NCBI GenBank assembly: GCA_963674965.2
Contig: CAXXFL010000005.1
Coordinates: forward strand, 765,150 to 829,149
Source of the DNA: a bacterium
Lineage (GTDB): Bacteria; RBG-13-61-14; DATKZS01
Length of the DNA stretch: 64,000 nt
Direction: 5' to 3'
Part shown: in pieces, positions 1 through 64,000 of the stretch
Layout of the letters: every line of letters begins with the position of its first letter
How positions within the stretch are numbered: position 1 is the first letter of the stretch
Notes under the pieces: generated by a model
What the model was told of the DNA's origin: nothing
Seen by the model: the letters and a program-made list of their open reading frames with translations, nothing else
Database searches by the model: none
Made by a program: the position numbers and the translations under genes

Positions 1-493
1 AGCCGCGTCAGTGATCGACGTGGGCGGCCAGAGTATAACCTCGATCGCCCTGGACGAGGACGGTGAGGTGGTGAATTTCATGCGCAACGACAAATGCGCC
101 TCCGGCTCGGGCCGGTTCCTCGAGATGATGGCGGCCAAGCTGGGCGTCGGCATCGGGGAAATCGACGCCGCCGTCCGCCGGTCCTCCCGGGTGGTCGGGA
201 TCAGCAGCCAGTGCGGGGTCTTCGCCGAGAGCGAGGTCATAACCCACGTGAACAACGGCGAGGACAAAAACGACGTCATGGCCGGCGTCTGCGCGTCGGT
301 GGCCAAGATGGTGAGCGCCCAGGGAAGGCGGTTCGGCTCGTCCGGCGTCTATACCGTCACCGGCGGCGTGGCCAACCTGGACGCCGTGACCCGGATCGTG
401 CATGAAAAGCTGGGCGGCGAGTTCCAGCGCTTCCCCTTTAATCCCCAGTTCGCCGCGGCCATCGGTGCGGCCCTGTTGGGCGACGCGGACTGA
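1..493 (+). CDS. BcrA/BadF/HgdC-type ASKHA ATPase (activase of 2-hydroxyacyl-CoA dehydratase / benzoyl-CoA reductase type), C-terminal part; the 5' end lies left of the window
   Basis: Frame of ORF 11..493 is open to the window edge. Motifs IDVGGQS, NDKCASGSGRFLEMMA, SSQCGVFAESEV, TGGVA. Clear paralogue of the gene at 3165..4028. Confidence 0.8.
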   Translation, partial: AASVIDVGGQSITSIALDEDGEVVNFMRNDKCASGSGRFLEMMAAKLGVGIGEIDAAVRRSSRVVGISSQCGVFAESEVITHVNNGEDKNDVMAGVCASVAKMVSAQGRRFGSSGVYTVTGGVANLDAVTRIVHEKLGGEFQRFPFNPQFAAAIGAALLGDAD

Positions 494-494
494 G

Positions 495-1208
495 ATGGGT
501 CTTTTCGACTCTCCCTTTTCACGGGTCCGGGACTTCATCCGGGAAAAAGAGGGGTCCGGCGAGCTAGTCCGACTTGAAATGGACGGCCGTCGCTCATGGC
601 CCCGCGGCCAGGAACTGATCCTCGAGGACGAGACCGCCCTCGAATTGGGCCATCCCGAAAAAGGGTCACTTTTTTTCCTCGCCTGGACGGAGAACGCCTC
701 GGGTGAGGATGAAGTCATGCTGGTGGGACCGGACCTGCAAAAGATACCGGACCGAAGCGCTCCCTTTGCCCTGGCCGTCCTCGTGAGCGGGCAATTCGAG
801 GACGAGTACGACTGCTTCCGCGACCTGCGGGACGAGGTCTTCGATACCAGGCTGAGGGGCATGGCCTCGCGGGTCATGCCCAGCAGGCAAACCATATGGA
901 CGAGGGTCAAGCGGGACGCCCTGGAAAATGGAATGTCCCTTGCCCACCTTGGCGCGGCCATCATTGACAATCTCAGGGATTTCGAGTTCGTAAGCCGCGT
1001 CCAAACGCTGTTCGTTACCTCGGCCAAGGAGGACGTGGAGAAACTGGCGCCGGCGGCCCTCGAGTCGGACCGCATAGCCCGGGCCATGATCAAGATGACC
1101 GAGGAAATGAGCTACGACTGCGAGTCCTGCGAGTTTAGCGACGTATGTGAAGACGTGGCCGAACTGAAGCGCATACGCGCCAGGCTTGGAAAAGAGGGGC
1201 CGGCGTGA
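495..1208 (+). CDS. Stand-alone protein resembling the N-terminal domain of acetyl-CoA synthase beta subunit (CdhC/AcsB), ending in a CxxCx5C motif
   Basis: ATG at 495, one base after the upstream TGA (491-493). By-eye match to my recollection of the CdhC N-terminus: LELGHPEKGS, VMLVGPDL, PFALAVLVSG, TIWTRVKRD, VQTLFVTSAKEDVEKL, YDCESCEFSDVC. It stops where the A-cluster domains would begin. Confidence 0.5.
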   Translation: MGLFDSPFSRVRDFIREKEGSGELVRLEMDGRRSWPRGQELILEDETALELGHPEKGSLFFLAWTENASGEDEVMLVGPDLQKIPDRSAPFALAVLVSGQFEDEYDCFRDLRDEVFDTRLRGMASRVMPSRQTIWTRVKRDALENGMSLAHLGAAIIDNLRDFEFVSRVQTLFVTSAKEDVEKLAPAALESDRIARAMIKMTEEMSYDCESCEFSDVCEDVAELKRIRARLGKEGPA

Positions 1209-1960
1209 GGCGGACGGTGGTGGGCGTCTGCGGCAAGGGCGGCGTGGGCAAGACCACGGTCTCGGCCATTCTTGCCGCCGAGCTGGGACGGCGAAAGGAA
1301 TACAAGTCGCTCGTGATCGACGCGGACCACGCGGCGGGACTTACCATGGCCCTGGCTTTAAATCCGGAGAGCACCATCAACCGGGCGCGCTCCGAGACCA
1401 TCGCCGAGATCAAAGAGAAGCGGATGGACAAGAGCGAGTTGGCCATGGGTCTTGATTATCTTCTTTCCCGGGCCTTGGCCGAGCGGGACAACCTGGCGTT
1501 CCTTTCTCTGGGCCGCCCGGAGGAGGTGGGGTGTTATTGCTCGGTCAACTCACTATTGCGGGAGGCCATCGAGGTCCTGGCCGGGGGTTTCGACTACGTG
1601 CTCATTGACGCCGAGGCCGGCATCGAGCAGGTCAACAGGAAGGTCATGAAGTCGGTAGATTACCTCCTTCTGGTTTCCGATTCCTCGGCCAAGGCGGTGC
1701 GGGTGGCCGAGACCATCCGGGAGGTGGCCGCCGGGACCGCGGGCCAGGGGAGGGCCGGGCTCCTGATCAACCGGATTAAGGACGAAAGCGAAGTCGCGGA
1801 GATTGCCGGGACCACTCGCCTCGAGGTGATCGGGTGGGTCCCCGAGGACGAGACGGTCAGGCGCCACGATTTCAAAAACCTTTCCTTTTTCGACCTGCCT
1901 TCCTGTCCGGCCTCCGAGGCGGTCATAGGCGCTCTAACCGGGGCGGGAGTACTGGACTGA
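1205..1960 (+). CDS. CooC-family P-loop NTPase (MinD/ParA-like nickel/metallocentre maturation ATPase)
   Basis: GTG start overlaps the upstream stop (GTGA at 1205-1208). Deviant Walker A 'GKGGVGKTT' and a C-x-C motif 'GCYCSVN' typical of CooC. Confidence 0.8.
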   Translation: MRRTVVGVCGKGGVGKTTVSAILAAELGRRKEYKSLVIDADHAAGLTMALALNPESTINRARSETIAEIKEKRMDKSELAMGLDYLLSRALAERDNLAFLSLGRPEEVGCYCSVNSLLREAIEVLAGGFDYVLIDAEAGIEQVNRKVMKSVDYLLLVSDSSAKAVRVAETIREVAAGTAGQGRAGLLINRIKDESEVAEIAGTTRLEVIGWVPEDETVRRHDFKNLSFFDLPSCPASEAVIGALTGAGVLD

Positions 1961-1976
1961 AGCGGACACGACTTTA

Positions 1977-3161
1977 TTATCCGATCCTGCCGTTTTCCGC
2001 CGGGCCGTAGAGGTTTTCGAACTCGCGTCGGCGCCCGTCTTCATCGACGGCGAAGCCCTCCAGCCGTCCGCATTTCTGGTAATACTTGAAAGGAAGGGGA
2101 GCCAGGTTCACCATCTTGCCGCCCTCGGGCGTGAAGCGCGCCTCGAGGCGTCCCGAGTTTTCGCGAAGCGTCCATGGCTTGTCCGGCGACCTCGGATCGT
2201 GGTCCCATTTGACCGCGTCCAGGAAGGAAATCTTTCCGTCTATCCAGAGGCAGTTCTCGTTCCAATACTCCTGGTCCCGAGCGTAATAGTCCACGGCGTT
2301 AAAGGCGATGGACCTTCCCTCGAGGGTCTTGCCCTCGCCCGTTCCCCAGGTCCACCTTCTCGGAATGGGCCAGAAGGCCCTGAACTCATCGAGGATCGCG
2401 AAGCGCTCATCGGCCGAGTACTCGACCTCCTCGCCTCCCACCCGGACGCGGCCATCAATGCCCATGACCGTTTTATGCGTGTAGATGTAATGGCGCGGAT
2501 ACAAGGGCATGCTGACCACCAGGGGCTGGAAGCTCTTCAGGTCCTGTTTGAGCTCGAGATCCATCTGCAGGGAGGGTTTGTTTTTCCCCGCGGGCATTTC
2601 GATATTTATCCGGTGGAGTCCATGGTCCAGGTCGTGAATGAACTCCAGGTGGAAGTTCTTTTGGGAGGAGTAGGTGCGGCCGTTCCACAGGGTCTCGGGA
2701 ACGCCCGAGTTGCTCGAGTTTCCAACCGCGTCGTACGAGAAGTTATCGCCCGAGTCCATATCCAGGGCGTAGACGCTCGAGACGGACGCGGCCTTCAGGT
2801 CCATCATAATCATACCGAAGTACCATCTGGGGTGGGCAAAGCCGAAGCCGACCCACTCCTGGAGACGGGGCCCTCCCCACCAGCGGCGCGGACCGCCCTT
2901 GAAGAGGTTAGCCTCAAGCAGGTTCACCTTCCGGCAGGGCTCGCGGAAGAGCCCGAGCCTGAGACGTCCGCCGGTCGATATCTCGGAGGGGGCGTCCTCG
3001 AGGGCGCGGGGGCCGTCCGGGTACCAGGGCGGCTTAACGTACAGGTCGTCAAAGCCCTCCCACTCGTTCGCGCCAAGGGACCGGGAAGGCGGGCAAAGGG
3101 TTGCCGCCGACAATGCTCCCCCCTCGATGACCGCCCTTCTTCTATCTATTTGCCTGGTCAA
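1977..3161 (-). CDS. Hypothetical protein, possibly DUF2804-like; Arg-rich N-terminus
   Basis: 394-aa ORF with coherent, non-repetitive composition, 4 bp downstream of the activase gene on the same strand. The family call is from memory only. Confidence 0.45.
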   Translation of the reverse strand: MTRQIDRRRAVIEGGALSAATLCPPSRSLGANEWEGFDDLYVKPPWYPDGPRALEDAPSEISTGGRLRLGLFREPCRKVNLLEANLFKGGPRRWWGGPRLQEWVGFGFAHPRWYFGMIMMDLKAASVSSVYALDMDSGDNFSYDAVGNSSNSGVPETLWNGRTYSSQKNFHLEFIHDLDHGLHRINIEMPAGKNKPSLQMDLELKQDLKSFQPLVVSMPLYPRHYIYTHKTVMGIDGRVRVGGEEVEYSADERFAILDEFRAFWPIPRRWTWGTGEGKTLEGRSIAFNAVDYYARDQEYWNENCLWIDGKISFLDAVKWDHDPRSPDKPWTLRENSGRLEARFTPEGGKMVNLAPLPFKYYQKCGRLEGFAVDEDGRRREFENLYGPAENGRIG

Positions 3162-3164
3162 TTT

Positions 3165-4028
3165 TCATTCCTCTCTTCCATCCTCGTTATGACCGGTATT
3201 TTTATGGTTCGAGCGTCCAATCCACCGTCCGGGCGCTCGGTAGGCGTCCCTGGCGAAGAGGGCCGCTCCCAGGGCGCCGATGAGCTGGGGGTCCATGGGT
3301 AGGGGCTTGAACCTCGTTTCCAACTCCTTCTCCAGAAGCTCGACCATGGCCCGGTTCTTACTCACGCCGCCCGTCATGCAGACTTTTTCCCTTACCCCCA
3401 CCCTGCCGGTAAGGGCCTTGATCCTTTTGACCAGCGATTGATGCACTCCGGCGGCCACGTGCTTTTTCTTCTTGCCCGAGTAGATAAGCTGAGTCACCTC
3501 GACCTCGGCGAAAATGGTGCATTGCGAGCTGAGGACAAGGGGCCGTCGCGACTTCCGGGCCAGGTCGCCGAGCTCCGATACCTCGATGCCCAGGGTGCGG
3601 GCCATCATCTCGAGGAACCTGCCCGTGCCGGCGGCGCACTTGTCGTTCATGGCGAAGTCCTCGAGGGAGCCGTCGCTATCCACCCGGATGACCTTGCAGT
3701 CCTGTCCTCCCACGTCGATGATGGTGCGGACGTCAGGCGCCAGGCTATGGGCGCCTCTCCCGTGACATGATATCTCCGAGACGTTGCGGCGGGAAAAGGG
3801 AATCGAGTCCCTGCCGTAGCCCGTGGAGAAGCAAAGAGTGACGGCGTCCTCCATAAGGTTGGCCCGGGCCAGGGCCTTGTGGAAGACCTCGCGGGCCGAC
3901 TGCTCGGCCCGGGGACGGACCCGGATGATCTCTCCCGCCAGCGAGGCTCCGCTCTCGTCGATAAGCGCGCACTCGGCGGTAAGGGACCCCACGTCGATCC
4001 CGGCGAATATGGGCGATGACTGGCTCAA
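3165..4028 (-). CDS. BcrA/BadF/HgdC-type ASKHA ATPase (activase)
   Basis: Full-length 287 aa. Motifs GIDVGSLT, IIDVGGQDCKVI, NDKCAAGTGRFLEMMA, SSQCTIFAEVEV, MTGGVSKN. Confidence 0.85.
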   Translation of the reverse strand: MSQSSPIFAGIDVGSLTAECALIDESGASLAGEIIRVRPRAEQSAREVFHKALARANLMEDAVTLCFSTGYGRDSIPFSRRNVSEISCHGRGAHSLAPDVRTIIDVGGQDCKVIRVDSDGSLEDFAMNDKCAAGTGRFLEMMARTLGIEVSELGDLARKSRRPLVLSSQCTIFAEVEVTQLIYSGKKKKHVAAGVHQSLVKRIKALTGRVGVREKVCMTGGVSKNRAMVELLEKELETRFKPLPMDPQLIGALGAALFARDAYRAPGRWIGRSNHKNTGHNEDGREE

Positions 4029-4128
4029 GCGAGTACCCGCGCCGCGACATATTATCGCGAGCTATTGTAAAGTATAATCCGGGGGCCGGTGGAGCGGCAA
4101 ATTAGGAGGGAGTCGGTGGAGGTCCGGC

Positions 4129-4614
4129 TCAGTCGTCGCCTCTCGATATCGAGACGTCAAGCCCTCTTTTTTCGGCGAAGCTCACGAGCGCGTCGTGATG
4201 GGCGTGGTCGAATTTCTGCAGGTTCTTTACCAGGACGGAAAGCTCCGGGTTGGACTTTTCGAGGACGGTGCGGTAAAGGGACTCGGCGGCGCTGATCTCG
4301 AAAAACACCGCCGCCTGCAGTGCCCCTTCCAGACCATAACAGTCGCTCTCGATGAGGATTTTATCGCCGTGAACCAGGAGTTGTATGATCTCGTTCAGGT
4401 CGGCTTCCACGTCCTTGTATTGTTTTCTGTCCTTGACGATCACGCGGAGCTGGAACTGGACCATCTCGAGATGGGCCGCCTCTTCGCGGGCCATGCCCCG
4501 GAAAAAAGCGGCCGCTTCCCGGTCGTCCCCGGCGCACCCGGCGAAGGCCTCGTATATCTTCATCATTTTCATCTCGATTTGTTCGAGATAGTTTAAAATC
4601 GTAAGCACGTTCAA
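4129..4614 (-). CDS. Ferritin-like / rubrerythrin-like four-helix-bundle protein
   Basis: 161 aa, all-helical composition, E-x-x-H type motif 'REEAAHLE' and a His-rich 'FDHAHHDAL'. Confidence 0.5.
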   Translation of the reverse strand: MNVLTILNYLEQIEMKMMKIYEAFAGCAGDDREAAAFFRGMAREEAAHLEMVQFQLRVIVKDRKQYKDVEADLNEIIQLLVHGDKILIESDCYGLEGALQAAVFFEISAAESLYRTVLEKSNPELSVLVKNLQKFDHAHHDALVSFAEKRGLDVSISRGDD

Positions 4615-4881
4615 TATGGTATCTCCTCGCGAACAAGGATGAGGATAGAATGTATGGGCCGTCTTTACAATGGCGGGGCCTGATTTTCCAATCTCAAGGT
4701 ATCGCGTCGGGCATGTTTTTTTCGAAAATTCTTCTCGCCCGATTGGCCGCGAGAAACGATTTGGGCTAAAATAGCATCTAACTATCCGCTATGGTTTCAA
4801 ATTCCATGGCGTTAAATCCGGGACCTTCCGGCGCGTTCGTTATTATTCTGCATCGGTTCCGGTTTTAAACTGGGGGAGGTA

Positions 4882-6381
4882 ATGGACGGCGAAGACACGG
4901 CCGCCCGGGCCGAGGAGATATCCGCCGAGGAAGCGCGCCGACTGGCGAGCCTGAAAAAGGACTGGCTCGCCGGGCTGGAGATGCGGGAAAAAAACCGCGT
5001 TCTTTTCGAGTTGGAGATACTTCTCAAGGGCATGGATCGCTTTTTCAACGTTTCCAATTTGCCCCTTACCAACATGGAGAAGGTAATCACCTTCAATTTC
5101 GTGGACGAGCTCGAGATAGTCCTTAAATTCGTGGACCGGGTGGTCGAGCTGTCCGGGCTTTTACTCGAGGCCAGCCGGCGCGAGGACTACCAGTTCCGGC
5201 AATACGTCGAGACCAGGCTTCTTCGGGATTACGAGCGCTCGCGCTGGCTGCAGACGGCCCTTTCCCAGCGGAGCCCCGAGGACAGCCTGTTCGTCCTTTA
5301 CTCGACCTTTTTGAACCTTCGGGAGATCGTCCGGGGAATGATCGGCCTCAAGTCCGTCTCTTACACCCTTTTCTTTAACGTGGGCAACCTCATCACCAGG
5401 GAGATGATATCCAACAGGTTCTTCAGTCCCTCCCGCATGATCGAGTTCAAGCCCGAGTACGACAAGATGGCCAACCGCCGGATAGGCCACGTCATCCGCT
5501 CGATAGGAGACCCGGACCTGACCCGGCTGGCGTCGATCGTGGTGCTGGCCTTCAACCGGCTTCTTCAGTATCTCGAGTTCATTGACCCCCGCGCCGAGAC
5601 GGTCGAGACCCTTAAAAGCTCGCTGCTTTTTTTCGCCCTTATCCATTCGGAGAGCAAGTATCTTATCGAGTACCTTGACAACTCCCTTCCCTTGGAGATC
5701 AAATCTTCATCCCACCGGCTGGCCGGCAAGTTCGCCGAGACCTGCGACTCCCTCAGCTTCCAGCTTCAAATGGAACTGAGGAAAATCCACTCGGGCGAGC
5801 TTATGAACCTCAGCAAGGACAGGAAGTTTTCCTCGGTCAAGACGGCGGTCGAGAACAGCCACGGTATCCTTAAAAACTTTTTGCAGCAAAGCATCATCCA
5901 TCTTCTCAAGACTTTCGACGAGGCCCTCGAGGGGGAGTCCATATATCCGGAGTTCGTCTCGCGCAAGAAGCAGAGTTTAAAGCTTCGCGAGGACCTGGCC
6001 GTGTTATGCTCGCTTATGGAAAAGTACGAGGAAATAATCGAGACCACCGAGGCGGGCATGAACCTGGAAACTTACCAGCAATACCTGGAGTTGCAAAAGG
6101 GATGGATCGGACGCATGCGAGGCAAATCCATACCCCTTATGCGCCACCAGGACCTGGTCGAGTACGAGAAATATTTCCGCTACGTGGAGGACCTGAAACT
6201 GGACGACCTTCACCTGATGGACAAGCTGGACGGCTTCAAGATGGAGTCGAAGTTTTTCAAGATACTGGTCGAGACCACCCTGGGCCAGATCAACAACCGG
6301 ACCGACCTGCGCGAGGACCCTCTCGACGAGGACCGGGTCGAGGCGGTCCTGAAAAAATTCATCGGCGAGCGGACAACATAG
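4882..6381 (+). CDS. Hypothetical protein, 499 aa, helical, no recognisable domain
   Basis: Long ORF with RBS 'GGGGGAGG' just upstream of the ATG. No TM segments or motifs recognised. Confidence 0.6.
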   Translation: MDGEDTAARAEEISAEEARRLASLKKDWLAGLEMREKNRVLFELEILLKGMDRFFNVSNLPLTNMEKVITFNFVDELEIVLKFVDRVVELSGLLLEASRREDYQFRQYVETRLLRDYERSRWLQTALSQRSPEDSLFVLYSTFLNLREIVRGMIGLKSVSYTLFFNVGNLITREMISNRFFSPSRMIEFKPEYDKMANRRIGHVIRSIGDPDLTRLASIVVLAFNRLLQYLEFIDPRAETVETLKSSLLFFALIHSESKYLIEYLDNSLPLEIKSSSHRLAGKFAETCDSLSFQLQMELRKIHSGELMNLSKDRKFSSVKTAVENSHGILKNFLQQSIIHLLKTFDEALEGESIYPEFVSRKKQSLKLREDLAVLCSLMEKYEEIIETTEAGMNLETYQQYLELQKGWIGRMRGKSIPLMRHQDLVEYEKYFRYVEDLKLDDLHLMDKLDGFKMESKFFKILVETTLGQINNRTDLREDPLDEDRVEAVLKKFIGERTT

Positions 6382-6451
6382 CGTTGTAATCACCTGCCGG
6401 TCCTAGCCGGGCCGGCGGCGGGGGATCGTTCGACTTTTGATGGGAGGAGTA

Positions 6452-7741
6452 ATGCATAAACGTTCGGAGGAGCTTTTCGAGCGGGCGAGTTCGATATTGG
6501 TTGGAGGGGTCAACAGTCCCGTGCGCGCTTTCCGGGGGGTGGGCGGCTCCCCCGTGTTCATGTCCAGGGGAGGAGGCAGCCACGTCGAGGACGAGGACGG
6601 CAACTCCTACGTGGATTACGTTTTATCTTGGGGCCCGCTGATTCTCGGCCACGCCCATCCGGCGGTGGTCGACGCGGTTATCGGGGCCGTTCGGGCGGGC
6701 TCGAGCTTCGGGGCTCCCACCCTGCGCGAGATAGAGCTGGCGGAGATGGTAAGGAGCTATTACCCCTCCCTGGAAAAGCTTCGTTTCGTCAGTTCGGGCA
6801 CGGAGGCCTGCATGGGGGCGGTCCGGGCGGCGAGGGGCTTCACGGGTCGGGATAAGATCATCAAGTTCGAGGGATGTTATCACGGCCACGCCGATTACCT
6901 TCTGGCCAAGGCCGGTTCGGGGGCCACGACGCTTGGCCGGCCCGACTCGAGGGGAGTGCCCGCCTCCTTTACCGAGCACACGATTATCGTTCCCTATAAC
7001 GACGTCAAGGCGGTCGAGCGCGCCTTTGCCGAGCACGGGCCGGACCTGGCCGCGGTCATCGTCGAGCCGGTGGCGGGAAACATGGGGCTTATACTTCCCG
7101 AGCCGGGGTTTTTGGACTCACTGCGCAACCTTTGCACGCATTTCGACTCGGTGCTTATTTTCGACGAGGTATTAGTGGGTTTCAGGATAAAGGACGGGGC
7201 GCAAGGTCACTATAAAGTGAGGCCCGACCTTACCTGCCTGGGCAAGGTCATCGGTGGAGGTTTTCCCGTCGGCTGTTATGGGGGTAAAAAGGAAATCATG
7301 AGCCGCGTGGCGCCCGAGGGTCCGGTGTACCAGGCGGGAACTCTTTCCGGCAATCCCGTCGCCATGGCCGCCGGATTGGCCACCCTCGAGGAACTTGGCA
7401 AAGAAGGCGTATTTGGAGACCTCGAGAACCGCACTCGGTCACTGGTGGCGGCCCTGCGAAAAGAAGCGGAGAGTCTCGGGGAGTCGGTCTCGATAGTAAG
7501 CGTTGGGAGCCTCTTTTGCGTATTCTTCGCGGACAAGGCCCCGATAAATTACGGCGAGGCCACGGGAACGGACTCCCAGCGCTACGGGCGCTTTTTCCAC
7601 TCCATGCTGAAAAGGGGCATATACCTGGCCCCGTCGGCATTCGAGTCCGCCTTTATGAGCACGGCCCATTCATACAAGGACATAGATAAAACGGCGCGGG
7701 CCTTCAGGGAGTCCCTGCAAGAAAGCGCCGGCGGGAAATGA
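6452..7741 (+). CDS. hemL: Glutamate-1-semialdehyde 2,1-aminomutase
   Basis: SILVGGVNSPVRAF..., YVDYVLSWGPLILGHAHP, class-III aminotransferase layout. Start moved to the ATG at 6452, preceded by GGGAGGAG. Confidence 0.95.
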   Translation: MHKRSEELFERASSILVGGVNSPVRAFRGVGGSPVFMSRGGGSHVEDEDGNSYVDYVLSWGPLILGHAHPAVVDAVIGAVRAGSSFGAPTLREIELAEMVRSYYPSLEKLRFVSSGTEACMGAVRAARGFTGRDKIIKFEGCYHGHADYLLAKAGSGATTLGRPDSRGVPASFTEHTIIVPYNDVKAVERAFAEHGPDLAAVIVEPVAGNMGLILPEPGFLDSLRNLCTHFDSVLIFDEVLVGFRIKDGAQGHYKVRPDLTCLGKVIGGGFPVGCYGGKKEIMSRVAPEGPVYQAGTLSGNPVAMAAGLATLEELGKEGVFGDLENRTRSLVAALRKEAESLGESVSIVSVGSLFCVFFADKAPINYGEATGTDSQRYGRFFHSMLKRGIYLAPSAFESAFMSTAHSYKDIDKTARAFRESLQESAGGK

Positions 7742-7745
7742 AAAA

Positions 7746-7770
7746 GCCCGGCGATGAGGTCGCGCCGGGC
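7746..7770 (-). terminator. Intrinsic terminator between convergent hemL and the lipoprotein gene
   Basis: GCCCGGCG / CGCCGGGC 8-bp GC stem with a 9-nt loop. On the minus strand it is followed by TTTTT (complement of 7741-7745), 21 nt after the minus-strand stop. Confidence 0.55.
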
Positions 7771-7791
7771 TTGAGCAACGCAAGGTAGAGT

Positions 7792-8325
7792 CTATTTTCG
7801 ATATTCCTTGACCCATTCGGGCCATTCGCTTTTGGGTATCCCGATCGACCAGGCGGCGTCCTGCAGGGCATAAGCCGTTTCCTTGATTGTCCTGCCCGCC
7901 CCCATTATCGCGCTGGGTTTGTTCTCTCCTCTTTCCGCGTATAATTCCTCCGCGAATACGGCCTCCTTGGCCTCGATAACCTTTTTGAAAACCTTTTCCA
8001 TGTCCTTTACCGCGGTTTTGTAGGGGTCTTTTTCAGCGTAATCCAACCCGTTTAGTTCATCAATATAATTTTGCCACTTCTCCGTTAGTTCCAGACGCTG
8101 CAACCATTCGTAATCCGCCGGTAAATTGCTGAATTTTGAAAGTTTTTCATGCCGATCCTTCATTTCGATTCCCACGTCCTCGGCGATGGCGAACCAGGCC
8201 TCCTCGAAAGGCGCCATATTGGCCAGTATTTCCGGGTCCGAGGACCGTTGGGGACTTTTGTCGCAGCCAAGAGTTAAGCTCAAGGAGACGAGCAAAAATA
8301 CGGATAAAACGACGCTTTTCTTCAT
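7792..8325 (-). CDS. Lipoprotein of unknown function
   Basis: Signal peptide plus lipobox 'MKKSVVLSVFLLVSLSLTLGC'. Start moved to the internal ATG at 8325. Confidence 0.7.
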   Translation of the reverse strand: MKKSVVLSVFLLVSLSLTLGCDKSPQRSSDPEILANMAPFEEAWFAIAEDVGIEMKDRHEKLSKFSNLPADYEWLQRLELTEKWQNYIDELNGLDYAEKDPYKTAVKDMEKVFKKVIEAKEAVFAEELYAERGENKPSAIMGAGRTIKETAYALQDAAWSIGIPKSEWPEWVKEYRK

Positions 8326-8468
8326 GGTCTTTCTCCTCCAATCGTGCAGGGGTTTGCAAAAGGCCTTATTGGCTCTCATTGAGAGCACAACATACTAAAT
8401 GACGCAAGATAAATCAACGCCTTTTTGCGGATTTTCTTGTAAGGTCATTGCCCGGGGAACAAAACGCT

Positions 8469-9899
8469 CTATTCGTCGCCGTCCGTTTTCGCCCGTTGTT
8501 TCCCCGCTTTGACATGATCCGCCCTTTCCCTGTAGGTTTCGGCCATGGTCTTGGGAGGGGAGGACATGAACTCCTCGGACCGCGCCCGCCAGGCGGCGAG
8601 CCTTGACTTGATTTTTTTTTCCTCGCCAATATCGGTGGGACTATAAAGGACCTCGTTTTTTATCTCGTCGGGCAGATATTGTTCTTTTACGTAATGCCCG
8701 GAAAAATCGTGGGGGTATTTATATTCCTTGCCGTAGTCGAGGTTTTTCATGAGTGAAGTGGGCGCGTTGCGAAGGTGAAGGGGAACGGCCAGGGCCCCCG
8801 TTTTTTTCACCAGCTCCGTCGCTTTGCCAAGGGCCAGATAGGACGCGTTGGACTTGGGCGCTCCGGCGAGATAGGTGACGGCCTGGGCCATGGGAATTTT
8901 TCCCTCTGGCAGGCCCACGAAGGAAAAGGCGTTAAAGGCCGAGGTGGCCACGGTCAAGGCGTTGGGATCGGCGTTTCCCACGTCCTCCGCCGCGAACACG
9001 ATCATCCGGCGGAGGATGAAAAGCGGGTCCTCCCCTCCCTCGAGCATCCTTACCATCCAATAGACGGCCGCGTCAGGGTCGGAACCACGCATGCTTTTAA
9101 TGAAGGCGGATACCTGGTTGTAGTGTTCCTCGCCGCTCCGGTCGTAGCTGAGGCCGGCGCCGGTCACGGCCTCGCGGGCCAGATCGAGGGTAATGTCCCC
9201 GGCGTCCTTGGACAGGGCCACCGCAAGGCTCAATTCAAGTCCGTTAAGAGCTCGCCGGGCGTCCCCGTCGGCCACCCGAGCGATATACTGAACGGCCTCC
9301 TCCGAGATTTCAAGTTCCTTGCCCTTGGAGAACAGGCCGCGCTCGCGGTCGTCGATCGCTTTTTTTAATATGGTCTCGATATCCTTTTCCGAAAGAGAGT
9401 TAAGCACGACTACCCGGCAACGGGAAAGAAGAGGACTTATGACCTCGAAGCTGGGGTTCTGGGTGGTCGCGCCGATCAGGATGATCCGGCCCGACTCGAC
9501 GTGGGGAAGGAAAGCGTCCTGCTGGGCCTTGTTCCAGCGATGAATCTCATCCACGAAGAGGACCGTTCTGTGTCCCTCGTATTTAAGGCGCTCGTCCGCT
9601 CGGGCGATGGCTTCTCTTAAATCCTTGACGCCCGAGAGCACGGCCGAGAAGGACTCGAGGACATGGTCCGCGTTTTGAGCGGCCATTCTTGCCAGAGTGG
9701 TCTTGCCCGATCCCGGAGGTCCCCACAATATGAAGCTCATTATCCGGCCGCTCTCGAACAGCCGGCGAAGGAAACCGTCCTTACCTATGACGTGGTCCTG
9801 CCCCACGTACTCGTCGAGACCGCGAGGTCTCACGCGCTCGGCCAGGGGGGCCTCCGAGCGCGAAAGCCGTTGGGCGGCGTGATCGAAAAGGTCGGGCAT
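8469..9899 (-). CDS. rarA: Replication-associated recombination protein A (AAA+ ATPase, MgsA/RarA)
   Basis: [18 protein letters not shown], Walker A 'GPPGSGKTT', '[15 protein letters not shown]', '[10 protein letters not shown]', MgsA C-terminal region. Confidence 0.9.
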
Positions 9900-9991
9900 A
9901 GTAAAAAGGTATCATGGCGGCGGAGGCCTTTCAATCGAGCCCCGGCTTATAAAAAGGATGGATATTATCGATCGGATCAAATAATCCAATG

Positions 9992-11599
9992 CTATTTTTC
10001 TCCGCCATGGTCCTCGATCAGCTTTGCGGCCCGCTCATGTCCTTTTTTCTCGGCCAGCTTGAGAGGGGTTTTCCTGTCGCTGTTACGGATGTTTACTTCG
10101 CAGCCTCGGTCGAGCAGAAGCGCGACGATTTCCGTATGGCCCATATTTGCCGCCCAGTGCAAGGGGGTATTGTCGTGAGCCGTGCGGGCGTTAATGTCCG
10201 CTCCATTGTCCAGAAGCAGGGCCGCAATGTCTTTATACCCTCTGCGCGCCGCCCAGTGAAGAGGCGTGTATTTGCCGTCGTTCGAGGCGTTTACGTCGGC
10301 GCCCTTTTCGATCAGCATCTTTGCGATCCGGTAGCTTCCGCCTATGGCGGCCATGTGAAGGGGAGTGGTCCCCGTGTCGTTTTTAGACTCGATATCGGCT
10401 CCCTGCCCTATAAGGAATTGGGCGACTTCAACCTTGTCATGAATGGCGGCCAGGTGAAGGGGCGTATAGTTCGGCGCCACCACGATCTTGCTGTCCTCGT
10501 TGGGGAGGTCGGGAATGTGTTCCAGCTTGAATTTAACGTTGGTCAACCCCACGTAGCCGGACGTCAATTCCTTTACGGCCCGGATGTTTCCAGCCAGGAC
10601 CTCATTATAGAAAAGCTCGATTTCCCTTTCGCCGGCGGGCGAGCGTCCCATGCCCGCTGGAGGAAGTCCGGAATTGGCCGCCGAAGCCAAGGGAATTTCC
10701 GCGGGCTTCCCGGTCGGCTCGGTAAAAAAGACAAACTCTCCGTCGCCGGCGATATTGAACAGCTTGGGGGTCTGCCGGCCTCCCGAGTCGCGAGTGATCC
10801 TGGGCGCCATGTAAGAGTAAAGCTCGGAAGCGGGTATAATGCCGTCTCCATTCAGGTCGGCGTTTCCTCTTTTAAGTCCACTTAAAAGGGTATAGGTAAA
10901 CATGGAATGGCCGCCTCCAAACTGGGGTCCCTCGATGACCGTTTCATTGGCCTGGCCGGCGGTTATTATCTGCACGGCGCGCTGAGTTGTCAGCTTGGTA
11001 AGGTACAAAGTGGGGTCGGCGTAAGGGACCGCTCTTGTTTCCACCCCCGCGATCCCCGAGTAACAGGCGTCGACTATATAAAAGATGTGCTTCGATTTCA
11101 TCATCTTAGCCGTCTCCTGAATGGTGGACATGGAAAGACAGGTGCCGTAAAGATTGTCCGCCTTTCCTTCCACTGGTATGAGATAGCCCATTTTTTCTCC
11201 GCTGGGAAGAGGCATATCCTGACCATGTCCGGCAAAGAAAATAAGCACCCTGTCGTTGGGACCTACCTTTTGAGGCAAAGTATTTCCCAAAGCCGTCTTG
11301 ATATTAGCCATAGTCGCCTTCTCGTCGTATAGAGTCTCGATGTTTTCAGCGGGAAATCCGCCATCGGCCGCAAGGTACTGCTTCATGGCCTTGGCGTCGG
11401 CCACGGCGTATTTTAACTCGGGAACGTTTTCATACTTGTCGATCGCGATCAGCAGGGCCCATGACTGGGCATAGACGGACTTGGGCGGCGCGCCCGGCCC
11501 ATCTTTGGGGCCATCTAATATATCGCGTTCCTTTGATACCGAGATCGCGGCAAGGAAAGATAATAATAATATCGCCGGGACTATTCTTTTCATGATCAT
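9992..11599 (-). CDS. Exported caspase-family (peptidase C14) protein fused to about 5 C-terminal ankyrin repeats
   Basis: Signal peptide MIMKRIVPAILLLSFLAAISV. Caspase His/Cys dyad contexts 'IFFAGHGQD' and 'YIVDACYSG'. Repeated 'TPLH.AA..G....LL..GADxN' units. Confidence 0.85.
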   Translation of the reverse strand: MIMKRIVPAILLLSFLAAISVSKERDILDGPKDGPGAPPKSVYAQSWALLIAIDKYENVPELKYAVADAKAMKQYLAADGGFPAENIETLYDEKATMANIKTALGNTLPQKVGPNDRVLIFFAGHGQDMPLPSGEKMGYLIPVEGKADNLYGTCLSMSTIQETAKMMKSKHIFYIVDACYSGIAGVETRAVPYADPTLYLTKLTTQRAVQIITAGQANETVIEGPQFGGGHSMFTYTLLSGLKRGNADLNGDGIIPASELYSYMAPRITRDSGGRQTPKLFNIAGDGEFVFFTEPTGKPAEIPLASAANSGLPPAGMGRSPAGEREIELFYNEVLAGNIRAVKELTSGYVGLTNVKFKLEHIPDLPNEDSKIVVAPNYTPLHLAAIHDKVEVAQFLIGQGADIESKNDTGTTPLHMAAIGGSYRIAKMLIEKGADVNASNDGKYTPLHWAARRGYKDIAALLLDNGADINARTAHDNTPLHWAANMGHTEIVALLLDRGCEVNIRNSDRKTPLKLAEKKGHERAAKLIEDHGGEK

Positions 11600-11642
11600 A
11601 CCCCCGTTTGCGTTCGCCAGAAAAAAGTTATCATAAAAACCA

Positions 11643-13616
11643 TTAATCGCATTTAATTTCGAAAACCTCGACTGGGTCCTGAAATCCTTTCAACTCCTTA
11701 AAACCCGCGGCCTCGCACTCGATTAAGTCCCTGATCATGGCCCAGGTCCGCTTGGAGATCATCACGTTGCCGGGCGTACAATTGGACTCCAGGCGCTGGG
11801 CCATGTTGACGCTCGAGCCCAGGGCCGTGTACTCGCGGTGTAAATTGGACCCGAAAAAGCCCACCCCGGCAAAGCCGGTTTTGATTCCTATGCGGATGAC
11901 TATTTCCGGCCATCCCGACTCTATCCATTTCCTCGAGAGTTCCTTGGTCACCCGCTGCATCTCGATAGCGGCTTTTGCCGCCTCAAGGGCATGGTCGTCA
12001 GATGGGACGGGCGCTCCCCAAAAGGCCATGATGCCGTCGCCGATAAACTTGTCTAAAGTACCGCTATATTTAAATATTATTTCAGTCATGGCCTCGAAAT
12101 ACTCGGATAATAGCGCGTTGATTACCTCCGGGTCCTCCCGGTCCGAGATGGCAGTAAAGCCCCGGATGTCGGAAAATAATACGGATATCTCGCGCCTTTC
12201 GCCTTTAACCTGGAGGCTTTTCGGATCAGCAAGAAGCCGCTCGAGCACGGAAGGCGATATAACGTTTCTAAAATGCTCCTTTAAAAATTTCGCCTCCCTG
12301 TCAATCCTGGATGAATTGTAAGTAATCATCGCCCCAAGACCGATAATGAAAGATACCAGGGGAAGAGTGACGGGGATGAAAGAACCGATCCAAGCTGGAG
12401 CCGCTATTGAAAAGCCAAGATACAAAGCAACCACGAACGCGCCCGCCGGCGCGGAGAGCCAAGGGCTTTTACCAAGTCCGATAACGATGGATAAAGCGGT
12501 CAAGCCTGCCAGGCAGAAAATGAATCCCATCACCCCGGCGTCGGATTTCATTTTCCGTCCCATGATCGTATTAGCCAAATTGGCGTGTATCCCGACGCCG
12601 GGAAAAGCCGCCTGGAATGGCTGGCTCCTCATGTCGGTTCCGCCCGTATAGGCCGCCCCCACAAAGCACAGGGAGCCTTTTATACGCCGGGCCAACTCGG
12701 CGGCCACGTCATCCGGCGGGTCGGGATCGATCAGCCATTGGGCGGAGAAGAGCCCCGTGCGCTCCTCAGTATTCCAGGCGTCCCAAGGTCCGGTCCAGTT
12801 TATTATCGACCGCCCTTGCCCGTCCACGGGTATTATCAGATCATCGGCCGGGCCATTCTTTTTGGCTGGAATAATCAGGTCTGATCCCCGCATCACCATC
12901 CCGTCAAAGTCCCACTCGCCCAGTCGCTCGACGGCGGCAAGCCCTAATACTGGAAGCAGCCCGTCCCGCGTCGAAACAAAAAGAGGAACGCGGCGCAGTA
13001 CTCCGTCCGAGTCGGGCGACGCGGGGTTCGTGGCCATGGCCGCGGCGGACTTTAAGTACCACTCAGGCGGGAAAAGCGCTCTGGAAAAGTCTGGAAAATC
13101 GGGCGTTTCCTTGTCGTGACCGACCCGATAGAGGGAAGGCATTAGCAGTTCCCGCTCCTCAGGAGAAATTTCCGGCTCGGCTCCGGCCCCTGAATAAGAA
13201 AGCTCGAGGGGGATAGTCCCGATCACCTTGTCGGCGGCCAACATGGCGGACGCGAGGTTCTCGTCGTTCACCGGGTCTTTACTGGGCGAAGCGATGATAA
13301 AGTCGTAGATTATTGCTTTAGCGCCGTAAGCGTCAATGCGCTCGATTATGGCGGCCTGCCTGGACCGGGACCAGGGCCACGGGCCAAAGCGCTCGAGGCT
13401 GGGGTCGTCAACCGCGACGATGACTATCCTCGGGTCGGTTTTGACCGGTCCAAGCAACCTCGTTCGGAGGTCGGCGGTTTTGAGTTCGATCTCGCCGATG
13501 GTCCTTCCCAAAACCAGGTATAAGGCGAGCATGATAACCGGACCGGCCAACCCCCAGAGGGCGGTCCGGATATTCCGGGCGCTCGAGGATGAAAATCTCT
13601 TTTTACCTGTGCTCAA
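11643..13616 (-). CDS. CHASE2 sensor-domain adenylate/guanylate cyclase (class III)
   Basis: N-terminal TM, then 'IVIVAVDDPSLERFGPWPWSRS' (CHASE2), a cluster of TM helices, and a cyclase core 'ISVLFSDIRGFTAIS ... KFIGDGIMAFWGAP'. Confidence 0.9.
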   Translation of the reverse strand: MSTGKKRFSSSSARNIRTALWGLAGPVIMLALYLVLGRTIGEIELKTADLRTRLLGPVKTDPRIVIVAVDDPSLERFGPWPWSRSRQAAIIERIDAYGAKAIIYDFIIASPSKDPVNDENLASAMLAADKVIGTIPLELSYSGAGAEPEISPEERELLMPSLYRVGHDKETPDFPDFSRALFPPEWYLKSAAAMATNPASPDSDGVLRRVPLFVSTRDGLLPVLGLAAVERLGEWDFDGMVMRGSDLIIPAKKNGPADDLIIPVDGQGRSIINWTGPWDAWNTEERTGLFSAQWLIDPDPPDDVAAELARRIKGSLCFVGAAYTGGTDMRSQPFQAAFPGVGIHANLANTIMGRKMKSDAGVMGFIFCLAGLTALSIVIGLGKSPWLSAPAGAFVVALYLGFSIAAPAWIGSFIPVTLPLVSFIIGLGAMITYNSSRIDREAKFLKEHFRNVISPSVLERLLADPKSLQVKGERREISVLFSDIRGFTAISDREDPEVINALLSEYFEAMTEIIFKYSGTLDKFIGDGIMAFWGAPVPSDDHALEAAKAAIEMQRVTKELSRKWIESGWPEIVIRIGIKTGFAGVGFFGSNLHREYTALGSSVNMAQRLESNCTPGNVMISKRTWAMIRDLIECEAAGFKELKGFQDPVEVFEIKCD

Positions 13617-14805
13617 ACTCGACGTGCCTCGCGACGATGTTGTCCCCTTTGATGATAGTCGGATTGATCCGCCCCTTTCCAGATGAACCGGAGAGGGAAA
13701 GGGGCGGTCCCTGGCTTATCCCCCCAATGCTCCTTTCCGTGTAGCCCGCCGTGCCCGTGACGTCAATAGGAGGCTTGGCCCGGCCGGGAGCGCGGGTATC
13801 GAATATCTTGTTCAGTTCGGTCGAAATGGAATTCGACAGCGCGGATTTGTCGGCGTCCTCTTTGGCCAGGCCGCCGATCAAGCGGGAAAGGTCTTTGATC
13901 GGCTCCTTTGCGGCCAGGAAATAAAGGGATTCCCTGCCAAGGTGGTCGTCGAGAGTATACCATCCCGTTCCGGGCGGTAAGGCGTATTCCATGCCCGCCT
14001 GGATATAGTTGGAAGCCGCCTCTCCCTGGCCGGGGAAAAGGACCCCGGCCGAACCGGTCGAGCCGATCTGGATGACGTAGACGTAGCAGGGGCGGTTGGC
14101 TGAGAACCGGATTTTCATGCGGTCGCCCGAGTGGAGGACCGCCCCCGGCGTGAGCTCGATTATGCGGGAGATATTTCCATCGGCGGCGTCGGTTACTTCC
14201 GCGGCGAAGCTGACTCTTATGACGAGCTCGCCGCCGCCCGGGATTGGCAAGGACGCCTCGTTAACCGGCTCGGGCCGGGGAGAAGAGACCATCAGGCTCT
14301 GCACTTCGGATTTGTACACGAGCGCCGAGGATTGTCCGGCTTTTTGGCCGCTTGATACGTCCATGATCGACGCCTCGATCCTTACCGACTCGCCCGCCTC
14401 GCGGATCGTTCCCGTTACGATCCAGTCGGCGCCCAGGGCTTGCCCGATCTTTTCTATCGCGTCCGGTTCCGATATCTCGCCGGAAATAAGATTTTTTTCG
14501 ATGATGACTTGGTTGATCTTCCGCCTCTCGATCATGCGCCGTCCGCCTTCTCGAGTAAGCCCGACTGACAGTGACTCGGCCAGATAATAGCAAAGAGGCA
14601 TGGTCCGGCCATCAGGACCGATAAAGTCCAGCACCGCCACCAGGTCGCCTTTCTTTATCGCTTTGCCAAGGTCCCTCTCCAATACGGATAGCGCCGGACT
14701 AAGCCCCATGGCCGCCTCTCGCCCATTCTTTTCAGAGCGCGCCGAAAGGCAAATCATGCCGATAAAGACGGCCGCTAAAAGAGCTATGTTAATGGAATGC
14801 TTCAT
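13603..14805 (-). CDS. Exported protein with an N-terminal FlgO/CsgG-like domain and a DUF4384-like domain
   Basis: Signal peptide. 'VAVLDFIG...ADWIVTGTI' N-domain. Central 'GDRMKIRFSANRPCYVYVIQIGSTGSAGVLFP' resembles DUF4384. Its stop overlaps the cyclase start by 14 bp. Confidence 0.65.
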   Translation of the reverse strand: MKHSINIALLAAVFIGMICLSARSEKNGREAAMGLSPALSVLERDLGKAIKKGDLVAVLDFIGPDGRTMPLCYYLAESLSVGLTREGGRRMIERRKINQVIIEKNLISGEISEPDAIEKIGQALGADWIVTGTIREAGESVRIEASIMDVSSGQKAGQSSALVYKSEVQSLMVSSPRPEPVNEASLPIPGGGELVIRVSFAAEVTDAADGNISRIIELTPGAVLHSGDRMKIRFSANRPCYVYVIQIGSTGSAGVLFPGQGEAASNYIQAGMEYALPPGTGWYTLDDHLGRESLYFLAAKEPIKDLSRLIGGLAKEDADKSALSNSISTELNKIFDTRAPGRAKPPIDVTGTAGYTERSIGGISQGPPLSLSGSSGKGRINPTIIKGDNIVARHVEFEHR

Positions 14806-15088
14806 TATTTATATATAAATAGCTCCTTGTCCTTCGCGGGACAATTATGTCCCTGCAAAAGTAAACCGTTAAGGCTGGACGCCTTCAAGACAAGTCAATG
14901 TGCCTTCCCGAACCTGGAGAAAAATTACAACATATTGAATGATAAATCAATGGAATGGAAAAGAGATGAATAAAGTCATGAAATAGAAGGGTGGAATCTT
15001 CAGCGGATTTTTTTTTAATCTTAATCCGGCAAAGTTATCGTGATTTCCCCATGGAAAACCGGGCCCATTAGTACATTTCCCTGGCAGG

Positions 15089-16411
15089 TCACTCCATGTC
15101 CGGCTTATTATCGAGAAGATCGAAGAAATTATATTGGTGGTACTCCTGGTTAAAAGCGCCGGCCTTTGGCCTTCCAAGCTTCATGGGATTGCCCTTTGAA
15201 AAGGACACCAGGAAATCTCCCGACTTGGGCGCCATGCAGAACTGGTGGGACGTCACGCCCAGGGTCGGCCCTTTTTCCCAATTGATGGAGTTGTAATGCT
15301 CGCGAAGGATATCCAGCATCGAGACCATGTTCAGGTCGCCCAACTCTCCGACCAGCCTGGCGCGAAGGTCCATGTAGCGCTGGGCTGTCCTTTTACTATG
15401 GGGCTTGCCGTCGTCGATTTTCATTTTCCGATGGGCTATAAGCTCCGAGCTGAGCGGGTGGTTGGTCCTGGTGATAAGGTCTTCCGCGGGAGTATACTCG
15501 TAATGACGTCCCTTGAAATCGTAAGAGTTGGACTCGGCGGGTCCGTCCCATCCGCCCACGTAGAAGGTCCGGGCGTCCATCTCGATGGCCACCGCGTCGG
15601 GAATCCCGGCGTCGGCCACCAGGAAGTTATAGCCGCCGGCCAGCGGCTTTCTCGTCATCCAGTCGATGGCCTCCTCGAGGGTCCGGGCCTTGGCCAGGGT
15701 CTGCTTCATGCGGAAGGGCATGGGAAGGCCCGAGGGCGTCTCGTATTTCGAGGGAAGCGACATGTTGCCCACCGCGACGCCCTCGGCGTTCATGCCGTCC
15801 GACGCCCCGATGTAGCCGGGCCATGAGATCATCATATAGGGGATTTCACCCTTCGGCTTATATATGACGATCATGCCCTTGTCCTGGATGGCGGTCTTCG
15901 TCTTCGGGTCAATGGTGGCCGCCACGTCATTGCTTCGCATGAAGTAAAGCTCGCCGTCTTTCGTGGCCGTCCCCCAGGCGGCGGAGCCCGAGCAGCTTGT
16001 AAGGAAAGTGGCCGAGTGCAGGGCCTCGACGTACTTGAGAGATATGCCGCTCTCGTCGGCAAGGCCTCTCATCTCGTCCTTGAAGCCCGCGGGAATGTAG
16101 GGGTCCTGCTTTTGGGAGACGTACCTGTGGATGGCCGAAATGGCCAGCTTGGGTGGAATAAGCGGGTATTGAATCCGGATCGAGTGGATCGCGGCGCGAA
16201 CGGTTATTGCCGCGTCGTCCTTCAGCAGGGCCGCGTGCTGCCGGCCCATGTCGTAGTAGGACCCCTCGAGATGGAGGATAATATCGCCTTGCTCGGTCTT
16301 CTCCACCCACCCCACGCCGGTCTCGGTTTTATAAACCCCAAGCGTCTTAGCGTGGGAGGTCAAAGAGGCAAAGAAGTAAAGAAACAGGACAATGACAATT
16401 GATTTCTTCAT
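15089..16411 (-). CDS. Exported peptidase C45 / acyl-CoA:6-APA acyltransferase-like Ntn hydrolase
   Basis: Signal peptide MKKSIVIVLFLYFFASLTSHA. 'GSYYDMGRQHAALL' and a putative nucleophile context 'FLTSCSGSAAWG'. Confidence 0.65.
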   Translation of the reverse strand: MKKSIVIVLFLYFFASLTSHAKTLGVYKTETGVGWVEKTEQGDIILHLEGSYYDMGRQHAALLKDDAAITVRAAIHSIRIQYPLIPPKLAISAIHRYVSQKQDPYIPAGFKDEMRGLADESGISLKYVEALHSATFLTSCSGSAAWGTATKDGELYFMRSNDVAATIDPKTKTAIQDKGMIVIYKPKGEIPYMMISWPGYIGASDGMNAEGVAVGNMSLPSKYETPSGLPMPFRMKQTLAKARTLEEAIDWMTRKPLAGGYNFLVADAGIPDAVAIEMDARTFYVGGWDGPAESNSYDFKGRHYEYTPAEDLITRTNHPLSSELIAHRKMKIDDGKPHSKRTAQRYMDLRARLVGELGDLNMVSMLDILREHYNSINWEKGPTLGVTSHQFCMAPKSGDFLVSFSKGNPMKLGRPKAGAFNQEYHQYNFFDLLDNKPDME

Positions 16412-16664
16412 AATATGGCCTTTCAAGGTTCAGCCCGGTTCGGCATCCACGTTTTTCGTGCCCATACGAGCGTGTAAAAAATATTCCCAGCACAATATTA
16501 GCCCTAAAAATCACGGATAGCCAGAAGGAAATCCGCGTGATCAATCAAATTATTTATTTACGACTCATAAAAGAAATTGTAACGACATGCTCCCAAACTC
16601 ATCTTTAAGTGAGATGAGTTTATCAGTTTATTGGTTCGCCTCGAGATCGAAAAGGAGCATTCCC

Positions 16665-16886
16665 ATGAAATGTCCCCGTTGCGGGTGCGAGAGATTCTAT
16701 ATCAAGGACCCATATGACGAGTACGAGATTTTCGAGTTCGACGCGGGGGAAGACAAGGTCGTATTTGACCGGGATTATAACGAGTCCGACCCTCCCGAGT
16801 TGGAGGCGGGCACCCAGACCTTCTGCGCCATGTGCTCATGGCATGATAAGTTCGGCGTACTTTTAAAAACGGCATGTAATAATTGA
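16665..16886 (+). CDS. Small zinc-ribbon protein (73 aa)
   Basis: AAGGAG RBS before the ATG at 16665. 'CPRCGC' ... 'CAMCSW' paired CxxC motifs. Confidence 0.45.
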   Translation: MKCPRCGCERFYIKDPYDEYEIFEFDAGEDKVVFDRDYNESDPPELEAGTQTFCAMCSWHDKFGVLLKTACNN

Positions 16887-16912
16887 AGAGGGCGCCGCTC
16901 GCGAATCTCCGG

Positions 16913-18376
16913 CTATTCCTTCCAGAACGACGGTACAAAGAGGACGAGGACGGTAAAAAGCTCGAGTCGTCCCATTACCATGCAAAAGGAAAGAAAAATC
17001 TTGCCGGGGGCCGATATCCAGCCGAAGTTCTCGACCGCCCCCACTTTGGCCAGTCCCGGGCCGATGTTTCCCAGGCAGGCGATGACCGAGGAAGCGGCCG
17101 TCTCCAGGTCCATGCCCAGGACCGCCATAAAGAGGGAGCCGAACGCCCAGACCCCGATGAACAGCGCGGAGAAACCGAGCACGGCTCGCATGGTCGCGTC
17201 GGGCAGGGTCGTTCCTCCGACCTTTACCTGCTTGACCATTTTGGGAAAGAAGAACTTTTCTATCTCGAGGGCCCCCGCCTTGGCGACCACCAGCACGCGG
17301 ATGACCTTCATGGACCCGCCCGTGCTTCCGGCGCATCCTCCCACGAACATGAGGGCCACCAGGGTCATGCGAGCGAAGGGGGTCCACTCATCGAAGTCGG
17401 CCGTGCAGTATCCTGTGGTGGTAACGATGGACACGGCTTGGAAGAGCGAATCTCGAAATGACCTTCCATAGGAGTCGTAAATCCCCCCCACCATCAGGGA
17501 GGCGGTCAAAGCGAGGGTCACGGCGGCGATGATAATCAGGTAGGTCCGAAGTTCCACGTCGCGCAGCATGTCCCTGGCCCTGCCCCTTAAGGCGCCCACA
17601 AAAAGGGAGAAATTCACTCCCACCAGAAGCATGAAGATTATTATAATGATCTCGATGGCCAGGCTGTCGAAGCCGGCGACGGAGGCGTTCCGGGTCGAAA
17701 ACCCGCCAGTAGCCATGGTGGTAAAGGTATGGTTCAGTGCCTCGTACCAGGTCATGCCCGCCAGTTTCAAAAGGACCGCCTCGGCGACGGACAATCCCAG
17801 GTATACCTTCCACAACAGGCCGGCCGCGTCCTTGATGCGGGGCGCGCCGCCTTCCTTCTTGATCCCGGGCACCTCCACCTTATATAGATGCTTGGCCTCG
17901 ATGCCCATGGCCGGAAGCACGGCCACGAAAAGCACCACTATTCCCATGCCCCCCAGCCACTGGGTAAAAGACCGCCAGAAAAGAAGACCTTGGGGCATGC
18001 CCTCGATGTTGGTGATGACCGTCGAGCCCGTGGTGGTGAAGCCGCTCATGGACTCGAAGTAGGCGTCCACGAACCCGCCCGCGTCGGCGGCGAAGGCGGG
18101 GCAGAACCAAAAAGGAAGGGCGCCCACGGCCGCCACCAGTATCCAGCCCAGGCTGACCACGGCCAGTCCCTCGCGCCGGAAGAACTCGTCCGTGATTTTT
18201 CGGCCCCAGGCGAAAAGAGCGCCGCCAACGGCCACGCCGATGACCATGGATTTAACGAAGGCCAGGACCATGCCCGTCTCCCCCGCCAGAAGACTCCAGG
18301 GTATGGAGAATATCATGGTGGCCGACGCGAAGGCGATCAGCATTCCCAGCAGCTTGGAAACGTATCTGAAGTTCAC
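16913..18376 (-). CDS. trkH: TrkH/KtrB-family potassium transporter membrane subunit
   Basis: 487 aa polytopic protein with repeated pore-loop signatures (SGFTTTG, TMATGGFS, IVTTTGY, CAGSTGG). The start overlaps the trkA stop. Confidence 0.9.
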   Translation of the reverse strand: MNFRYVSKLLGMLIAFASATMIFSIPWSLLAGETGMVLAFVKSMVIGVAVGGALFAWGRKITDEFFRREGLAVVSLGWILVAAVGALPFWFCPAFAADAGGFVDAYFESMSGFTTTGSTVITNIEGMPQGLLFWRSFTQWLGGMGIVVLFVAVLPAMGIEAKHLYKVEVPGIKKEGGAPRIKDAAGLLWKVYLGLSVAEAVLLKLAGMTWYEALNHTFTTMATGGFSTRNASVAGFDSLAIEIIIIIFMLLVGVNFSLFVGALRGRARDMLRDVELRTYLIIIAAVTLALTASLMVGGIYDSYGRSFRDSLFQAVSIVTTTGYCTADFDEWTPFARMTLVALMFVGGCAGSTGGSMKVIRVLVVAKAGALEIEKFFFPKMVKQVKVGGTTLPDATMRAVLGFSALFIGVWAFGSLFMAVLGMDLETAASSVIACLGNIGPGLAKVGAVENFGWISAPGKIFLSFCMVMGRLELFTVLVLFVPSFWKE

Positions 18377-19752
18377 TTGGACCCGCCGGTAAGATTGGCG
18401 ATGAACGACCTCTTTTTCCCCAGGAAGAACCTTTCCACCTGGGGCAGGGTCTCGAGGAAGGTGAACACTATGCAGGAATCGTCCGGCTTAAGCTGGAAGT
18501 TGCCGTCGGGGATGATGACCTCGCCCTTCCTGACCACGCTGCCGATGATGGCGCCTTTGGGAAAGCCTATCTTCATGAGGGGAGCGCGGACTATTTTCGA
18601 CTCGGGCTGGGCTATCATCTCGATGACCTCGGCCTTGCCCTCGGCGATGACGGCGATGGTGGCCACGGCCCCGCTCCGGATATAAGTAAGGATTTTCTGG
18701 GCCACGAGCAGGCGGGGACTGATGGCCGCGTCGACCCCCAGCCGCTGGTAAATGGACACGTAGTCCGACTTCTTGACCAGGGCGATGGTCTTCTTGGCCC
18801 CCAACGACTTGGCTAGCTGGCAGCTTATAAGGTTTTTCTCGTCCTCGCCCGAGGCCGCTATGAAAACGTCGGCGTGGTCGGCCCCCACCTCCTTGAGCAG
18901 GTTGACGTCGGTGCCGTCCCCGTGGAACACGACCACCTCGTCGAGTTCCTCGGAGAGGTACTCCGCCCTCTCCCTGTCCTCCTCGATGAGCTTGGTCCGA
19001 ATCTCGGAGTACTCGATCGAGCGGGCCACGGAAAGCCCCAGGTCGCCGCCGCCCACGATCACCACCAGCCGGGGCCCTTCCTTTTTGCGGCCGCCGAACT
19101 TGTCCAGGCTGTCCATGGCGTCGGCGTGGCCGATGATGAGAAGCTCGTCGTCCTTTTGTATCTCCGTCTCGCCGTTGGGGATCATGATCTCGTTGGACCT
19201 GATCACGGCCGCCACCAGGGTCTGGCGGGGCATCCTGACCTTGGCCAGCTTGTTGCCCGCCCAGGGCGACTTCTCCGTGACCTGGACCTGCCTCATCTGT
19301 ATCTGGCCGCCGGCGAAGTTCTCGACCGCCACCGCCTGCCTGGCCCGGACCAACTCGGCTATTTCCTGGGAGCAAAGCTCGATGGGCACGAGGATGGTGT
19401 CGATCCCGAGGGAGGTGGTGTAGAAATGGCGGTGGAAGCGAAGGTGCTCGGCCCTTTTGAACCTGACGATGGTCCGCTTGGCGCCCTGGACCTTGGCGAA
19501 GAAGGCCGCCAGCATGTTGACCTCGTCGCTGTTGGTCACGGCCAGCACGATGTCGGCGCCCCAGGCCCCGGCTCGCTCGAGCACCCCGGCCGAGGCCCCG
19601 TGGCCGTAAACCACCTGCACGTCAAAGGCGTCCTCGATATAGTCCAGGCGAGGACGGTTGTCGTCCACCATGACGATCTGGTGGTTCTCCTGGCTGAACA
19701 CGCGGGCAAGATGCAGCCCGACCTCGCCCGCCCCGATGATCAATATCTTCAT
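18373..19752 (-). CDS. trkA: Trk system potassium uptake protein TrkA (two RCK/NAD-binding repeats)
   Basis: 'MKILIIGAGEVG' and a second 'VVIVGGGDLG' Rossmann motif, each followed by a TrkA_C-like region. Confidence 0.92.
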   Translation of the reverse strand: MKILIIGAGEVGLHLARVFSQENHQIVMVDDNRPRLDYIEDAFDVQVVYGHGASAGVLERAGAWGADIVLAVTNSDEVNMLAAFFAKVQGAKRTIVRFKRAEHLRFHRHFYTTSLGIDTILVPIELCSQEIAELVRARQAVAVENFAGGQIQMRQVQVTEKSPWAGNKLAKVRMPRQTLVAAVIRSNEIMIPNGETEIQKDDELLIIGHADAMDSLDKFGGRKKEGPRLVVIVGGGDLGLSVARSIEYSEIRTKLIEEDRERAEYLSEELDEVVVFHGDGTDVNLLKEVGADHADVFIAASGEDEKNLISCQLAKSLGAKKTIALVKKSDYVSIYQRLGVDAAISPRLLVAQKILTYIRSGAVATIAVIAEGKAEVIEMIAQPESKIVRAPLMKIGFPKGAIIGSVVRKGEVIIPDGNFQLKPDDSCIVFTFLETLPQVERFFLGKKRSFIANLTGGSK

Positions 19753-19980
19753 GCTTCCTTCCGTATGGGTTATTATAATAGCCTTTGGCCCGGTCGCAAA
19801 AGAAAAATATGACTCGGCGCGAGCGGGCGGGACGGGCCGGAAACTCAGGTCCTCCGCTTGAAGGTATTTGGCGCCTTCCCGCTTCTTTTTTATCGATTCC
19901 GCGAGCGGCTATATCATTGATACGCGACAAGTGATATTTTATAAAGGCGCAAACGCGCGATTTTTTGCCGGTACCGGAAG

Positions 19981-21516
19981 TTGAATTTTAACAGGCTATT
20001 CAAGAACTCATTTTTCAATATTCTCGCCTTTATGGTGGGGATGGCCGCCAGCTTTCTCTTGTATCCTTTTTTGGTGGAGCGTCTTGGAGAATCCCGTTAC
20101 GGGGTCTGGGCGCTTTTAAGTTCGGCCACCGGCTACCTGGGAGTTTTCGACGCCGGTTTCGCCGCTTCCATCACCAAGTACGTGGCCCAGTACAAGGGAC
20201 AGGACGACGTCCCGAGACTTCGCTCCGTTATCTGGGCCGGGACCAGGCTTTATTTCCTCATTTCAATTCCGGCTGCCCTGGCGGCGGCGGTTTTTTATTT
20301 TATTTTTCCCATGATCTTTTCATTCGAGCCGGAACTCATGGAAGAGGCCCTTCCCGTTTTAGCCGTGGTCAGCGTTGACGTAGTCCTGTCCTTATGGTTC
20401 ACCTCGGCCAAGGCGGCGCTAAACGGGCTGCAGAGATTCGACGTCACCTCGGGCCTGCATCCGCTCGCCACCCTGGCGCGCGCGGGAATCGTGGTGCTCC
20501 TGGTCCTTAACGGCCACGGGTTGTTGGGCCTGGGCGTAACCCTGCTGGCCGTAAACAGATGTTACGACCTTTTAATGCTGTATTTTCTGCGCCGCGAATT
20601 GAAAATTCTTACCCCCGGCGCCTCATCCGGAAAAATCGACAAAGTCGGCTTCGGGCTAATCGTGTCCTACAGCGCCTACGCCATCGTCTCCAATATCGCC
20701 AGCCGCCTCTTTTATTACACCGACAACTTTGTAATCGGCCTTATGCTGACTTCCGCTCATATTACGCATTTCGTGTTGGCCTTCACCCTGATCAATATTA
20801 TAAGGAACCTTACCGACCAGTTGATGCGCGTCATGATGCCCGCGGTCAGCGAGATATCCACTCTTGGCGAGGAAGAAGCCGGCGAAAAGCTCCGGAAGAT
20901 GTTCACCTCCGGCTCGAGGTTCGCGGGCGCCTTTTCCCTGCCTCTTCTCATGATTCTTCTAGTGACGGGAAACTCCTTTATCCGGGCCTGGATGGGACCG
21001 GGGTTTGAGGACTCATACTGGTGCCTGGTGGTCATGGCCGTTCCCCAAATTTGGATACTTAGCCAAAACGTGGGCATCAAGATAATTTTCGGCCTGGGCG
21101 AGCATAAAAATTACAGTCTTTATTCTTTAGCCGTCGCCATTTTAAATCTGGCGATTTCCCTGGCACTTGCTCCATACCTGGGCATCTTAGGGGTCGCCTT
21201 CGGCACCGCGGCCCCCATTTTTATTGGAAGGCTTTACATGGACGCCTATTTCGAGCGAATATTGAAAATCCATATGCCCTCTTATTATTGGCAAACGTGG
21301 CGCCGGCTCGGTCCGTTGGGTATAATATTCGGGTGCCTGCTTTACGTCCAGTTTATTTACCTCGATCCGAGGGGCCTTATCTGGCATCTGGCCATCTATG
21401 GCGTCAACTTTGCCGCTTTCGAGGCGGCGGCCTTTTTCCTCGTCCTCGAGCCGGGCGAAAAGAGGCTGTTTATCGGAGTATACCGCGCTTTGGAAAAGAG
21501 GATTAAAAATGCATGA
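19981..21516 (+). CDS. Oligosaccharide/polysaccharide flippase (MOP/Wzx family)
   Basis: 511 aa with about 12-14 TM segments. N-terminus 'LYPFLVERLGESRYGVWALL' is typical of Wzx-like proteins. Apparent TTG start. Confidence 0.75.
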   Translation: MNFNRLFKNSFFNILAFMVGMAASFLLYPFLVERLGESRYGVWALLSSATGYLGVFDAGFAASITKYVAQYKGQDDVPRLRSVIWAGTRLYFLISIPAALAAAVFYFIFPMIFSFEPELMEEALPVLAVVSVDVVLSLWFTSAKAALNGLQRFDVTSGLHPLATLARAGIVVLLVLNGHGLLGLGVTLLAVNRCYDLLMLYFLRRELKILTPGASSGKIDKVGFGLIVSYSAYAIVSNIASRLFYYTDNFVIGLMLTSAHITHFVLAFTLINIIRNLTDQLMRVMMPAVSEISTLGEEEAGEKLRKMFTSGSRFAGAFSLPLLMILLVTGNSFIRAWMGPGFEDSYWCLVVMAVPQIWILSQNVGIKIIFGLGEHKNYSLYSLAVAILNLAISLALAPYLGILGVAFGTAAPIFIGRLYMDAYFERILKIHMPSYYWQTWRRLGPLGIIFGCLLYVQFIYLDPRGLIWHLAIYGVNFAAFEAAAFFLVLEPGEKRLFIGVYRALEKRIKNA

Positions 21517-22183
21517 CTCGGCAAACGCCGGCTTCACGCCTTCCACGGACACGGCCATAATCGCCTGCGCCGGCCGGGGCTCGCGTCTAGGGCACAGCAT
21601 TCCCAAGTCGTGCGTCGAAGTCGGCGGCAAGACCCTTATTCAATGGCAGCTCGAGGCCCTCTCGAGCATGAGGCAGGTCGTGGCCGTGGTGGGTTACAGG
21701 CACAACTTCGTAATCGATGAAATACTGACGCATACGCGCAGAATAACCCTGGTGGTCAACAAGGAATGGGCCGACACCAACACCGCTTACTCTCTTTCGC
21801 TCGCTTGCGATCTTTTCGAGCCGGAAAAGCGCGTGCTGACCATCGATGGGGACACGCTTTTCAGCGCCCGGGCCGTTGAAAGCATGCTCCGTTACGACAA
21901 GGCCGCGGGTTGGACCGCTCCCATGAGCGACGAGGGAGTGTTTATCGAGACGGATAAAAACGATCGGGTCACTGGATTTACGAGGGAGAAAAACACGGGC
22001 ATGGAATGGACCGGCATGGCCATCATGCCCGCGGGCGCGTATCGGGACAGGCCCAACTGCTTCGTGTATCAGGTGATCGAGAAGCGTCTTCCCGTCCAGG
22101 CCGTTTCCATTGACCTGGTCGAGATTGACACGCCCGACGATCTCGATCGGGCAAGGCAATGGATCAAAGGGGCCATGGAATAA
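21509..22183 (+). CDS. Sugar/alcohol-phosphate nucleotidyltransferase (NTP_transferase/MobA-like fold)
   Basis: 'AIIACAGRGSRLG...PKSCVEVGGKTLI' signature. ATG at 21509 overlaps the flippase stop. Confidence 0.7.
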   Translation: MHDSANAGFTPSTDTAIIACAGRGSRLGHSIPKSCVEVGGKTLIQWQLEALSSMRQVVAVVGYRHNFVIDEILTHTRRITLVVNKEWADTNTAYSLSLACDLFEPEKRVLTIDGDTLFSARAVESMLRYDKAAGWTAPMSDEGVFIETDKNDRVTGFTREKNTGMEWTGMAIMPAGAYRDRPNCFVYQVIEKRLPVQAVSIDLVEIDTPDDLDRARQWIKGAME

Positions 22184-22219
22184 CCGCTTAAACGTCCCTG
22201 ACGTACAACCCCGGCGCTT

Positions 22220-23023
22220 ATGGACACGGCAATGCTGGAATATAATAAAATAGAGGAATATTGGGATAAAAACGCCGCCAATTTCGCGGAAAAAGCGGGC
22301 ATGCCCGACAACTTCAGCGGCCCAATGGGGGCCCTTTACAGAACAAGGCGGGAATGGAGGCATTTCCTGAAAATCGTAAGCCCGCGTCCCGACTGGGTCG
22401 TGCTCGACATGGGCTGCGGCGCGGGCCGCTGGGATTTCCCTCTCGCGTCCATGGTCAAGTTCATACGCGCCGTCGACCTCAGCGCCAACATGATCGGCCT
22501 GGCGGAAAAAGAAAAAGAAAAGAGGGGAATTTCCAATATCGAGTTCGTCAAGTCCTCGATCATGGATTTCGACCCGCCTGAAAAATACGACTTGATTTAT
22601 TTGAGCGGCATGCTTAATTTCCTCGAGGATGAGGACGTGGAAAAAGCCTTTGCCAGGATTATACCGGCCTTGAAAACAGGCGGCCAGTTACTCAGCCGCG
22701 ATGGGATCAGACCGGCCGGCCGGAAAGTCAGGGGGGGCGATTATCCCGTTATTCACCGCCCGCTTGAGGAATATACCGCCTTCTTTGAAAAAGAAGGTTT
22801 TTGCCTTAAATACGACGCGGACAGCTATGTCCGGCCGCGAGCCGACGAGCGCTTTAACAAAACTTTTTCCCGAGAGTGGCAGCTTGCCCATCCCCGGATC
22901 GGGTCCGCCGTCTTCGAGGCCCTCGAGTATCTAGCCCAAGCGCTGGTTAAAACCGGTTTTCTTGCCCCTTTGCCTCCAAGCGAATACAGGCACATGTTCC
23001 TGCTTTTCGAAAGAGTTGAATGA
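22220..23023 (+). CDS. Class I SAM-dependent methyltransferase
   Basis: Motif I 'VLDMGCGAGRW' and a post-I acidic residue 'AVDLS'. Confidence 0.8.
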   Translation: MDTAMLEYNKIEEYWDKNAANFAEKAGMPDNFSGPMGALYRTRREWRHFLKIVSPRPDWVVLDMGCGAGRWDFPLASMVKFIRAVDLSANMIGLAEKEKEKRGISNIEFVKSSIMDFDPPEKYDLIYLSGMLNFLEDEDVEKAFARIIPALKTGGQLLSRDGIRPAGRKVRGGDYPVIHRPLEEYTAFFEKEGFCLKYDADSYVRPRADERFNKTFSREWQLAHPRIGSAVFEALEYLAQALVKTGFLAPLPPSEYRHMFLLFERVE

Positions 23024-24235
23024 ATGACGCGCGGGTTCGTCAACTTAGCCCTTCACTACTCCAGGCTGGCTCCCTATTATCCCCGTTTCTTCGCCTCCTT
23101 TCTACTTTATCTTTCGGCTTTAATTAACAAGCGTCCCGTCATGATCGTATACGTCCCCTACGCCGGGCACTATACCTACGTCGGACCAATATTGGATGAA
23201 GCCGCCAAAGGTCCTCGACCTCTCGTGCTATTCGCCGCGAGATTCAACGATCCCACAAGACCCCAGGAGGCCATAGCAAAAAAAGGATTCTCTTCCCTGA
23301 CGATATTCCATTATCCTCTTGTAAGACTGATACCCAGATGCGACGTATTTATAACTCCCACGCAATTCATTCATTATTGGCCACGTAAGACCCGGCATAT
23401 TGTTTGTATCTTTCATGGACTTCCCAGCAAGGGCAACACTTTCAAGGCCGACTCGATGAAGCTTTTCACCGACCTTTTTTTCGTCGGGCCCAGTCATCGG
23501 AAGATGTATGAGGAAAAATACCTAAGCCAAAATCCCAACTCCCGAATCAATACCCACGACGTTGGATATCCCAGGCTGGACGCTTTGCTTTCCGGGAGGT
23601 TAGACCCTTCGGACTTCCGAATAAAATATAACGTTCCCGACGACAAGCCGGTGGTGGTGTACGCTCCATCCTTCGAGGAAGGGACCTCACTAAGAGAAAA
23701 CGGCGTGGCCATCATAGAAAAGCTACTCGAACTGCCGGCCACGATTTTGGTCAAGCCCCACCCCATGTTGTATGGAGAACTGGCCAGCATGCAATTTACG
23801 GGGGGTATAGACTGGTTCAAGGAAATAGAATCCATCGGCAAGACGGAAAACTTCCGCCACGTGACCGATCTGGATTTAACCCCTTGCCTGGCGGTGGCCG
23901 ACGTAATGGTAACCGACGTGAGCGGAGCCGCCCTGGAGTTCATGATGGCGACCAAGCCGGTCGTCTTTTTCGATTGCCCGCGGTTTTATTTCGAGTATCT
24001 GCCCAGGTTCTGGGGTATAGATGGAAATGAGGCATTGAAAGATATAACCACCAACGCGGGGAGGGACTACGGGGTCGTCGTAAAGAATTTCGAGGAAATG
24101 AACGAGGCGGTTCTAATGGCCATAAAAGGACGGTCAACCTCCGTTTTGCCCCGTCCGGAGGAATTGGTTTACAACCCCGGCCGCGGCGGCCAACGGGCCT
24201 GGCGCATCCTGGCGGATTTTATGGGTCTTACATGA
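23024..24235 (+). CDS. CDP-glycerol glycerophosphotransferase-like (TagB/TagF family) enzyme
   Basis: 'VVVYAPSFEEG', 'LVKPHPM', 'VMVTDVSGAALEFMMATKPVVFFD' resemble the TagF C-terminal catalytic region. Confidence 0.6.
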   Translation: MTRGFVNLALHYSRLAPYYPRFFASFLLYLSALINKRPVMIVYVPYAGHYTYVGPILDEAAKGPRPLVLFAARFNDPTRPQEAIAKKGFSSLTIFHYPLVRLIPRCDVFITPTQFIHYWPRKTRHIVCIFHGLPSKGNTFKADSMKLFTDLFFVGPSHRKMYEEKYLSQNPNSRINTHDVGYPRLDALLSGRLDPSDFRIKYNVPDDKPVVVYAPSFEEGTSLRENGVAIIEKLLELPATILVKPHPMLYGELASMQFTGGIDWFKEIESIGKTENFRHVTDLDLTPCLAVADVMVTDVSGAALEFMMATKPVVFFDCPRFYFEYLPRFWGIDGNEALKDITTNAGRDYGVVVKNFEEMNEAVLMAIKGRSTSVLPRPEELVYNPGRGGQRAWRILADFMGLT

Positions 24236-24293
24236 AAAAGGTTATTAACCTCGGCGAGCCGGCGCTCCGCCATCCGAAGGAAAAGGACGTCCG

Positions 24294-25556
24294 ATGAGAG
24301 TGGCGGTAATTGTAAACTCTTTTCCCTCCATTTCCGAGACATTCATATTCTATCAGGTAATCGGAGCGGTGGCGGCCGGAAACGAAATCGATATTTTTGC
24401 CAGATCGCCCGTAAAAGTCTCCCTCGAGCACCCTTTAGTCGAGAAGTGCGGACTATTGGATAAAATTGAGTACTTCGACTTAAGGCCAAGGAATAAAATA
24501 GCGCGAGCGGTCAAAGCGGTCCCCCTTGTCCTGCAAACGGCCCGGAGGTCGCCTGGACCGGCGCTGCGTTCTCTGAACCCCATCGCTTTCGGTATTTCCT
24601 CCGTCAACCTCGAACTTCCCTACGCGGCGGCGGCCTTTTGCGGCAAGGGAAGCTATGACGTCATTCACGCGCATTACGGTCATAATGGATTGCTCGCCGT
24701 TATGCTAAACCGCGCCAAAGCCGTATCGGCGCCCGTAATCACGGAGTTTTTAGGATACGACCTCAGCAGGGAGCTCATCGAGAAGGGAGACGACGTTTAT
24801 AAAGCCCTGTTTCAGGATGGGGCCCTTTTCATGACCGTGTGTCAATATTTCGCCGACCGCCTTAAAAGGATTGGGTGCCCACCGCAAAAGATCGTCGTCC
24901 ACCGAAGCGGTATCGACTTATCAAGGTTCGAGTTTCGTCCGAGAAAGCCCAAAGAAGGCCGATCTGTAAAATTCTTCAGCGTATGCCGGCTGGTGGAAAA
25001 AAAGGGAGTCGAGTTCATGATCAGGGCGGTGGCCGCGGCCGCCGCCAAGCGTCCCGACCTCGAGATATCTTACGACGTCGTGGGCCACGGGGAGCTTCAT
25101 CGGCAACTTGACGATTTGATTGGAGGACTGGGAGCGCGCCGCCAGGTCCGCCTCCTGGGACCAAAGCCCCTCGACGAGGTGGCCCGACTCGAGGCCGACT
25201 CTCACGTTTTCATGCAGGCCAGCGTCCGGGCGTCCTCCGGGGACGAGGAGGGCATTCCCAACTCGATCATGGAGGCCATGGCCTCGGGCATGCCCGTGAT
25301 CGCCACCAGACATTCGGGCATACCCGAGCTGGTCGAGGACGGAGTTACAGGGATACTGGTCCCCGAGAGGGACGTGGACGCCCTGGAAAGAGCGATCCTG
25401 GAAATAGTCGACAATCCCCAAAGATGGCCGCAAATGGGAAAAAAAGGAAGAGAAAAAGTCATGGCCGAACACGACTCGGCAAAACTAAATGAACGACTTC
25501 TTGAAATATACAAATCAACGGCCGAAAACTATAAAGCCGCCCAAAAACCGAGATAG
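24294..25556 (+). CDS. Glycosyltransferase family 4 (GT-B)
   Basis: 'EGIPNSIMEAMASGMPVIATRHSGIPELVEDGVTGILV' E-x7-E region. Confidence 0.85.
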   Translation: MRVAVIVNSFPSISETFIFYQVIGAVAAGNEIDIFARSPVKVSLEHPLVEKCGLLDKIEYFDLRPRNKIARAVKAVPLVLQTARRSPGPALRSLNPIAFGISSVNLELPYAAAAFCGKGSYDVIHAHYGHNGLLAVMLNRAKAVSAPVITEFLGYDLSRELIEKGDDVYKALFQDGALFMTVCQYFADRLKRIGCPPQKIVVHRSGIDLSRFEFRPRKPKEGRSVKFFSVCRLVEKKGVEFMIRAVAAAAAKRPDLEISYDVVGHGELHRQLDDLIGGLGARRQVRLLGPKPLDEVARLEADSHVFMQASVRASSGDEEGIPNSIMEAMASGMPVIATRHSGIPELVEDGVTGILVPERDVDALERAILEIVDNPQRWPQMGKKGREKVMAEHDSAKLNERLLEIYKSTAENYKAAQKPR

Positions 25557-25775
25557 ATGGACTTTTCCCGCTTGCATCCTTTTTTGGTTGCCCGGCATCA
25601 TAAAGGGGTAAGCTCGAATAAAAACCCGGCCACGCCCGACTTTGAAGGCGCGATGAGGGTGTGCTAATTTAATTGTGAGAGGAGCGCGGCCAGAATCCGA
25701 CCTCGAAGCTCGCCGGCGGAGGCCGGAGGGAAGATTTCGAGGCGGACTTGTGAGCGCGCTTTAACCGGACGAGAG

Positions 25776-27365
25776 ATGTCGGAACAAACCTATAATTCCA
25801 TGGGGGGCTCGGGCTCGGGCAAGAGCATAGACTTACGTCACCGTGAGGCTTCCCTTTTGGAGTTGGCCAAGGCTTTGCGCGCCATTTCGATATATCCGCC
25901 ACGTCATCCTCAGCGGGCGAATATAGTGGGCCAGGCCTACGGCAACGTCCAGGTCGCGCTCCAGATGCTCGGCGACATGGCCTTTGGCGTGACTCGGGGG
26001 TACTTTACCCACGGCGAGCACAAGCTGGGAGAATCCCAGCAGATGATCCGGGAGCTGGCCCACGAGATACACCTTCGCCAGATACGGAGCTTCTCTTTGC
26101 GCGCCGACCTTTCGCTCGACGACTTTACCGTCTTTCTCGAGCTGCTTCTCCAGGACCCGGAGGAGTTCAGAAAGGGAAAATATATCGAGAGATGGCTCGG
26201 GGCCAGGGGGGTCAGGACCCTTTGGGTCAACGAGATCGACTTCTCCAAGATGGTAACCGCGGCCGGCGAGGCCGAGGACGGCGAGGAGGAAATGGACGAC
26301 TCTTGCGCCCCCGCCGACTCTCACGCCCTCGAGGCCCTCGAGCTTCTCGACGCGGAGAACGACCCGGAAAAGGTGGGCCAGCTTCTGCGCGAGATCGAGG
26401 TCCTGGCGCGGCCGCTGATCGACGCGGGCGAGTACCAGCCGGCCTGGTATATTACGGCCCACGTCTCCTTCCACGCCACCGAGGAAAGAAGGCCGGGGGA
26501 AAAGGGCGAACAGATAAGGGCAATGGCCCTCCGGACCGTCAAGGCCCTGGCGCGGGAAAAATTTCTCACCGATCTTCTGAGAAGATACGCCGACCCGGGC
26601 GAGCAGCAAAAGCCCCCCCTCCGCCGGGCTCTCAGGCAGGTGGAGAGGCCGGCCCTCGAGGCGGCGGCCGACCTTTTAGCGGATCGGGAGGCCATGACGG
26701 CCTACAAGCCCCTCATGGACTTCATGATCGAGCTGGGCCCGGCCGCGAGACCCGTGATCGAGAGCCAGCTTAAGGAGGACGACCCGGTACGACTGCGCAA
26801 GATGCTTTTCATTTTGGGCGAGATCAAGGACAGGAAGTCGGTCGAGGCCATCAAGCCCTGTCTTTACTCGGAGGATAAAAAGGCCCGGCGCGAGGCCATT
26901 CGGGCCTTGTCGAAAATACGGGGCATGGAGGCCAGCCGGGCCCTGGTGGGAGCCCTGCAAAAGGAAAAAGAGATCGACTCCAGGACCTTTATCGTGCAGT
27001 CCCTTGGCGAGAGCAAGGACCTGGCCGCCGTGCCGGTACTTATCAACTCCCTGCGCAAGACCCCCCTCAGGGAAGACACCCTTCCCTTGATGGAGGAGGT
27101 CATCAAGGCCCTGGGCGCCATCGGCTCGAGGGAGGCGGTCCCTCATTTGATCAAGGTCCTTAACCGGTGGACCCTTTTCGGCAAGGAACTCAACCAGGCG
27201 CTTCGAATCAGGGCGGCCGAGGCCCTGGGGGCCCTGGGCGGCGAGTCGGCCATGCAGGCGCTGGCCCGCTACGCTGGAAAGGACGACGACCCCTTCAGGA
27301 AAAAATGCACCGAGGTCCTGGAAACCCTTCTTCAAGTCGACGGAAATCCGACGGGCGGTTTTTAG
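25776..27365 (+). CDS. HEAT-repeat protein whose N-terminal module is shared with the downstream HD-GYP protein
   Basis: C-terminal half has repeated 'R..A..ALG.I....A...L...L' HEAT/PBS-lyase-type units. The N-terminal ~140 aa aligns with the 27377 gene. Confidence 0.7.
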   Translation: MSEQTYNSMGGSGSGKSIDLRHREASLLELAKALRAISIYPPRHPQRANIVGQAYGNVQVALQMLGDMAFGVTRGYFTHGEHKLGESQQMIRELAHEIHLRQIRSFSLRADLSLDDFTVFLELLLQDPEEFRKGKYIERWLGARGVRTLWVNEIDFSKMVTAAGEAEDGEEEMDDSCAPADSHALEALELLDAENDPEKVGQLLREIEVLARPLIDAGEYQPAWYITAHVSFHATEERRPGEKGEQIRAMALRTVKALAREKFLTDLLRRYADPGEQQKPPLRRALRQVERPALEAAADLLADREAMTAYKPLMDFMIELGPAARPVIESQLKEDDPVRLRKMLFILGEIKDRKSVEAIKPCLYSEDKKARREAIRALSKIRGMEASRALVGALQKEKEIDSRTFIVQSLGESKDLAAVPVLINSLRKTPLREDTLPLMEEVIKALGAIGSREAVPHLIKVLNRWTLFGKELNQALRIRAAEALGALGGESAMQALARYAGKDDDPFRKKCTEVLETLLQVDGNPTGGF

Positions 27366-27376
27366 GAGACAAGGGC

Positions 27377-28708
27377 ATGAACGAAATCCCCAAGGAATCA
27401 CTCGAGGCCGTCCTGATATCGCTCTTGTCGGCGGTCAAGAGCATGCAGTTCTACCCCCGGGAACATCCCTCCGTGCAAAAGCCGCTGCGCAAAAGCTACG
27501 ACCTTTTGGCCGAGCTTTTGCGCCTCAATCCCATGATGACCCTGGGAATAGTCGACGAGGTGCTAGTGTTCGAGGGCGTGCCCTTTTACGACAAGGGGCA
27601 GTCCATACAGGAAATCCAGCGGCGCTTCGAGGAAAGGCAGATAAACGCCCTCGAGCTTCACGACGGTCTTTCCCTCGAGGAGTTCACCGCCTTTATTGGG
27701 CTTCTCAACGACGACCCGGAGGAAGTGAAAACGCTTGGCGGCCTGAGCAAGGGCCTTAACGAGAGGGGCATCGAGCACATCAAGGCCAAGGACGCCGTCG
27801 AGGTGTATCATAACGCCATCGACGCGGTGGGCGAGGTGCTTCAGGAGGCCAGGATGGGCCGCATTCCCAAGGCGGGAAGAGCGAGGAACGCGGTGGCCGA
27901 CCTTAAAAGACTGGTGCTCTCGGACAACCCGACCCTCCTGGCCCTGACCCTTATCAAAAGCTACGACAACTATCTGTTCAATCACTCGGTCAACGTCAGC
28001 GTGCTGGCCCTGTCCCTCGCCCACGGCATGGGCGTGCCCGACCTGGACGTGAGCGACGTCGGCCTGGCCGGGCTTTTGCACGACATAGGGAAAACCCTTA
28101 CCCCCAAGTCCATCATCCTCAAGCCCGGCAAACTCAACGACGACGAATGGCGGGTCATGCGCATGCACCCGGTCAAGAGCGCCGAGATAGTCGAGCAGAT
28201 GGAGGGCATAAGCCCGCTCGTGGCCCGCATGGTCAGGGAGCACCACGTGTCCTTCGACCGGCGCGGGTATCCCCAGCTCGAGCCCGGCGAGAACCCCCAT
28301 CATTACTCGAAGATCATCACCGTGGCCGACTGCTACGACGCCATCACCACCCTCAGACCCTACCAGAAGCCTTTCCACCCCCGGGAGGCCATGAAAATAA
28401 TGGAAAGGCTCTCGGGCACAGTCATCGATCCCAAGTACTATGAGGAGTTCGTCAAGATACTGGGCATCTTTCCCATCGGCTCACTCGTCAGGCTCGATAC
28501 CAACGAGATCGCCGTGGTGCTCGAGACCTTCGCCGAGGCCCCCCTCGCCCCCAAGATCAGGATCATGTTCGATCCCGACGGCAGGCCGCTGCCCACCAAG
28601 ATCGACGTGGACCTGTCATGCCCCGAGTCCTATCCGGGAGACCCCAAGTTCATCGTCAGCACCGTGGACCCGCTCCTTTACAACGTGGACACGGAAAGCA
28701 TCGCCTAA
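27377..28708 (+). CDS. HD-GYP domain protein (probable c-di-GMP phosphodiesterase)
   Basis: AGGAGA RBS before the ATG at 27377. 'HSVNVSVLAL', 'LLHDIGK', 'HHVSFDRRGYPQ' (HD...GYP). Confidence 0.85.
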   Translation: MNEIPKESLEAVLISLLSAVKSMQFYPREHPSVQKPLRKSYDLLAELLRLNPMMTLGIVDEVLVFEGVPFYDKGQSIQEIQRRFEERQINALELHDGLSLEEFTAFIGLLNDDPEEVKTLGGLSKGLNERGIEHIKAKDAVEVYHNAIDAVGEVLQEARMGRIPKAGRARNAVADLKRLVLSDNPTLLALTLIKSYDNYLFNHSVNVSVLALSLAHGMGVPDLDVSDVGLAGLLHDIGKTLTPKSIILKPGKLNDDEWRVMRMHPVKSAEIVEQMEGISPLVARMVREHHVSFDRRGYPQLEPGENPHHYSKIITVADCYDAITTLRPYQKPFHPREAMKIMERLSGTVIDPKYYEEFVKILGIFPIGSLVRLDTNEIAVVLETFAEAPLAPKIRIMFDPDGRPLPTKIDVDLSCPESYPGDPKFIVSTVDPLLYNVDTESIA

Positions 28709-28844
28709 CCCTCGCCCTTTCCAACCTGGACCGGACCATCCACGCGGGCGCGGCGGACATGAAGGAGAAACGCGAGTATTGGGACAGACAGGGCCTGACC
28801 TATCACTAAGAGAAACCCATCGCGGCGGAGCCAAAGGGCCGGGT

Positions 28845-29516
28845 TCAGCTTATCTCGAGCCTTCCCTTTTCCATGCCTATCAGCCTGGTCCCGTACTCCT
28901 TGAGCGCCGGGTTGTGGGTGGTTAACAGGACGGTGGCGCCCTCCTCGTTGGCCCGCTTAATCATGGCCATGATTACGGACTCGGTCGCTTTATCCAGGTC
29001 TCCCGTCGGCTCGTCGCAAAGCAGGAGCCTGGGTCCGGTGACAAGCGCCCGGGCGATGCACACGCGACGCTTTTGTCCCTCCGACAGCTCGCTCGAGAAG
29101 GCCTTTTCCCGGCCTTTAAGTCCGACCTCGACGAGAAGGGCCATGGCGTCGGCCAGGGCCTTTTCCGACGTCCTGTCGTCTCGGCTGAAGCGGAGGGGAA
29201 GGAGCACGTTCTCGAGGGCGTTTAAAGTCGGAAGCATGCTCTGGAACTGGAAGGCGAAGCCGATGGTCCTCGCCCGAAAGCGGGAGAGGGCCGAGTCGGG
29301 CATGGCAAGAAGGTCCTTTCCGGCGACCGTGATGGAACCTTTATCGGGCCGGGTCATGCCCCCGATCAGGTTCAGAAGCGTGGTCTTGCCGCTGCCGGAA
29401 GGTCCGGTTATGACGGCGAACGCGCCGGGCTCGATCCGCAGATCGGCGTTCTCCACCGCGGGTATCGATCCCTCGCCCGCGCCGTAAACCTTGGATACTC
29501 CATCAAGGAGGATCAT
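28845..29516 (-). CDS. ABC transporter ATP-binding protein (MacB/LolD/FtsE-like)
   Basis: Walker A 'GPSGSGKTT', signature 'LSEGQKRR', Walker B 'LLLCDEPTGDLD'. Confidence 0.9.
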   Translation of the reverse strand: MILLDGVSKVYGAGEGSIPAVENADLRIEPGAFAVITGPSGSGKTTLLNLIGGMTRPDKGSITVAGKDLLAMPDSALSRFRARTIGFAFQFQSMLPTLNALENVLLPLRFSRDDRTSEKALADAMALLVEVGLKGREKAFSSELSEGQKRRVCIARALVTGPRLLLCDEPTGDLDKATESVIMAMIKRANEEGATVLLTTHNPALKEYGTRLIGMEKGRLEIS

Positions 29517-30730
29517 TCTCCCCTCCTTATCGCCTCGTAAGGCTCCATGTTCGCCGCCGACGCCGCCGGGTGAAGCGCGGCGAGAGCGCCGGTCAAAAGA
29601 GAAAGGAAAAAGGCGACCGCCGCCGCCGAGGCGAGGGCCGAATTCTCAGGCCAGTAAAAGGGGACCTCGAGCGAGAGCGAGATGGCGCGGGAGAAGGCCG
29701 CCACCAGGCCGATCGAGACAAGGCACCCCAGCGCCGCTCCCGCCGCCGCGATTATCGATGCCTCGGCCAATATGGACCGGAACACGAACCACCTGGTGGC
29801 CCCCAGCGCCCGGAGGAGTCCTATCTCCCGCCTTTTCTCCGACGCGCTCATGGCGAAGACCAGGCCGATGAATATGGCCGTAATGGGCCAGATGGCGTAG
29901 CCGGCGGACCGAAGGCTCTTCAGTGTCCCCGACATGTTGGCGCTCAGCTTCTTGGAAACGTCCAGCGGCTGGATCACGCTGATTTCCTTGATGGCCATCT
30001 CCAACTCGTAGGCGGCTTTCCAGTCGGGCAGGCCTCCTTCCTCCTCGGGCTTTAGCTTGATGGTGATGGCCGATACGCGGTCGGGAGGAAGATCGAGTTT
30101 CTTCTCCGCCTTGACTCCCGACTCGGCCGCCATGAGGTATGCCGATCGGTTGGGAATAAAGACGGCGGAATCCAGGCCCATGCCGGAGGGCGCCAGGACT
30201 CCCGCCACGGTAAAGGGCCGGCCGTAGAACCTGACCGTCTGTCCTTCCTCGAAGCCGAGGGCGGGGCCCACCAGTATCTGGTCAGGTCCAATCCGGCGGG
30301 AGGGGTCGGCGCTGAGCCAGGGACGGATGGTGAAGTCGGTCTCGGGATCGAAACCGATGAGGAAGACGCTCCAGGCCGAGCAGCACGACGCCCCGGAAAG
30401 GCTCTTGATGAAGACCTGGCTCGAGACCTTTTCCACGAAGTCCATTGCCGCCACGCGGCCGAGAAGGGCGCGGTCCATGTAAAAAAGCGAGGCCTCGCCG
30501 GTCATGTATGTGTCGGTAAGGGCCCCGTCCTCTCCCCGGGGCACGGCGACCAGGTCGGCGCCCAGGCGCTCGAGGCCTATCTCGAGGCCCCGCCTTCCCG
30601 CGGCGTCGATTAAAAAGGCCGCCAATTGAAGGCCCGTCACGGCGGCGACGCATAACACAAGCAGGCCGTGCCGGACGGGACGTCGGGCCAAGTCCCGGAG
30701 CGCCAGGGACGGCGCGGCTTTTATGGTCAT
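29513..30730 (-). CDS. ABC transporter permease, FtsX/MacB-type
   Basis: Start set at 'MTIKAAPSLALRDLARRP...', typical of FtsX-like permeases. Large periplasmic loop plus a C-terminal FtsX 3-TM bundle. The longer track ORF (to 31063) overlaps the upstream gene. Confidence 0.8.
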   Translation of the reverse strand: MTIKAAPSLALRDLARRPVRHGLLVLCVAAVTGLQLAAFLIDAAGRRGLEIGLERLGADLVAVPRGEDGALTDTYMTGEASLFYMDRALLGRVAAMDFVEKVSSQVFIKSLSGASCCSAWSVFLIGFDPETDFTIRPWLSADPSRRIGPDQILVGPALGFEEGQTVRFYGRPFTVAGVLAPSGMGLDSAVFIPNRSAYLMAAESGVKAEKKLDLPPDRVSAITIKLKPEEEGGLPDWKAAYELEMAIKEISVIQPLDVSKKLSANMSGTLKSLRSAGYAIWPITAIFIGLVFAMSASEKRREIGLLRALGATRWFVFRSILAEASIIAAAGAALGCLVSIGLVAAFSRAISLSLEVPFYWPENSALASAAAVAFFLSLLTGALAALHPAASAANMEPYEAIRRGE

Positions 30731-31143
30731 GGAAGCTTTCGCGCGACCAGCAGGCCGCCCGCTCCCGCCACCGCCATGATGAAAGTCAGAATCCACAGCG
30801 CGGGCAGGGTACCCGTGAGGCAGGGCATGGTCTTGACCTTGCACATTCCGGTGATGGCCGTGGGAAAGAGTATGACCAGGACGGCCAGGACCATGGTGGC
30901 CGCGGCCGCGCCAAGGGCGGCCTTCTTGCGCGGCCAGACGATGGGCACGAAGCCGACCCCGATGGTCACGAGGCCAAGGACAGTCTCGGCTTTCAAGGTC
31001 TTGTGGCATCCATGTACGCCGATGGGCGTACCGGGGGGAGGAGCGTGGCGGCCCTTGCCGCAAACGGGAAAGATATACCAGGGCGTCAGAATAATCAGAA
31101 GACCAAGAACGACGATCACCGCGCCAAAAGCCTTTCCTTGCAT
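30727..31143 (-). CDS. Small Cys-containing membrane protein (DUF4418-like)
   Basis: 4 TM segments with 'HGCHKT' and 'GMCKVKTMPC'. GGGGGAG RBS before the ATG at 31143. The stop overlaps the permease start. Confidence 0.55.
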   Translation of the reverse strand: MQGKAFGAVIVVLGLLIILTPWYIFPVCGKGRHAPPPGTPIGVHGCHKTLKAETVLGLVTIGVGFVPIVWPRKKAALGAAAATMVLAVLVILFPTAITGMCKVKTMPCLTGTLPALWILTFIMAVAGAGGLLVARKLP

Positions 31144-31207
31144 CGGATACTCCCCCTTCAAACAGGCCGCGTCTGACGGCGCCTTTTCGGCTCGAGGAAG
31201 GCGGGAC

Positions 31208-32344
31208 TTATTTCCCCCGCCTCTCCTTCAGCCAGTCCCTGGCGTACTCCTCGGCGTCCACTCCCTCTATCTCTTGCACGTCCTTGAAGAAATCCACCAG
31301 GGCCTTAAGGTCCTCGCCCATTTCCTCGTAAAGATCGCGGTACAAACCGAGATCGTGAAAATATACCGCCCGCGAGATAACGGTGGCGTTGTTAATCTCC
31401 TTGTCCGGCCAGCCCTTGTACTGGTCGGTTTCCATGGCGGGAAGGACCTCCTCCCTGAAATGACGCTTATGCTCTCCGATCATCTCCTCTTTCAAGCGCC
31501 GCTTCTCCGGGTCGGACGCGTCGCTTTTATACATGGCGTCAAGCTCGTCGTAAAAGGACATGATCTCGCGGGAAAAGGTCTCGTCGTCCACCTTGCTTCC
31601 CTTGGCGTAGGCCGCCTCCTCCGAGTCCTCGCCCCGGCGATCGGCCAAGTAATTGTACGAGCCCTGGTTGCCCACGAAGAGGGCCAGGTTCTCGTTGAAG
31701 TCCATCTGTCCCTTGATGAACACGGTGGCGTGGGTCATCTCGTGAATGACCAGGTTGGCGAGCTGATCGTCGCGGTAGCGCAAAAGCGGCGAGTAAAGCG
31801 GGTCGGCCACGATGCCGAGCATCGAGTATGCGCCCGCGGTCCTGACGTACACGTCGTATCCCTGTTCCTCGAGGGCCTTCTCCTTGGCGTCGGCCTGGGC
31901 CTTTTTGAAGAACCCCAGGTAGGGCACGTTTCCCACCACCGGAAAATCCCAGGTAAGAGGGGTGAGGCTGAGCGGCTCCGAGGCCGTAAGGTTGTAGACC
32001 ACGGCGTCGCGGTCCAGCTCGACGTAGATTTCGTAGTTCTTGTTCCGGAAAAGTCCCAGTTCCTCGACGCCGTACTTTTTGACGTCGAGCACCAGCTCGA
32101 GTTTCCTTCTGACCTCGGGGTCGAGGTCGGGGTCGGCCAGGACCTTTTCAAAGGGGACGCGGTCCATCAGGAGCGCCAGCTGGCCGGGCGCCACCTTCAT
32201 GAGGTATCTTAGTTCCTCGTCTTTGCACCCTGAAAAGCAAAAACAGATAAGTACGAAAAACGTGACTATCGGCTTATAAAAAATCTTCCTGGCCAAGTTC
32301 TGGCGTCCGAGCATAAATGACCTCCAATCGCGCCGTTTGGTCAA
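31208..32344 (-). CDS. Putative zinc aminopeptidase (Aminopep/PF10023-like), probably a lipoprotein
   Basis: 'VIHEMTHATVF' HExxH motif. N-terminal 'FFVLICFCFSGC' lipobox-like. An alternative start at 32314 is possible. Confidence 0.55.
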   Translation of the reverse strand: MTKRRDWRSFMLGRQNLARKIFYKPIVTFFVLICFCFSGCKDEELRYLMKVAPGQLALLMDRVPFEKVLADPDLDPEVRRKLELVLDVKKYGVEELGLFRNKNYEIYVELDRDAVVYNLTASEPLSLTPLTWDFPVVGNVPYLGFFKKAQADAKEKALEEQGYDVYVRTAGAYSMLGIVADPLYSPLLRYRDDQLANLVIHEMTHATVFIKGQMDFNENLALFVGNQGSYNYLADRRGEDSEEAAYAKGSKVDDETFSREIMSFYDELDAMYKSDASDPEKRRLKEEMIGEHKRHFREEVLPAMETDQYKGWPDKEINNATVISRAVYFHDLGLYRDLYEEMGEDLKALVDFFKDVQEIEGVDAEEYARDWLKERRGK

Positions 32345-32384
32345 TTCTATTACTTGTGGATGGGCAGGGCAAGAAGGTCGGGTA

Positions 32385-33257
32385 TTATTTTTTCAGGTCG
32401 TCTTTTTTCCTGAGGACGACCTTTCTCGAGGGAGGGGCCTCGGTCTTTTTAGCGGACGTCTTCTTTTTCGACGCTTTGGCCTTGGCGGCCTTCTTGGGTT
32501 TGGCGGCTTTTTTCCTTTCCTTCTTGGCGTCACCGACGATTTTTTTAAGGACCTTTATTTCCTTTTCGTCCAGGTAGCGGAACTCTCCCGGCGCCAGTTC
32601 TCCAAGCTTGAGGGGACCCAGGCCCACGCGCTTGAGCTTGAGCACGGGGTTGCCCACCGCCTCGCACATCCTTCTTATCTGCCGGGTCCGGCCCTCGCTG
32701 ATGGTCATCTCGATCCAGGAATGGTAGCCGCCTCCCTTGCTCCTCCTTACGAACTTGGCCCGCGACGGCTTGAGGGGAGGCCCGCCGACGTCGGGTCCGG
32801 CTTTGAGCTTGTTCAGCGCGACCTGGGGGATTTTTCCCTGCACCTTGACCATGTAGGTCTTGGCCACCTTGGAAGAAGGATGGGTCAGGAACCTGGCCAG
32901 CTCTCCGTCGCTGGTCATGACCAAAAGGCCGGAGGTCGCGTAATCGAGCCGTCCGACCGGAAACACCCTGGCCTTGACCTTTTTCATGAGGTCCATGACC
33001 GTCGGCCGGCCCTCCGGGTCGCTGGTGGTGGTCACGTAACCCTCGGGCTTGTGGAGCATGAAATACAGGAGCTCGCCCTGGCCGATGATGGCCTTCCCGT
33101 CCACCAGTATCTCGTCACGGGCCGGGTCGGCCTTGGCGCCCAGCTCGGTCACGGCCAGGCCGTTCACGCTTACCCGGCCCTCGAGTATCCATTTCTCGGC
33201 CTGTCGGCGGGAGGCGAGTCCGGCCGAGGCGATTATCTTTTGCAGTCTCTCTTCCAT
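32385..33257 (-). CDS. rluB: Pseudouridine synthase, RsuA/RluB family, with a Lys-rich C-terminal tail
   Basis: S4 domain 'RLQKIIASAGLASRRQAEKWILEGRVSVNG'. Catalytic 'GRLDYATSGLLVMTSDG'. Confidence 0.85.
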   Translation of the reverse strand: MEERLQKIIASAGLASRRQAEKWILEGRVSVNGLAVTELGAKADPARDEILVDGKAIIGQGELLYFMLHKPEGYVTTTSDPEGRPTVMDLMKKVKARVFPVGRLDYATSGLLVMTSDGELARFLTHPSSKVAKTYMVKVQGKIPQVALNKLKAGPDVGGPPLKPSRAKFVRRSKGGGYHSWIEMTISEGRTRQIRRMCEAVGNPVLKLKRVGLGPLKLGELAPGEFRYLDEKEIKVLKKIVGDAKKERKKAAKPKKAAKAKASKKKTSAKKTEAPPSRKVVLRKKDDLKK

Positions 33258-33268
33258 GTTTTTCCTGG

Positions 33269-34771
33269 TTACGCGCGTCCGGGCCCGGCGTTTTTTCTCG
33301 CTTTGTCTTTTTCACCGCGGAGCAGGCGCTTCTTCAGCTCGGCCAGGCCCGGACTCAGGGCGACGGCGTATCTTTCCGGGTTGCGAAGCCGCTTCATCTC
33401 CACGATGAGAGATGATATAGACGCCTGGGCCTTGTCCCTTATCTCCTCTACCGACGGCATGGGCGCCGTGATCTTTCCGCCTTCCATTACCTTATTTAGA
33501 AGTGGCCTTACCCTGGCGGCCTCGAACTCGTATTCATGGAGCGGGTTCATCCTGTCGAGGGCGTGGATGGTTCCCCCCGCGGGTATGTCCTCATCGAGAG
33601 CGTAGAGCACGTCCGCCAGGGGATGGCCCGAGGAATCGAGCAGCCGAGCAACCCGCTTGCGGTCGGGGTCGGTGGTCTTTTCCGGGGTCGAGGCGATCTT
33701 CAGACGCGGAGACCACTCGCCTTTTTCCATTACCGCCACTATCTTATACACGCCGCCCAGGGCCGGATAATCATAAGAGGTGATAAGATGGGTGCCCACC
33801 CCCCAGGCGTTGATCCTGGCCCCCTGCCGCTTTAGGTCCGCGATAAGGTCGGCGTCCAGGTCGTTGGACGCCACGATCATGGGGTCCTTGAAGCCGGCCT
33901 CCGACATCATGCGGTGGGCCTCCTTCGAGAGACGGGCCAGGTCGCCCGAGTCCAGACGGATGGCCGCGCGCACGGAGGGATTGTTTTTCCTCAGCTCCTT
34001 GAAGGCGGCGATGGCGTTGGGCACGCCGCTTTTCAGGGTGTCGTAGGTATCGACCAGCATGATGGACGAGTTGGGGAAGACCCTGGCGTAGGCGCGGAAG
34101 GCCTCGAGCTCCGAGCCGTGACTCATGACCCAGGAATGGGCGTGCGTGCCCCGGACGGGAATGCCGTAGGCCTTGCCCGCCAGGACGTTCGAGGTCCCCG
34201 AGCAGCCGCCTATGTAGGCCGCCCGCGAGCCTGACAAGCCGCCGTCGGGCCCTTGCGCACGCCTCAGGCCGAACTCGAGGACCGGGTCGCCCTCCGCCGC
34301 CAGGCAAATCCTGGCCGCCTGGGTGGCGATGAGGGTCGGGTAGTTGAGCGCGTTTAAAAGGTAGGTCTCGACCAACTGGGCCGACGCCAGCGGGCCCTCG
34401 ACCCGGAGAAGAGGCTCGCCGGGGAAAACGACCTCCCCCTCCTCCATGGCCCACACGTCCACCTCGGGCTTGAAGCGGGACAAGAACTCGATAACCTCGC
34501 CGTCAAAGCCGGCCGACTCGCGAAGATACTCGAGGTCGGACTCGCTGAACCTTAGCTTCTCGAGGCCGGAAAGGGCCTGCTCGAGACCGGCGAAAACGCC
34601 GAAGCCCGCGTGGGAGGGAAGCTCGCGGAAAAAGTACTCGAAGGCCGAGCGCTTCTCGTGGACCCCCGTTTTAAGGTAGCCCGCGATCATGGTGAGCTGG
34701 TAAAGGTCGGTACAAAGCGCCATGCCCTCGCGCCCGACCCACGGTAAAAGCGGCTCTTTGATCTTCTTCAT
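33269..34771 (-). CDS. pncB: Nicotinate phosphoribosyltransferase
   Basis: 'LCTDLYQLTMIAGY', 'FGLRRAQG', 'GTSNVLAG', 'VRLDSGDL'-type motifs. Start set at MKKIKEP (34771), because the upstream extension is Arg-rich junk. Confidence 0.85.
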   Translation of the reverse strand: MKKIKEPLLPWVGREGMALCTDLYQLTMIAGYLKTGVHEKRSAFEYFFRELPSHAGFGVFAGLEQALSGLEKLRFSESDLEYLRESAGFDGEVIEFLSRFKPEVDVWAMEEGEVVFPGEPLLRVEGPLASAQLVETYLLNALNYPTLIATQAARICLAAEGDPVLEFGLRRAQGPDGGLSGSRAAYIGGCSGTSNVLAGKAYGIPVRGTHAHSWVMSHGSELEAFRAYARVFPNSSIMLVDTYDTLKSGVPNAIAAFKELRKNNPSVRAAIRLDSGDLARLSKEAHRMMSEAGFKDPMIVASNDLDADLIADLKRQGARINAWGVGTHLITSYDYPALGGVYKIVAVMEKGEWSPRLKIASTPEKTTDPDRKRVARLLDSSGHPLADVLYALDEDIPAGGTIHALDRMNPLHEYEFEAARVRPLLNKVMEGGKITAPMPSVEEIRDKAQASISSLIVEMKRLRNPERYAVALSPGLAELKKRLLRGEKDKARKNAGPGRA

Positions 34772-34823
34772 CGCCTCGGCAAGAAGCCGTCCTCCATTCA
34801 CGCGCCCGGAAAAAACCCGGTCG

Positions 34824-35411
34824 TCAGGCCAGGTCCGTTGACTGGACCATGGCCGCGCCCGACCTGGCCATGACCTTGATCGCCGCTCTGGCCGTTCCCT
34901 CGGGAACGTCAACGCCTCGGCAGGCGTCCTCGATGACCATGGCCTCGAAGCCGCTGGACATGGCGTCGAGGGCCGTGGCCTTGACGCAGTAGTCGGTGGC
35001 CAGGCCTCCCACGAACACCCTCTTTATTCCCCTTCCCTTAAGTCGTTTCGCCAGGTCCGTTCCCTGGAAGCCGCTGTAGGCCTCGAGTTCCTTGTCGTCT
35101 CCCTTGCTTATGATGATGGCGTCATCGGGCACGTTTAAGTCCTTATGAAACTTCGCGCCCTCCGTGTCCTGGACGCAGTGGGAGGGCCAGCTCTTGTCCA
35201 CGAACTCGGGAGGGTCCGAGAAGGACACGTGGCCGGCCGGGTGCCAGTCCCGAGTAAAGACTCGAGTCGAAAAAAGGCCCATCACCTTGTTAAGCGGCGC
35301 CACGACCTCGTCTCCTCCGGCGACGGCCAGGGAACCCCCGGGAAGAAAGTCGTTTTGCACGTCCACCACGATAAGGGCGTCCTCCGGACCGATCTTGATT
35401 TTGCTGGACAT
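34824..35411 (-). CDS. pncA: Nicotinamidase/pyrazinamidase (isochorismatase family)
   Basis: 'ALIVVDVQNDFLPGGSLAV', 'TRDWHP', 'VFVGGLATDYCV' (catalytic Cys). Confidence 0.85.
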   Translation of the reverse strand: MSSKIKIGPEDALIVVDVQNDFLPGGSLAVAGGDEVVAPLNKVMGLFSTRVFTRDWHPAGHVSFSDPPEFVDKSWPSHCVQDTEGAKFHKDLNVPDDAIIISKGDDKELEAYSGFQGTDLAKRLKGRGIKRVFVGGLATDYCVKATALDAMSSGFEAMVIEDACRGVDVPEGTARAAIKVMARSGAAMVQSTDLA

Positions 35412-35437
35412 GTGAGTCTCCTTGTGGGATGGGGCCG

Positions 35438-35923
35438 TCAGGCGTAGAGGCTTCTCTCGCCTTCCTCGACCACGGAGATGAAACCCTCCCGCGTCTTCTG
35501 CGCCCTTAGCCTGGCCAGGAACTCGGGCTGGCGCGCCAGCCTGGCTATGCGGGCCAGGAGCTGGAGGTGGAGGCCCACCTCGCCGGGTTTTCCTCCAATG
35601 AGGAAGACCACGTCCACGGGCACGTCGTCCAGGGCCTTGTAGTCAACGGGTTTCTTGAGTATGGCGCCGACCAGGAAGGTTTCCCTGGCCCCGGGCACCT
35701 CGGCGTGAGGAACGGCGAGGCCCCGGCCCACGCCCGTGCTCATCTCGGCCTCCCGGTCCCGCAGGCGGCCCAAAAAGGAACGGCCGTCCGTGACCAGGCC
35801 GCCCTCGGCCGCCGCGTCCGCCAGCTTGGCCAAGAGCTCCGACCGGTCGCCGGCCTCGAGACCGATCTGGACACAGTCCTTGCTGATGTGTCTTAACAGT
35901 TTGAGTTCCACGTCTTCGCTCAT
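35438..35923 (-). CDS. PTS EIIA (fructose/nitrogen type, PtsN-like) regulatory protein
   Basis: 'GVGRGLAVPHAEV' phospho-His context and 'VDVVFLIGG'. Confidence 0.8.
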   Translation of the reverse strand: MSEDVELKLLRHISKDCVQIGLEAGDRSELLAKLADAAAEGGLVTDGRSFLGRLRDREAEMSTGVGRGLAVPHAEVPGARETFLVGAILKKPVDYKALDDVPVDVVFLIGGKPGEVGLHLQLLARIARLARQPEFLARLRAQKTREGFISVVEEGERSLYA

Positions 35924-36112
35924 GCCGCCCCTCCTCCGAAAAGCCGGATTTTCCCTCTTTCCCGGCGACTCGGAGTAATACCGATTGAAACACCGCCTCC
36001 CTCACTTGTCAAGGCTAAGCAGGCCACGTTTAACCTCCGCGTGGACTCTTCTTTCTTCTGGAAAAGACTTTGCCGTTGTTATCGCGACCATCCTGTTTTA
36101 TCTTTACCTCTT

Positions 36113-37534
36113 ATGACGGACAAGCAGGCCAACGACATGACGGCGGTAAGGCGCTCGGCCCTCATCGTGGCGAGCATAAGCGCTTTTATCACTCCCTTTA
36201 TGGGATCGGCCACCAACGTGGCCCTGCCCGAGCTGCAAAAAACATTCGAGATGGACGCCGTGGCCCTTAGCTGGGTCGTGACCTCGTACCTTCTGGTAAC
36301 GGCGGTGTTCCTCGTTCCCTTCGGCCGGCTGGCTGATATTATCGGCCGGAAAAAGGTCTTCACCATGGGGATGATCGTATTCACGGCGTCCTCGATATGG
36401 TGCGGGCTGGCGGGTTCCACCCCCGTTATCTTCGCGGCCCGCGGCCTGCAAGGGATGGGCAGCGCCATGATCTTCGCCAACGGCATCGCCATCCTGACCT
36501 CGGTTTACCCGCCCCGCGAAAGGGGCCGGGTCCTGGGCATCAACGTGGCCTCCGTTTACATCGGGCTGTCGGCAGGTCCTTTTTTGGGCGGCATGATGAC
36601 GCAGTACCTTACGTGGCGGAGCATCTTTCTTGCCGCCGGTCCGCTGGGAGCGGCGGTGATCGCCCTCATCATGTGGAAGCTGAAGGGAGAATGGGCCGGC
36701 TCGGAGGGTGAGAAGTTCGACCTCAAAGGCTCGGTCCTTTTGGGCGTATCTCTCGTCTTCACCATGTACGGTTTGACGCGCCTTCCCCGTCCCGAGAGCG
36801 TGATTATGATCGCGGCCGGGACGCTTTGTCTTATCGAGTTCTTCATCTTGGAGAGCAAGATCGAGTTCCCCGTTTTTCCCGTTTCCCTGTTCAGGACCAA
36901 CCGTGGATTTACCTTCTCGAGCCTGGCGGCGCTTATAAATTACAGCGCCACCACGGCGGTGGCCTTTCTGGTCAGCCTTTACCTTCAGTACCTCAAGGGC
37001 ATGGAGCCGAGGGACGCCGGCATGGTCCTGGTGAGCCAGCCCATCCTGATGGCGCTCCTCTCCCCGCTGGCGGGAAAGCTCTCGGACCGCGTCGAGCCCC
37101 GCTACCTGGCTTCCATCGGCATGTCCCTGACCGCCGCCGGCCTCTTCATGCTGGCACGGGCCCGGGCGGACTCGAACGTCCTTTATATCGTCGCCTGCCT
37201 GGCCGTGCTGGGCGTGGGGTTCGCGCTTTTCAGTTCGCCCAACATGAACGCCATCATGGGATCGGTCGAGAAGCGCCTTTACGGCATCGCCTCGGGCGCG
37301 GTGGCGACCATGCGTCTGGTGGGCCAGATGCTGAGCATGGCCATGGCCACCACCGCGCTCGCCATATTGGTGGGACGGGTCGAGATCACGCCCGAGCGGT
37401 ATCCCGACTTTATGAAGAGCATGACGGTTTCATTTTCGATATTCGCGGGGCTTTGCGCGCTCGGCGTGTTGGCCTCCCTGGCGAGGGGAGACATTATGAA
37501 CAACGGCCGGGAAGGCCCGGCAAGGGAGGACTGA
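36113..37534 (+). CDS. MFS transporter, 14-TM DHA2 (EmrB/QacA-like) type
   Basis: 'NVALPELQKTFEMDAVALSWVVTSYLL', 'GRLADIIGRKK'. The start is ambiguous (36041 GTG, 36113 ATG or 36137 ATG). Confidence 0.85.
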   Translation: MTDKQANDMTAVRRSALIVASISAFITPFMGSATNVALPELQKTFEMDAVALSWVVTSYLLVTAVFLVPFGRLADIIGRKKVFTMGMIVFTASSIWCGLAGSTPVIFAARGLQGMGSAMIFANGIAILTSVYPPRERGRVLGINVASVYIGLSAGPFLGGMMTQYLTWRSIFLAAGPLGAAVIALIMWKLKGEWAGSEGEKFDLKGSVLLGVSLVFTMYGLTRLPRPESVIMIAAGTLCLIEFFILESKIEFPVFPVSLFRTNRGFTFSSLAALINYSATTAVAFLVSLYLQYLKGMEPRDAGMVLVSQPILMALLSPLAGKLSDRVEPRYLASIGMSLTAAGLFMLARARADSNVLYIVACLAVLGVGFALFSSPNMNAIMGSVEKRLYGIASGAVATMRLVGQMLSMAMATTALAILVGRVEITPERYPDFMKSMTVSFSIFAGLCALGVLASLARGDIMNNGREGPARED

Positions 37535-37535
37535 A

Positions 37536-38360
37536 ATGGAAAGCCTTATCGTCAAGACCATGGGGCTTAAATATCAACCCGTCGCGGTCATCCTGACCAA
37601 CGACCTTCCCGAGGAGGCCAAGCGCTTCAAGGAGGGCAAGTGGGGCTGCGTCATGTTCCTTTTAGCCTCGGCCATGAAGGGCAAGACGGCCGCCTTCGAC
37701 CGCAAGACCTTCGGCTGTCCCGGCGGGGGCGTGGGCCTTGGCTTTGGCAACCAGTACGTGAACTTCGCGGGGGGTATGGACGGCTTTTGCTATTTCCTTT
37801 CCATCGGCAACGACCAGTGGGAACAAGGAAAGCAGATCGCGGAAAAGGTGAAGCCCTACCTGCGCGACCACGCCTATGACGACTTCTTGCACGGAGAGCG
37901 TTATCTCAAGGACCCGGACCGGGTGCGCAAGTTCGTTGACCTTCTTCCCATCACCGACGTTCCCTTCGAGTACGTTGTATTCAAGCCCCTCTCGGAGGTC
38001 GATCCCGCGGCGGACAAGCCGGAGGTGGTTATCTTCGTGACCGACGTGGACCGGTTCGCGGCCCTTTCCATTTTGGCCAACTTCGAGGGCCCGGACAACG
38101 AGCGGGTCATCATGCCCTTCGCCGCCGGCTGCCAGACGGCGGTGCTCTATCCGCTGCGGGAGGCCGGGTCCGACTCCCCCCGCGCCGTGGCCGGCCTCAT
38201 GGACATATCCGCCCGCGTGGCCCTCAAAAGGCAGACGGGCGACGACCTCCTCTCCCTCGCGGTCCCCTTCCCCATGTTCCAGCGCATGGAGTCCAACGTC
38301 CCCGAAAGCTTCCTCCTCCGCAACACCTGGAAGGAGTTGATGGAACTGAAGGAGAAGTAG
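37536..38360 (+). CDS. DUF169-like protein
   Basis: Tightly follows the MFS gene (1-bp gap). 'WGCVMFLL...FGCPGGGVGLGFG' resembles DUF169/COG2043. Confidence 0.6.
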   Translation: MESLIVKTMGLKYQPVAVILTNDLPEEAKRFKEGKWGCVMFLLASAMKGKTAAFDRKTFGCPGGGVGLGFGNQYVNFAGGMDGFCYFLSIGNDQWEQGKQIAEKVKPYLRDHAYDDFLHGERYLKDPDRVRKFVDLLPITDVPFEYVVFKPLSEVDPAADKPEVVIFVTDVDRFAALSILANFEGPDNERVIMPFAAGCQTAVLYPLREAGSDSPRAVAGLMDISARVALKRQTGDDLLSLAVPFPMFQRMESNVPESFLLRNTWKELMELKEK

Positions 38361-38399
38361 TGGGAGGTAAGAGATAAATTGTTGCTCTGCTTATTTATT

Positions 38400-38867
38400 T
38401 TAGGACACTTCACGTTTTTGATGGCGTATAATTGCGCGAAAAAAATAGCCCTTAGCATCGCTGGCCGTAATGGAAGATAATGCCTCGCTAATTGCCACGA
38501 TTAATCGAGGATGCTTTCGAGCCTTGGCGGAACGTAAATGATTCTTCACGCTGCTCCACGTCTTTTCGATCGGATTGAAATCGGGACTGTACGGAGGCAG
38601 GAACACCAAGCGGGCGCCGAGGGCTTCGATAATCTCCCGACTTTGGGCGTCCAATGCACCGAGAGATTATCGGCGACCAACCACGTCGCCCGGTCGCAAA
38701 GTCGGGCCATGTTCCTGGTACTGCTTGAGCCAGCGTTGAAAGGCGCGCGTACTGACCCGAAAGATGGCGGCGACCTCCAATTGGGTGTAATCGCCGGTCT
38801 GATAGGCGGCAAGCGCCCGCTCGCGAATCTCTGAAGATGATATTCCCATGACGAATACCATAATCAA
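38400..38867 (-). pseudogene. IS630/Tc1-mariner-family transposase remnant, internally deleted and frameshifted
   Basis: The N-terminal HTH piece 'SSEIRERALAAYQTGDYTQLEVAAIFRVSTRAFQRWLKQYQEHG' is followed within ~60 bp by C-terminal DDE pieces in two other frames ('LVADNLSVH', 'LVFLPPYSPDFNPIEKTWSSVK'). Confidence 0.75.
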
Positions 38868-38932
38868 TACGACATGTCAATCGTTAAGTGCTCTAAAGCC
38901 TTCAACCATGGATGGGTCGGTCTCAGGGCAAG

Positions 38933-39039
38933 ACGGGTATGGCTTACTTCCAGGAATATGATAATATTGATTATCATAATATCCTACGGGTATGGCTTAC
39001 TTCCAGGAATATGATAATATTGATTATCATAATATCCTA
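38933..39039. repeat. Perfect tandem duplication, 2 x 53 bp (+1)
   Basis: The unit 'acgggtatggcttacttccaggaatatgataatattgattatcataatatcct' occurs at 38933-38985 and again at 38986-39038 with no mismatch. Confidence 0.95.
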
Positions 39040-39396
39040 TTGTATAATAAAAATAATAATAATCGAGCTTATACCAACCATATGTCATTTCGAACTTGAT
39101 ATCATCATAAGATGCCGCGAATAAAAGCGTATCGCCAGGAGGATAGTTATATGATATTTTGCCGTCAGGTCCACCGGAGATTATGTAAGTTGTTTTATTT
39201 CCTTCAAACTTAATCCCATCAATTTCAAATGATACTTCCTTCCCTACAAGAACAAGATGCTTGTGGCCCCAAACGTCTTTTCCGATAATGTCATGTATTT
39301 CTTCCTCCGTCATATCAAAATCAATGACAGAAGATGCTTCAATTAAATTGTCAACCTCCTTTTTAAGTTTCTCGCTACCCTCTGTGCCAACGTAGA
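38984..39396 (-). pseudogene. 3' part of a small AT-rich gene interrupted by the IS3 element and truncated by the 53-bp duplication
   Basis: The frame of track ORF 38984..39313 stays open upstream to the IS boundary (YVGTEGSEKLKKEVDNLIEASSVIDFDMTEEE...). The stop TAG is formed exactly at the duplication junction. Confidence 0.5.
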
Positions 39397-39446
39397 TGAG
39401 ACACTTCCCCTATGTTAAATTACTGTAGGGCGGGGGAGGTATTAGG

Positions 39447-39986
39447 ATGTATAGAGAGATGGATGAAGACAGGAAGAAGGCAGGGATTGTTGGGGAGACG
39501 GAGGGAGCCCGTAGGGCGACCGGAGTCTCCCCAACCGGGACGGCCGAGCCGGAGGACACTCCGGCCAAGCGGCCCGAGCGGGGAGGGGCGCCGATCATTC
39601 TTCCCGACCCGGAGGTCCCGGAAAAGCCCGCCCGGCGGCGCTTCACCGCGGCTTACAAGCTCGCAATCCTCGGGAAGGCCGACGCCTGCTCGGGGCATGG
39701 CGAGGTCGGCGCCCTGCTGCGCCGGGAGGGCCTTTATTCGTCGCACCTGACGGCCTGGCGCAAGCAGCGGGACGAGGGGGCCTTGAAAGCGCTTTCGCCC
39801 GTAAAGCGGGGCCGCAAGCCCAAGGCCAAAAACCCGCTGGCCGATGAAGTGGCCCGCCTCGAGCGCGAGAACCGGAAGCTCCAAAAGCGGCTCGAACAGG
39901 CCGAGATGATAATCGACTTCCAAAAAAAAGTTGCCGATCTGCTGGGGATACCCCTGGCCAAGCCGCCCGGCGAAGAGAGCGAATGA
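39447..39986 (+). CDS. IS3-family transposase OrfA (HTH + leucine zipper)
   Basis: 'RRRFTAAYKLAILGKADAC...GALLRREGLYSSHLTAWRKQ' and the coiled 'LARLERENRKLQKRLEQAEMIIDFQKK'. Confidence 0.85.
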   Translation: MYREMDEDRKKAGIVGETEGARRATGVSPTGTAEPEDTPAKRPERGGAPIILPDPEVPEKPARRRFTAAYKLAILGKADACSGHGEVGALLRREGLYSSHLTAWRKQRDEGALKALSPVKRGRKPKAKNPLADEVARLERENRKLQKRLEQAEMIIDFQKKVADLLGIPLAKPPGEESE

Positions 39987-40999
39987 TGGAATCGGCAAGC
40001 ACGGCCGCTCCCCGGGTCGGCGTCAAGGCCGCCTGCGAGGCCCTGGGCCTGTCGCGGGCAACGTTTGACCGCCGCGCTAAAATTCCCTTCGGGCCTCCGC
40101 CGCCGAGGCGCGCGGCCAAGCCGGCAAGGTCGTTGAGCGAGGACGAGCGGCGCCGGGTGCTGGACGGACTCCACTCCGAGCGCTTTGCCGACAAGGCCCC
40201 CCGCGAGGTCTGGGCAACGCTCCTGGACGAGGGGACATGGCTGTGCTCGGTCCGCACCATGTACCGCGTCCTCGACTCGGAAAAGGAAGTCAGGGAGCGG
40301 CGCAACCAGCTTCGGCATCCCCGATACAAAAAACCCGAGTTGCTGGCCGAGGCCCCCAACCAGGTCTGGTCCTGGGACGTCACCAAGCTCAAGGGACCGG
40401 CCAAATGGACCTGCTACCAGCTCTACGTGATCATGGATATCTTCAGCCGCTGCGTGGTGGGCTGGATGATCGCCCGCCGCGAGAGCGCCGAGCTGGCCCG
40501 CCGCCTGATCGGGGACAGCATCCGAAAACAGGAGATCGAGCCGGGACAACTCACAATCCACGCCGACCGGGGGAGTTCGATGAAATCAAAGCCGGTGGCC
40601 TTCTTGATGGCCGACCTGGGCGTGACCAAGAGCCACTCGCGGCCCCACGTGTCCGACGACAACCCCTACTCGGAAAGCCAGTTCAAGACCATGAAGTACC
40701 GGCCCGAGTTCCCGAGCCGGTTCGGCTCCATCGAGGACGCCAGGGCCTTTTGCGTGAAGTTTTTCGATTGGTACAACCGCGAGCATCGGCACACCGGGAT
40801 CGGCCTGATGACGCCCGAGATGGTCCATTACGGAATGGCGAGCGAGATCGTGGCCGCCCGGCAAAAAACGCTCGACCACGCCTATGAAAAAAACCCGGAG
40901 CGCTTCGTGAAAAGACCGCCGACGGCGCCGGAGTTGCCCGGCAAAGCGTGGATCAACCCACCGGAGAAACCGGAGGAAACAAACAGTTTGCCACACTAA
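39983..40999 (+). CDS. IS3-family transposase OrfB (rve/DDE integrase core)
   Basis: 'WSWDVTKL', 'IHADRGSSMKS', 'SRPHVSDDNPYSESQFKTMKY', 'YNREHRHTGIG'. ATGA overlap with orfA. Confidence 0.9.
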   Translation: MMESASTAAPRVGVKAACEALGLSRATFDRRAKIPFGPPPPRRAAKPARSLSEDERRRVLDGLHSERFADKAPREVWATLLDEGTWLCSVRTMYRVLDSEKEVRERRNQLRHPRYKKPELLAEAPNQVWSWDVTKLKGPAKWTCYQLYVIMDIFSRCVVGWMIARRESAELARRLIGDSIRKQEIEPGQLTIHADRGSSMKSKPVAFLMADLGVTKSHSRPHVSDDNPYSESQFKTMKYRPEFPSRFGSIEDARAFCVKFFDWYNREHRHTGIGLMTPEMVHYGMASEIVAARQKTLDHAYEKNPERFVKRPPTAPELPGKAWINPPEKPEETNSLPH

Positions 41000-41020
41000 A
41001 TTCAGGAAAGGCGTGTCTCA

Positions 41021-41143
41021 TTTTGCTTGACACATTCCGCTATTTGAAAATAAGGTATCAGAGTTTTTCGTCTTATATGGATGAAATGAAATAACGAGAA
41101 ACGGCAATAATATAAATGTAACTGTAAACATTTTTCGAGACAT
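41021..41143 (-). pseudogene. 5' fragment (41 codons, signal-peptide-like) of the gene interrupted by the IS3 element
   Basis: GAAGGAG RBS 7 nt before the ATG at 41143. It encodes MSRKMFTVTFILLPFLVISFHPYKT...MCQAK and then runs into the TGA supplied by the IS end. Confidence 0.4.
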
Positions 41144-41175
41144 CTCATTACTCCTTCTCGAGGTATGGCAAATTT

Positions 41176-41330
41176 GGGGACGGCATCAATATCTCGCCTC
41201 TTTTCCTTTATCTGGGGGCAGTGTACTTAATTGCTGAAAATCATCTGGGTTCTCTGATAGTGAATATTGATGAAATATTCATAAACACTTGTCCGCCCTG
41301 CAATAAAGGCGAGATATGGATGCTGTCGCC
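41176..41330. repeat. Pair of ~23-bp inverted repeats about 110 bp apart (MITE-like or regulatory)
   Basis: 'ggggacggcatcaatatctcgcc' (41176-41198) against the reverse complement of 'ggcgagatatggatgctgtcgcc' (41308-41330): about 20/23 matches by eye. A local hairpin gagatatgg/ccatatctc lies at 41311-41337. Confidence 0.5.
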
Positions 41331-41418
41331 ATATCTCATAAGATTTCTTTATCTTTTCATCGGATTATTCCTGGCCTCCTTTTAAAATCAGAAACTCTAA
41401 GATTTTATCATGCAACTA

Positions 41419-42627
41419 TTACTCGGTCCCACCATGATTTTTGATGATTTGCGCAATTTCTTTATGGCCTTTTTCAAGCGCGGCCATATAAGGGGTTTTC
41501 CCATTACTGCACTTTGCATTTACGTCAGCCCCATTTTCGATTAGTAGTTCGACCATGCCTCTTTTGCCTTCCAAGGCCGCAATGTACAAAGGAGTCTCGC
41601 CTGATATAGTCCCCTTCGCATTGATTGTCGCGCCGTTTTGGATCAGGACCTTGGCGACTCTGACGTGATCAAATGCGCTGGCTATATGGAGAGGCGTCCA
41701 ATTATTTTCCTCCACAATGTCAACATTTACTCTTTTGGACAATAATAGCTCAGCTACTTCCACCGCATCCTTTCTTGCGGCCAAGTGTAAGGGACTTAAG
41801 TTTGCATTTTCTTCTGCGAGGTTAGGGTCCGCGCCCTTGGCAATCAGGTCCAAGGCCAAATCTGTCTGTCCCATTATAATTGACTTGTGCAGGGCCGTTT
41901 GTCCATCATTCGATTTGGCATCCAGGTCTATGCCTTTAGAGATAAGGATACGCGCAACATCCACTTTCTCCTGGGCGACCGCGAGTAATAGGGGAGTATA
42001 TCCGGCGTCGGTTCGAGCCCCCAAGTTTGCGCCTTTTTCGACCAGCAATTCTACGATCTTTTTTCGTCCCTGGAAGCTTGCTATGTGAAGGGCGGTCATG
42101 TCGTGTTCGGATTTAACATCAAGCTTGGCTCCTCTTTCCACTAGCAATCTCGCAACATCGTAATTGCCCATATTGGCGGCATGGTGCAGAGCCGTCATGC
42201 TTTGATTGTCCTGTACGTCGATCTCAGCTCCAGCGTTAAGTAACTGTTCGCAAGCCTCTCTCTGTCCTTTGTGTGCCGCCATCAACAGAGGCGTAAATCC
42301 AACCTTATCCGTGGCTTCAATATCCGCTCCATTAGCCAAGAGCAAGGTTATCATCTCATTATTTCCCAAGTGAGCGGCAAAGTGAAGAGGCGTATGATTT
42401 TTATATCTCTCTCTGGAGTTGACCTTTTTAGGCTTCTTTTCGAGTGTCTTCCTGACCTCGGATATATCACCATTTGCCACTGCCTGATGAATCTTTCCGC
42501 CCCATACAGTCTCAGGACATAAAAGAAAGAAAACCACCATAACTAGAAGTGGTTTTATAACCCCTTTTTGGCAACCGGAATTATGCGGCATCCCGCCTTC
42601 AATATAATTTTTACCTGATCGATCCAT
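41419..42627 (-). CDS. Exported ankyrin-repeat protein (about 10-11 repeats), AT-rich gene
   Basis: Hydrophobic N-terminus 'IKPLLVMVVFFLLCPETVWG', then tandem 'TPLH.AA..G....LL..GA' units. An alternative start at 42591 is possible. Confidence 0.85.
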   Translation of the reverse strand: MDRSGKNYIEGGMPHNSGCQKGVIKPLLVMVVFFLLCPETVWGGKIHQAVANGDISEVRKTLEKKPKKVNSRERYKNHTPLHFAAHLGNNEMITLLLANGADIEATDKVGFTPLLMAAHKGQREACEQLLNAGAEIDVQDNQSMTALHHAANMGNYDVARLLVERGAKLDVKSEHDMTALHIASFQGRKKIVELLVEKGANLGARTDAGYTPLLLAVAQEKVDVARILISKGIDLDAKSNDGQTALHKSIIMGQTDLALDLIAKGADPNLAEENANLSPLHLAARKDAVEVAELLLSKRVNVDIVEENNWTPLHIASAFDHVRVAKVLIQNGATINAKGTISGETPLYIAALEGKRGMVELLIENGADVNAKCSNGKTPYMAALEKGHKEIAQIIKNHGGTE

Positions 42628-42727
42628 TTTTCACCAGCCCTCACTAGAGTTTTATTGTCCATGATCTCATTTCTGTTTCTACTTTTGAGAGAAATCTTTG
42701 GCCTTGATGCCCATGAAACACTCTTTG

Positions 42728-42756
42728 AACATACCAATCCGTAAGCCCCAGGTCAA
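42728..42756 (-). promoter_or_regulatory. Putative sigma70-type promoter for the ankyrin gene
   Basis: On the minus strand: TTGACC, 17 nt, TATGTT, roughly 100 nt upstream of the ATG at 42627. Confidence 0.3.
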
Positions 42757-42972
42757 ACTTAATATTTGTCCTCGAAAAACGCCGCGCAGCTAACCATGAC
42801 CAAGCGCCGTCCGGTAGTGATGGGACAGCGGAAAGGCGGTTGCAGTTCCAGGGGCTGGGTGGCGCATCTGTGAGCAATCCGAAGGATTTTTTGCATGTCT
42901 GGAGAACCGTCCGGCCTATCCTTCCCGCGCCTTCGGCGCCCTAATAGGCAAGCTATCAGGGCCACCCGCGAT

Positions 42973-43001
42973 AAAAAAGGGGGCGTCGAGTGGACGTCCC
43001 C
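42973..43001 (-). terminator. Intrinsic terminator after the cytochrome/FeS/NrfD operon
   Basis: On the minus strand: GGGGACGTC cactc GACGCCCCC followed by TTTTTT, about 25 nt after the stop at 43026. Confidence 0.5.
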
Positions 43002-43025
43002 TTGGCGTTGCGTGCAACGGATAGA

Positions 43026-44885
43026 TTATTTCATGGCTGTGGTATTGGTTACCTTCGGCTCGTGGCAGAAGGCGCAGTTGCCGATGCAGTCGGCCTCGGC
43101 GTTGCATCCCATGGCGTCTCCGTTCATGCGGTGACAGGTCAGGCACAGGCCGTGCATGGCGTGCTTGTAACCGGGCGCCCACCTGGTGACGCCCTTGCCA
43201 TAGAGCTTCTCGGCCGTCATGGGATACTGGCCGTCCTTGTCGTGGCACTCTACGCATCCCTTGGCCGTTGCCTCGGACTTTTCCTTGTACGACTCGTGGC
43301 ACTTGTCGCAGGAGTCGTTATTTCCCATCCGCTCCTTGTGTTTGTCGTGGTCGAAGATATCCGTGTCTACCGCCATGTCGGCGTGGCAGAGGTGGCAGGA
43401 GGTCGCATGGTCGTCGGGTCTTTCGAGGTGATGGCATTTCACGCAGGAGTCCTCGCCGCCCATCAGCTCCTGGTGGACGTCGTGGGGAAAGTTCACGTAC
43501 TCCGCGGAAAGGTTGCCGTCGATCTTCAGCACGGCCCTGGTCTCGTCTACTCCCTTCGCCTTCTCGACCGGCTGGGGAGTGGGCTCGAACTTGCTCGTGC
43601 CCTTGCCCAGGAAGGCCAGATAGGCCAAGGGTATGGTGATGACCACGATGAGCGACACCTTGAGGCCGTCCTTGAACTTGATCATGGAGAAGGCTTCCCG
43701 CAGCGTGAACTGGGGGGCCATGTCGTGATGGACTCCCTCGGCCTCGGGCACGTGGCAGGCCTCGGGGGCCTCGAGGATATAGAACCTCTCGAGGAGGAAA
43801 AAGAACAACAGGGCCGCCGCCGCGGGAACGCCAAGACAAACGACCATCTCGGCCAGGGAGGGAACGTAAACCCTCTCGGCGAAGCGGAAGTATCCCACGA
43901 AGCCCACGTCGAGACGGTGCATGACCAGCCCGATAAAGGCGGGCACGCTGAAGGCGTACAGGCCGGGCACGGTCTTTCTCCATTTGCCGCTTAGTCCGAT
44001 GATGACCGGTATTATGGCCTGGAGTGTAATTTCGATGAGGAATAGTTTTCCTTCCCAGCCGGCGTCCGAGCCGAACACCCAGTTCCACTTGCCCTCGGCC
44101 GTAAGCACGATGAGGCGGATGGCCAGGAAGATGGCCAGCAGGACCGCGGAAATCCTCGCCACGCCGGAGAGGACCTCGAGGTCGGGCTTTCTTCTATACA
44201 GCCACGAGACTATGAGCATGATGAGCACGATGGTGGCCATGCCCGCTCCCATGGCGGAGATGAAGAACTCGATCGGTATCCAGAAGGTGTGCCACAGGGG
44301 GTGGAGCCTGGTATAGGACAGCATGAAAAGGGAGCCCAGCGAGCTGTGGTGCATGGTCGAGAGGGTCACGCCCAGGGCGATGATGGGCAGGGCCATCTCG
44401 TGCAGGAAGTGGGTCAGCCGGGGAAAGGGAAAGCGCTCGAGGATAACGGGCACCATCTCGTAGGCGGTGATCATCCAGTAAACGGACACGCACCAGAAGA
44501 CCTCGAAGAGGAAGGAGTGTGGGTTCCAGATGAGGAACGGGTGCCATCCGCGCCATGGGAGACCGATGTCGAAAACGAGAGCCGTAAGTGACGCCCCGTA
44601 TCCGAGGAAGCCGATGAGCACGGCTATTCTTCCGATGGACCTGTATTTATCGGCGTACCAGATGTTAATGATAAAAGCTACCACGAATCCGGAGGTGGCG
44701 AGAGCGGCGCCGGCGACCATGTTGAAAATCTTCCACATGCCCCATGGCAGTCCGTCGGACATGTAGGACGCGGCGCCGAGTCCGAAGGCGAACCTTCCGA
44801 CCACGGCCACCAGGGCGGCGAAGGACATGACCCAGAGTATTTCTTTTATCCGCTTGAGGGCGGTGGAGTCGGACTTAATCATCAC
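43026..44885 (-). CDS. NrfD/PsrC/HmcC-type quinone-interacting membrane subunit fused to a C-terminal hexahaem cytochrome c domain
   Basis: About 10 TM segments with NrfD-like composition, one further TM, then six CxxCH motifs (CVKCH, CHLCH, CDKCH, CVECH, CLTCH, CAFCH). Confidence 0.85.
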   Translation of the reverse strand: MMIKSDSTALKRIKEILWVMSFAALVAVVGRFAFGLGAASYMSDGLPWGMWKIFNMVAGAALATSGFVVAFIINIWYADKYRSIGRIAVLIGFLGYGASLTALVFDIGLPWRGWHPFLIWNPHSFLFEVFWCVSVYWMITAYEMVPVILERFPFPRLTHFLHEMALPIIALGVTLSTMHHSSLGSLFMLSYTRLHPLWHTFWIPIEFFISAMGAGMATIVLIMLIVSWLYRRKPDLEVLSGVARISAVLLAIFLAIRLIVLTAEGKWNWVFGSDAGWEGKLFLIEITLQAIIPVIIGLSGKWRKTVPGLYAFSVPAFIGLVMHRLDVGFVGYFRFAERVYVPSLAEMVVCLGVPAAAALLFFFLLERFYILEAPEACHVPEAEGVHHDMAPQFTLREAFSMIKFKDGLKVSLIVVITIPLAYLAFLGKGTSKFEPTPQPVEKAKGVDETRAVLKIDGNLSAEYVNFPHDVHQELMGGEDSCVKCHHLERPDDHATSCHLCHADMAVDTDIFDHDKHKERMGNNDSCDKCHESYKEKSEATAKGCVECHDKDGQYPMTAEKLYGKGVTRWAPGYKHAMHGLCLTCHRMNGDAMGCNAEADCIGNCAFCHEPKVTNTTAMK

Positions 44886-45808
44886 TCGCCCTCCTTCCCC
44901 GAGTCCGGGCCCGGCCCGTCGTCATGGCATACCTCGTCGATAAATGCGGTCTGGGCGCCCTCGGGTCCGGCGGCCCCATGTTCTCCGTCGCCTCCGCTCA
45001 TAAGGTGGGAGCGTCTTTTTAAAAACCACATGCTCATGATGCCGCTAAAGAAGATAATAAACTGGAAAGGCGTCCACCAAACCCACGGCTCCACCTGGTG
45101 CGGTATGGACTGGGTGGACAGTTTCCCGGCGGCCATTTTTTTAAGCTTGGCCGGATCGGGTATTTTAAGGGCGTCGCCGAGGGGCACGTCCGAGATGTAC
45201 ATTACGGATGTCCCGCCGAACTCGCTCTCTCCCCAGATATGGTCGATGTACTTGCCGGGGTCCTTCTTGATCCTGTCCCTGGCCTCCTTGATGAGGTCGT
45301 CGCGGTCTCCGAAGATGGTGGCGCCCGTCGGGCAGGCCGCCACGCAGGAGGGGCGGTTGTCCCGCTCGCTGGCCCGGCACTCCTCGTTCATCTTGCACTT
45401 GACCACGTAGGGCACGGGCTTGTCCCACTCGTAGCGGGGGACCATGAAGGGACACGCCAGCATGCAGTAGCGGCACCCGATGCACTTGTCGGCGTCGTAA
45501 ACGACCGGCCCGTCCTCGCGCTTGTCGAACGCTCCGACCAGGCAGGCGGCCTTGCAGGCGGGATCGATGCAATGCATGCACTGCCGGCGCACGTTCCTTA
45601 TTTCCCCGGCGCTTTTGCCGGCTATCTTGACGATCGAGGTGAGCCTCCTGCCGCTCAGTCCGTCCTTCGCCTTGTAATGGGCGGGGACGTCCCTGGGCAG
45701 CTTGTTAGCCTGAACGCACGCCTCGACGCATCTCTCACATCCAATGCACTTGGTCACGTCGGTGAGGATGCCCTTCATTTTTCCGTTGCCGGAATGGCCC
45801 GAGCTCAT
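44882..45808 (-). CDS. 4x[4Fe-4S] ferredoxin-type subunit (HmcB/NrfC/HybA-like) with a C-terminal TM anchor
   Basis: 'CIGCERCVEAC', 'CMHCIDPACKAAC', 'CIGCRYCMLACP', 'CVAACPTGA' cluster motifs. TM 'WWTPFQFIIFFSGIMSMWFL'. Confidence 0.85.
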   Translation of the reverse strand: MSSGHSGNGKMKGILTDVTKCIGCERCVEACVQANKLPRDVPAHYKAKDGLSGRRLTSIVKIAGKSAGEIRNVRRQCMHCIDPACKAACLVGAFDKREDGPVVYDADKCIGCRYCMLACPFMVPRYEWDKPVPYVVKCKMNEECRASERDNRPSCVAACPTGATIFGDRDDLIKEARDRIKKDPGKYIDHIWGESEFGGTSVMYISDVPLGDALKIPDPAKLKKMAAGKLSTQSIPHQVEPWVWWTPFQFIIFFSGIMSMWFLKRRSHLMSGGDGEHGAAGPEGAQTAFIDEVCHDDGPGPDSGKEGE

Positions 45809-45855
45809 TAAAAGCCCTCCTTATATCCACCGCTGAGGATCGTCTCGGCGGCCTT

Positions 45856-47373
45856 TTATCGTTTGACGTGGCAATCGTCGCAATCGGTCGGACCGGCCAG
45901 CCTCTCGTGACAGACGATGCACGAGTCGTGCACCACGTCGCCCAGGCTGGGTATGCCCGTCCTCCATTCCTCGACCGGGTTCGTTTCCTTTTCCGATACG
46001 TGGCACTCGCCGCACTTGAGGGGAACGTCGGTCCCCTCGGGGCAGTCGAGGCCGCCGCATTTAAGGACCCGTTTGCCGTCCTTTTTCCAGGTATTGTGAT
46101 GGCACTCCCGGCAGGAGAAGGCCATGTCCTGGGCGTGGAACCGGTGCGACCAGTTGGCCTCGCCCTTGGAGGTCTGGTGCATGAACTGGCCAAAGCTCCT
46201 GTCCGGGGCGTGACACCCCTCGCACTCGGTGGGACCGTCTTTTTCCTTCTCGTGGCAGCCGATGCATCCGGTGGCCTCTCCGCCCTGGTTCCAGTGCATG
46301 GCGTCGGCCAGGGACGGCACGTCCTCGAACTGAAGATCGTCCCGCCCGTGACAGGCGCGGCAGGCCAGGTAAGGCTCGTTCTCCACGCCGCCGTGCTTGT
46401 GGTGGCAGACATTGCAGTCGCGCTCGGAGGGCGCGGCGTGACGCTCGTGGCTCCAGACCACGGTCCCGGCCGTTCCGCCGGGGAGCATGGACGGGTTCGA
46501 GCGGTGGCACTCTCCGCAGGTTATGGGCATGCCCTTGCCCGCGTCGGGATGATCGGCGTGGTGGCAATCGAGGCAACGCTCGTGCAGGGCCTCCTCGACG
46601 CTGGGCGCGCCCTCCTTGACGGCCATGCCGGTATGGCAGTCCACGCACCTTTCGGCGCCCAGCTCGGGGTTGTACTCGGTATGACAGGTGAAGCAACGCT
46701 TGTGCGCCAGTTCCTCGTGGTCCTCGATGCCCGTGCGCATGGAAAGGGACATTACCTCGGCCGGCTGGTGGCAGGAGTCGCAGGCCCGGTACTCGCTCTC
46801 GAGCACGGGCTTTTCCTCGGTCCCCTTGTCCTTGTGGTGGCAGTACTCGCAGTCCAGCTCCATGTAGCGGGAGTGCTCGCGGTGGTCCCACTCGACCTTG
46901 CCCATACGGCCGGTGAAGCGCTGCATATGGCAGTCGCGGCAACCCACGGGTCCCTGGTTCTTGACCACGTGGCAGCCCATGCACTTCGAGTGATAGGCGG
47001 TCATCGAGTCGCTCGCCGCGGGTCCCACGCCCTCCTCTTTTTTCATCATTTCCTTGAGGCGGACGTCGGCCAGCACCACGGAGTCGGCGCTGCTTTTCAG
47101 ATGGTGACAGTCCTTGCACGGCTTGGGCGTGGTGGCCCCGGCTTTTTCCGCCGCGTCCATGGCGGACTTGTGGTGGCAGTCGGTGCACTTGACGTCCTTC
47201 ATCCGGGCGTGAAGCTCATGATTCCAGATCACGTCGCCGATCCTGGCCGGCAGGGTATGGTCCGGCTCGCCGCTGGGGCGAAGGAGCATGCCTCCCGCGC
47301 CGGTCCCGATGAGCACCAATATGGCGGCCAACAGATACTCGACTTTGATTTGTTTACCTTTCACTGCTATCAT
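45856..47373 (-). CDS. High-molecular-weight multihaem cytochrome c (HmcA-like), 18 CxxCH motifs
   Basis: N-terminal signal/anchor, then 18 CxxCH motifs counted by eye, arranged in c3-like spacing with many extra His residues. Confidence 0.9.
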   Translation of the reverse strand: MIAVKGKQIKVEYLLAAILVLIGTGAGGMLLRPSGEPDHTLPARIGDVIWNHELHARMKDVKCTDCHHKSAMDAAEKAGATTPKPCKDCHHLKSSADSVVLADVRLKEMMKKEEGVGPAASDSMTAYHSKCMGCHVVKNQGPVGCRDCHMQRFTGRMGKVEWDHREHSRYMELDCEYCHHKDKGTEEKPVLESEYRACDSCHQPAEVMSLSMRTGIEDHEELAHKRCFTCHTEYNPELGAERCVDCHTGMAVKEGAPSVEEALHERCLDCHHADHPDAGKGMPITCGECHRSNPSMLPGGTAGTVVWSHERHAAPSERDCNVCHHKHGGVENEPYLACRACHGRDDLQFEDVPSLADAMHWNQGGEATGCIGCHEKEKDGPTECEGCHAPDRSFGQFMHQTSKGEANWSHRFHAQDMAFSCRECHHNTWKKDGKRVLKCGGLDCPEGTDVPLKCGECHVSEKETNPVEEWRTGIPSLGDVVHDSCIVCHERLAGPTDCDDCHVKR

Positions 47374-47475
47374 CCCTTTTCACGCGGGACGCCATATCCC
47401 GCGTCCGATTTGCGCCGGCGGCCTTTGCCGCTATCTTATTTTTTACGGCGGTCTTTTCCGCCCTGGTGTTTCAAA

Positions 47476-47952
47476 ATGTCCCGTTTCGGCATAATCATAA
47501 AAACTTCCGACGGCCGCGCCGTCGTCCGGACCTCGCGCCGGGGCGTTTGCGAGTCCTGTTCCGAGCGCGAGACCTGCACCTTCGAGACGGCGCTCGGTAA
47601 GGACGTCCCCGAGGAGGTCGAGGTTTTAAACCCGATCAACGCCTCGACCGGAGACGCGGTCGAGTTCGACCTGCCCGGCCATTCCGAGCTTAAGGTCTCC
47701 CTCCTCATCTGGGCCGTGCCCCTCGCCGGGCTTATTCTCGGCGGAGCGGCCGGCGCGCTGGCGGGCGACGCGCTGGGCGTCGACCCCAACCTGACCACCC
47801 TGGCCGGAGTGGCCGTCGGCCTCGCCGCCGGAATGCTTCCGGTCATCCTCATGGACCGCGCGGCCGCGAGCGACCCCAAATATACTCCCCGCGTAATCCG
47901 GGTCGTGCCCGTCTCCACCTGCCCGACCTCGGTCAGGGAAGACGCCCCCTGA
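47476..47952 (+). CDS. RseC/MucC-family (SoxR-reducing-system-type) membrane protein
   Basis: Only the last 158 codons of track ORF 45868..47952 are plausible: 'GIIIKTSDGRAVVRTSRRGVCESCSERETC' N-domain, then two Gly/Ala-rich TM helices. Confidence 0.7.
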   Translation: MSRFGIIIKTSDGRAVVRTSRRGVCESCSERETCTFETALGKDVPEEVEVLNPINASTGDAVEFDLPGHSELKVSLLIWAVPLAGLILGGAAGALAGDALGVDPNLTTLAGVAVGLAAGMLPVILMDRAAASDPKYTPRVIRVVPVSTCPTSVREDAP

Positions 47953-50172
47953 TCAGGGCGAGTTACGCAAAAGTTCCTCCAGCTTCTCGAGGCCCGACTT
48001 GTCGGTACCCTCGAGTATCTTTTTATGCTTGTCCTTCTCGGCGTCCGAGTAAAAACAGATCGTGCCGCAGCGCATGCACCGGTTGGCCTCCGCCTCGATA
48101 AGGTCCTGGGTAAGGTTCAGGTCGACCTCGTCGAAGCTCTTGATCCTCTCCTTGGCCGGAAGCTCGGGCTGAGGCTGCTTCGGGAGCTTGGCCACGCCGA
48201 ACACCGGCTCCTCGCCCGAGTCGGGGTTTCGCGTGGGCTTGTAGGACACGCCCTTGGGAAAGCGCATGTCCTTGCCCTCGAGATAAAGATGGATGCTCCG
48301 CGCCGCCTGCCTGCCCGTGCCGATGGCCTCGACCACCAGGCCCGGACCGGTCCAGATGTCGCCCGCCGTAAAGATGTGGGGCACGGTCGATTGAAGCGTT
48401 TCCTCGTCGGCCACGATGGTGGCCCACCTGGTCAGTTCGAGGCCCCGCTCCTTCATGTCATCGCTCAGCCAGTCGGTGCGGGGCCGCTGGCCGATGGCGG
48501 CGATGACCACGTCCACGTCCATCAGGGTCTCGGACCCCTCCTTGGGAACGGGCCGGCGACGTCCCGAGGCGTCGGGCTCTCCCAGTTCCATCTGGATGTA
48601 CTCGATCTGTTTTAACTTGCCGTCCTCGCCGGCGATCAGCCTGGTGGGGGCCGCCAGGAAGTGGTACTGCACTCCCTCGTGCTCGGCCGCCACTATCTCG
48701 ACGTCGTTGGCGGGCATTTCCTTCCTGGTGCGGCGGTAAAGGAGGATGACCTCGGCCGCGTTCATGCGCAGGGAGCTGCGGCAGGCGTCCATGGCGGTGT
48801 TGCCGCCGCCCACCACCACCACGCGCTTGCCCGCCAGGTCCACCTTGATCCCCAGCTCTCTTTTCTGGAGGAACTCGGTGCCCTTCCAGACGCCCTCCAT
48901 GTCCTCGCCCTCGACGCGGAGGGACGAGTTGTCCCACGCTCCCATGGCCAGGAGGATGGCGTCGAACTCCTTCTCGAGCTCGGCTATCTTGATGTCCGTT
49001 CCCAGGTTGACGTTGTATTTCGCCTCGACGCCCAGGTCGAGAATCTCCTGGATTTCCCAGTCGAGTATCTTCTTGGGCAGCCGGTACTCGGGGATGCCGT
49101 AGCGGAGCATGCCGCCGTAGGCCGGCTTGTTGTCGAAGATGGTGACGGCGTGACCCATCCTGCGCAGGAAGTAAGCCGCCGTCAGGCCGCAGGGACCGCC
49201 GCCGATGACGGCCACCTTCTTGCCCGTGTCGGGCAGGCACGAGGGCTTCTTGCGCTCGGGCAGGGCCCTTTCCCAGTCGGCCACGAAACGCTTGATATAG
49301 TTATGATGGACCGGCTCGTCCTCGATGGCGACCCTCCTGCATCCGGCCTCGCAGGGGGCCGGGCACACGCGGCCGCACACCAGGGGCAGGGGGTTCCTTT
49401 CCTTGATGATATTAACCGCCTCCTCGTATTTGCCCTCGGCCGCGAACTCGACGTAGGCCGGGATGTCGATCTGGGCCGGGCAGAGCTGCTTGCAGGGGGC
49501 CAGGCACTCGTCGCTCGTATTGAAATGGAGGAGTCTCTGTGAGGTCGAGTACAGATGGATGACGTCCATGGGACAAATCTTTTCGCAGGTCCCGCAGCCC
49601 ACGCACTTGGAGGCGTCCACCTCGGGCGTTCCCTCGGGCCCCATCTTCAGGGCGCCGAAGGGGCAGGCCTCGACGCAGGAGCCAAGGCCCAGGCAGCCGT
49701 GCTTGCACCAGATGTCCCCGCCCCATACCTCGGCCATGGCCCGGCAGTCCATTACGCCGTCGTAGTAATATTTCTTGACCGCCCGATAGCCGCCGTTGCA
49801 GTAGTGGTCGGCGATTTTAGGCTCGACGAACCCGACCTCGCCGCCCATGACCTTTGCCACCTTGGCCGCCACGTCGGGGCCGCCGGCAATGCAGGCGTTC
49901 ACGGGCGCGTCACCGGCCACGATGGCCTCGGCGCAGGCCGAGCACCCGGTGAAGCCGCAGCCGCCGCAGTTGGCGCCCGGCAGGGAGTCCTCGACCTGGA
50001 CCACGCGGGGGTCGACCTCGACGTGGAATATTCGGGAGGCCGCCGCCAGGACTATGGCCGCCACGCCGCCCACCGCCAGCATCAGCAGCATGGGCAAAAG
50101 GGTCAGCATGGTCGGGTTGCCAGAATAACTCGCGTAAATGTCCTGCATTATTTTCGCGATAGAGTCCATCAC
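47953..50172 (-). CDS. rnfB: RnfB fused to a GltD/NfnB-like NAD(P)H-dependent FAD/FeS oxidoreductase module
   Basis: N-terminal TM plus 'NCGGCGFTGCSACAEAI' and two ferredoxin CxxCxxCxxxCP motifs. Then 'CGRVCPAPCEAGC', 'VAVIGGGPCGLTAAYFL', 'VVVVGGGNTAMD', 'IFTAGD'. Confidence 0.85.
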   Translation of the reverse strand: MMDSIAKIMQDIYASYSGNPTMLTLLPMLLMLAVGGVAAIVLAAASRIFHVEVDPRVVQVEDSLPGANCGGCGFTGCSACAEAIVAGDAPVNACIAGGPDVAAKVAKVMGGEVGFVEPKIADHYCNGGYRAVKKYYYDGVMDCRAMAEVWGGDIWCKHGCLGLGSCVEACPFGALKMGPEGTPEVDASKCVGCGTCEKICPMDVIHLYSTSQRLLHFNTSDECLAPCKQLCPAQIDIPAYVEFAAEGKYEEAVNIIKERNPLPLVCGRVCPAPCEAGCRRVAIEDEPVHHNYIKRFVADWERALPERKKPSCLPDTGKKVAVIGGGPCGLTAAYFLRRMGHAVTIFDNKPAYGGMLRYGIPEYRLPKKILDWEIQEILDLGVEAKYNVNLGTDIKIAELEKEFDAILLAMGAWDNSSLRVEGEDMEGVWKGTEFLQKRELGIKVDLAGKRVVVVGGGNTAMDACRSSLRMNAAEVILLYRRTRKEMPANDVEIVAAEHEGVQYHFLAAPTRLIAGEDGKLKQIEYIQMELGEPDASGRRRPVPKEGSETLMDVDVVIAAIGQRPRTDWLSDDMKERGLELTRWATIVADEETLQSTVPHIFTAGDIWTGPGLVVEAIGTGRQAARSIHLYLEGKDMRFPKGVSYKPTRNPDSGEEPVFGVAKLPKQPQPELPAKERIKSFDEVDLNLTQDLIEAEANRCMRCGTICFYSDAEKDKHKKILEGTDKSGLEKLEELLRNSP

Positions 50173-50223
50173 CCACCTCTTTTAATGACAAGTAAAACCA
50201 TTTAGTACGGCCTCATCCAAAAA

Positions 50224-50835
50224 TCAGATCATGCCCTTGAAGGCGAAAAAGCTAAGGGCCAGAAGGCCGGCCGTGACAAGGCCGATCCCCGTTCCATCCA
50301 ACACCTTGGGTATCCGGGATATCTCGAACTTCTCCCGGATGCCGGCGAAAAGAATCAGCGCCAGCCCGAAGCCGCAGGCCGCGGCGGCGGAGTAAACCAG
50401 GGCCACGATCAGCTCGTGGCCGGCCCAGACCTTGGTGTACTCCTTGAAATTTTTTATGTTCAGGAGCGTGACGCCCATGACGGCGCAGTTGGTCGTTATC
50501 AGGGGCAGGAAGATACCGAGCGACTTGTAAAGGGCCGGTATGGATTTTCTCAGGAACATCTCGACGAACTGGACCAGGGTGGCTATAACCAGGATGAAGG
50601 CCAGTGTCTGAATATACTCGAGCTTAAGGGGCTTAAGGAACATGAAGTAGGCCAGCCAGGTGAAAAGGGCGGCCAGGGTCAGGACGAAGACGACGGCCCC
50701 CGCCATTCCCACGGCCGTGTCCATTTTCTTGGACACGCCCAAAAAGGGGCAGTTGCCGAGGAACTGGGCCAGCAGTATGTTGTTGATAAAGATGGCCGCC
50801 ACAACCAGGGCGATCATATCCGTGAAGACTTCCAT
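50224..50835 (-). CDS. rnfA: Rnf complex subunit A
   Basis: 'NNILLAQFLGNCPFLGVS' and a 6-TM layout. Confidence 0.9.
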   Translation of the reverse strand: MEVFTDMIALVVAAIFINNILLAQFLGNCPFLGVSKKMDTAVGMAGAVVFVLTLAALFTWLAYFMFLKPLKLEYIQTLAFILVIATLVQFVEMFLRKSIPALYKSLGIFLPLITTNCAVMGVTLLNIKNFKEYTKVWAGHELIVALVYSAAAACGFGLALILFAGIREKFEISRIPKVLDGTGIGLVTAGLLALSFFAFKGMI

Positions 50836-50847
50836 GTTCTTTTCCCC

Positions 50848-51456
50848 TTACTTGTTGCCCAGCTTGCCGAGCACGTTCATCACGCCGAGCATAAGGCCAA
50901 GGGCCATGAAGGCGCCGGGGGCCTGCTGGAGGATGGCGAAGGGCTCGAAATTAAGGCCCATGGCCTCGAAAAGCTTCCACCCGAAAATCTCGCCGGCGCC
51001 GAAAATTTCCCTGAGTCCGCCCAGCACGGTAAGGGACATGGTAAAGCCGAGTCCCATTCCCAGCCCGTCGGCCATGGAGGCGATGACTCCGTTCTTTTTG
51101 GCGAAGGCCTCTGCCCTTCCCAGTATGATGCAGTTGACCACGATCAGGGGAATGAATATTCCCAGGCTCTCGTAAAGAGGATACACGAAGGCCTTGGTGA
51201 ACATCTCGACGCAGACCACGAATGTGGCCACGATCACGATGTAACACGCGACCCTGACCTCGTCGGGTATGACCTTTCTGAGGGCGGAGATGAAGACGTT
51301 GGAGCAGACCAGGACGAAGGTCGCGGCCAGCCCCATGCCTATTCCGTTTTCCATGGACGTGGTTACGGCCAGGGTCGGGCATAGTCCCAGCACGAACCGG
51401 AAAGGAGGAATCTCCTTCCATAGTCCCTTGGTAAATTCCTGAGTGATGGTACTCAT
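50848..51456 (-). CDS. rnfE: Rnf complex subunit E
   Basis: 'FRFVLGLCPTLAVTTS' and 'IIVNCIILGRAEAFA'. Confidence 0.9.
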   Translation of the reverse strand: MSTITQEFTKGLWKEIPPFRFVLGLCPTLAVTTSMENGIGMGLAATFVLVCSNVFISALRKVIPDEVRVACYIVIVATFVVCVEMFTKAFVYPLYESLGIFIPLIVVNCIILGRAEAFAKKNGVIASMADGLGMGLGFTMSLTVLGGLREIFGAGEIFGWKLFEAMGLNFEPFAILQQAPGAFMALGLMLGVMNVLGKLGNK

Positions 51457-51474
51457 ATTCCCAATCTCCCGCTC

Positions 51475-52095
51475 TTATTTAACGGCCTCTTCAAGCTCGT
51501 CCTTGTGTTGGTCATAGGTTGCCTTGGCTTTTCTGATGGCGTCGGCCACGGCCCCGCTGGACTTGGTAGCCCCGCTCACCTGGTCGATGATCCCGCCGTT
51601 TTTCTTGATCTTGAAGACGGAGTCCTTGCTCATGCCGATGAACTGATGCTGGAAGGCGGGCTCAGTAACCCTGGCGCCCAGGCCCGGGGTCTCAGAGTGA
51701 GTGGTGATACCGATGCCGTCCAGGTTTCCCGACTGGATATTGAAGCCGACCATGACGCCGATGTTGCCGCCGTAGCCGCCCTCCCCCTCGCGCTCGATCA
51801 CGATGGTGTTTGGCTTGCCGTCTTTTTTCGTCACGAACATAAGAAGTTCCTGTTCCTCTCCGACGTCAATCATTTTATAGCTGGAGAGAAGCTCTTGCGT
51901 GACCTTTTCCTCGTCCGCCTCGCTCATCTTGCCGGAAACTCCCTCGATGATGCTTATCACGGCCGGGACCTTTTTAAACTTGAGCACGTTCTGCTCGCCC
52001 TTTTCCTTGGTGAGCCTGTTAAGTCCGCCGAGGGCGATTCCGCTGATGAGGCTTATTCCCACCAGGACGACGATCATTTTGATCATGTTACCCAT
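51475..52095 (-). CDS. rnfG: Rnf complex subunit G (FMN_bind domain)
   Basis: N-terminal TM anchor. 'HSETPGLG' and the covalent-FMN site context 'DQVSGATKSS'. Confidence 0.85.
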   Translation of the reverse strand: MGNMIKMIVVLVGISLISGIALGGLNRLTKEKGEQNVLKFKKVPAVISIIEGVSGKMSEADEEKVTQELLSSYKMIDVGEEQELLMFVTKKDGKPNTIVIEREGEGGYGGNIGVMVGFNIQSGNLDGIGITTHSETPGLGARVTEPAFQHQFIGMSKDSVFKIKKNGGIIDQVSGATKSSGAVADAIRKAKATYDQHKDELEEAVK

Positions 52096-53074
52096 TTTGG
52101 ATCACCACCTCCGTAACCTTGGGCCTGATCCTGTCAAGCAAGGGGTTAAGGACGTTGGACAAAAGCACGGCGAAGGGTATGGCGTCGGGCCATTGTCCAT
52201 AGGTCCGAATCAGCATTATAAGGAGTCCCATGCATATCCCGAAGAGCCAGGCGGGCAGATTGTTGGTGGGGGAGCTGGTCGAGTCCGTTGCCAGGAAGAA
52301 GGCCGCAATAATGACGTGTCCGGAAATAAATTGAGCGGCCATGATCTCGGCCAGAGACCCGCCGCCCAGTTTTTCCGGCGCCACCGACCCGAAGATCAGC
52401 GAGCCCAGGATTACGCCGCCGATCACGGCCGCTGGTATCTGCCACCTAATATGGCCGAGGGCGCAAAGTGCGATCCCGCCGGCGGCGGTGGTAAGGATCA
52501 CGGCGAAGTGGGCCGAGGCGATGCTTTTCATTCCCACCGGATAGATATGGTGGGGCCATGAAAGAAGGAGTATAAGCCATCCCACCATGGCCGGATGGAA
52601 CGGATAACTTCCGATGCCGCCGTAAAGCTGCTTGCCGATGAGTATGGCCAGGAACACGCCGATGACCAGGGTCCACCAGGGCACCGAGACGGGCATGAAC
52701 ATGGCCACTAAAAGTCCCATCAGTGCCCCGTGTCCGTTCATGGCGTGATAGGGCTGGCGGAAGAGCACCTGGATCAGGTACTCGGCCGCGACCCCGACGC
52801 CCATGCCCATGGCCAGGACCCCGCCGGCCCCGATCGAGGCGAGGAGGCCGGGACTGATCCCGAACTCCCGAACGATGGACCCGAGAAGCCACTCGAGCCC
52901 CGTGGCCCGGCCGAGGACGTGCATTTCATCGGTCATGAACCCGTGGGCTATGACCCCGATGGCGGCCGCCGGAAGAAGCGCCAGAATGAAGGCGTAGTTC
53001 ATCTGGGTGACGCTCGTCTTCGAGCGCCAGTGCGGCCCGGGACCCACGGTGAACAAAGTCTCTCTAGACTCCAT
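52088..53074 (-). CDS. rnfD: Rnf complex subunit D
   Basis: Polytopic NqrB/RnfD-like protein. 'AAFFLATDSTSSPT' matches the flavinylation-site region. Confidence 0.9.
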   Translation of the reverse strand: MESRETLFTVGPGPHWRSKTSVTQMNYAFILALLPAAAIGVIAHGFMTDEMHVLGRATGLEWLLGSIVREFGISPGLLASIGAGGVLAMGMGVGVAAEYLIQVLFRQPYHAMNGHGALMGLLVAMFMPVSVPWWTLVIGVFLAILIGKQLYGGIGSYPFHPAMVGWLILLLSWPHHIYPVGMKSIASAHFAVILTTAAGGIALCALGHIRWQIPAAVIGGVILGSLIFGSVAPEKLGGGSLAEIMAAQFISGHVIIAAFFLATDSTSSPTNNLPAWLFGICMGLLIMLIRTYGQWPDAIPFAVLLSNVLNPLLDRIRPKVTEVVIQNG

Positions 53075-53104
53075 TATCTACCCCCGCAAATTTATACCAA
53101 GCGC

Positions 53105-54475
53105 TCATCCGGCCGAGGCCTCGGAGACGGCCGGCTCGTTTTGTTCCTTGCAAGCCTCTTCCGCCTCTTCCCGCGCTTTCTTATCCTTGGCCTTTTGTTC
53201 GGCCTCGTTTCTAATCCTTGTTACTTCCCGCTTGGCGAGCCGGATCATCTGCACCAGCGGCCTCCTGGCCGTGCAGACCATGGCGCAAAGACCGCATTCG
53301 ACGCAGTTCATGACTCCCAGGTCGTCGGCGGGCTCGAAGATCGAGAACTCCGAGTATCTTCCCAACAGGCTGGGCTGGAGGTTGACCGGGCACACCGACA
53401 CGCAGGCGCCGCAGCTTACGCAGGGCTCGTCGCTCCAGGGTAATATGTTTTCCCGGGGAATGAGCATGACCGCGTCCAGCCCGGCGTCCACCGGGGCCTC
53501 GAGCGAGTACTGGGCGATGCCCCGGAGGGGGCCGCCGGCCAATACCTTGTCGCCGTCCCTGGGCTTGAGTCCCATGAAGGCGAACAGGTCCTTTAGCTTG
53601 GCGCCGATGGGAGCGCGAAGGTTGGCCTTGGCCTCCCCTTTTGGCCCGATAAAGGTGACGACCTTTTTATCCTGGACCTTGCCGTCCCGGATGGCGTCCA
53701 GGGCCGCCAGGGCCGTTCCCGCCGTGATAACGCGGACGCCCTTGCCGCCGCCGGCCCTAAGGGCCACCATGGGCTTCAAGGTCATGGGGTACTCGGGGGG
53801 CACGGAAAGGACCTTGACGCCCGTGCCGCCGGCCGACTTGCCCGTCTGGCCCGCGCTTTTGTCATGGGCCGCCACGTAAACGTCCTTGGCCCCGGCCATC
53901 TTGCCCAGGACCTTGGCCGCGATGAAAACGTCCTCGGACCTCCAGCGGAAAACCTCGGAGGTCGAGAAGACCTCGGGCTCGCGGTCAGAGGCAAGCACCA
54001 CCAGGGTCTCGACCTCGACGTCCGCCTCGGGACCAATGATCTCGCCCAGGGGCCTGGGCGTATAGGACTCGGTCAGTATGCCGGCCTCGGCCACCCTGGC
54101 CCAAAGTTCCCGGGCCGAGGCGGTTTCCGGGTCCATGGGCTTCCAGGCGACGGGTGAAGAATCGGGATCGGGATCGACGGCCACCGAGTGGCCCACGTAA
54201 TGGTTCCTGGCGTCGGGACCGGATATCACGCCCACTACCTTGCCCTTTACCGGGCAGACCACGGCCTTTTTAACGCCGTCGCTTCCCAGGAACTGGCCGG
54301 GCTTGACCTGGTCCCCCTCCTTGACCAGGGCCTCGTAGGGGACCCCGGTCCCGCTGAAAAGCGGGAAGACGAGGCTCGAGGACGCGGCCGCGTCCTTGAT
54401 GGCCAAGTGCTGGGATTTAAGTGGGAACTTCGGCCGCCTAAACCCGAAGAGCCTATCCGTAATTTCGTCAAACAT
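53105..54475 (-). CDS. rnfC: Rnf complex subunit C, atypical (flavin/NADH glycine motif not found)
   Basis: RnfC N-terminal barrel ('VKEGDQVKPGQFLG'), 'LAGGPLRG', and two 4Fe-4S motifs 'CVSCGACVSVCP' and 'CVECGLCAMVCT'. It sits first in the rnfCDGEAB order. Confidence 0.8.
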   Translation of the reverse strand: MFDEITDRLFGFRRPKFPLKSQHLAIKDAAASSSLVFPLFSGTGVPYEALVKEGDQVKPGQFLGSDGVKKAVVCPVKGKVVGVISGPDARNHYVGHSVAVDPDPDSSPVAWKPMDPETASARELWARVAEAGILTESYTPRPLGEIIGPEADVEVETLVVLASDREPEVFSTSEVFRWRSEDVFIAAKVLGKMAGAKDVYVAAHDKSAGQTGKSAGGTGVKVLSVPPEYPMTLKPMVALRAGGGKGVRVITAGTALAALDAIRDGKVQDKKVVTFIGPKGEAKANLRAPIGAKLKDLFAFMGLKPRDGDKVLAGGPLRGIAQYSLEAPVDAGLDAVMLIPRENILPWSDEPCVSCGACVSVCPVNLQPSLLGRYSEFSIFEPADDLGVMNCVECGLCAMVCTARRPLVQMIRLAKREVTRIRNEAEQKAKDKKAREEAEEACKEQNEPAVSEASAG

Positions 54476-54842
54476 GGACTTGCTCCGCTTTTAAGATAAG
54501 GGTCGCCTGATGAAAGTGGTCTCGAAATGTACCTGGATAAAAATTCCCGGCGCCCCTTAGTTACCGCCAGGGGATGCGCGCTAGGTTACTGCAAATGTTT
54601 CCCCTCGTTACGTTGCGTTAATTTTGGAAGAATTTATATGAACACCTAAAAGTCTGGTATATTTTACGCCTCTTTGCGGCTTTGTCAAGCAAATCGGGAA
54701 CAAAATGGAACAAAATATCCAAGCTTTCCCAATAAATAAGGATAGCTTCATTTTCCGGGGAACCAAGCGCCAGTTAAGTTTGACAAAAATAGAGTATGAA
54801 CGTAGCATGGAACCGAACGCGAAAAGAGGATAACCCCTTTAT

Positions 54843-56372
54843 ATGGCGAGAGTGGTAATAGGTCTGGACGTTTCCGGCGCGGGCTGGAAGTACGCAGTGG
54901 CGGCGGGACCGTCAAAAGACAGGATCAGGGTCATCGAGTATGGCCGTTTCGATCCTCCACCCGTGGACTTCGACTACCTTTTCTCCGACGAGATGGACGA
55001 GATCGATCTCGAGGAAAAGGTCTCCGAGTGGGCCGAGGCCTTTTACGCCAAACTCGAGCCCTATCTTGGCTCGGACCCGGACGTGGTGGTGGGCATTCCC
55101 CGCGAGTTGGTGACCATCCGCTCTCTTGACGTTCCCTTTACCAAGGACTCCCGCATCGCCCAGGTCCTGCCTTACGAGGCCGAGGCCAGCCTGGCCTTGG
55201 ACGCGGACGAGTTGGTCTTCGATTTCTACGCCCTCGGGTCCCGCGAGGAGGAAACCAGGGTGCTGGCCGCGGCGGTCGAGCGCGAGAAGATACACTCCCT
55301 GCTGACCCTTTTCAAGCTGGTGGGAATCGACCCCATGGTCGTGGCGCCCACTCCCCTTTCCCTCCATCACCTGGGTCGCGTGACCGGACCGGCCGCTAAC
55401 GGGGTCCCCTCTCGGACCGGCTACCTTCAAATCGAGAACGGCGGCGTCTTCTTAACGGTAACCGAGCAAGATAAAAGCGTTTTCACCGCCTCGTTCCACG
55501 CGAGCGAAGACGAGGGACCTTCAACCGGCGCCGGGACAAGCCTTCTCCAGAACATTGGACGGGCCATTCATTATCTCGAGGGTTTCAAAACGGTCGGCGC
55601 CGGATGCCCTCCTCCCTTGAAGAAACTTTTCGTGACCGGAGACCCCGCCAAGGTGGGGCCAACCGTTTCCGAGTTGGAACAACGGCTGGGCCTCGAGGTC
55701 ATGCCCTTTAAAATTGCGCCCGCCGCCGTGACGGAGGACACCCAGCTCAATCCGGATCGGGACCTGGCCATGGCCACGTCACTGGCCCTTGCTCTCCAGG
55801 GGATGTCCACCGGCAAAAAGGCGGGGCTTAATTTCAGAAAGGGAGAGTTCTCCTTCCGCCACGAGCGCAAGGCATTGATAAAAAAGGCTATATTCCCAGC
55901 CACCTTGCTGGTGACCCTTGTTTTATCCATTGTCTTCAGCGCCTCGGTTACGGGTTCGTCCTCAGACGAGAACTCGGCCGCTATCGTGGACCTTATGAAA
56001 AAGGAGTTCGCCGCCTATTTTCCCGGCGAGCCCATTGTCGATCCCACCGTCCAGATCAAAAACAAGCTGGACGAGACCAAGGCCAAGAAAATCAAGTACG
56101 AGGACCTTTCCAACCCCTCGGCTCTTACCGTCATGGCCGCCTTGTCCAGCGCCGTTCCCGACGACCTGGTTGTAACCATAACCAGTTTCGATTTCAAGGG
56201 CGACAAGCTGGTCCTGAAAGGAGAATGCGAGGAACTGGACATACCCAACAAGGTGGCCAAGGAACTCGAGAAGGTACCCATATTTAAAAAGGTGGACCTT
56301 GGCAATGTAACTTCCGGTAAAGAAAAGAAATTCACCATAGATATCGACCTGAGGGAGAAGGGACGGCCATGA
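54843..56372 (+). CDS. GspL-like type II secretion / PilM-PilN-like assembly protein
   Basis: Actin-like N-domain 'VVIGLDVSG...VVVGIPRELVTIRSLDVPF...VLPYEAEASLALDADELVFDF', a single TM (~aa 345-365), and a periplasmic ferredoxin-like C-domain. Confidence 0.55.
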   Translation: MARVVIGLDVSGAGWKYAVAAGPSKDRIRVIEYGRFDPPPVDFDYLFSDEMDEIDLEEKVSEWAEAFYAKLEPYLGSDPDVVVGIPRELVTIRSLDVPFTKDSRIAQVLPYEAEASLALDADELVFDFYALGSREEETRVLAAAVEREKIHSLLTLFKLVGIDPMVVAPTPLSLHHLGRVTGPAANGVPSRTGYLQIENGGVFLTVTEQDKSVFTASFHASEDEGPSTGAGTSLLQNIGRAIHYLEGFKTVGAGCPPPLKKLFVTGDPAKVGPTVSELEQRLGLEVMPFKIAPAAVTEDTQLNPDRDLAMATSLALALQGMSTGKKAGLNFRKGEFSFRHERKALIKKAIFPATLLVTLVLSIVFSASVTGSSSDENSAAIVDLMKKEFAAYFPGEPIVDPTVQIKNKLDETKAKKIKYEDLSNPSALTVMAALSSAVPDDLVVTITSFDFKGDKLVLKGECEELDIPNKVAKELEKVPIFKKVDLGNVTSGKEKKFTIDIDLREKGRP

Positions 56373-56899
56373 GCCTGGAAGCACGGGAAAAGAAATTCCT
56401 CGGCATCGGGGCTATCGCTTTTGTCTTGATAGTTGCCATCTGGCTTGTCACGGGCGGTGATTCCGGGACCAGGGGCGGAGATTCGAAAAGGGTCGCTCAA
56501 AAACAGGAGACCTTTCATAAGGACCTGAAGGATTACCTCGAGATCAAGGACTCGGTCGAAAAGATCGATCAGAGGCTGTCCAAAACTCCGGAGAATTTCG
56601 ATCTGGCAGGAGAGCTCAACGAGATATTCGACTCCCTGGGAATCAAAAACGCCATCAGGAGCCTCAACCCCACGGACGCCGGCGCCAACGACTTTTACTC
56701 GGCCTCCTACGTGGACATTAAAATAGACGAGATATCCCTTGACGACCTGGTCAGCCTGCTGGTTAAGATCGAGTCGTCCGACGCCTTTATCAAGGTGGAC
56801 AAACTCACGGTCAGAAGAAGGTTCAAGGACAACGCCCTGGATATAAATATCAGGGTCGCCGCCTACTCGGCCAAGCTCGAAGAGGCCCCTCCCAAATGA
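56369..56899 (+). CDS. GspM/PilO-like bitopic protein
   Basis: 4-bp overlap with the upstream gene. N-terminal TM 'FLGIGAIAFVLIVAIWLV'. The C-domain resembles GspM. Confidence 0.45.
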   Translation: MSLEAREKKFLGIGAIAFVLIVAIWLVTGGDSGTRGGDSKRVAQKQETFHKDLKDYLEIKDSVEKIDQRLSKTPENFDLAGELNEIFDSLGIKNAIRSLNPTDAGANDFYSASYVDIKIDEISLDDLVSLLVKIESSDAFIKVDKLTVRRRFKDNALDINIRVAAYSAKLEEAPPK

Positions 56900-57828
56900 A
56901 CGGCTGGAAAAGGATAGTGCTTGGCGGCCTCGGATACCTCCTCTTCTTCGTCGTCTCCCTGGTACTCTTCACCTTCTTAACCTTCGACCCCACCATGTTC
57001 GCGCCCCGCATCGAGCGGGCGGCCAAGGACGGCGGGATAACCCTTCAGATTCAAAAGATTTCCCTCAAGGGCCTCGGGGGCCTCGAGATGCGGGGAGTTA
57101 AAGTCTCCCCCGCGGCCAAGCCTCAGGAAGGCGAAGGGGAGGCGGCCGATCCACCGACTCCCATGGTCATCGACCGGCTCATTGTAAAGCCCAAGCTCAC
57201 TACCCTGCCGGGCCTTTTAACGGCGGCCAGGGACAACAAGCCGCCCCGTATCGAGGCCGCCTTTTCCGCCCGGGTCGGGGAGGGCGAGATCGAATCGGGC
57301 TTTCTCTCCTTTTACGGGGAATCCCTTTCCGCGGAGGCCGAGGCCAAGTCTTTTCCCCTGGCTCGGGTCCCGCTCTCCGGGTTTGAAATCAAGGGCCTCA
57401 AGTTCTACGCCCCCACCTTGTCCGGCTCCATGGACGCCAAGGTGAAGCTGGAAATGGGAAACCGGAAAAACCCCGACACCTGGAACGGGGACGTCCAGCT
57501 GGACCTGAAAAATCCGGGCATAAGCGAACTGAAAAACGCGATTATCGCTTTTCCCGGACCGAAAATGCAAAGCGGAAACCTCAAGGCGAAAATCGACAGG
57601 GGGTTGGTAACGGTCAGTTCCCTTAAACTGGTGGGCGACGACATGCCCATGAACTTTACCGGGACCATCAAGTTAAACCCCAATTTCGCCGCGTCCATGT
57701 CTGAAATTAACGGGACCATCGAGTTCAGCGAGTCCTTCAAATCCAGGCTGGACCCCACCTTCGCCCAAATGCTTCCGCCCAAGAAAATCGAGTATAAAGG
57801 ACCCATCGGAAAACTGGCCGCCTGGTAA
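56896..57828 (+). CDS. GspN-like type II secretion protein
   Basis: 4-bp overlap with the upstream gene. N-terminal TM 'IVLGGLGYLLFFVVSLVLFTFL'. The beta-rich periplasmic domain is typical of GspN in deltaproteobacteria-like T2SS loci. Confidence 0.45.
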   Translation: MNGWKRIVLGGLGYLLFFVVSLVLFTFLTFDPTMFAPRIERAAKDGGITLQIQKISLKGLGGLEMRGVKVSPAAKPQEGEGEAADPPTPMVIDRLIVKPKLTTLPGLLTAARDNKPPRIEAAFSARVGEGEIESGFLSFYGESLSAEAEAKSFPLARVPLSGFEIKGLKFYAPTLSGSMDAKVKLEMGNRKNPDTWNGDVQLDLKNPGISELKNAIIAFPGPKMQSGNLKAKIDRGLVTVSSLKLVGDDMPMNFTGTIKLNPNFAASMSEINGTIEFSESFKSRLDPTFAQMLPPKKIEYKGPIGKLAAW

Positions 57829-57929
57829 CGCCCGCTCGGATTCCATTAATTTTCGGCTATAAGAAACCGCCATACATTCCGGCATTTTAAAAAGGAACAA
57901 TCGCGGACCATCGATTCAAAGAGCTTTCC

Positions 57930-57958
57930 TTGACATAAGGGGAGGCTTTAGTTACACT
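57930..57958 (+). promoter_or_regulatory. Putative sigma70 promoter of tRNA-Arg
   Basis: TTGACA (57930-57935), 17 nt, TACACT (57953-57958). The tRNA 5' end lies 12 nt downstream. Confidence 0.45.
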
Positions 57959-57969
57959 CGAATCATTCA

Positions 57970-58042
57970 GGGCGATTAGCTCAGTGGATAGAGCACTTGC
58001 CTCCGGAGCAAGGGGTCGCGGGTTCGACTCCCGCATCGCCCT
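57970..58042 (+). tRNA. tRNA-Arg (anticodon CCG)
   Basis: Hand-folded cloverleaf: acceptor GGGCGAT/ATCGCCC, D arm GCTC-AGTGGATA-GAGC, anticodon arm CTTGC-CTCCGGA-GCAAG, variable loop GGGTC, T arm GCGGG-TTCGACT-CCCGC. CCA is not encoded. Confidence 0.9.
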
Positions 58043-58170
58043 TATATATCAATGACTTACAAGCATCCCTTAAAGTTGACTATCAAGGACTGAATGGGGA
58101 CAAAAAGGGGAACAACCCCCCGGAAACCATAAACTTGTCAAGCGGTGCCTAGTGGGCTGCCCCGGCGACG

Positions 58171-58971
58171 CTACTGAAACGCTTTTCCAAATTCATCTTG
58201 ATCAAGAAAGTACCTCAGTTGAGCGCCTTGCATATTCCGAGCTCGATGAATATCAAACCTATTCTCGTCGAACTCCGGCAGGTTCACGTCATTTTCGTCG
58301 AAAAACAAGCAATGGCTATACAACGTTCTAAGTTCAGCGTACCGTCTCGGCTCCCATCCCTTTTTATAGCCATACCAGTCGTCTATCAGCGCGCATTTCG
58401 TTCCACATGAATTGTCTCTCTCCAGTGTCACTTTCATTTCAAAATCAAAACAGAGATCGAACATCGTAACCCTGCATCTTCCGCCACGTTCTCTCATGCA
58501 TGGCATTTGGACAGCTACAATGTCTTCGCCACTGTCAAAATAAAGCTCAGAAAAACGATGGTTTGTAATAACATCAATAACATTATAATTGGGCGCCTCA
58601 TTTTCGATTTTTTCTCGTATTTGCCGTTCGGCTTCGTCTATCATGGCCGCCATCATCGGATCCTGGGAGGATATTTCCCTATTTATTATCCTGGATATGT
58701 TTTCATGCCTCAGGTGTTTGAAGATGATCCTCTTAAAAGGTTTCTCCTCCTCGGGACCCGCATTTATCAAGCTTTCATGGGAGTAAAATATATCTATTAC
58801 CCCATTATAATTTTCACCATTAATATCCAGATTCCATTCACTCGGATGGTAGATCTCCAATGAGCCGGGTATAAGGCTTTTGTTTTCAATATATCCTATT
58901 AGAATGCGTATTGACGCGGCCACGATAACAGACAATACTAAAAAGATTGCGGCTATCGCCTTTTTCTTCAT
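58171..58971 (-). CDS. Hypothetical membrane-anchored protein (AT-rich orphan gene)
   Basis: Start taken at MKKKAIAAIFLVLSVIVAASI (TM anchor). No family recognised. Composition is visibly AT-richer than the flanks. Confidence 0.55.
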   Translation of the reverse strand: MKKKAIAAIFLVLSVIVAASIRILIGYIENKSLIPGSLEIYHPSEWNLDINGENYNGVIDIFYSHESLINAGPEEEKPFKRIIFKHLRHENISRIINREISSQDPMMAAMIDEAERQIREKIENEAPNYNVIDVITNHRFSELYFDSGEDIVAVQMPCMRERGGRCRVTMFDLCFDFEMKVTLERDNSCGTKCALIDDWYGYKKGWEPRRYAELRTLYSHCLFFDENDVNLPEFDENRFDIHRARNMQGAQLRYFLDQDEFGKAFQ

Positions 58972-59263
58972 GACAACGGGCCTTTTCGCCGGCTTTCCGG
59001 CAATGCATTTAATTTTCCTCAGGGCGCATAATCCTAAAAACGGCAGTTGGTAATTCCGCCAGGGCTTCAAAGATTATATAATATCAGTTGTGTAGGTCAA
59101 ATTCTGCAATTTCAGGTTGGTATCTCCATGAATTCTGGGGGAATTGTGGGGACAGAATTGTGGGGACAGCATCCTTATCTCGTTTGAACTGTGGACAATC
59201 GTATATGAGAACGACGGCGTAAAGCATGTCAGCTTGGAAGGCATTAATACGCGACCCTAAACC

Positions 59264-60194
59264 TTACTGAACTTTAAAACTTTTTAGTCTGGTTTGCACG
59301 TATCGACATTAAGCAGCCTCCTTGAGGGGCGTAATTTCCTCTGGTTTGGGGTCGGAATGGAAAGCGGGAGAAATTCGCAAAGCCTTGTAGAAAGCGCGTC
59401 GGAGCCGACCGACGCTTGGGGGGCCGCTCGGGTCCCACCACGGTTCGGCCTCGATCTTTTCCGCCTCCGGGACGCAAAGGGCAAGCAGGCCCAAAAGGCC
59501 GTAGGCGACCAGGCAGAGGTTGGCGTGGCGCTTGATGGCCGTGAACGACCTCTGGCGATAGTCGCCGAAACCGCCCGCCGTCTTCACCTCCCGGAACAAC
59601 TCCTCGATCTTCCAGCGGCCCGAATACGTTTCCAGCGCCCGCTCCGGCTTCATCTCGACGTCGGTGGTGAAAAACACGTTCATTTTTTTGCCGGAGCGCC
59701 GGGGGAAAATGATGACGAGTATCGGCTTGTCGCCGAGGGTGGCGCTGGGGACCATCACCCCGACGAAGGCCTCGATGGTAACGGTCTTGCCGTAAATCCT
59801 GGCCTTGATTTTTTCGCGCTTCGATCTTTTCAACCACAGTTGTTGGGGGCCGTACTTTTTGCCGCGCTTGGGAGGACGGCCCGGCCCCTCTTCCTTTTGG
59901 GGAGTTCGTAGAGCGCCGCGTTCGAGCGGAGGCGGCTGATCAGGACCACCTCCCTGTCCCCGACCTCGACGCTCGCCAACTTGGCCTTGGCGTAGAGGTT
60001 GTCCACTACCAGGACCAGTCTCCGAGCGGGCCAGGAGAACCTTTTTATCATCATGGCGGCCAATTCGATCTTGGTTTTGAACTCCCATCCCTTGGGGCAA
60101 AACTTTTCCTGGACGAAGAGCAGCGCCGAGAGGAGGACTGGTGAACGCTATTTTTACATGGTGGAACATGGCTAAAAAGTTCAAAGTTCAGTAA
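59264..60194 (-). mobile_element. Degraded IS4/IS701-like element: terminal inverted repeats intact, transposase 5'-deleted and frameshifted
   Basis: TIRs 'ttactgaactttaaaactttttag' (59264-59287) and the reverse complement of 'ctaaaaagttcaaagttcagtaa' (60172-60194). Inside, 'VLVVDNLYAK' is in one frame and 'YSGRWKIEELFREVKT' (YREK-type signature) in another. Confidence 0.65.
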
Positions 60195-60409
60195 CATAGT
60201 CTCCAGTATTATAAATCAAACTGGCTCAACTTTTCCAGAACCGACTGTAATTCCAACGAAAACTCACCAAACTTTGGCCTTTTGCTAATACGATCGAAAA
60301 ATAAGCCGCCTAGAATTTAACATAAAGTAGGCCCTCGCCTTATTTCTCGGGCCGATAAGGGGGGAAACTAAACTGAAAAAAAAAGGACCGGAAAAGCCAA
60401 GGATAAATT

Positions 60410-61744
60410 ATGAAAAATAAAAGGATAATACAAGGATTGAGAACTATCTCGTCCATCGCCTCGGGAAGGCCGCCGGGCCAGGTCGTAATCCAATATTCCG
60501 ACGCATGCAACGCCTCGTGCCCCCAATGCGAGCTTCGCGCCTCCAACCTTTTTCCCCGCTCCCGCGTGCCTCTTGACGATATTAAACGAGCCATCGACCG
60601 AGCGGCAAAAACGGGAGTCCGGGCCCTCAGCGTCACGGGCGGCGAGCCATTTCTTTTCCGGCGCGAACTGATCGAGATATTGACCTACGCCCGCGAGGCC
60701 GGCATACCTTACACCCGCACCGGAACCAACGGCTTCCCGTTCAGGAACTCGGACGGCCCGGGCTGGGAGAAAAGGATCAGAAACCTGGCCCGGGAATTGG
60801 CCGAATCGGGTGTCTATACTTTATGGATCAGCGTGGACTCGGCCGACGCCGGGACGCACGAAAAGATGAGGGGACTGCCCGGCGTGATCCGGGGCATCGA
60901 GAAGGCCCTGCCGATTTTTCACGAGCACGGCGTATATCCCGCCGCCAACCTGGGAGTCAACCGCAACGTGGGAGGCGAATGGAAGTCACTCGCGGATGGA
61001 CGCCGGTGGCTCGGCGAGCGGGAAACCTACCTCATCTTCCGGAGGTCGTTTGCCGACTTTTACAATTTCGTCATCGGCCTGGGCTTTACCATGGCCAACG
61101 CCTGTTATCCCATGAGCTCGGGAGGTTTTGCCGACGGCCTCGATTCCGTTTACGGGGCCTCGAGCGCCGACGAGGTGGTGAACTTCTCGGACAAGGAAAA
61201 GGCCTCGGTCTTCGCCGCCCTGTTCGACGTCATTCCCGCCTTCCGGGACAAGATCAGGATATTCACTCCGCGCTGCTCGCTTTACTCCCTGATAAGGCGC
61301 CACTCGGGAAAGGAAGAGCCGGGCTACGCCTGCCGGGGAGGGATCGACTATTTCTTTATCAGCGCCGCGAGCGGCAACGTCTATCCCTGCGGTTTCCGAG
61401 GGACCGAGGACCTGGGAAAATTCTGGGAGATGAAACTGGATAAAAACGAAAAGCCCTCCTGCCGGCTCTGCGACTGGGAGTGCTTTCGGGACCCGTCCGA
61501 GCTATTAGGACCCATATTCGAGGCCAGGAACGACCCGGCCGTGCTTTTCCGGCGAGTGAAAAACGAGCCCGGCTTCATGAGGCTCTGGCTTTTGGACCTC
61601 GAGTATTACCGGGCCTGCTCGTTCTTCTCCGGAAGGGTAGCGCCCGATTATAAAAGGATGACGAGGGTCGCGAAAAGACAAGTCCGATCGGTCCGCGACC
61701 CAGGCCGGCCCCGGGCGCTTGGCGCCGCCGAGGCCCCGGCTTAA
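60410..61744 (+). CDS. Radical SAM protein with a Cys-rich C-terminal extension
   Basis: 'SDACNASCPQCELR' CxxxCxxC motif, 'SVTGGEPFL', and later 'CRGG...YPCGF' and 'CRLCDWECF'. Confidence 0.85.
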   Translation: MKNKRIIQGLRTISSIASGRPPGQVVIQYSDACNASCPQCELRASNLFPRSRVPLDDIKRAIDRAAKTGVRALSVTGGEPFLFRRELIEILTYAREAGIPYTRTGTNGFPFRNSDGPGWEKRIRNLARELAESGVYTLWISVDSADAGTHEKMRGLPGVIRGIEKALPIFHEHGVYPAANLGVNRNVGGEWKSLADGRRWLGERETYLIFRRSFADFYNFVIGLGFTMANACYPMSSGGFADGLDSVYGASSADEVVNFSDKEKASVFAALFDVIPAFRDKIRIFTPRCSLYSLIRRHSGKEEPGYACRGGIDYFFISAASGNVYPCGFRGTEDLGKFWEMKLDKNEKPSCRLCDWECFRDPSELLGPIFEARNDPAVLFRRVKNEPGFMRLWLLDLEYYRACSFFSGRVAPDYKRMTRVAKRQVRSVRDPGRPRALGAAEAPA

Positions 61745-61808
61745 GGTCCGCGTAATATTGGCGGAGGCTCGCGCTCGAAGTTGGACAAGCCGCAAAGGAG
61801 ATGAAATT

Positions 61809-64000
61809 ATGAAAATCGATCTTCATTTATACTCGAAACTTTCCAAAAGGCCCTCGATCTGGCTGCTAAAAAAAATAGGCTGCGCCGAAAGTTACGCCGA
61901 GCCGGCCGAGCTTTACCGGATAGCCAGGTCCCGGGGCATGGACGGCGTGACCATTACCGACCATAACGCCATCGAGGGGGCCCTCGAGATAGCCCATCTT
62001 CCAGGCGCCTTCGTGAGCTGCGAGGTGACCACTTATTTTCCCGACGACAACTGCAAGCTCCACGTCCTTGTTTACGGGATTTCGGAGGAGCAGTTCCGGG
62101 AGATCGACAAGCTTCGCGCCAACGTGTTCGAGTTGGTATCTTATCTAAGAGAAGAGGGAATATTTCACGCCCTGGCCCATCCCTTTTACGCGGTCAACGA
62201 CCGCTTGACCGTCGAAAGGGTCGAGCAGTGCGTCCTGCTTTTTAAGTACTTCGAGCTGAACGGGGACCAGGCCGCCGAGGTCAACGAGGCCATCAGGCGG
62301 CTTTTCTCGAGGATACCTATTTCCGAGATCGAGCGCATGAGTAACGTCCACGGCCTCGAGCCCGGTTTTGACGAGCCCTGGCGCAAGGTCTTCATCGGTG
62401 GTTCCGACGATCACAGCTCCCTTAACGTGGCCAACACCTTCAGCCAAGTGGAGAATGCCTCGTCGGTAAGCGAGTTTTTCCGCGGAATCGAGCGTGGAGA
62501 GGTATCGGTAGAATACTACAAACCGCCCGACCCGCTTTTGATGGCCCACAATATTTACGGCGTGGCTTACCAGTTTTACGGCCGGAAGTTCTCGCCCGGA
62601 CGGATGAGGGAATACAGCCTGATACTGCGGTTCCTGGACGGGATGCTCCGGGCCGAGCCCCTCAAGGAGACGTCTTTTTTGAAGCGGGTTTACTTTAAGT
62701 TCAAGCGGCAGGTCAATCCTCCACCCGAGCCCCCGGGCAAGGCGACCCTTTCAGAGCTCATCCAATACGAGGCCCAGAAGAAAATTTCCTCCGACCCCGA
62801 ATTGTCCCGTCTCCTCGACGAGGGGGAATCCTCATCGAGCGAGACCCACAAGGAATGGTTCGGCTTCGTCAGCCAGGTCAGCGACCGGATTTCGGGAAGA
62901 CTCGCCCGCGACTTCAGGGACAGGCTGTCGGGGGCCAATCCCCTCGAGATGTTCGGCGCCCTCGGGGGGGCCGGGGCCCTCTACGCCACCCTGGCGCCTT
63001 ATTTCATTTCCTACTCCCTGTACAGCCGGGGAATACGGTTCGCCGAGACGGTGGAAAAAAGGTTTCACGGAGACGCCACCAAACGCGTCGAGCCCAAGGT
63101 GGTGGTCTTTACCGATACCTTCGACGAGATAAACGGAGTGGCCCGCACCTGGAACAAGAACGTTCGTCTCGCCGCTCGCTCGGGCAAGAAGCTGACCGTG
63201 GTTACCTGCTCTTCAGCGGGAGGCCGGGAGGAGGCCGGACCGGGCGTTAAGTATTTCAAGCCCGTCGAGGTCTTCGAGACGCCCGAGTACCCCGAGCAAA
63301 AGCTTTTCATCCCTCCCTTCCTGGAGATGCTGAGGTATTGCTACGAAAACAACTTCACTCACGTTCACGGGGCCACGCCCGGCCCGCTTGGACTGGCGGC
63401 CCTGGCGGCGGCCAGGCTTTTAAAGCTTCCCTTTTACACCACTTATCACACCTCCGTGCCCGAGTACGCGCTATATCTTACGGGCGACCGCTCGGTCGAG
63501 GACCTTTTGTGGAGGTTCATCGTATGGTTTTACGATCAGTCGGACCTTATATTCTCTCCTTCCCTGGCGACCTCGAGGGGGCTCGTCAGCCACGGCGTTC
63601 CCGAGTACAAGCTCCGACTCATGCCAAGAGGAGTGGACGCCGAGGCCTTCACCCCCGCGAGGCGCCGCGAGTACCCGGGCCTTCCAGCGGGCAAAAGACT
63701 CCTTTACGTGGGCAGGGTCTCGAGGGAGAAAAACCTCGAGCTTCTGGGCAAGGCCTTTAAGATGCTCTCGGCCGCGGAAAAGGAAGCGCGCCTGGTGGTG
63801 GTGGGAGACGGACCTTACCTCAAGGAGATGAAGCGGGAAATGGAGGGATACCCCTGCTTCTTCACGGGCTATAAGGAGGGCGAGGAGTTGGCCTCGATCT
63901 ACGCCTCATGCGACCTGTTCGTCTTTCCCAGCGCCACCGACACCTTCGGGAACGTGGTGCTCGAGGCCCAGGCCAGCGGCCTTCCCGTCATCGTCACGGA
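61809..64000 (+). CDS. PHP-domain / glycosyltransferase family 4 fusion protein; the 3' end lies right of the window
   Basis: Not in the ORF track because no stop occurs before the window end. AAGGAG RBS before the ATG at 61809. Hand translation gives 'MKIDLHLYS...GMDGVTITDHNAIEGA...GGSDDHS' (PHP-like), then 'GRVSREKNLELL...FVFPSATDTFGNVVLEAQASGLPVIVT' (GT4). Confidence 0.8.
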   Translation, partial: MKIDLHLYSKLSKRPSIWLLKKIGCAESYAEPAELYRIARSRGMDGVTITDHNAIEGALEIAHLPGAFVSCEVTTYFPDDNCKLHVLVYGISEEQFREIDKLRANVFELVSYLREEGIFHALAHPFYAVNDRLTVERVEQCVLLFKYFELNGDQAAEVNEAIRRLFSRIPISEIERMSNVHGLEPGFDEPWRKVFIGGSDDHSSLNVANTFSQVENASSVSEFFRGIERGEVSVEYYKPPDPLLMAHNIYGVAYQFYGRKFSPGRMREYSLILRFLDGMLRAEPLKETSFLKRVYFKFKRQVNPPPEPPGKATLSELIQYEAQKKISSDPELSRLLDEGESSSSETHKEWFGFVSQVSDRISGRLARDFRDRLSGANPLEMFGALGGAGALYATLAPYFISYSLYSRGIRFAETVEKRFHGDATKRVEPKVVVFTDTFDEINGVARTWNKNVRLAARSGKKLTVVTCSSAGGREEAGPGVKYFKPVEVFETPEYPEQKLFIPPFLEMLRYCYENNFTHVHGATPGPLGLAALAAARLLKLPFYTTYHTSVPEYALYLTGDRSVEDLLWRFIVWFYDQSDLIFSPSLATSRGLVSHGVPEYKLRLMPRGVDAEAFTPARRREYPGLPAGKRLLYVGRVSREKNLELLGKAFKMLSAAEKEARLVVVGDGPYLKEMKREMEGYPCFFTGYKEGEELASIYASCDLFVFPSATDTFGNVVLEAQASGLPVIVT

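Follow-up and report, generated by a model that had tools for sequence, protein, structure and literature searches.

A stand-alone homologue of the CoA-binding domain of acetyl-CoA synthase is paired with a CooC-type ATPase, and in related loci with a Bzd-type reductase-like operon

Acetyl-CoA synthase (ACS) is counted among the most ancient enzymes, and as a rule its domains occur only inside the CODH/ACS machinery. The complete A-cluster of ACS is built from four cubane cysteines and a Cys-Gly-Cys nickel site in the C-terminal A3 domain. CooC-type ATPases are known maturases. In the ACS of C. autoethanogenum, acetyl-CoA is bound mainly by the A2 domain, and W405 stacks on the adenine of acetyl-CoA (bioRxiv 10.1101/2024.08.05.606187). 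In the class I benzoyl-CoA reductase of the Bzd type, the [8Fe-9S] ligands of BzdN are at positions 36/73/100/263/293/327, and BzdO, the [4Fe-4S] subunit, has three cysteines (PMC11971306).

The locus described here lies at the left edge of the window (the whole 64-kb stretch of DNA that was analysed), which starts inside an ATPase gene (Table 1). Logan contigs from two runs that contain the sequence extend only about 696 nt past the window start. The preliminary description of this DNA had called the first three genes translationally packed, and this was exact: a spacer of 1 nt separates the TGA of the ATPase gene (491-493) from the ATG of the CdhC-like gene at 495, and the two following genes overlap by 4 nt in a GTGA (1205-1208), in which the GTG at 1205 starts the CooC-like gene and the TGA at 1206-1208 ends the CdhC-like gene. 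No CODH, ACS or HGD-D gene was found across the 64 kb, which agrees with the earlier remark that no CODH/ACS catalytic genes were visible. Homologues of the DUF2804 gene (PF10974) were absent from the 89 related loci scanned, and this gene probably lies outside the module.

Table 1. Coordinates of genes and motifs at the left edge of the window
Feature	Positions	Strand	Remarks
BcrAD/HgdC-type ASKHA ATPase, 3' part (163 codons, frame of base 2)	1..493	+	Gene cut by the window edge
CdhC-like protein, 237 aa, stand-alone	495..1208	+	Homologue of ACS middle (A2) / CdhC N-terminal domain
Codons W135-T136-R137 of the CdhC-like gene	897..905	+	Counterpart of the ACS adenine-stacking Trp and Arg
Motif D208-C209-x2-C212-E213-x2-D216-x-C218 of the CdhC-like protein	1116..1148	+	C209 and C212 align with the first two A-cluster cubane ligands
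CooC-type (MinD/ParA-class) P-loop ATPase, 251 aa	1205..1960	+	Best PDB relative CooC1 (3kje)
Deviant Walker A, G10-KGGVGKT-17, of the CooC-like ATPase	1232..1255	+	Read from sequence
C110-Y-C112, CooC-type CxC metal motif	1532..1540	+	Aligns on CYC of CooC1
DUF2804 gene, flanked by the CooC-like and displaced ATPase genes	1977..3161	-	PF10974, E 3.2e-47
Full-length BcrAD/HgdC-type ATPase, 'B1' orthologue	3165..4028	-	PF01869, E 1.1e-61; TIGR00241, 246.1 bits

The ATPase fragment matched PF01869 (BcrAD_BadFG) at E 7.5e-33 and TIGR00241 at 135.9 bits (cut-off 125.4), so its earlier naming as an HgdC/BcrA-type ATPase holds. It was 60% identical to the second ATPase of a related locus, L002, and was assigned as the 'B2' orthologue. 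The full-length ATPase shares 54.5% identity with L002's first ATPase and is displaced in the window to the opposite strand relative to the related operons. What had previously been called an activase is one member of a pair of paralogous ATPase subunits, the other of which, inverted, had been missed. Both ATPases carry a Cys-x39-Cys pair (NDKC...SSQC in the fragment), which, by analogy with HgdC, we take to be the ligands of an inter-subunit [4Fe-4S] cluster.

The CdhC-like protein was matched by Pfam PF03598 (CdhC) with E 3.5e-10 and 40.4 bits, the cut-off being 24, and four NCBIfam CdhC/AcsB models also matched it over residues 41-213; full-length NCBIfam models scored it at 42-52 bits against cut-offs of 356-809. 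The block-by-block resemblance to CdhC/AcsB that had been noted in the preliminary description was recovered by HMMER alignment to solved ACS/CdhC chains, in which ELGxP, VGPDL, WxRVxxDA, FVT..EDVEK and the CxxC that opens the A-cluster motif were all matched. A profile of the CdhC-like family matched the solved chains at E 2e-15 to 1e-13 (6ytt, 2e-15); the only other PDB sequence matches were three nidovirus endoribonuclease chains at E ~0.2, above the usable threshold. The AlphaFold model (pLDDT 92.9) gave 23 Foldseek matches in the PDB, of ACS chains only, with a best E of 2.6e-10 and query-normalised TM values of 0.54-0.59; the next match after these 23 had E 0.35. A chance resemblance of motifs is ruled out by these significant sequence and fold matches. 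By homology, then, the protein is a counterpart of the middle (A2) domain of bacterial ACS, the one that binds CoA, and has no nickel-binding domain. The earlier term 'N-domain' is right in the numbering of archaeal CdhC, but in bacterial AcsB the homologous part is the middle (A2) domain, approximately residues 330-510. As had been noticed, the nickel part of the A-cluster is missing, the protein ending 19 residues past the third cysteine. It stops at about the point at which ACS's C-terminal domain would start.

Residue conservation was followed through 84 members of the CdhC-like family. The cysteines C209, C212 and C218 were invariant (84/84), and the acidic residues D208, E213 and D216 were each kept in 80-81 of the 84. 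The CxxC formed by C209 and C212 aligns to 'YSCVLCQ' (504-510) of Moorella ACS, and C218 is the presumed counterpart of an ACS cubane ligand; these three are the only cysteines present of an A-cluster ligand set that is otherwise incomplete. W135 was kept in all 84 members and R137 in 82, and the alignment to 6ytt places them on W405 and R407 of the C. autoethanogenum enzyme. The ACS domain that has been retained is the CoA-binding one, with its adenine-stacking tryptophan, a point missed in the preliminary description, and the protein may bind CoA. The counterparts of R383 and H386 of the C. autoethanogenum enzyme, proposed to act in acetyl transfer, are not kept (position 116 is Tyr or Phe and position 114 is variable), so ACS-like chemistry appears unlikely for the CdhC-like protein.

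The third gene encodes an ATPase that matched Pfam CbiA and AAA_31 and whose closest relative of solved structure is CooC1 (3kje, E 7.9e-13). The C-x-C ('GCYC') that had been taken for a CooC hallmark does fall in register with the CYC of CooC1, and the Walker A motif and both CxC cysteines were conserved at 95% or more in 74 orthologues. The CxC motif and a closer resemblance to CooC1 rule out a MinD-type cell-division ATPase. Relatives carry the JGI name 'CO dehydrogenase maturation factor', and beside the CooC-like gene neither a Ni-dependent CODH nor a full ACS was found, whether in the window or in nine related loci annotated with Pfam. The CooC-like gene follows the CdhC-like gene directly in 74 of 82 loci, and the 4-nt overlap is seen in relatives too. 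The two genes are a fixed module and the conserved tail of an undescribed operon. The upstream neighbour is also conserved, a BcrAD ATPase gene lying directly 5' of the CdhC-like gene in 58/79 loci, and the spacer between the second ATPase gene and the CdhC-like gene is 1-2 nt in the window and in four relatives (L001, L006, L008 and L009). A short CdhC-like subfamily adjoins HGD-D genes without any CooC-like gene (L071-L073 and L089).

The stand-alone CdhC-like family is large and undescribed. In all, 789 matches passed E<=1e-3, and 212 clusters passed E<=1e-30; the best 150 of the 789 matches were 114-308 aa long. The family's size and uniform length argue for a functional stand-alone protein. 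Members were present in 93 species genomes, all of them MAGs, and a metagenome scan returned six relatives. An exact look-up of the window's protein returned no record, a single-protein scan of genome contigs with it returned no relative, and a wider profile search for cultured hosts of the family returned environmental sequences only. No account of the family was found in literature on the gene combination or on CdhC-like, AcsB-like and CooC-like proteins. The operon is widespread, its hosts being uncultured Actinomycetota, Desulfobacterota, Spirochaetota and other anaerobes.

In the relatives, the block forms the 3' end of a conserved operon that encodes an enzyme resembling class I benzoyl-CoA reductase of the Bzd type, together with acyl-CoA dehydrogenases (ACADs). 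The usual order is two ACADs, three unknown genes, two to three HGD-D genes, two BcrAD ATPase genes, the CdhC-like gene and the CooC-like gene. HGD-D genes were present in 68 of 84 related loci. The N-like subunit has six cysteines at positions 36/74/101/261/291/325, conserved at 90-100%, and the O-like subunits have three conserved cysteines. The relatives thus show the four-subunit class I Bzd architecture (a six-Cys subunit, a three-Cys subunit and two ATPase paralogues); the window has no visible HGD-D gene, and a link to a reductase in its own genome is presumed. Equivalog-level similarity to BzdN/O/P/Q, which would imply benzoyl-CoA as the substrate, was not reached: a related operon scored 194.5 against a cut-off of 453.8 for BzdN, 36.6 against 448.6 for BzdO, 193.3 against 380.2 for BzdQ and 195.8 against 350 for the double-cubane equivalog. 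The three unknown proteins had no Pfam or NCBIfam match, and the annotated operons of the relatives contained no ferredoxin gene. In about a dozen loci, the CdhC-like/CooC-like pair occurs without an HGD-D gene within 10 kb and adjoins other acyl-CoA genes (ligase, hydratase, CoA-transferase, ACAD), and in several Actinomycetota loci one ATPase and the pair stand alone. These loci and the subfamily without a CooC-like gene indicate that the partnerships are not obligatory. Since the BzdNO structure paper mentions no CdhC-like or CooC-like accessory genes (PMC11971306), the pair is not a general requirement of the Bzd class.

We tentatively propose that the pair is a module accompanying an ATP-dependent Bzd-type reductase-like enzyme, in which it may serve as a metal- and acyl-CoA-handling partner. 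From the homologies, conserved residues and gene order observed above, we infer metal binding, CoA binding and a client-chaperone relation; the CdhC-like protein is likely a CoA-binding, metal-centre-bearing partner of the ATP-driven reductase that is loaded by its own CooC-type chaperone. With ATP and its CxC site, a dimer of the CooC-like ATPase would load a metal centre onto the cysteine triad of the CdhC-like protein, or repair one there; most simply this would be a [4Fe-4S] cluster with one non-cysteine ligand, and nickel would be less likely. The loaded protein would then bind the nucleotide end of an acyl-CoA through the Trp135/Arg137 patch, and could assist the reductase as a helper in redox reactions or substrate handling, with electrons passing between it and the two adjacent BcrAD-type ATPase subunits. 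The three genes had previously been interpreted as a metallocluster maturation or reductive-activation module; all three homology assignments stood and the interpretation fits the evidence, with maturation itself a presumed activity. It is rather doubtful that the CdhC-like protein goes further and forms a minimal ACS-derived metalloenzyme subunit, with a site-differentiated [4Fe-4S] or Ni-bridged cluster placed beside the acyl-CoA thioester. In that event, the CooC-like ATPase would load the Ni-bridged cluster, and low-potential electrons from the BcrAD-type ATPases would drive new thioester chemistry, for example radical or decarbonylation-type steps.

The pair could also act outside the working enzyme as assembly factors, with the CdhC-like protein as a temporary scaffold or carrier, the CooC-like ATPase as its motor, and the two together building or inserting the HGD-D clusters, either [8Fe-9S] or three-Cys [4Fe-4S]. 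The position of the pair at the operon 3' end, where maturation genes are often found, the maturase function of CooC-type ATPases together with CooC1 as the best match, the double-cubane six-Cys signature of the partner enzyme, and the three cysteines with acidic residues, which would suit a labile, transferable cluster, all point that way, and the pair may then be a maturation system devoted to double-cubane [8Fe-9S] clusters, the first of its kind. However, the strictly conserved CoA-site Trp and Arg have no obvious role in a scaffold, the Bzd-type enzyme paper (PMC11971306) describes no such factors and the pair is also found away from HGD-D genes, which makes the assembly role somewhat unlikely. 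An electron-carrier role, in which a CdhC-like protein with a low-potential [4Fe-4S] cluster would replace ferredoxin in feeding the BcrAD-type ATPases, would account for the annotated operons without a ferredoxin gene, and it is consistent with the 1-2 nt between the second ATPase gene and the CdhC-like gene in the window and the four relatives and with the Actinomycetota loci that hold only the ATPase and the pair. The CooC-like ATPase would then only mature the CdhC-like protein, or have another role. A protein of 237 aa with a conserved CoA-binding surface would nevertheless be an odd ferredoxin, and simple ferredoxins need no CooC-type ATPase; we consider this role unlikely.

A role as an acyl-CoA sensor or regulatory subunit, whose A2-like domain would gate ATP hydrolysis and whose cysteine triad would hold a structural metal such as Zn, is compatible with the conserved CoA-site residues and with neighbours that consistently belong to acyl-CoA metabolism. 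It is quite improbable, as it leaves the tightly coupled CooC-type ATPase without a role, and the invariant cysteines with their acidic flanks have more the look of a redox site or of labile metal binding. It is scarcely credible that the gene is a decayed remnant of a cdh/acs operon, that it is a truncated pseudogene or that the likeness is coincidental. The protein does end near where the ACS C-terminal domain would begin, but the family has a shared length (best 150 of 789 matches) and residues invariant over several phyla, there are no CODH/ACS genes in the window or the nine Pfam-annotated related loci, and the sequence and fold matches to ACS are significant. A standard cdh/acs operon, an outcome that the preliminary description had allowed for, is contradicted by the absence of CODH/ACS genes from the window and from all 84 related loci, and a pseudogene fragment is refuted by family size, invariant residues and gene context.

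Under the favoured reading of the pair as a reductase-associated module, the CoA-binding domain of ACS, with a partial cluster motif and a CooC-type chaperone, would have been recruited as a separate protein into another ancient system sensitive to oxygen, that of the ATP-driven benzoyl-CoA reductase / 2-hydroxyacyl-CoA dehydratase family. No substrate has been assigned to the operon, and a hidden acyl-CoA reduction pathway of anoxic sediments and peat is therefore possible. The locus offers a handle on the role of CooC-type ATPases beyond CODH/ACS, and on the supply and upkeep of Fe-S clusters of the site-differentiated or double-cubane kind.

Compared with ACS (AcsB/CdhC), the CdhC-like protein shares the A2 fold and sequence, the adenine-stacking Trp, the nearby Arg and the first cubane CxxC, and its gene is likewise paired with that of a CooC/AcsF-type ATPase. 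In contrast to ACS, it lacks the A1 domain (CODH docking and tunnel) and the A3 domain, and therefore also the Cys-Gly-Cys nickel site and the fourth cubane cysteine; the His and Arg proposed for acetyl transfer are not kept, and the gene is never beside CODH or corrinoid-protein genes in the window and the nine Pfam-annotated related loci. The CooC-like ATPase has the deviant Walker A of CooC1/AcsF and a CxC in register with the CooC1 metal site, whereas no nickel enzyme is encoded nearby and its client is presumed to be the truncated ACS-like protein of a benzoyl-CoA-reductase-like operon. To our knowledge, HgdAB-type dehydratases have no CdhC-like or CooC-like partners. With BzdNOPQ and the double-cubane system, the related operons share the BzdN-spaced six cysteines, the three-Cys O-like subunit(s) and two BzdQ-like ATPase paralogues; they differ in scoring far below the equivalog cut-offs, in lacking a ferredoxin gene, in often having a third HGD-D paralogue, and in the addition of two ACADs, three unknown proteins and the CdhC-like/CooC-like pair. 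An ASKHA ATPase with two cluster cysteines and HGD-D family partners are common to these operons and to 2-hydroxyacyl-CoA dehydratase with HgdC; HgdC, however, is a single homodimeric activator, whereas the ATPases here are two different paralogues, as in the reductases.

The 237-aa CdhC-like protein, for which homology to CdhC/AcsB had been claimed in the preliminary description, matched Pfam CdhC above its gathering score, and every motif block listed there was aligned to solved ACS/CdhC chains with HMMER. Four NCBIfam CdhC/AcsB models also matched residues 41-213, all far under their full-length cut-offs, and the family profile yielded E-values of 2e-15 against acetyl-CoA synthase (ACS) of C. 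autoethanogenum and 7e-15 against Methanosarcina CdhC. The AlphaFold prediction, for which 27 relatives were used, was confident (pLDDT 92.9); its significant PDB matches were 23 ACS chains only (best E 2.6e-10; query-normalised TM 0.54-0.59), and the first non-ACS match had an E of 0.35. Chance resemblance was ruled out by the profile scores, the HMMER alignments and the ACS-only fold matches. The region matched spans 332-510 in the Moorella enzyme (729 aa) and 17-192 in archaeal CdhC; the earlier label of N-domain is thus correct in archaeal numbering but not for bacterial ACS, where the homologous part is A2, the middle domain.

C209-x2-C212 falls on 'YSCVLCQ' (Moorella 504-510), whose Cys506 and Cys509 are ligands one and two of the A-cluster cubane. 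C218, a further cysteine, comes after five intervening residues; if three residues have been deleted, it may match the third cubane ligand, an assignment made without alignment. The chain stops 19 residues beyond C218 and A3 is absent, as expected from the claimed loss of the A-cluster domain. Ten residues were invariant in 84 non-redundant sequences (E50, G52, S58, G78, G122, W135, A197, C209, C212 and C218), while R137 was kept in 82 of 84 (Lys in the remaining two), E213 in 81, and D208 and D216 in 80 each. In the complex of C. autoethanogenum ACS with acetyl-CoA, the ligand lies mainly on A2, its adenine is stacked by Trp405 and a basic patch faces the diphosphate, and Arg383 and His386 are proposed for acetyl transfer (bioRxiv 10.1101/2024.08.05.606187). 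The profile alignment reproduces this numbering, placing W405 on W135 and R407 on R137, and H386 and R383/R384 fall on family positions that vary or are occupied by a residue other than His. Because W135 and R137 are conserved and the counterparts of R383 and H386 are not, the family retains a predicted counterpart of the ACS nucleotide-binding surface but not the ACS catalytic residues.

The nearest solved relative of the CooC-like ATPase was CooC1 of Carboxydothermus, with MinD proteins behind, and C110-Y-C112 was aligned in register with CooC1's metal motif, CYC, which agrees with the CooC-type assignment made earlier. The three genes are packed as tightly as described: TGA at 491-493 is followed by ATG at 495, and TGA at 1206-1208 is overlapped by GTG at 1205. 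The upstream ATPase gene, cut by the window edge, is the orthologue of the second of two paralogous BcrAD/HgdC-type ATPases of related operons, and the first is displaced and inverted beyond a DUF2804 gene. No DUF2804 homologue was found in the 89 related loci scanned, so the rearrangement is specific to the window's lineage. The absence of CODH/ACS catalytic genes held across all 64 kb, and no gene of the benzoyl-CoA reductase/2-hydroxyacyl-CoA dehydratase subunit family (HGD-D) was found in this window, which starts inside the second-ATPase gene. At 3563-3699, word depth rises from ~16 to 120-150 in the assemblies of both public runs, and contigs end there; the segment codes for the part of the BcrAD ATPase that is best conserved (DVGGQD...NDKCAAGTGRFLE), common to many paralogues in the same community. 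Assemblies of the two public runs that contain this sequence reach about 696 nt past the window's left end.

Features of the window, with positions and strand
Feature	Position	Strand	Remark
BcrAD/HgdC-type ASKHA ATPase, C-terminal 163 residues	2-493	+	PF01869 E 7.5e-33; TIGR00241 135.9 bits (cut-off 125.4); second-ATPase orthologue, 60% identity to related locus L002
CdhC-like gene, 237 aa	495-1208	+	Pfam CdhC 40.4 bits (gathering score 24)
CooC-like ATPase gene, 251 aa	1205-1960	+	best solved relative CooC1, E 7.9e-13
DUF2804 gene	1977-3161	-	wedged between CooC-like and displaced first-ATPase genes
First-ATPase orthologue	3165-4028	- (inverted)	54.5% identity to L002; beyond DUF2804 gene
NrfD-cytochrome c3 fusion	43026-44885	-	after Fer4_11 protein
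Fer4_11 protein	44882-45808	-	after multihaem cytochrome
Multihaem c3/c7 cytochrome	45856-47373	-	after oxidoreductase fusion
739-aa Fe-S/pyridine-nucleotide-disulfide oxidoreductase fusion	47953-50172	-	after Rnf-type set
Two Rnf-Nqr membrane subunits	50224-51456	-	Rnf-type gene set
FMN-binding RnfG-like gene	51475-52095	-	Rnf-type gene set
RnfD	52088-53074	-	Rnf-type gene set
RnfC-like gene	53105-54475	-	Rnf-type gene set

Elsewhere in the window, the genes at 43026-54475 (-) have the appearance of a single large membrane redox supercluster, and they suggest a Desulfobacterota-like host. Three adjacent genes at 9992-14805 (-), encoding a caspase (Peptidase_C14) with ankyrin repeats, a CHASE2-adenylate/guanylate cyclase and a DUF4384/FlgO protein, are a possible signalling or conflict module. 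At 38984-42627, an IS3-type element (HTH_Tnp_1 39447-39986; rve integrase 39983-40999) adjoins a gene for a 402-aa all-ankyrin protein with a third-position GC of 0.49 versus ~0.8 in its neighbours; the element and the low GC suggest recent acquisition. A tRNA gene (57970-58042), a low-GC3 ORF with no family match (58171-59070) and a DDE transposase (59309-60184) mark a possible integration site at 57970-60184.

From Pfam-annotated contigs and a survey of 84 loci, the canonical order in relatives was two acyl-CoA dehydrogenases (ACADs), three proteins without a family match, two or three HGD-D subunits, two paralogous BcrAD ATPases, the CdhC-like protein and the CooC-like ATPase, sometimes ending with a metallophosphoesterase. 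The three-gene block recurs, with the CooC-like gene directly downstream in 74 of the 82 loci with room for it and a BcrAD ATPase directly upstream in 58 of 79; HGD-D genes were present in 68 of 84 loci. On the 5' side of the CdhC-like gene the 1-2 nt spacer is also seen in relatives, as is the 4-nt overlap on its 3' side. L001 and L012, the closest relatives for which the upstream region is available, carry two HGD-D genes in it. A standard cdh/acs operon, named beforehand as an alternative, was rejected, the relatives' context being a Bzd-type reductase-like operon. The three unmatched proteins (~240, 200 and 500-600 aa; no Pfam or NCBIfam match) are co-conserved in L002, L008 and ~30 other loci, always between the ACADs and the HGD-D genes. 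Often the CooC-like gene is directly followed by a second set, made up of two HGD-D genes plus a single BcrAD ATPase in a dehydratase-plus-activator type of arrangement (for example L038, L041, L052, L065, L067, L068, L077, L082 and L083), so that the pair is placed between two enzyme systems of one superfamily. A shorter, more divergent subfamily matching only from about residue 35 (L071, L072, L073, L089, also L054) adjoins two HGD-D genes and has neither a CooC-like nor an ATPase gene close by; it retains W135, R137 and the three cysteines.

The first HGD-D subunit of the relatives resembles BzdN and the double-cubane protein at ~195 bits, well under equivalog cut-offs, and the operon ATPases resemble BzdQ. 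Six cysteines (36/74/101/261/291/325) were 90-100% conserved in 72 N-like subunits and three were 93-97% conserved in 73 O-like subunits, patterns like those of BzdN, whose [8Fe-9S] ligands are Cys36/73/100/263/293/327, and of BzdO, which has an aqua-[4Fe-4S] site with three Cys (PMC11971306). On these patterns, the BzdN-like scores and the BzdQ-like ATPases, the partner in relatives is, at sequence level, a Bzd-type class I benzoyl-CoA-reductase-like enzyme.

A word-indexed search yielded 56 clusters of 232-270 aa, all of them either carrying the CdhC domain or lacking any domain annotation. When 1.84 billion representatives were searched exhaustively with the profile, 789 proteins passed E<=1e-3, 551 passed E<=1e-10 and 212 passed E<=1e-30; the best 150 of the 789 were 114-308 aa long. 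A separate, wider profile search gave environmental sequences only. The gene was found in 93 genomes in a scan of one genome per species; the 80 listed of these are all metagenome-assembled, mostly from Actinomycetota and Desulfobacterota (Desulfobacterales, Smithella/Syntrophaceae), with others labelled Spirochaetota/Leptospirales, Dehalococcoidales, Dethiobacteria, Clostridiaceae or Bacteriovoracaceae and one labelled Methanobacteriota. In Actinomycetota the (ATPase)-CdhC-like-CooC-like block is immediately preceded by an AIM24-family gene, and in a Clostridiaceae MAG such a gene is no more than 4 kb away (L006, L020, L059); the Actinomycetota block is also near an obg-proB-proA-nadD-rsfS housekeeping cluster and an AMP-binding acyl-CoA ligase.

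The strongest and most constant link of the CdhC-like protein is to the CooC-like ATPase. The simplest reading by analogy would be client and chaperone, like ACS/AcsF or CODH/CooC. The CxC is conserved in the chaperone, and in the client the Cys triad is invariant and flanked by acidic residues; both features would point to a metal centre, probably a [4Fe-4S] cluster with one non-Cys ligand, Ni being possible. Given its conserved CoA site and its acyl-CoA neighbourhood, the client may bind acyl-CoA, and given its translational coupling to the ATPase subunits, it may exchange electrons with them. This whole picture of a chaperone-served, metal-bearing, acyl-CoA-binding protein exchanging electrons with the ATPases is put forward tentatively, as the likeliest of the readings considered.

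The pair could instead serve purely as assembly factors that build the HGD-D subunits' clusters, which we consider rather unlikely. Several Actinomycetota and one Clostridiaceae MAG carry the pair with no HGD-D gene within 10 kb, one ATPase being present or absent. In loci without HGD-D, the pair adjoins an acyl-CoA ligase, enoyl-CoA hydratase, CoA-transferase or ACAD. That the CdhC-like protein substitutes for a ferredoxin appears still less probable, and a role as an acyl-CoA sensor is very improbable. A decayed ACS remnant or a chance match is effectively refuted.

Each protein is a member of a known superfamily, and the literature searched held no description of the CdhC-like family or its gene combination: neither the stand-alone A2-plus-Cys-triad architecture, nor the fixed pairing with a CooC-type ATPase outside a CODH/ACS context, nor the recruitment into a benzoyl-CoA-reductase-like operon. 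These are likely to surprise specialists in Fe-S or anaerobic enzymology, and two questions are now directly testable: the role of CooC-type ATPases beyond CODH/ACS, and which compound is reduced by this widespread operon. Compared with bacterial ACS, the CdhC-like protein dispenses with both A1, which docks on CODH, and A3, which carries most of the A-cluster.

Follow-up and report, generated by a model that had tools for sequence, protein, structure and literature searches.

The 64,000-nucleotide stretch of DNA analysed here (the window) carries three co-directional open reading frames on its minus strand, at the positions given in the original prediction. Read 5′ to 3′, they are g1 (13603–14805; 400 residues, ATG start), which encodes a predicted exported accessory protein on the evidence of the ORF list, Pfam, an AF2 model, Foldseek and orthologues; g2 (11643–13616; 657 residues, TTG start), which encodes a CHASE2 receptor adenylate cyclase (Pfam, AF2); and g3 (9992–11599; 535 residues), which encodes a predicted exported caspase-like protease that carries ankyrin repeats at its C-terminus (Pfam, relatives). 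The tight linkage that had been claimed is borne out: g1 and g2 overlap by 14 bp if translation of g2 begins at the TTG at 13616, the sole start that keeps a positive N-terminus before the first transmembrane segment (TM1), and g2 and g3 are separated by 43 bp. This gap becomes 49 bp if g3 starts at its second ATG (11593), which is probably the case judging from a 533-residue database gene call and the Shine-Dalgarno spacing. The interval between g2 and g3 contains no terminator-like site. The AT-rich region of 283 bp 5′ of g1 (14806–15088, minus strand) contains two sigma-70-like sites (14872–14844 and 14833–14804; consensus matches only) and is probably the promoter of the module, the genes of which would be co-transcribed.

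The exported C45 gene that had been noted upstream is present (15089–16426; NCBIfam C45_proenzyme, E=5e-45) and its product begins with a hydrophobic signal-like segment by hydropathy, but the gene is set apart from g1 by this gap with its promoter-like sites and is not kept beside the g1–g2 pair in other lineages; it is not part of the module. Downstream of g3 lies a RarA/MgsA gene, and the housekeeping genes around the locus also include a HemL-type aminotransferase and TrkAH. The GC content is even across the window, which showed no signs of mobile elements. No gene for a cAMP receptor or phosphodiesterase was found near the locus, and a phmmer search of the window with CRP as the query revealed no cNMP-binding protein.

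The g2 product matches CHASE2 (PF05226) with 143 bits against a cutoff of 26.3 (E=1.3e-41) and the Pfam Guanylate_cyc model at E=2e-25, in agreement with its first assignment as a CHASE2 sensor joined to a class III cyclase. Its hydrophobic segments (residues 19–40, 361–379, 392–410 and 413–431) and the long helices of the AF2 model (24–55, 361–380, 385–409 and 417–449; pLDDT 89.8) predict a topology of one transmembrane segment, 320 periplasmic residues, three further transmembrane segments and the cyclase, which places the CHASE2 domain (residues 41–360; 12537–13496, minus strand) between TM1 (19–40) and TM2–4 (361–431). The predicted cytoplasmic class III cyclase domain (residues 474–652; 11661–12197, minus strand), delimited by conserved columns and PDB matches, contains the metal-binding residues Asp483 and Asp527, the substrate residues Lys523 and Thr597, and the transition-state residues Asn604 and Arg608; across 28 homologues all are invariant except Thr597, which is near-invariant. 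The top PDB matches of this domain are the adenylate cyclases CyaB of P. aeruginosa (3r5g; E=2e-40, TM 0.93, rmsd 1.1) and CyaC of Spirulina. The PDB matches comprised cyclase-domain structures only and none of CHASE2 which, to our knowledge, is a widespread bacterial sensor domain without a defined ligand or solved structure. With its CHASE2 score, predicted topology and complete catalytic set, including the adenine-specifying Lys, g2 falls among the CHASE2-domain receptor class III adenylate cyclases, and its product would be cAMP.

In the g1 protein (AF2 model pLDDT 85.7) a signal-like N-terminus is followed by an LpoB/TolB-N-like domain, a DUF4384 β-sandwich, two paired helices, a flexible conserved loop and a β tail. 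The N-terminal hydrophobic segment was recognized by hydropathy only, as was that of g3, and both agree with the extracytoplasmic placement originally proposed for these two proteins. The FlgO/CsgG-like character ascribed to the N-domain (residues 35–171; 14293–14703, minus strand) also stands, with the refinement that its α/β fold is that of the LpoB C-domain, TolB-N, CsgG and FlgO: Foldseek retrieved the LpoB C-domain 4q6l (E=2e-8, TMt 0.70, sequence identity ∼12%), together with the TolB N-domain, GNA1162, PelC and CsgG, and the family profile searched against the PDB returned CsgG (5e-7), FlgO (9e-6) and LpoB (8e-4). In Pfam the FlgO model scores 21.9 bits, just below its cutoff of 22.6, and the CsgG match is weak; both models exceed their cutoffs in the orthologue from lineage L003. 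LpoB is an outer-membrane lipoprotein that activates the inner-membrane enzyme PBP1B. The g1 N-terminus (GMIC-LSA) lacks a canonical lipobox ([LVI][ASTVI][GAS]C), and a lipobox-type Cys is absent from the N-termini of three orthologues, with those of L001 and L003 having no Cys at that position. The protein therefore does not belong with LpoB, CsgG and PelC among the outer-membrane lipoproteins.

DUF4384, a domain of unknown function that is widespread in extracytoplasmic proteins, is recurrently fused to proteases and receptor kinases. In g1 it spans residues 194–302 (13900–14226, minus strand; PF14326, E=1.4e-14, 54 bits against a cutoff of 27), scores 42–66 bits in the orthologues and is modelled with high pLDDT as a seven-stranded β-sandwich for which Foldseek found no significant fold match in the PDB. 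Long relatives of g1 have DUF4384 fused to CHAT (five), Peptidase_C25 (two), trypsin (two) or FGE-sulfatase domains. The conserved loop (residues 338–367, R338-APGRAK-PIDVTGTAG-YTER358-SIGG..GP; 13705–13794, minus strand) was defined by orthologue alignment and pLDDT. Its invariant columns are R338, P346, I347, D348, T350–A353, E357, R358, I360–G362, G366 and P367; residues 339–356 have pLDDT <50, so that it is partly predicted to be disordered, and it is bordered by Arg/Lys residues including R338 and R358. The motif is retained in L091, L003, L001, L095, L096 and L093, and may serve for docking or cleavage. Most of the wider g1 family (478 clusters at E<=1e-10) has no link to CHASE2, and the gene after the more distant member L093 encodes a TPR protein instead; the family therefore has other partners.

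The caspase (C14) domain of g3 (residues 46–290; 10730–11464, minus strand) was identified by Pfam (PF00656, 61 bits against a cutoff of 21.4, E=1.3e-16) and alignment. Its catalytic dyad is intact, as first reported, and comprises His125 (11225–11227, FFAGHGQ) and Cys179 (11063–11065, VDACYSG), both of which are invariant, along with Asp177, in 17 related sequences. The D177-A-C-Y-S-G motif is of the metacaspase/orthocaspase type (D-x-C-x-S-G pocket motif), and we take it to resemble the D-S-C-H-S-G of the metacaspase TbMCA2 pocket. Orthocaspases cut after basic residues (PMC6426788), and g3 is probably specific for Arg/Lys. No transmembrane segment follows the caspase domain. The ankyrin repeats occupy residues about 375–530 (10010–10477, minus strand; Ank_2, E=1e-47). 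Among 608 relatives the C-terminal domains are interchangeable, with the ankyrin part swapped for FGE-sulfatase, SEL1, PEGA, CsgG-like, OmpA or other domains, and this region of g3 appears to be a variable recognition module. The closest relatives, 62–66% identical, are caspase-FGE-sulfatase and caspase-Ank proteins, and the genes of the four examined stand alone in contexts unrelated to this module. The caspase of the L001 genome nearest to g3 (P0124, 65–66% identical) is encoded on another contig among unrelated genes. A g1-type N-domain is found at the C-terminus of 17 of 119 related exported caspases (g1 N-domain HMM, E=1e-11 to 1e-22), and DUF4384 itself in none of the 119 listed. These caspases, together with the DUF4384–protease fusions, tie the domains of g1 to proteases. 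We also considered whether g3 is an EACC1-associated caspase, and rejected this identity on its NCBIfam caspase_w_EACC1 score (NF047832; 81 bits, below the cutoff of 140).

The genomic distribution of the three genes separates a conserved pair from an optional neighbour. The g1–g2 pair occurs in the same order and strand in all six of the deeply divergent lineages compared (the window, L091/L092, L003, L001, L095 and L096), all of them uncultured metagenome assemblies and two represented by truncated contigs, across 39–59% GC and with a g1–g2 spacing of −14 to +80 bp. The g2 proteins are 35–48% identical among these lineages (76% between L095 and L096), against ∼31% for the next-best CHASE2 cyclases, and the g1-linked receptors thus form a subfamily of their own. 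A caspase gene lies directly 3′ of g2 in two of the five lineages in which this position is visible. The expectation that the trio would recur therefore held in part: L091/L092 (GCA_964580655.1) has the same three-gene order, whereas L001, L003 and L096 have the pair with no caspase downstream. The L091/L092 caspase gene overlaps the cyclase gene by 8 bp, and its product (47% identical to g3, E=4e-92) retains the dyad and has an FGE-sulfatase-like domain in place of the ankyrin repeats. The two linked caspases belong to separate sub-branches, that of g3 with P0124 and that of L091 with P0134, which fits two separate recruitments. Caspases were found at none of 80 more distant CHASE2-cyclase loci, and the contrast with two of five g1-linked loci gives a Fisher p of 0.003, a value that ignores shared ancestry; of the six members of the caspase subclade examined, only two are linked to a CHASE2 cyclase operon. 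The g1–g2 pair rather than the trio is the conserved unit, and the caspase gene is a facultative third component.

Several known systems bear on how this arrangement is to be read. A Campylobacterota cluster combines FecR-OMP, CHASE2-AC, PDE and TPR genes (PMC9239204), and the S. meliloti CHASE2 cyclases CyaK, CyaD1 and CyaD2 depend on NsrA (PMC13001267). Our survey of distant CHASE2 cyclases agrees with both, since FecR-domain proteins were their commonest same-strand upstream neighbours (11 of 49) and class II cAMP-phosphodiesterase-like genes their commonest downstream neighbours (8–9 of 35). As in those clusters, an extracytoplasmic accessory gene here directly precedes a CHASE2 receptor adenylate cyclase. 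However, g1 combines an LpoB-like domain with DUF4384 and has no FecR match in Pfam (hhalign of DUF4384 against FecR-type partners gave a probability of 10%), the pair in the window is followed by the caspase-Ank and RarA/MgsA genes and preceded by the C45 gene, with no adjacent phosphodiesterase or TPR gene, and an exported caspase has been added in some lineages. Our best reading is that the module belongs to an already known type of cluster, a periplasmic partner with a CHASE2 adenylate cyclase, in which the new elements are DUF4384 instead of FecR and an optional periplasmic protease input.

Caspase-fold proteases have themselves been associated with CHASE2 sensors in a Trichodesmium metacaspase (PMC3501461) and in EACC2-caspase-CHASE2 proteins (PMC8195603). 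Those are single polypeptides with a cytoplasmic caspase as the CHASE2 output, whereas here a separate, exported caspase would lie on CHASE2's side of the membrane and the output is a cyclase; with separate genes, a signal-like N-terminus and no transmembrane segment after the caspase domain, g3 is not part of an EACC2-type fusion. Exported orthocaspase/metacaspase-like architectures with FGE-sulfatase, PEGA, OmpA or CsgG-like C-termini have been catalogued (PMC3501461), and g3 is a clear member of this family by its dyad, D-x-C-x-S-G motif and signal-like N-terminus, but the family has not been described as linked to CHASE2 cyclase operons. The likeness to LpoB–PBP1B lies in the fold of the g1 N-domain and in the proposed logic, by which a periplasmic protein would act on an inner-membrane enzyme through the periplasmic domain of the latter; it stops at the missing lipobox, the low identity, the extra DUF4384 and tail, and a proposed target that is a signalling receptor rather than a peptidoglycan synthase. 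Csx29–Csx30 of type III-E CRISPR (Craspase) likewise pairs a caspase-fold protease with a substrate that in some cases has a DUF4384 C-terminal domain (bioRxiv 10.1101/2022.08.17.504292). This is an analogy only, as Craspase comprises a cytoplasmic RNA-activated CHAT protease and a sigma-factor-controlling substrate, and g3 has no CRISPR context.

On these observations we think it fairly probable that the locus encodes a two-gene envelope-sensing cAMP core (g1–g2) with an optional exported-caspase input. The g2 protein would be an inner-membrane receptor adenylate cyclase, with CHASE2 facing the periplasm and the class III catalytic domain facing the cytoplasm, and g1 a secreted periplasmic protein that co-evolves with this CHASE2 subfamily. 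By analogy with the FecR-domain and NsrA-type partners, and with LpoB spanning the periplasm, g1 is most likely an accessory or co-sensor of the receptor that binds CHASE2 or brings it an envelope or extracellular cue, thereby setting cAMP synthesis; we infer physical contact between the two. In some lineages g3 would add a third input, its variable C-terminal domain (ankyrin here) picking the target. Where present, it probably acts on g1 or the CHASE2 ectodomain, which would make part of the response proteolytic and irreversible, and the best candidate site for such a cleavage would be the conserved, exposed, Arg/Lys-flanked loop of g1. Proteolytic gating in caspase-bearing lineages is plausible and the domain fusions back it. 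The specific form, in which the caspase cuts loop 338–367 or a g1-presented CHASE2 ectodomain so that an envelope or extracellular cue produces a step change in cAMP synthesis, we consider rather unlikely. The loop is conserved to an equal degree in lineages without a linked caspase, so cutting by that caspase cannot be its only role.

The main idea of the original prediction went further, casting the three genes as one obligate machine in which caspase cleavage is the signal that switches the cyclase either on or off. In its favour are the close packing of the genes in the window, the recurrence of the three-gene order, with overlaps between genes, in L091/L092, and the fusions that join caspase-fold proteases to both g1 domains. 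Yet three of the five lineages have the pair without an adjacent caspase and the most g3-like caspase of the L001 genome is unlinked, which indicates that this receptor subfamily works without a dedicated neighbouring caspase, and we judge an obligate switch quite unlikely. The same absences, with the stand-alone nearest relatives, mean that the adjacency itself may be incidental, g3 being an independent envelope protease from a large exported-caspase family that merely lies 3′ of a g1–g2 operon. The many C-terminal domains among the 608 relatives and the caspase-free distant CHASE2-cyclase loci are as this would have it, but a caspase of a different sub-branch occupies the identical position and orientation, with an 8-bp overlap, in a second lineage; this recurrence, the Fisher test (subject to shared ancestry), the caspase–g1 N-domain and DUF4384–protease fusions, and the lack of a terminator-like site between g2 and g3 make an incidental neighbour somewhat unlikely.

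Two further readings assign the genes to other processes. If g1 served mainly to regulate envelope or peptidoglycan enzymes in the manner of LpoB, its position beside the cyclase would reflect co-regulation rather than direct signalling through CHASE2. The fold of its N-domain and the mostly CHASE2-free wider family suit such a role, but g1 lacks a lipobox, and its strict adjacency, often with overlap, to one CHASE2 subfamily across 39–59% GC argues for a physical partnership, so that we hold this very unlikely. The earlier suggestion of a conflict or death module, in which cyclic-nucleotide signalling by the cyclase would lead to execution by the caspase in phage defence or programmed death, is extremely improbable and found no support in the analysis. 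The cyclase domain does match Pycsar PycC models, the caspase and ankyrin regions match PADLOC models, and caspase–CHASE2 fusions are known from predicted conflict systems (PMC8195603). However, such matches are common to class III cyclases, caspases and ankyrin repeats in general, the caspase here is exported rather than cytoplasmic and falls short of the EACC1 cutoff, and the flanks are housekeeping genes in a window of even GC without mobile-element signs. Pycsar identity in particular was rejected, as the homology to PycC is generic and no cyclic-nucleotide-binding effector was found beside the cyclase.

The g1–g2 core with its optional caspase is known only from a handful of uncultured lineages, and all functional steps of the favoured reading are inferred. 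The compact, conserved pair gives CHASE2 and DUF4384 each a concrete candidate partner, with cAMP as a simple readout for probing the role of either, and through the optional exported caspase a first natural substrate may be found for the large, unstudied family of periplasmic caspase-like proteases. Should the caspase gate cAMP synthesis by cutting g1 or CHASE2, the system would provide the first example of a CHASE2 receptor gated by a protease, give DUF4384 its first assigned function and reveal the first physiological substrate of a periplasmic bacterial caspase.

The three genes lie head to tail on the minus strand in the order g1, g2, g3. g1 (13603-14805; 400 aa) encodes the exported DUF4384 protein, g2 (11643-13616; 657 aa) the CHASE2 receptor cyclase and g3 (9992-11599; 535 aa) the exported caspase-like protease. 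A 14-bp overlap joins g1 to g2, which starts at a TTG codon, the only candidate that retains a Lys/Arg-rich segment before the first membrane helix. The g3 start region (11593-11599) holds two in-frame ATGs, two codons apart, which place g3 43 or 49 bp from g2. The second ATG (11593) is better spaced from a GGGGG ribosome-binding site and agrees with a 533-aa database call, making the 49-bp gap the more likely. The layout in the original prediction, with its overlap and short gap, is borne out on either count. Consensus matching found no terminator-like site between the three genes, and two promoter-like sites occupy the 283-bp AT-rich gap 5' of g1. Immediately next to the start codon of g1 is a perfect 16-bp AT palindrome, TATTTATATATAAATA (14806-14821), which could act as an operator or in translation control, or could have arisen by chance as low-complexity sequence.

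All of the predicted domain assignments hold under HMM search, including DUF4384 in g1 (E=1.4e-14) and CHASE2 (E=1.3e-41) and class III cyclase (E=2e-25) in g2. FlgO and CsgG matches are marginal for g1 in the window and above cutoffs in one orthologue. The AlphaFold model of g1 (pLDDT 85.7) comprises an alpha/beta N-domain, a DUF4384 beta-sandwich, two helices, an 18-residue low-confidence loop and a beta tail. Structurally, the N-domain resembles the C-domain of LpoB (E=2e-8, TM 0.70), with further matches to the TolB N-domain, GNA1162, PelC and CsgG; comparison of the beta-sandwich with PDB structures gave no significant match. g1 has no lipobox and is therefore not an outer-membrane lipoprotein of the LpoB or CsgG kind. 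The predicted topology of g2 is canonical, with one transmembrane helix, a 320-residue periplasmic domain, three transmembrane helices and the cyclase. Conserved cyclase residues are the metal-binding Asp pair, Asn and Arg of the transition state, and Lys523/Thr597 of the adenine type. CyaB and CyaC, both adenylate cyclases, are the nearest solved structures; structure comparison against the PDB matched the cyclase domain only, and a sequence search of the PDB found no CHASE2 structure.

A word-based search recovered a single g1 relative; an exhaustive HMMER search, which supplied the useful relatives, returned 5425, eight of them close. Scanning metagenomes with the g1 alignment added two partial N-domain matches and nothing more. 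Every close g1 relative on a readable contig is immediately followed by a g2-subfamily CHASE2 cyclase, and all of these related loci come from uncultured assemblies. What follows the cyclase varies: the caspase-ankyrin gene in the window, a caspase-like gene with an FGE-sulfatase domain at L091/L092 (GCA_964580655.1), a small ORF and then a GH3 glycosidase at L001, a 134-aa unknown and then LpxB at L003, an unrelated membrane protein at L096, and the contig end at L095. The g1-linked receptors share 35-48% identity with one another (76% between L095 and L096) and about 31% with the next-best CHASE2 cyclases, and the GC content of the pair-bearing contigs ranges from 39 to 59%; this divergence indicates that the pair is old and stays together. 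The DUF4384 protein and the CHASE2 adenylate cyclase make up the conserved unit. More distant members of the g1 family have neighbours other than a CHASE2 cyclase. We rejected a conserved small gene 3' of the pair, as nothing in the window corresponds to the 134-aa ORF of L003 or to a 59-aa ORF of L001.

As third member, the exported caspase is facultative, though it recurs: of the predicted trio the pair is conserved at every readable close locus, while the caspase is found again at L091/L092 and is missing from L001, L003 and L096. The L091/L092 gene (589 aa) overlaps its cyclase gene by 8 bp; the N-terminal 300 residues of its product share 47% identity with the caspase domain of g3 (E=4e-92) and keep the His and Cys, and its C-terminus is FGE-sulfatase-like. 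Transposase genes (DDE_Tnp_1, DUF772; L091 5585-6587) follow this second trio, which thus borders a mobile element. A linked caspase occurs in 2/5 g1-CHASE2 loci against 0/80 others (Fisher p=0.003, for lineages that are not independent). The caspase most like g3 in the L001 genome, P0124 (65-66%), sits on a different contig amid unrelated genes, and three further close relatives, one a caspase-ankyrin protein, are likewise stand-alone genes. In a neighbour-joining tree g3 joins the unlinked P0124, and the L091 caspase joins another relative, P0134, in a separate sub-branch; a single ancestral linkage with several later losses would explain this tree no better than two recruitments.

Three kinds of fusion link caspase-fold proteases to g1 domains, from which the caspase may belong with the module. 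Among the matches listed, 17 of 119 g3-caspase-domain relatives end in a domain matching the g1 N-domain HMM (E=1e-11 to 1e-22), and other C-terminal domains among them are FGE-sulfatase, PEGA, OmpA, SEL1 and ankyrin. In a set of 41 long g1 relatives, DUF4384 occurs in fusions with CHAT (five), Peptidase_C25 (two) and trypsin (two) domains, and also with PEGA, CarboxypepD_reg and FGE-sulfatase. The last of these replaces ankyrin on the L091 caspase and is joined to a g1-type module in P0250 (606 aa), where it precedes a FlgO/CsgG-like domain and DUF4384. DUF4384 is known to be frequently fused to proteases, and some versions of Csx30, which the caspase-like Csx29 takes as its substrate, have it as their C-terminal domain (bioRxiv 10.1101/2022.08.17.504292); the outer domain of a receptor-kinase family can be either DUF4384 or FGE-sulfatase (bioRxiv 10.1101/2025.01.12.632604).

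g3 itself consists of a signal-like N-terminus, the C14 domain and four to five ankyrin repeats. H125 and C179 are unchanged across relatives, and the D177-A-C-Y-S-G motif is of metacaspase type. Residues 247-260 (A-D-L-N-G-D-G-I-I-P-A-S-E-L; 10820-10861, minus strand) are conserved across the exported caspase family, with D248 and E259 invariant; the motif resembles a calcium loop of EF-hand or dockerin type and hints at calcium-dependent activity, as in metacaspases. Another ankyrin-repeat protein (41419-42627, minus strand; 402 aa, about nine repeats) with a hydrophobic signal-like N-terminus is encoded 30 kb from g3, which suggests that ankyrin proteins are exported to the envelope in this organism.

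With the components, their predicted membrane sides, their conservation and their associations established, we propose that g1 would bind the CHASE2 ectodomain or present a cue to it, and so tune cAMP synthesis. Where an exported caspase is present, its variable C-terminal domain would locate the target, and the protease, probably Arg/Lys-specific by analogy with orthocaspases (PMC6426788), would cleave g1 or the CHASE2 ectodomain. Residues 338-367 of g1 (R-APGRAK-PIDVTGTAG-YTER-SIGG..GP) form a loop that is a candidate site; it does not vary among orthologues, although part of it is predicted to be disordered. Docking is the more likely primary role of this loop, because it is just as conserved in lineages without a linked caspase. 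Neither a cAMP receptor nor a phosphodiesterase nor a CRP-type site was found near the module, and a phmmer search of the window for CRP-like proteins was negative; cAMP autoregulation was rejected, as no CRP-like site lies upstream of g1 and matches in the window are fewer than expected by chance. The observation behind the original prediction is confirmed and its interpretation partly supported: the alternative of a conflict or death module gains no support, PADLOC matches being generic only, which also argues against Pycsar or another defence system.

The exported C45-family autoproteolytic acyltransferase/hydrolase (15089-16426, minus strand; NCBIfam E=5e-45) does lie upstream on the same strand, 283 bp from g1, but no related g1-CHASE2 locus carries a homologue, and it is therefore not part of the module. 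Between it and trkH is a 99-aa ORF (16587-16886, plus strand) with two CxxC pairs (CPRCGC ... CAMC), zinc-ribbon-like and without a Pfam match. The window contains no rRNA; its Rnf, BadF/BcrA-type ATPase and ferredoxin genes suggest an anaerobic host, and LpxB adjoining the L003 pair suggests a diderm.

To place the pair among CHASE2 cyclases, we compared 80 loci (L004-L083) of species-representative genomes whose cyclases share 25-33% identity with g2. Searching all ORFs within 7 kb with phmmer and custom HMMs identified no caspase or DUF4384 protein, ruling out either as a general CHASE2-cyclase neighbour. A g1-N-domain-like protein occurred at one locus only, L075 of a Bacteroidota MAG (3466-6802), where a 270-aa protein of CsgG/LpoB type (CsgG E=2e-15) and then a TPR protein of 832 aa precede the distant cyclase; it adds a second, independent example of an LpoB fold close to a CHASE2 cyclase, this time without DUF4384. 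FecR-domain proteins are the same-strand neighbours most often seen upstream (11/49), and FHA-domain (5/49) and HlyD-type (3/49) proteins also recur immediately 5' of the cyclase; downstream, a class II cAMP-phosphodiesterase-like metallo-beta-lactamase is the most frequent (8-9/35). A FecR, CHASE2 cyclase and phosphodiesterase cluster has been described in Campylobacterota (PMC9239204), and NsrA with the S. meliloti CHASE2 cyclases follows a comparable partner logic (PMC13001267). Could g1 be a diverged FecR-type partner? Comparison by hhalign of its N-domain, DUF4384 and tail profiles with 12 such partners gave probabilities of 10% or less, and we consider the two analogous, not homologous. 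The literature searched held no paper on DUF4384 and CHASE2 as a gene pair. Given the FecR-type pattern and that g1 does not belong to it, the arrangement in the window is a new variant of a known one, likewise joining a partner to a CHASE2 cyclase, in which a distinct CHASE2 subfamily has a different periplasmic partner.

Follow-up and report, generated by a model that had tools for sequence, protein, structure and literature searches.

An RnfB–GltD fusion in a derived Rnf operon beside multihaem cytochrome genes: a candidate NAD(P)H:cytochrome c ion pump

The Rnf complex is usually regarded as an enzyme that links ferredoxin to NAD+, and metabolic models built from genomes rely on this view when they score "Rnf present". 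In the 64,000-nucleotide stretch of bacterial DNA analysed here (the window), the gene at the rnfB position encodes an RnfB that continues into a flavoprotein module of the GltD/NfnB type. This raises the questions of whether the fusion is genuine and between which redox partners the complex would carry electrons.

The fused rnfB gene and its spread

The original prediction, made from the sequence alone, described an uninterrupted 739-codon ORF in the rnfB position of an rnfCDGEAB operon. Both points held: the frame is open throughout on the minus strand, and the five other rnf genes lie upstream of it on the same strand (Table 1). Judged from the sequence, translation likely starts not at the GTG but at the ATG at 50169, one codon past it, which stands behind an AGGTGG ribosome-binding site. 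The database copy of the fusion protein has 738 aa.

Table 1. Coordinates of the fusion gene, its two modules and the neighbouring genes within the window
Feature	Position	Strand	Remarks
HmcC/NrfD-like quinone-interacting membrane protein with C-terminal 6-haem cytochrome c domain	43026..44885	minus	
HmcB/HybA-like 4x[4Fe-4S] protein	44882..45808	minus	syntenic in relatives
membrane-anchored 18-haem cytochrome c (c3/HmcA-like)	45856..47373	minus	proposed periplasmic partner
rseC/mucC-like small membrane protein	47473..47952	plus	convergent with fusion gene; stop codons abut
rnfB-gltD fusion gene	47953..50172	minus	stop at 47953-47955; ORF of 739 codons from GTG
GltD/NfnB-type module	48043..49527	minus	residues ~216-710
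RnfB module	49528..50172	minus	residues ~1-215; Pfam and NCBIfam
rnfA	50224..50835	minus	[2Fe-2S] Cys kept: GNCPFLG, TTNCAV
rnfE	50848..51456	minus	[2Fe-2S] Cys kept: GLCPTLA, VVNCIIL
rnfG	51475..52095	minus	periplasmic FMN subunit; keeps the SGAT flavinylation motif
rnfD-like gene	52088..53074	minus	below NCBIfam rnfD cut-off
rnfC-like gene	53105..54475	minus	below NCBIfam rnfC cut-off

All the motifs quoted in the prediction are present in the translation, and the HMM scan that it had proposed as a check detected both modules with Pfam as well as with NCBIfam. Pfam placed FeS (PF04060) at residues 64-95 (E 2.8e-11), Fer4 at residues 160-205, Fer4_20 (PF14691) at residues 223-303 (E 1.9e-24) and Pyr_redox_2 at residues 318-620 (E 4.3e-36). 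The NCBIfam RnfB models spanned residues 25-232 (E 4.5e-51), and PRK12771, a GltD-like NAD(P)-binding model, spanned residues 221-710 (E 1.7e-153). The identity of the N-terminal module as RnfB was further supported by alignments with A. woodii RnfB (9eri_B, residues 6-196) and C. tetanomorphum RnfB (residues 5-203). This module begins with a TM helix, followed by a single-cluster FeS domain with C69, C72, C77, and C94, the counterpart of the A. woodii "B8" domain, and a core ferredoxin domain with Cys at positions 125, 143, 156, 160, 166, 170, 190, 193, 196, and 200.

An assembly error or a frameshift could in principle have joined rnfB to a separate gltD-like gene, a possibility that the prediction had left to be excluded. 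Homologues of the fusion were found in at least 120 clusters drawn from NCBI, JGI, ENA, and Logan assemblies. With clustering at 90% identity, the best 120 fall almost without exception within 680-738 aa, contain both modules, and show 54-76% identity, and among representatives at 50% identity the fusion is found in seven full-length and four partial clusters. About 20 fetched loci carry it with the operon context conserved, including Desulfovibrionaceae loci at 49-51% identity. In a 68-sequence alignment the junction and 27 Cys residues, including all those listed for the RnfB module, are invariant, and the nucleotide-binding motifs are conserved among the homologues. With over 100 independent full-length homologues from four data sources, a conserved junction, and a recurrent operon context, an artefactual join is ruled out for practical purposes. 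One fetched Desulfovibrio-type rnf locus (L020) has no rnfB after rnfA and so says nothing about the fusion.

According to the prediction, the idea would be refuted if the architecture proved to be both widespread and already characterised. The architecture is indeed moderately widespread, but no description or characterisation of an RnfB–GltD fusion was found in the searchable full-text literature, and a 2025 review of RNF and NQR does not mention it. Metabolic models would mis-score the family, since the fused subunit goes in the databases under the names "FAD-dependent oxidoreductase", "glutamate synthase beta subunit-like" or "formate dehydrogenase beta subunit".

The fused flavoprotein module

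The GltD-type module contains two [4Fe-4S] sites made up of C227, C231, C266, C270, C274, and C278 together with K294. The six Cys are invariant in the 68-sequence alignment and K294 is conserved in at least 90% of the sequences. The FAD fold is marked by GGGPCG (residues 324-329), with R364 as an Arg near FAD, and the NAD(P)H fold by GGGNTAMD (455-462) and YRR (479-481). A C-terminal RC699xxC702xxxC706 motif is also present and may, with C223, bind a third cluster, although no cluster distances are available for this assignment.

The nearest relatives of the module are the NADPH-input GltD domains of Bfu-type transhydrogenases (9bov_A, 9n5u_A, 8oh5_C), with about 40% identity over about 490 residues. 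Foldseek searches with the AF2 model of the fusion protein gave E values of 1e-51 to 1e-49 against the same three structures. The model has a pLDDT of 82.5, which exceeds 90 over most of residues 230-640, and is weak at residues 112-210. The Bfu-type domains (StnC/Sov NfnA 8OH5, Tsi NfnA 9N5U, and Csac Nfn-ABC 9BOV) have the same Cys pattern and share with the fused module the Lys cluster ligand, the Arg near FAD, the YRR motif, and the Cys motif after the domain. NfnB/NfnL (4YLF, 5JCA) is likewise among the closest known systems. The fused module differs in its setting: it sits on the membrane-anchored RnfB, whereas the Bfu and Nfn domains are placed on a NuoG/FdhF-like scaffold or beside an NfnA/NfnS partner.

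K294 aligns with the Lys ligand of the cluster nearest to FAD in StnC (K170) and Tsi NfnA (K165). A FAD-proximal cluster that has Lys and not Glu for its fourth ligand is the mark of a non-bifurcating subclass, in which FAD of the StnC/NfnA type passes single electrons into the FeS chain (PMC10482914, PMC12018979). A bifurcating flavin of the NfnB type is thus disfavoured. No HydBC-like bifurcating module was found near the fusion gene.

The YRRTxxEMPA motif of the module matches that of the NADPH-specific Bfu-type enzymes. It is inferred that the fused module probably binds NADPH rather than NADH; this motif similarity is the only basis for the preference.

The domain and structure matches agree with the predicted presence of a pyridine-nucleotide/flavin site on the subunit that canonically accepts electrons from ferredoxin. 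In A. woodii the C-terminal part of RnfB has been proposed as a ferredoxin-catching or docking region, and it is this polyferredoxin part whose place the fused module takes. The further inference of a pump working on a different redox couple is therefore well founded, though it has no biochemistry behind it.

Cofactor sites in the other Rnf subunits

With the ferredoxin:NAD+ oxidoreductase Rnf (RnfABCDGE; 7ZC6, 8AHX, 9ERI) the operon has in common the six subunits and the rnfCDGEAB order, as well as the TM, B8-type, and core ferredoxin domains of RnfB. All four Cys of the membrane [2Fe-2S] cluster have their counterparts in A. woodii, C25/C113 in RnfA and C25/C108 in RnfE, and phmmer matched the two subunits to those of A. 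woodii with E values of 1.7e-58 and 1.1e-63, respectively. The flavinylation motif of RnfG occurs as VSGATKS in the window and as [ST]GAT in 15 aligned relatives, which is motif evidence only, without flavinylation data. The operon departs from Rnf in the 500-residue FeS-FAD-NAD(P)H module that replaces the RnfB polyferredoxin, and in RnfC and RnfD, both of which fall below the NCBIfam cut-offs.

In the window RnfC, GILTESYTPRP stands in place of GxGGAxFP and SDREPE in place of ECEPY, and the 10-residue "VPxGGLPxDVG" loop is deleted. The Complex1_51K domain scored 16.5 bits (cut-off 31.2) versus 181 bits in a canonical RnfC (P0184), and SLBB, which scored 54 bits in the canonical protein, gave no match in the window RnfC. 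No relative checked has GGAxFP and ECEP intact, although in one locus (L017) the replacement is only partial. The variant RnfC proteins form a discrete clade, at the edge of which scores fall from 248 to 170 bits. The window RnfC retains two [4Fe-4S] Cys motifs, as do most members of the family; one Cys of the first cluster is lost in some of them (P0126, P0145). In RnfD, the TGATPL motif with the covalent-FMN Thr (A. woodii T156) is replaced by IASAH, and the [ST]G[AS][TS]P motif is absent from all 92 variant RnfD proteins. As for the riboflavin ligands of RnfD, N123 is changed to His (HPA) and D249 is retained.

The change thus goes further than the fusion that the prediction described. On the evidence of these motifs, the NADH/FMN site of RnfC and the covalent-FMN site of RnfD are lost, so that the complex must be something other than a mere NADPH:NAD+ Rnf. 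An ion-translocating transhydrogenase, which would oxidise NADPH at the fused RnfB and reduce NAD+ at RnfC, is compatible with the operon order, with the Rnf-like nature of all six subunits, and with a fused module that probably binds NADPH. It is nevertheless at odds with an RnfC in which GGAxFP, ECEP and the Complex1_51K domain are missing, and with an RnfD lacking the FMN Thr that would be needed en route to RnfC. This activity was rejected on the RnfC motif analysis and we consider it very improbable.

Neighbouring cytochromes and the proposed electron path

A multihaem cytochrome c adjoins the rnf operon in the window and in 15 of the 19 fetched loci with a fused RnfB. These cytochromes are TM-anchored, belong to the c3 family, and have 4 to 19 haems. 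Of the 12 loci L001-L012, 9 continue beyond rnfB and all of these have a cytochrome, which also lies beside the operon in L013, L014, L016, L017, L018, and L019. Its gene directly follows or overlaps rnfB in five loci (L003, L005, L008, L012, and L016), and two Desulfovibrionaceae loci have an adjoining 10-haem, DhcA-like cytochrome. No cytochrome was found within 10 kb in L015. The cytochrome operon of the window is a separate transcription unit, with the opposite-strand rseC gene in between; this rseC/mucC-like gene is syntenic in most relatives. In L013 a 2-oxoacid:ferredoxin oxidoreductase is encoded about 6 kb away from the operon.

We propose that the product of the operon is a redox-driven ion pump derived from Rnf, acting as an NAD(P)H:cytochrome c oxidoreductase whose reaction is reversible and coupled to ion transport. 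The probability of this reading is put at about 0.5, as the electron path, the ion coupling, and the physiological direction are inferred without biochemistry. Electrons would enter on the cytoplasmic side from NAD(P)H, probably NADPH, at the GltD/NfnA-type FAD module on RnfB; ferredoxin would no longer act at RnfB, nor NAD+ at RnfC. From NADPH they would pass through FAD and the two (possibly three) [4Fe-4S] clusters of the module to the RnfB clusters, and from there to the membrane [2Fe-2S] of RnfA/RnfE, where ion coupling would take place. They would then reach the membrane-anchored multihaem cytochrome c by way of the periplasmic FMN of RnfG. The neighbouring cytochrome is most likely the other redox partner, its physical association and electron exchange with the complex being inferred; the separate transcription unit in the window and the lack of a nearby cytochrome in L015 speak against it. 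In the window, electrons may move onward through the HmcABC-like module to the quinone pool or to other periplasmic redox partners. In the forward direction NADPH oxidation would export Na+ or H+, and in reverse the ion gradient would drive the reduction of NADP+ by reduced cytochromes. Since the [2Fe-2S] step of RnfA/E, and not RnfD, is considered responsible for ion pumping in A. woodii, a path from RnfB through RnfA/E to RnfG would be enough for coupling.

Ferredoxin might still be a substrate if it docked on the di-cluster domain of RnfC or on the RnfB core. The complex would then be a ferredoxin:NADP+ enzyme, or one that bifurcates or confurcates between ferredoxin, NADPH, and cytochrome. 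Free-standing NfnB-like proteins are ferredoxin:NADP+ oxidoreductases, the FeS motifs of RnfC are kept without an obvious role, and L013 encodes the oxidoreductase noted above. However, flow from the C-side to the B-side is the ion-importing direction in Rnf, and an exergonic transfer from ferredoxin to NADP+ accompanied by ion import would, as inferred from the Rnf mechanism, conserve nothing. In addition, the Lys-type ligand K294 marks a non-bifurcating flavoprotein class, and the RnfB tail proposed to catch ferredoxin has been replaced. A continued use of ferredoxin thus appears improbable.

A quinone exit is harder to dismiss. In Na+-NQR (NqrABCDEF), riboflavin of NqrB reduces quinone. By analogy, NAD(P)H would enter through the fused RnfB, and after RnfG the riboflavin of RnfD and the clusters of RnfC would reduce menaquinone; the neighbouring cytochromes would be unrelated or mere downstream users of quinol. 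As in NQR, an NAD(P)H-oxidising flavoprotein on one TM helix occupies the RnfB/NqrF position and the RnfC/NqrA subunit lacks nucleotide and FMN binding motifs. The changes in RnfC resemble NqrA, although the matches to NqrA are weak and the window protein is closer in sequence to RnfC than to NqrA. This arrangement matches the published scenario for the transition from Rnf to NQR, in which RnfB was replaced by an NADH-oxidising flavoprotein and RnfC degraded. The [4Fe-4S] motifs of RnfC, kept in most members, and D249 of RnfD, a riboflavin ligand, have no role in the cytochrome model, so that an exit of the NQR kind by way of RnfD/RnfC cannot be ruled out. Against it, the covalent FMN of RnfD, which links the RnfG FMN to riboflavin, has an attachment site in 0 of 92 members, the riboflavin ligand N123 is His, the first RnfC cluster has lost a Cys in some members, and the cytochrome synteny conserved across lineages would be left unexplained. 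On balance we regard this exit as unlikely.

The resemblance to NQR also has limits in the subunits themselves, which are of the Rnf and not the Nqr type by sequence. NqrF has an FNR-like FAD domain with [2Fe-2S], whereas the module described here is of the GltD/NfnA type with [4Fe-4S] (Pyr_redox_2/Fer4_20). NqrA has no cofactor at all, in contrast to the two cluster motifs of the window RnfC. NqrB carries a covalent FMN, whereas the window RnfD lacks the FMN Thr and keeps the riboflavin ligands only in part. It may tentatively be suggested, with slightly less than even confidence, that the family is a third functional class of RNF/NQR pumps, an ion-translocating NADPH:multihaem-cytochrome-c oxidoreductase born of an NQR-style module swap. 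A flavoprotein would have been grafted onto the RnfB anchor while the nucleotide site of RnfC decayed; unlike in the origin of NQR, the flavoprotein would be a different one and the exit periplasmic instead of to quinone.

The Rnf pump and the GltD-type flavoprotein are each known; the fusion of RnfB and GltD with the losses in RnfC and RnfD appears to be new, no description of it having been found in the searchable literature. Together with the cytochromes, these features suggest an undescribed link between NADPH and the periplasmic electron network. If the cytochrome reading is true, Desulfovibrionaceae and MAGs labelled as SAR324, Planctomycetota, and Acidobacteriota would possess a new point at which NADPH and the cytochromes of the periplasm are coupled. 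This would be a direct, energy-coupled, and reversible connection of the cytoplasmic NADPH pool with a periplasmic cytochrome, quinone or extracellular electron network, serving sulfate reducers, SAR324-type organisms, and other anaerobes, and could include ion-gradient-driven production of NADPH with electrons from H2, formate, sulfur or an electrode. It would also be a present-day counterpart of the transition that has been proposed from Rnf to NQR and bear on the old question of the role of the cytochrome beside the rnf genes of sulfate reducers. Since the genera Desulfovibrio and Pseudodesulfovibrio also have the fusion, any cultured strain with it might allow a direct test of the idea.

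A multihaem cytochrome c beside rnf is shared with the cytochrome-linked Rnf systems of Methanosarcina (Rnf-MmcA) and Desulfovibrio (dhcA-rnfCDGEAB(F)). Methanosarcina Rnf hands electrons to the multihaem cytochrome MmcA, and for the Desulfovibrio complex, with DhcA alongside, a role as ferredoxin:cytochrome c3 oxidoreductase has been suggested. RnfB of M. acetivorans is a polyferredoxin, and that of D. vulgaris has a size of 30.9 kDa. The characterised systems thus take electrons from ferredoxin through an ordinary RnfB, whereas the donor module here is NAD(P)H-linked. The proposed NAD(P)H:cytochrome c oxidoreductase would be a functional parallel to both Na+-NQR and Methanosarcina Rnf-MmcA. 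Counting against the cytochrome reading, to the extent that RnfB in that strain is of the fused size, dhcA mutants of D. alaskensis, whose Rnf operon is accompanied by DhcA, showed almost no fitness defect. Among the NCBIfam models the best match for the window RnfG is the Desulfovibrio type (RnfG_DVU2794), and the nearest outgroup sequences of RnfD come from Desulfovibrionaceae and Desulfobulbaceae.

The fused RnfB and its family

The original prediction of an RnfB joined in frame to a GltD-type oxidoreductase was borne out: the uninterrupted ORF has 739 codons counted from GTG, all the quoted motifs were found in the translation, and HMM scans with Pfam and NCBIfam detected both modules. The probable start is the ATG at 50169, which lies one codon past the GTG and is preceded by an AGGTGG ribosome-binding site. 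Upstream, the same strand carries five further genes, rnfC, rnfD, rnfG, rnfE, and rnfA, in agreement with the operon assignment. An assembly or frameshift join was excluded, since both modules are common to homologues from NCBI, JGI, ENA, and Logan assemblies. It is almost certain that the fusion is genuine.

Coordinates of the features discussed (L016-L019 are homologous genome loci)
Feature	Position	Strand	Remarks
Fused rnfB	window 47953-50172	-	
FeS (PF04060)	fused RnfB residues 64-95		Pfam
Two Fer4 units	fused RnfB residues 160-205		Pfam
Fer4_20	fused RnfB residues 223-303		Pfam, E 1.9e-24
Pyr_redox_2	fused RnfB residues 318-620		Pfam, E 4.3e-36
RnfB models	fused RnfB residues 25-232		NCBIfam, E 4.5e-51
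GltD-like NAD(P)-binding model	fused RnfB residues 221-710		NCBIfam, E 1.7e-153
Stop codons of fused rnfB and convergent rseC-like gene	window 47950-47955		abut inside palindrome TGATCA, no intergenic space
18-haem membrane-anchored cytochrome c	window 43026-47373 (block)	-	
HmcB/HybA-like FeS protein	window 43026-47373 (block)	-	no obvious signal peptide
HmcC/NrfD-like membrane protein	window 43026-47373 (block)	-	fused C-terminal 6-haem cytochrome domain
Ankyrin-repeat protein	window 41419-42627	-	402 aa, at least 8 repeats, GC3 0.48 vs ~0.8 in neighbouring genes
Transposase-like ORF	window 39983-40999	+	IS3-family-like by eye, adjoins ankyrin-repeat gene
GspL/PilN-like gene and two small membrane-protein ORFs without Pfam match	window 54843-57828	+	divergent from rnfC
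Second compositionally atypical gene	window 58171-59070	-	299 aa, low GC3 (0.47), no Pfam match
Tmc-like trio directly before variant rnf operon	L016 2928-12792		Fer4+CCG protein, 233-aa membrane protein, 6-haem cytochrome c
Possible intermediate form of RnfC and RnfD	L017 5783-7995		RnfC: 'LGGNG' kept, weak 51K match; RnfD: canonical-length loop, 'HGLSPL' in place of expected TGATPL
DhcA-like cytochrome (10-haem), RnfC without 51K domain, rnfDGEA, fused RnfB (699-701 aa)	L018 6066-12947; L019 5028-11931		

In a search of 5.8 billion proteins, nearly all of the best 120 clusters were 680-738 aa long and contained both modules, at 54-76% identity. The junction, 27 Cys residues, and both nucleotide-binding folds were invariant in an alignment of 68 fused RnfB sequences. 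The fused gene occupied the rnfB position of an rnf operon in 19 of 19 homologous loci (12 fetched and 7 obtained by exact look-up); a further locus without rnfB after rnfA was uninformative and was left out. Among the top 150 representatives at the 50%-identity level, fused clusters comprised seven full-length and four partial ones, down to 39% identity, the remainder being StnC/NfnABC-like proteins of ~1100-1250 aa. These clusters, together with the conserved loci and the alignment, indicate that RnfB-GltD fusions make up a genuine, modestly sized family. Its members bear generic database names, and searches of open-access full text, a 2025 RNF/NQR review, and the structural papers yielded no description of an RnfB-GltD fusion or an NAD(P)H-linked Rnf, although either may be mentioned elsewhere.

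Residues 25-214 of the fused protein, comprising the TM helix, the mobile 'B8' domain with its single cluster, and the core, align with residues 6-196 of Acetobacterium woodii RnfB. At exactly the position of the NADPH module, A. woodii RnfB has a C-terminal polyferredoxin, lacking here, for which a role as a positively charged 'fishing hook' that catches ferredoxin has been proposed.

The flavoprotein module

The AF2 model of the fused RnfB had a pLDDT of 82.5 and a pTM of 0.77. By both sequence and predicted fold, the nearest solved relatives of the module are the NADPH-binding GltD-like domains of Bfu-type transhydrogenases, namely Caldicellulosiruptor Nfn-ABC (9BOV), Thermococcus sibiricus NfnABC (9N5U), and Sporomusa StnABC (8OH5), at ~40% identity and Foldseek E ~1e-50; NfnB/NfnL, GltD, and DPD ranked next. 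The FAD of the Bfu-type GltD domain is non-bifurcating, taking a hydride from NADPH and passing single electrons into an FeS chain, and a Lys (StnC K170, Tsi K165) ligates the FAD-adjacent cluster where bifurcating NfnL has Glu (PMC10482914, PMC12018979). K294 of the fused RnfB aligns with StnC K170 and is at least 90% conserved in the 68-sequence alignment, the invariant R364 corresponds to StnC R239, and the NADPH-fold segment YRRTxxEMPA is identical in NADPH-specific Bfu-type enzymes. The module meets every tested feature of a StnC/NfnA-type GltD domain. Binding of FAD and NAD(P)H by the module, with electron delivery to RnfB, is likely; a preference for NADPH over NADH is suggested by motifs only.

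C223 aligns with StnC C100, just ahead of the GltD insertion, and the StnC Cys motif directly after the insertion is matched by the invariant C-terminal RC699xxC702xxxC706. From this alignment, C223, C699, C702, and C706 are inferred to bind a third [4Fe-4S] cluster at the domain base, which would wire the module to the RnfB ferredoxin domain.

Losses in RnfC and RnfD and the retained subunits

The losses in RnfC and RnfD are the main addition to the original prediction. The RnfC of the window gave no Complex1_51K or SLBB match at normal thresholds, and a forced Complex1_51K match began at profile position 22 and reached 16.5 bits, against 181 bits in a canonical control RnfC (P0184), which also gave 54 bits for SLBB. 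Comparison with three solved RnfC subunits revealed 'GILTESYTPRP...LASDREPEVFS' in place of 'GIVGMGGATFP...NAAECEPYLT', and deletion of the 10-residue loop 'VPxGGLPxDVG'. The two [4Fe-4S] motifs are kept, although one Cys is gone in some relatives. The variant RnfC forms a discrete clade of 58 clusters with identities of at least 36%, for which PF01512 is recorded in one relative only (P0127) and PF10531 in none; just beyond its edge, the first canonical RnfC scores 170 bits, down from 248. Very probably, this RnfC no longer binds NADH or FMN.

RnfD of A. woodii carries covalent FMN on T156 (TGATPL), where the RnfD of the window has 'IASAH'; the [ST]G[AS][TS]P motif was found in 0 of 92 members of the variant RnfD family. 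Of the riboflavin ligands, N123 is replaced by His and D249 is retained. Both subunits fall under curated NCBIfam cut-offs, and all the related loci examined show these losses, L017 to a partial extent. Three relatives (P0154, P0160, P0167) have the variant RnfC and RnfD fused into a single protein of 765-784 aa.

RnfA and RnfE closely resemble their A. woodii counterparts (phmmer E 1.7e-58 and 1.1e-63), with the four Cys that ligate the membrane [2Fe-2S] cluster all in place, and RnfG retains the SGAT flavinylation motif. The Na+-pumping step of A. woodii Rnf is attributed to the RnfA/E [2Fe-2S], which is reduced and re-oxidised between RnfB and RnfG, and RnfD serves electron transfer only. 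By analogy, the conserved parts (RnfB core, RnfA/E, RnfG) would be the pumping parts, and the degraded ones (RnfD-FMN, RnfC-FMN/NAD) the return path to NAD+.

Operon cytochromes and a putative electron path

Past the convergent rseC-like gene, three cytochrome/Hmc-like genes lie downstream in the window. All members of this HmcABC-like set score under NCBIfam cut-offs, which suggests a distinct relative of Hmc/Nhc complexes. The block is syntenic in all nine loci of L001-L012 with sequence reaching past rnfB, and directly follows rnfB in four (L003, L005, L008, L012). L013 and L014 have a 19-haem cytochrome divergent from the operon, L016 a 6-haem cytochrome upstream and an 8-haem gene overlapping the fused-rnfB stop codon, and L017 a 4-haem cytochrome; no cytochrome was found within 10 kb in L015. 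A 10-haem DhcA-like cytochrome is located at the operon in two Desulfovibrionaceae loci (L018, L019), from an 'uncultured Pseudodesulfovibrio' genome and a Desulfovibrio sp. MAG; their fused RnfB shares 49-51% identity with the window protein. The operon cytochromes have in common a TM anchor at the N-terminus and a first haem near residue 60, with two exceptions: the first haem is at residue 155 in the upstream 6-haem protein of L016 and at residue 97 in the L013 ORF as called. The same type of operon occurs in D. vulgaris Hildenborough with an RnfB of 30.9 kDa, that is, unfused, indicating that a single operon family has the fused RnfB in some members and the unfused one in others.

The most economical reading, to which we assign a probability of about 0.5, is an ion pump running from NADPH to cytochrome. 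Electrons would pass from NADPH through the FAD and FeS clusters of the fused module to RnfB, then to RnfA/E in the ion step, and through RnfG-FMN to the membrane-anchored multihaem cytochrome c, from which, in the window, they would reach the HmcABC-like module and the quinone pool. The path should be reversible. Na+-NQR, which passes NADH-level electrons through the homologous NqrD/E centre, is a functional parallel, as is Methanosarcina Rnf-MmcA with cytochrome c as exit; a ferredoxin:cytochrome c3 role has been suggested for Desulfovibrio Rnf. The little phenotype of D. alaskensis dhcA mutants remains an open problem for a cytochrome exit. Moreover, the RnfC FeS clusters and RnfD D249 are retained without a role in it, which keeps alive an NQR-like exit to quinone, unlikely as we consider it. 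The complex would work like an Rnf/NQR pump but lacks three features that define Rnf, namely an NADH/FMN site on RnfC, covalent FMN on RnfD, and a polyferredoxin RnfB, and likewise the FNR-type NqrF and flavinylated NqrB that define NQR. It alters the meaning of 'Rnf present' in several anaerobic lineages, which is of interest to specialists, and tests may be possible should the fusion occur in a Desulfovibrionaceae strain in culture.

Elsewhere in the window, the genes divergent from rnfC possibly represent a fragment of a system for type II secretion or pilus assembly. Immediately downstream of the genes for the cytochromes, the ankyrin-repeat gene and the transposase-like ORF probably form an island gained by horizontal transfer.
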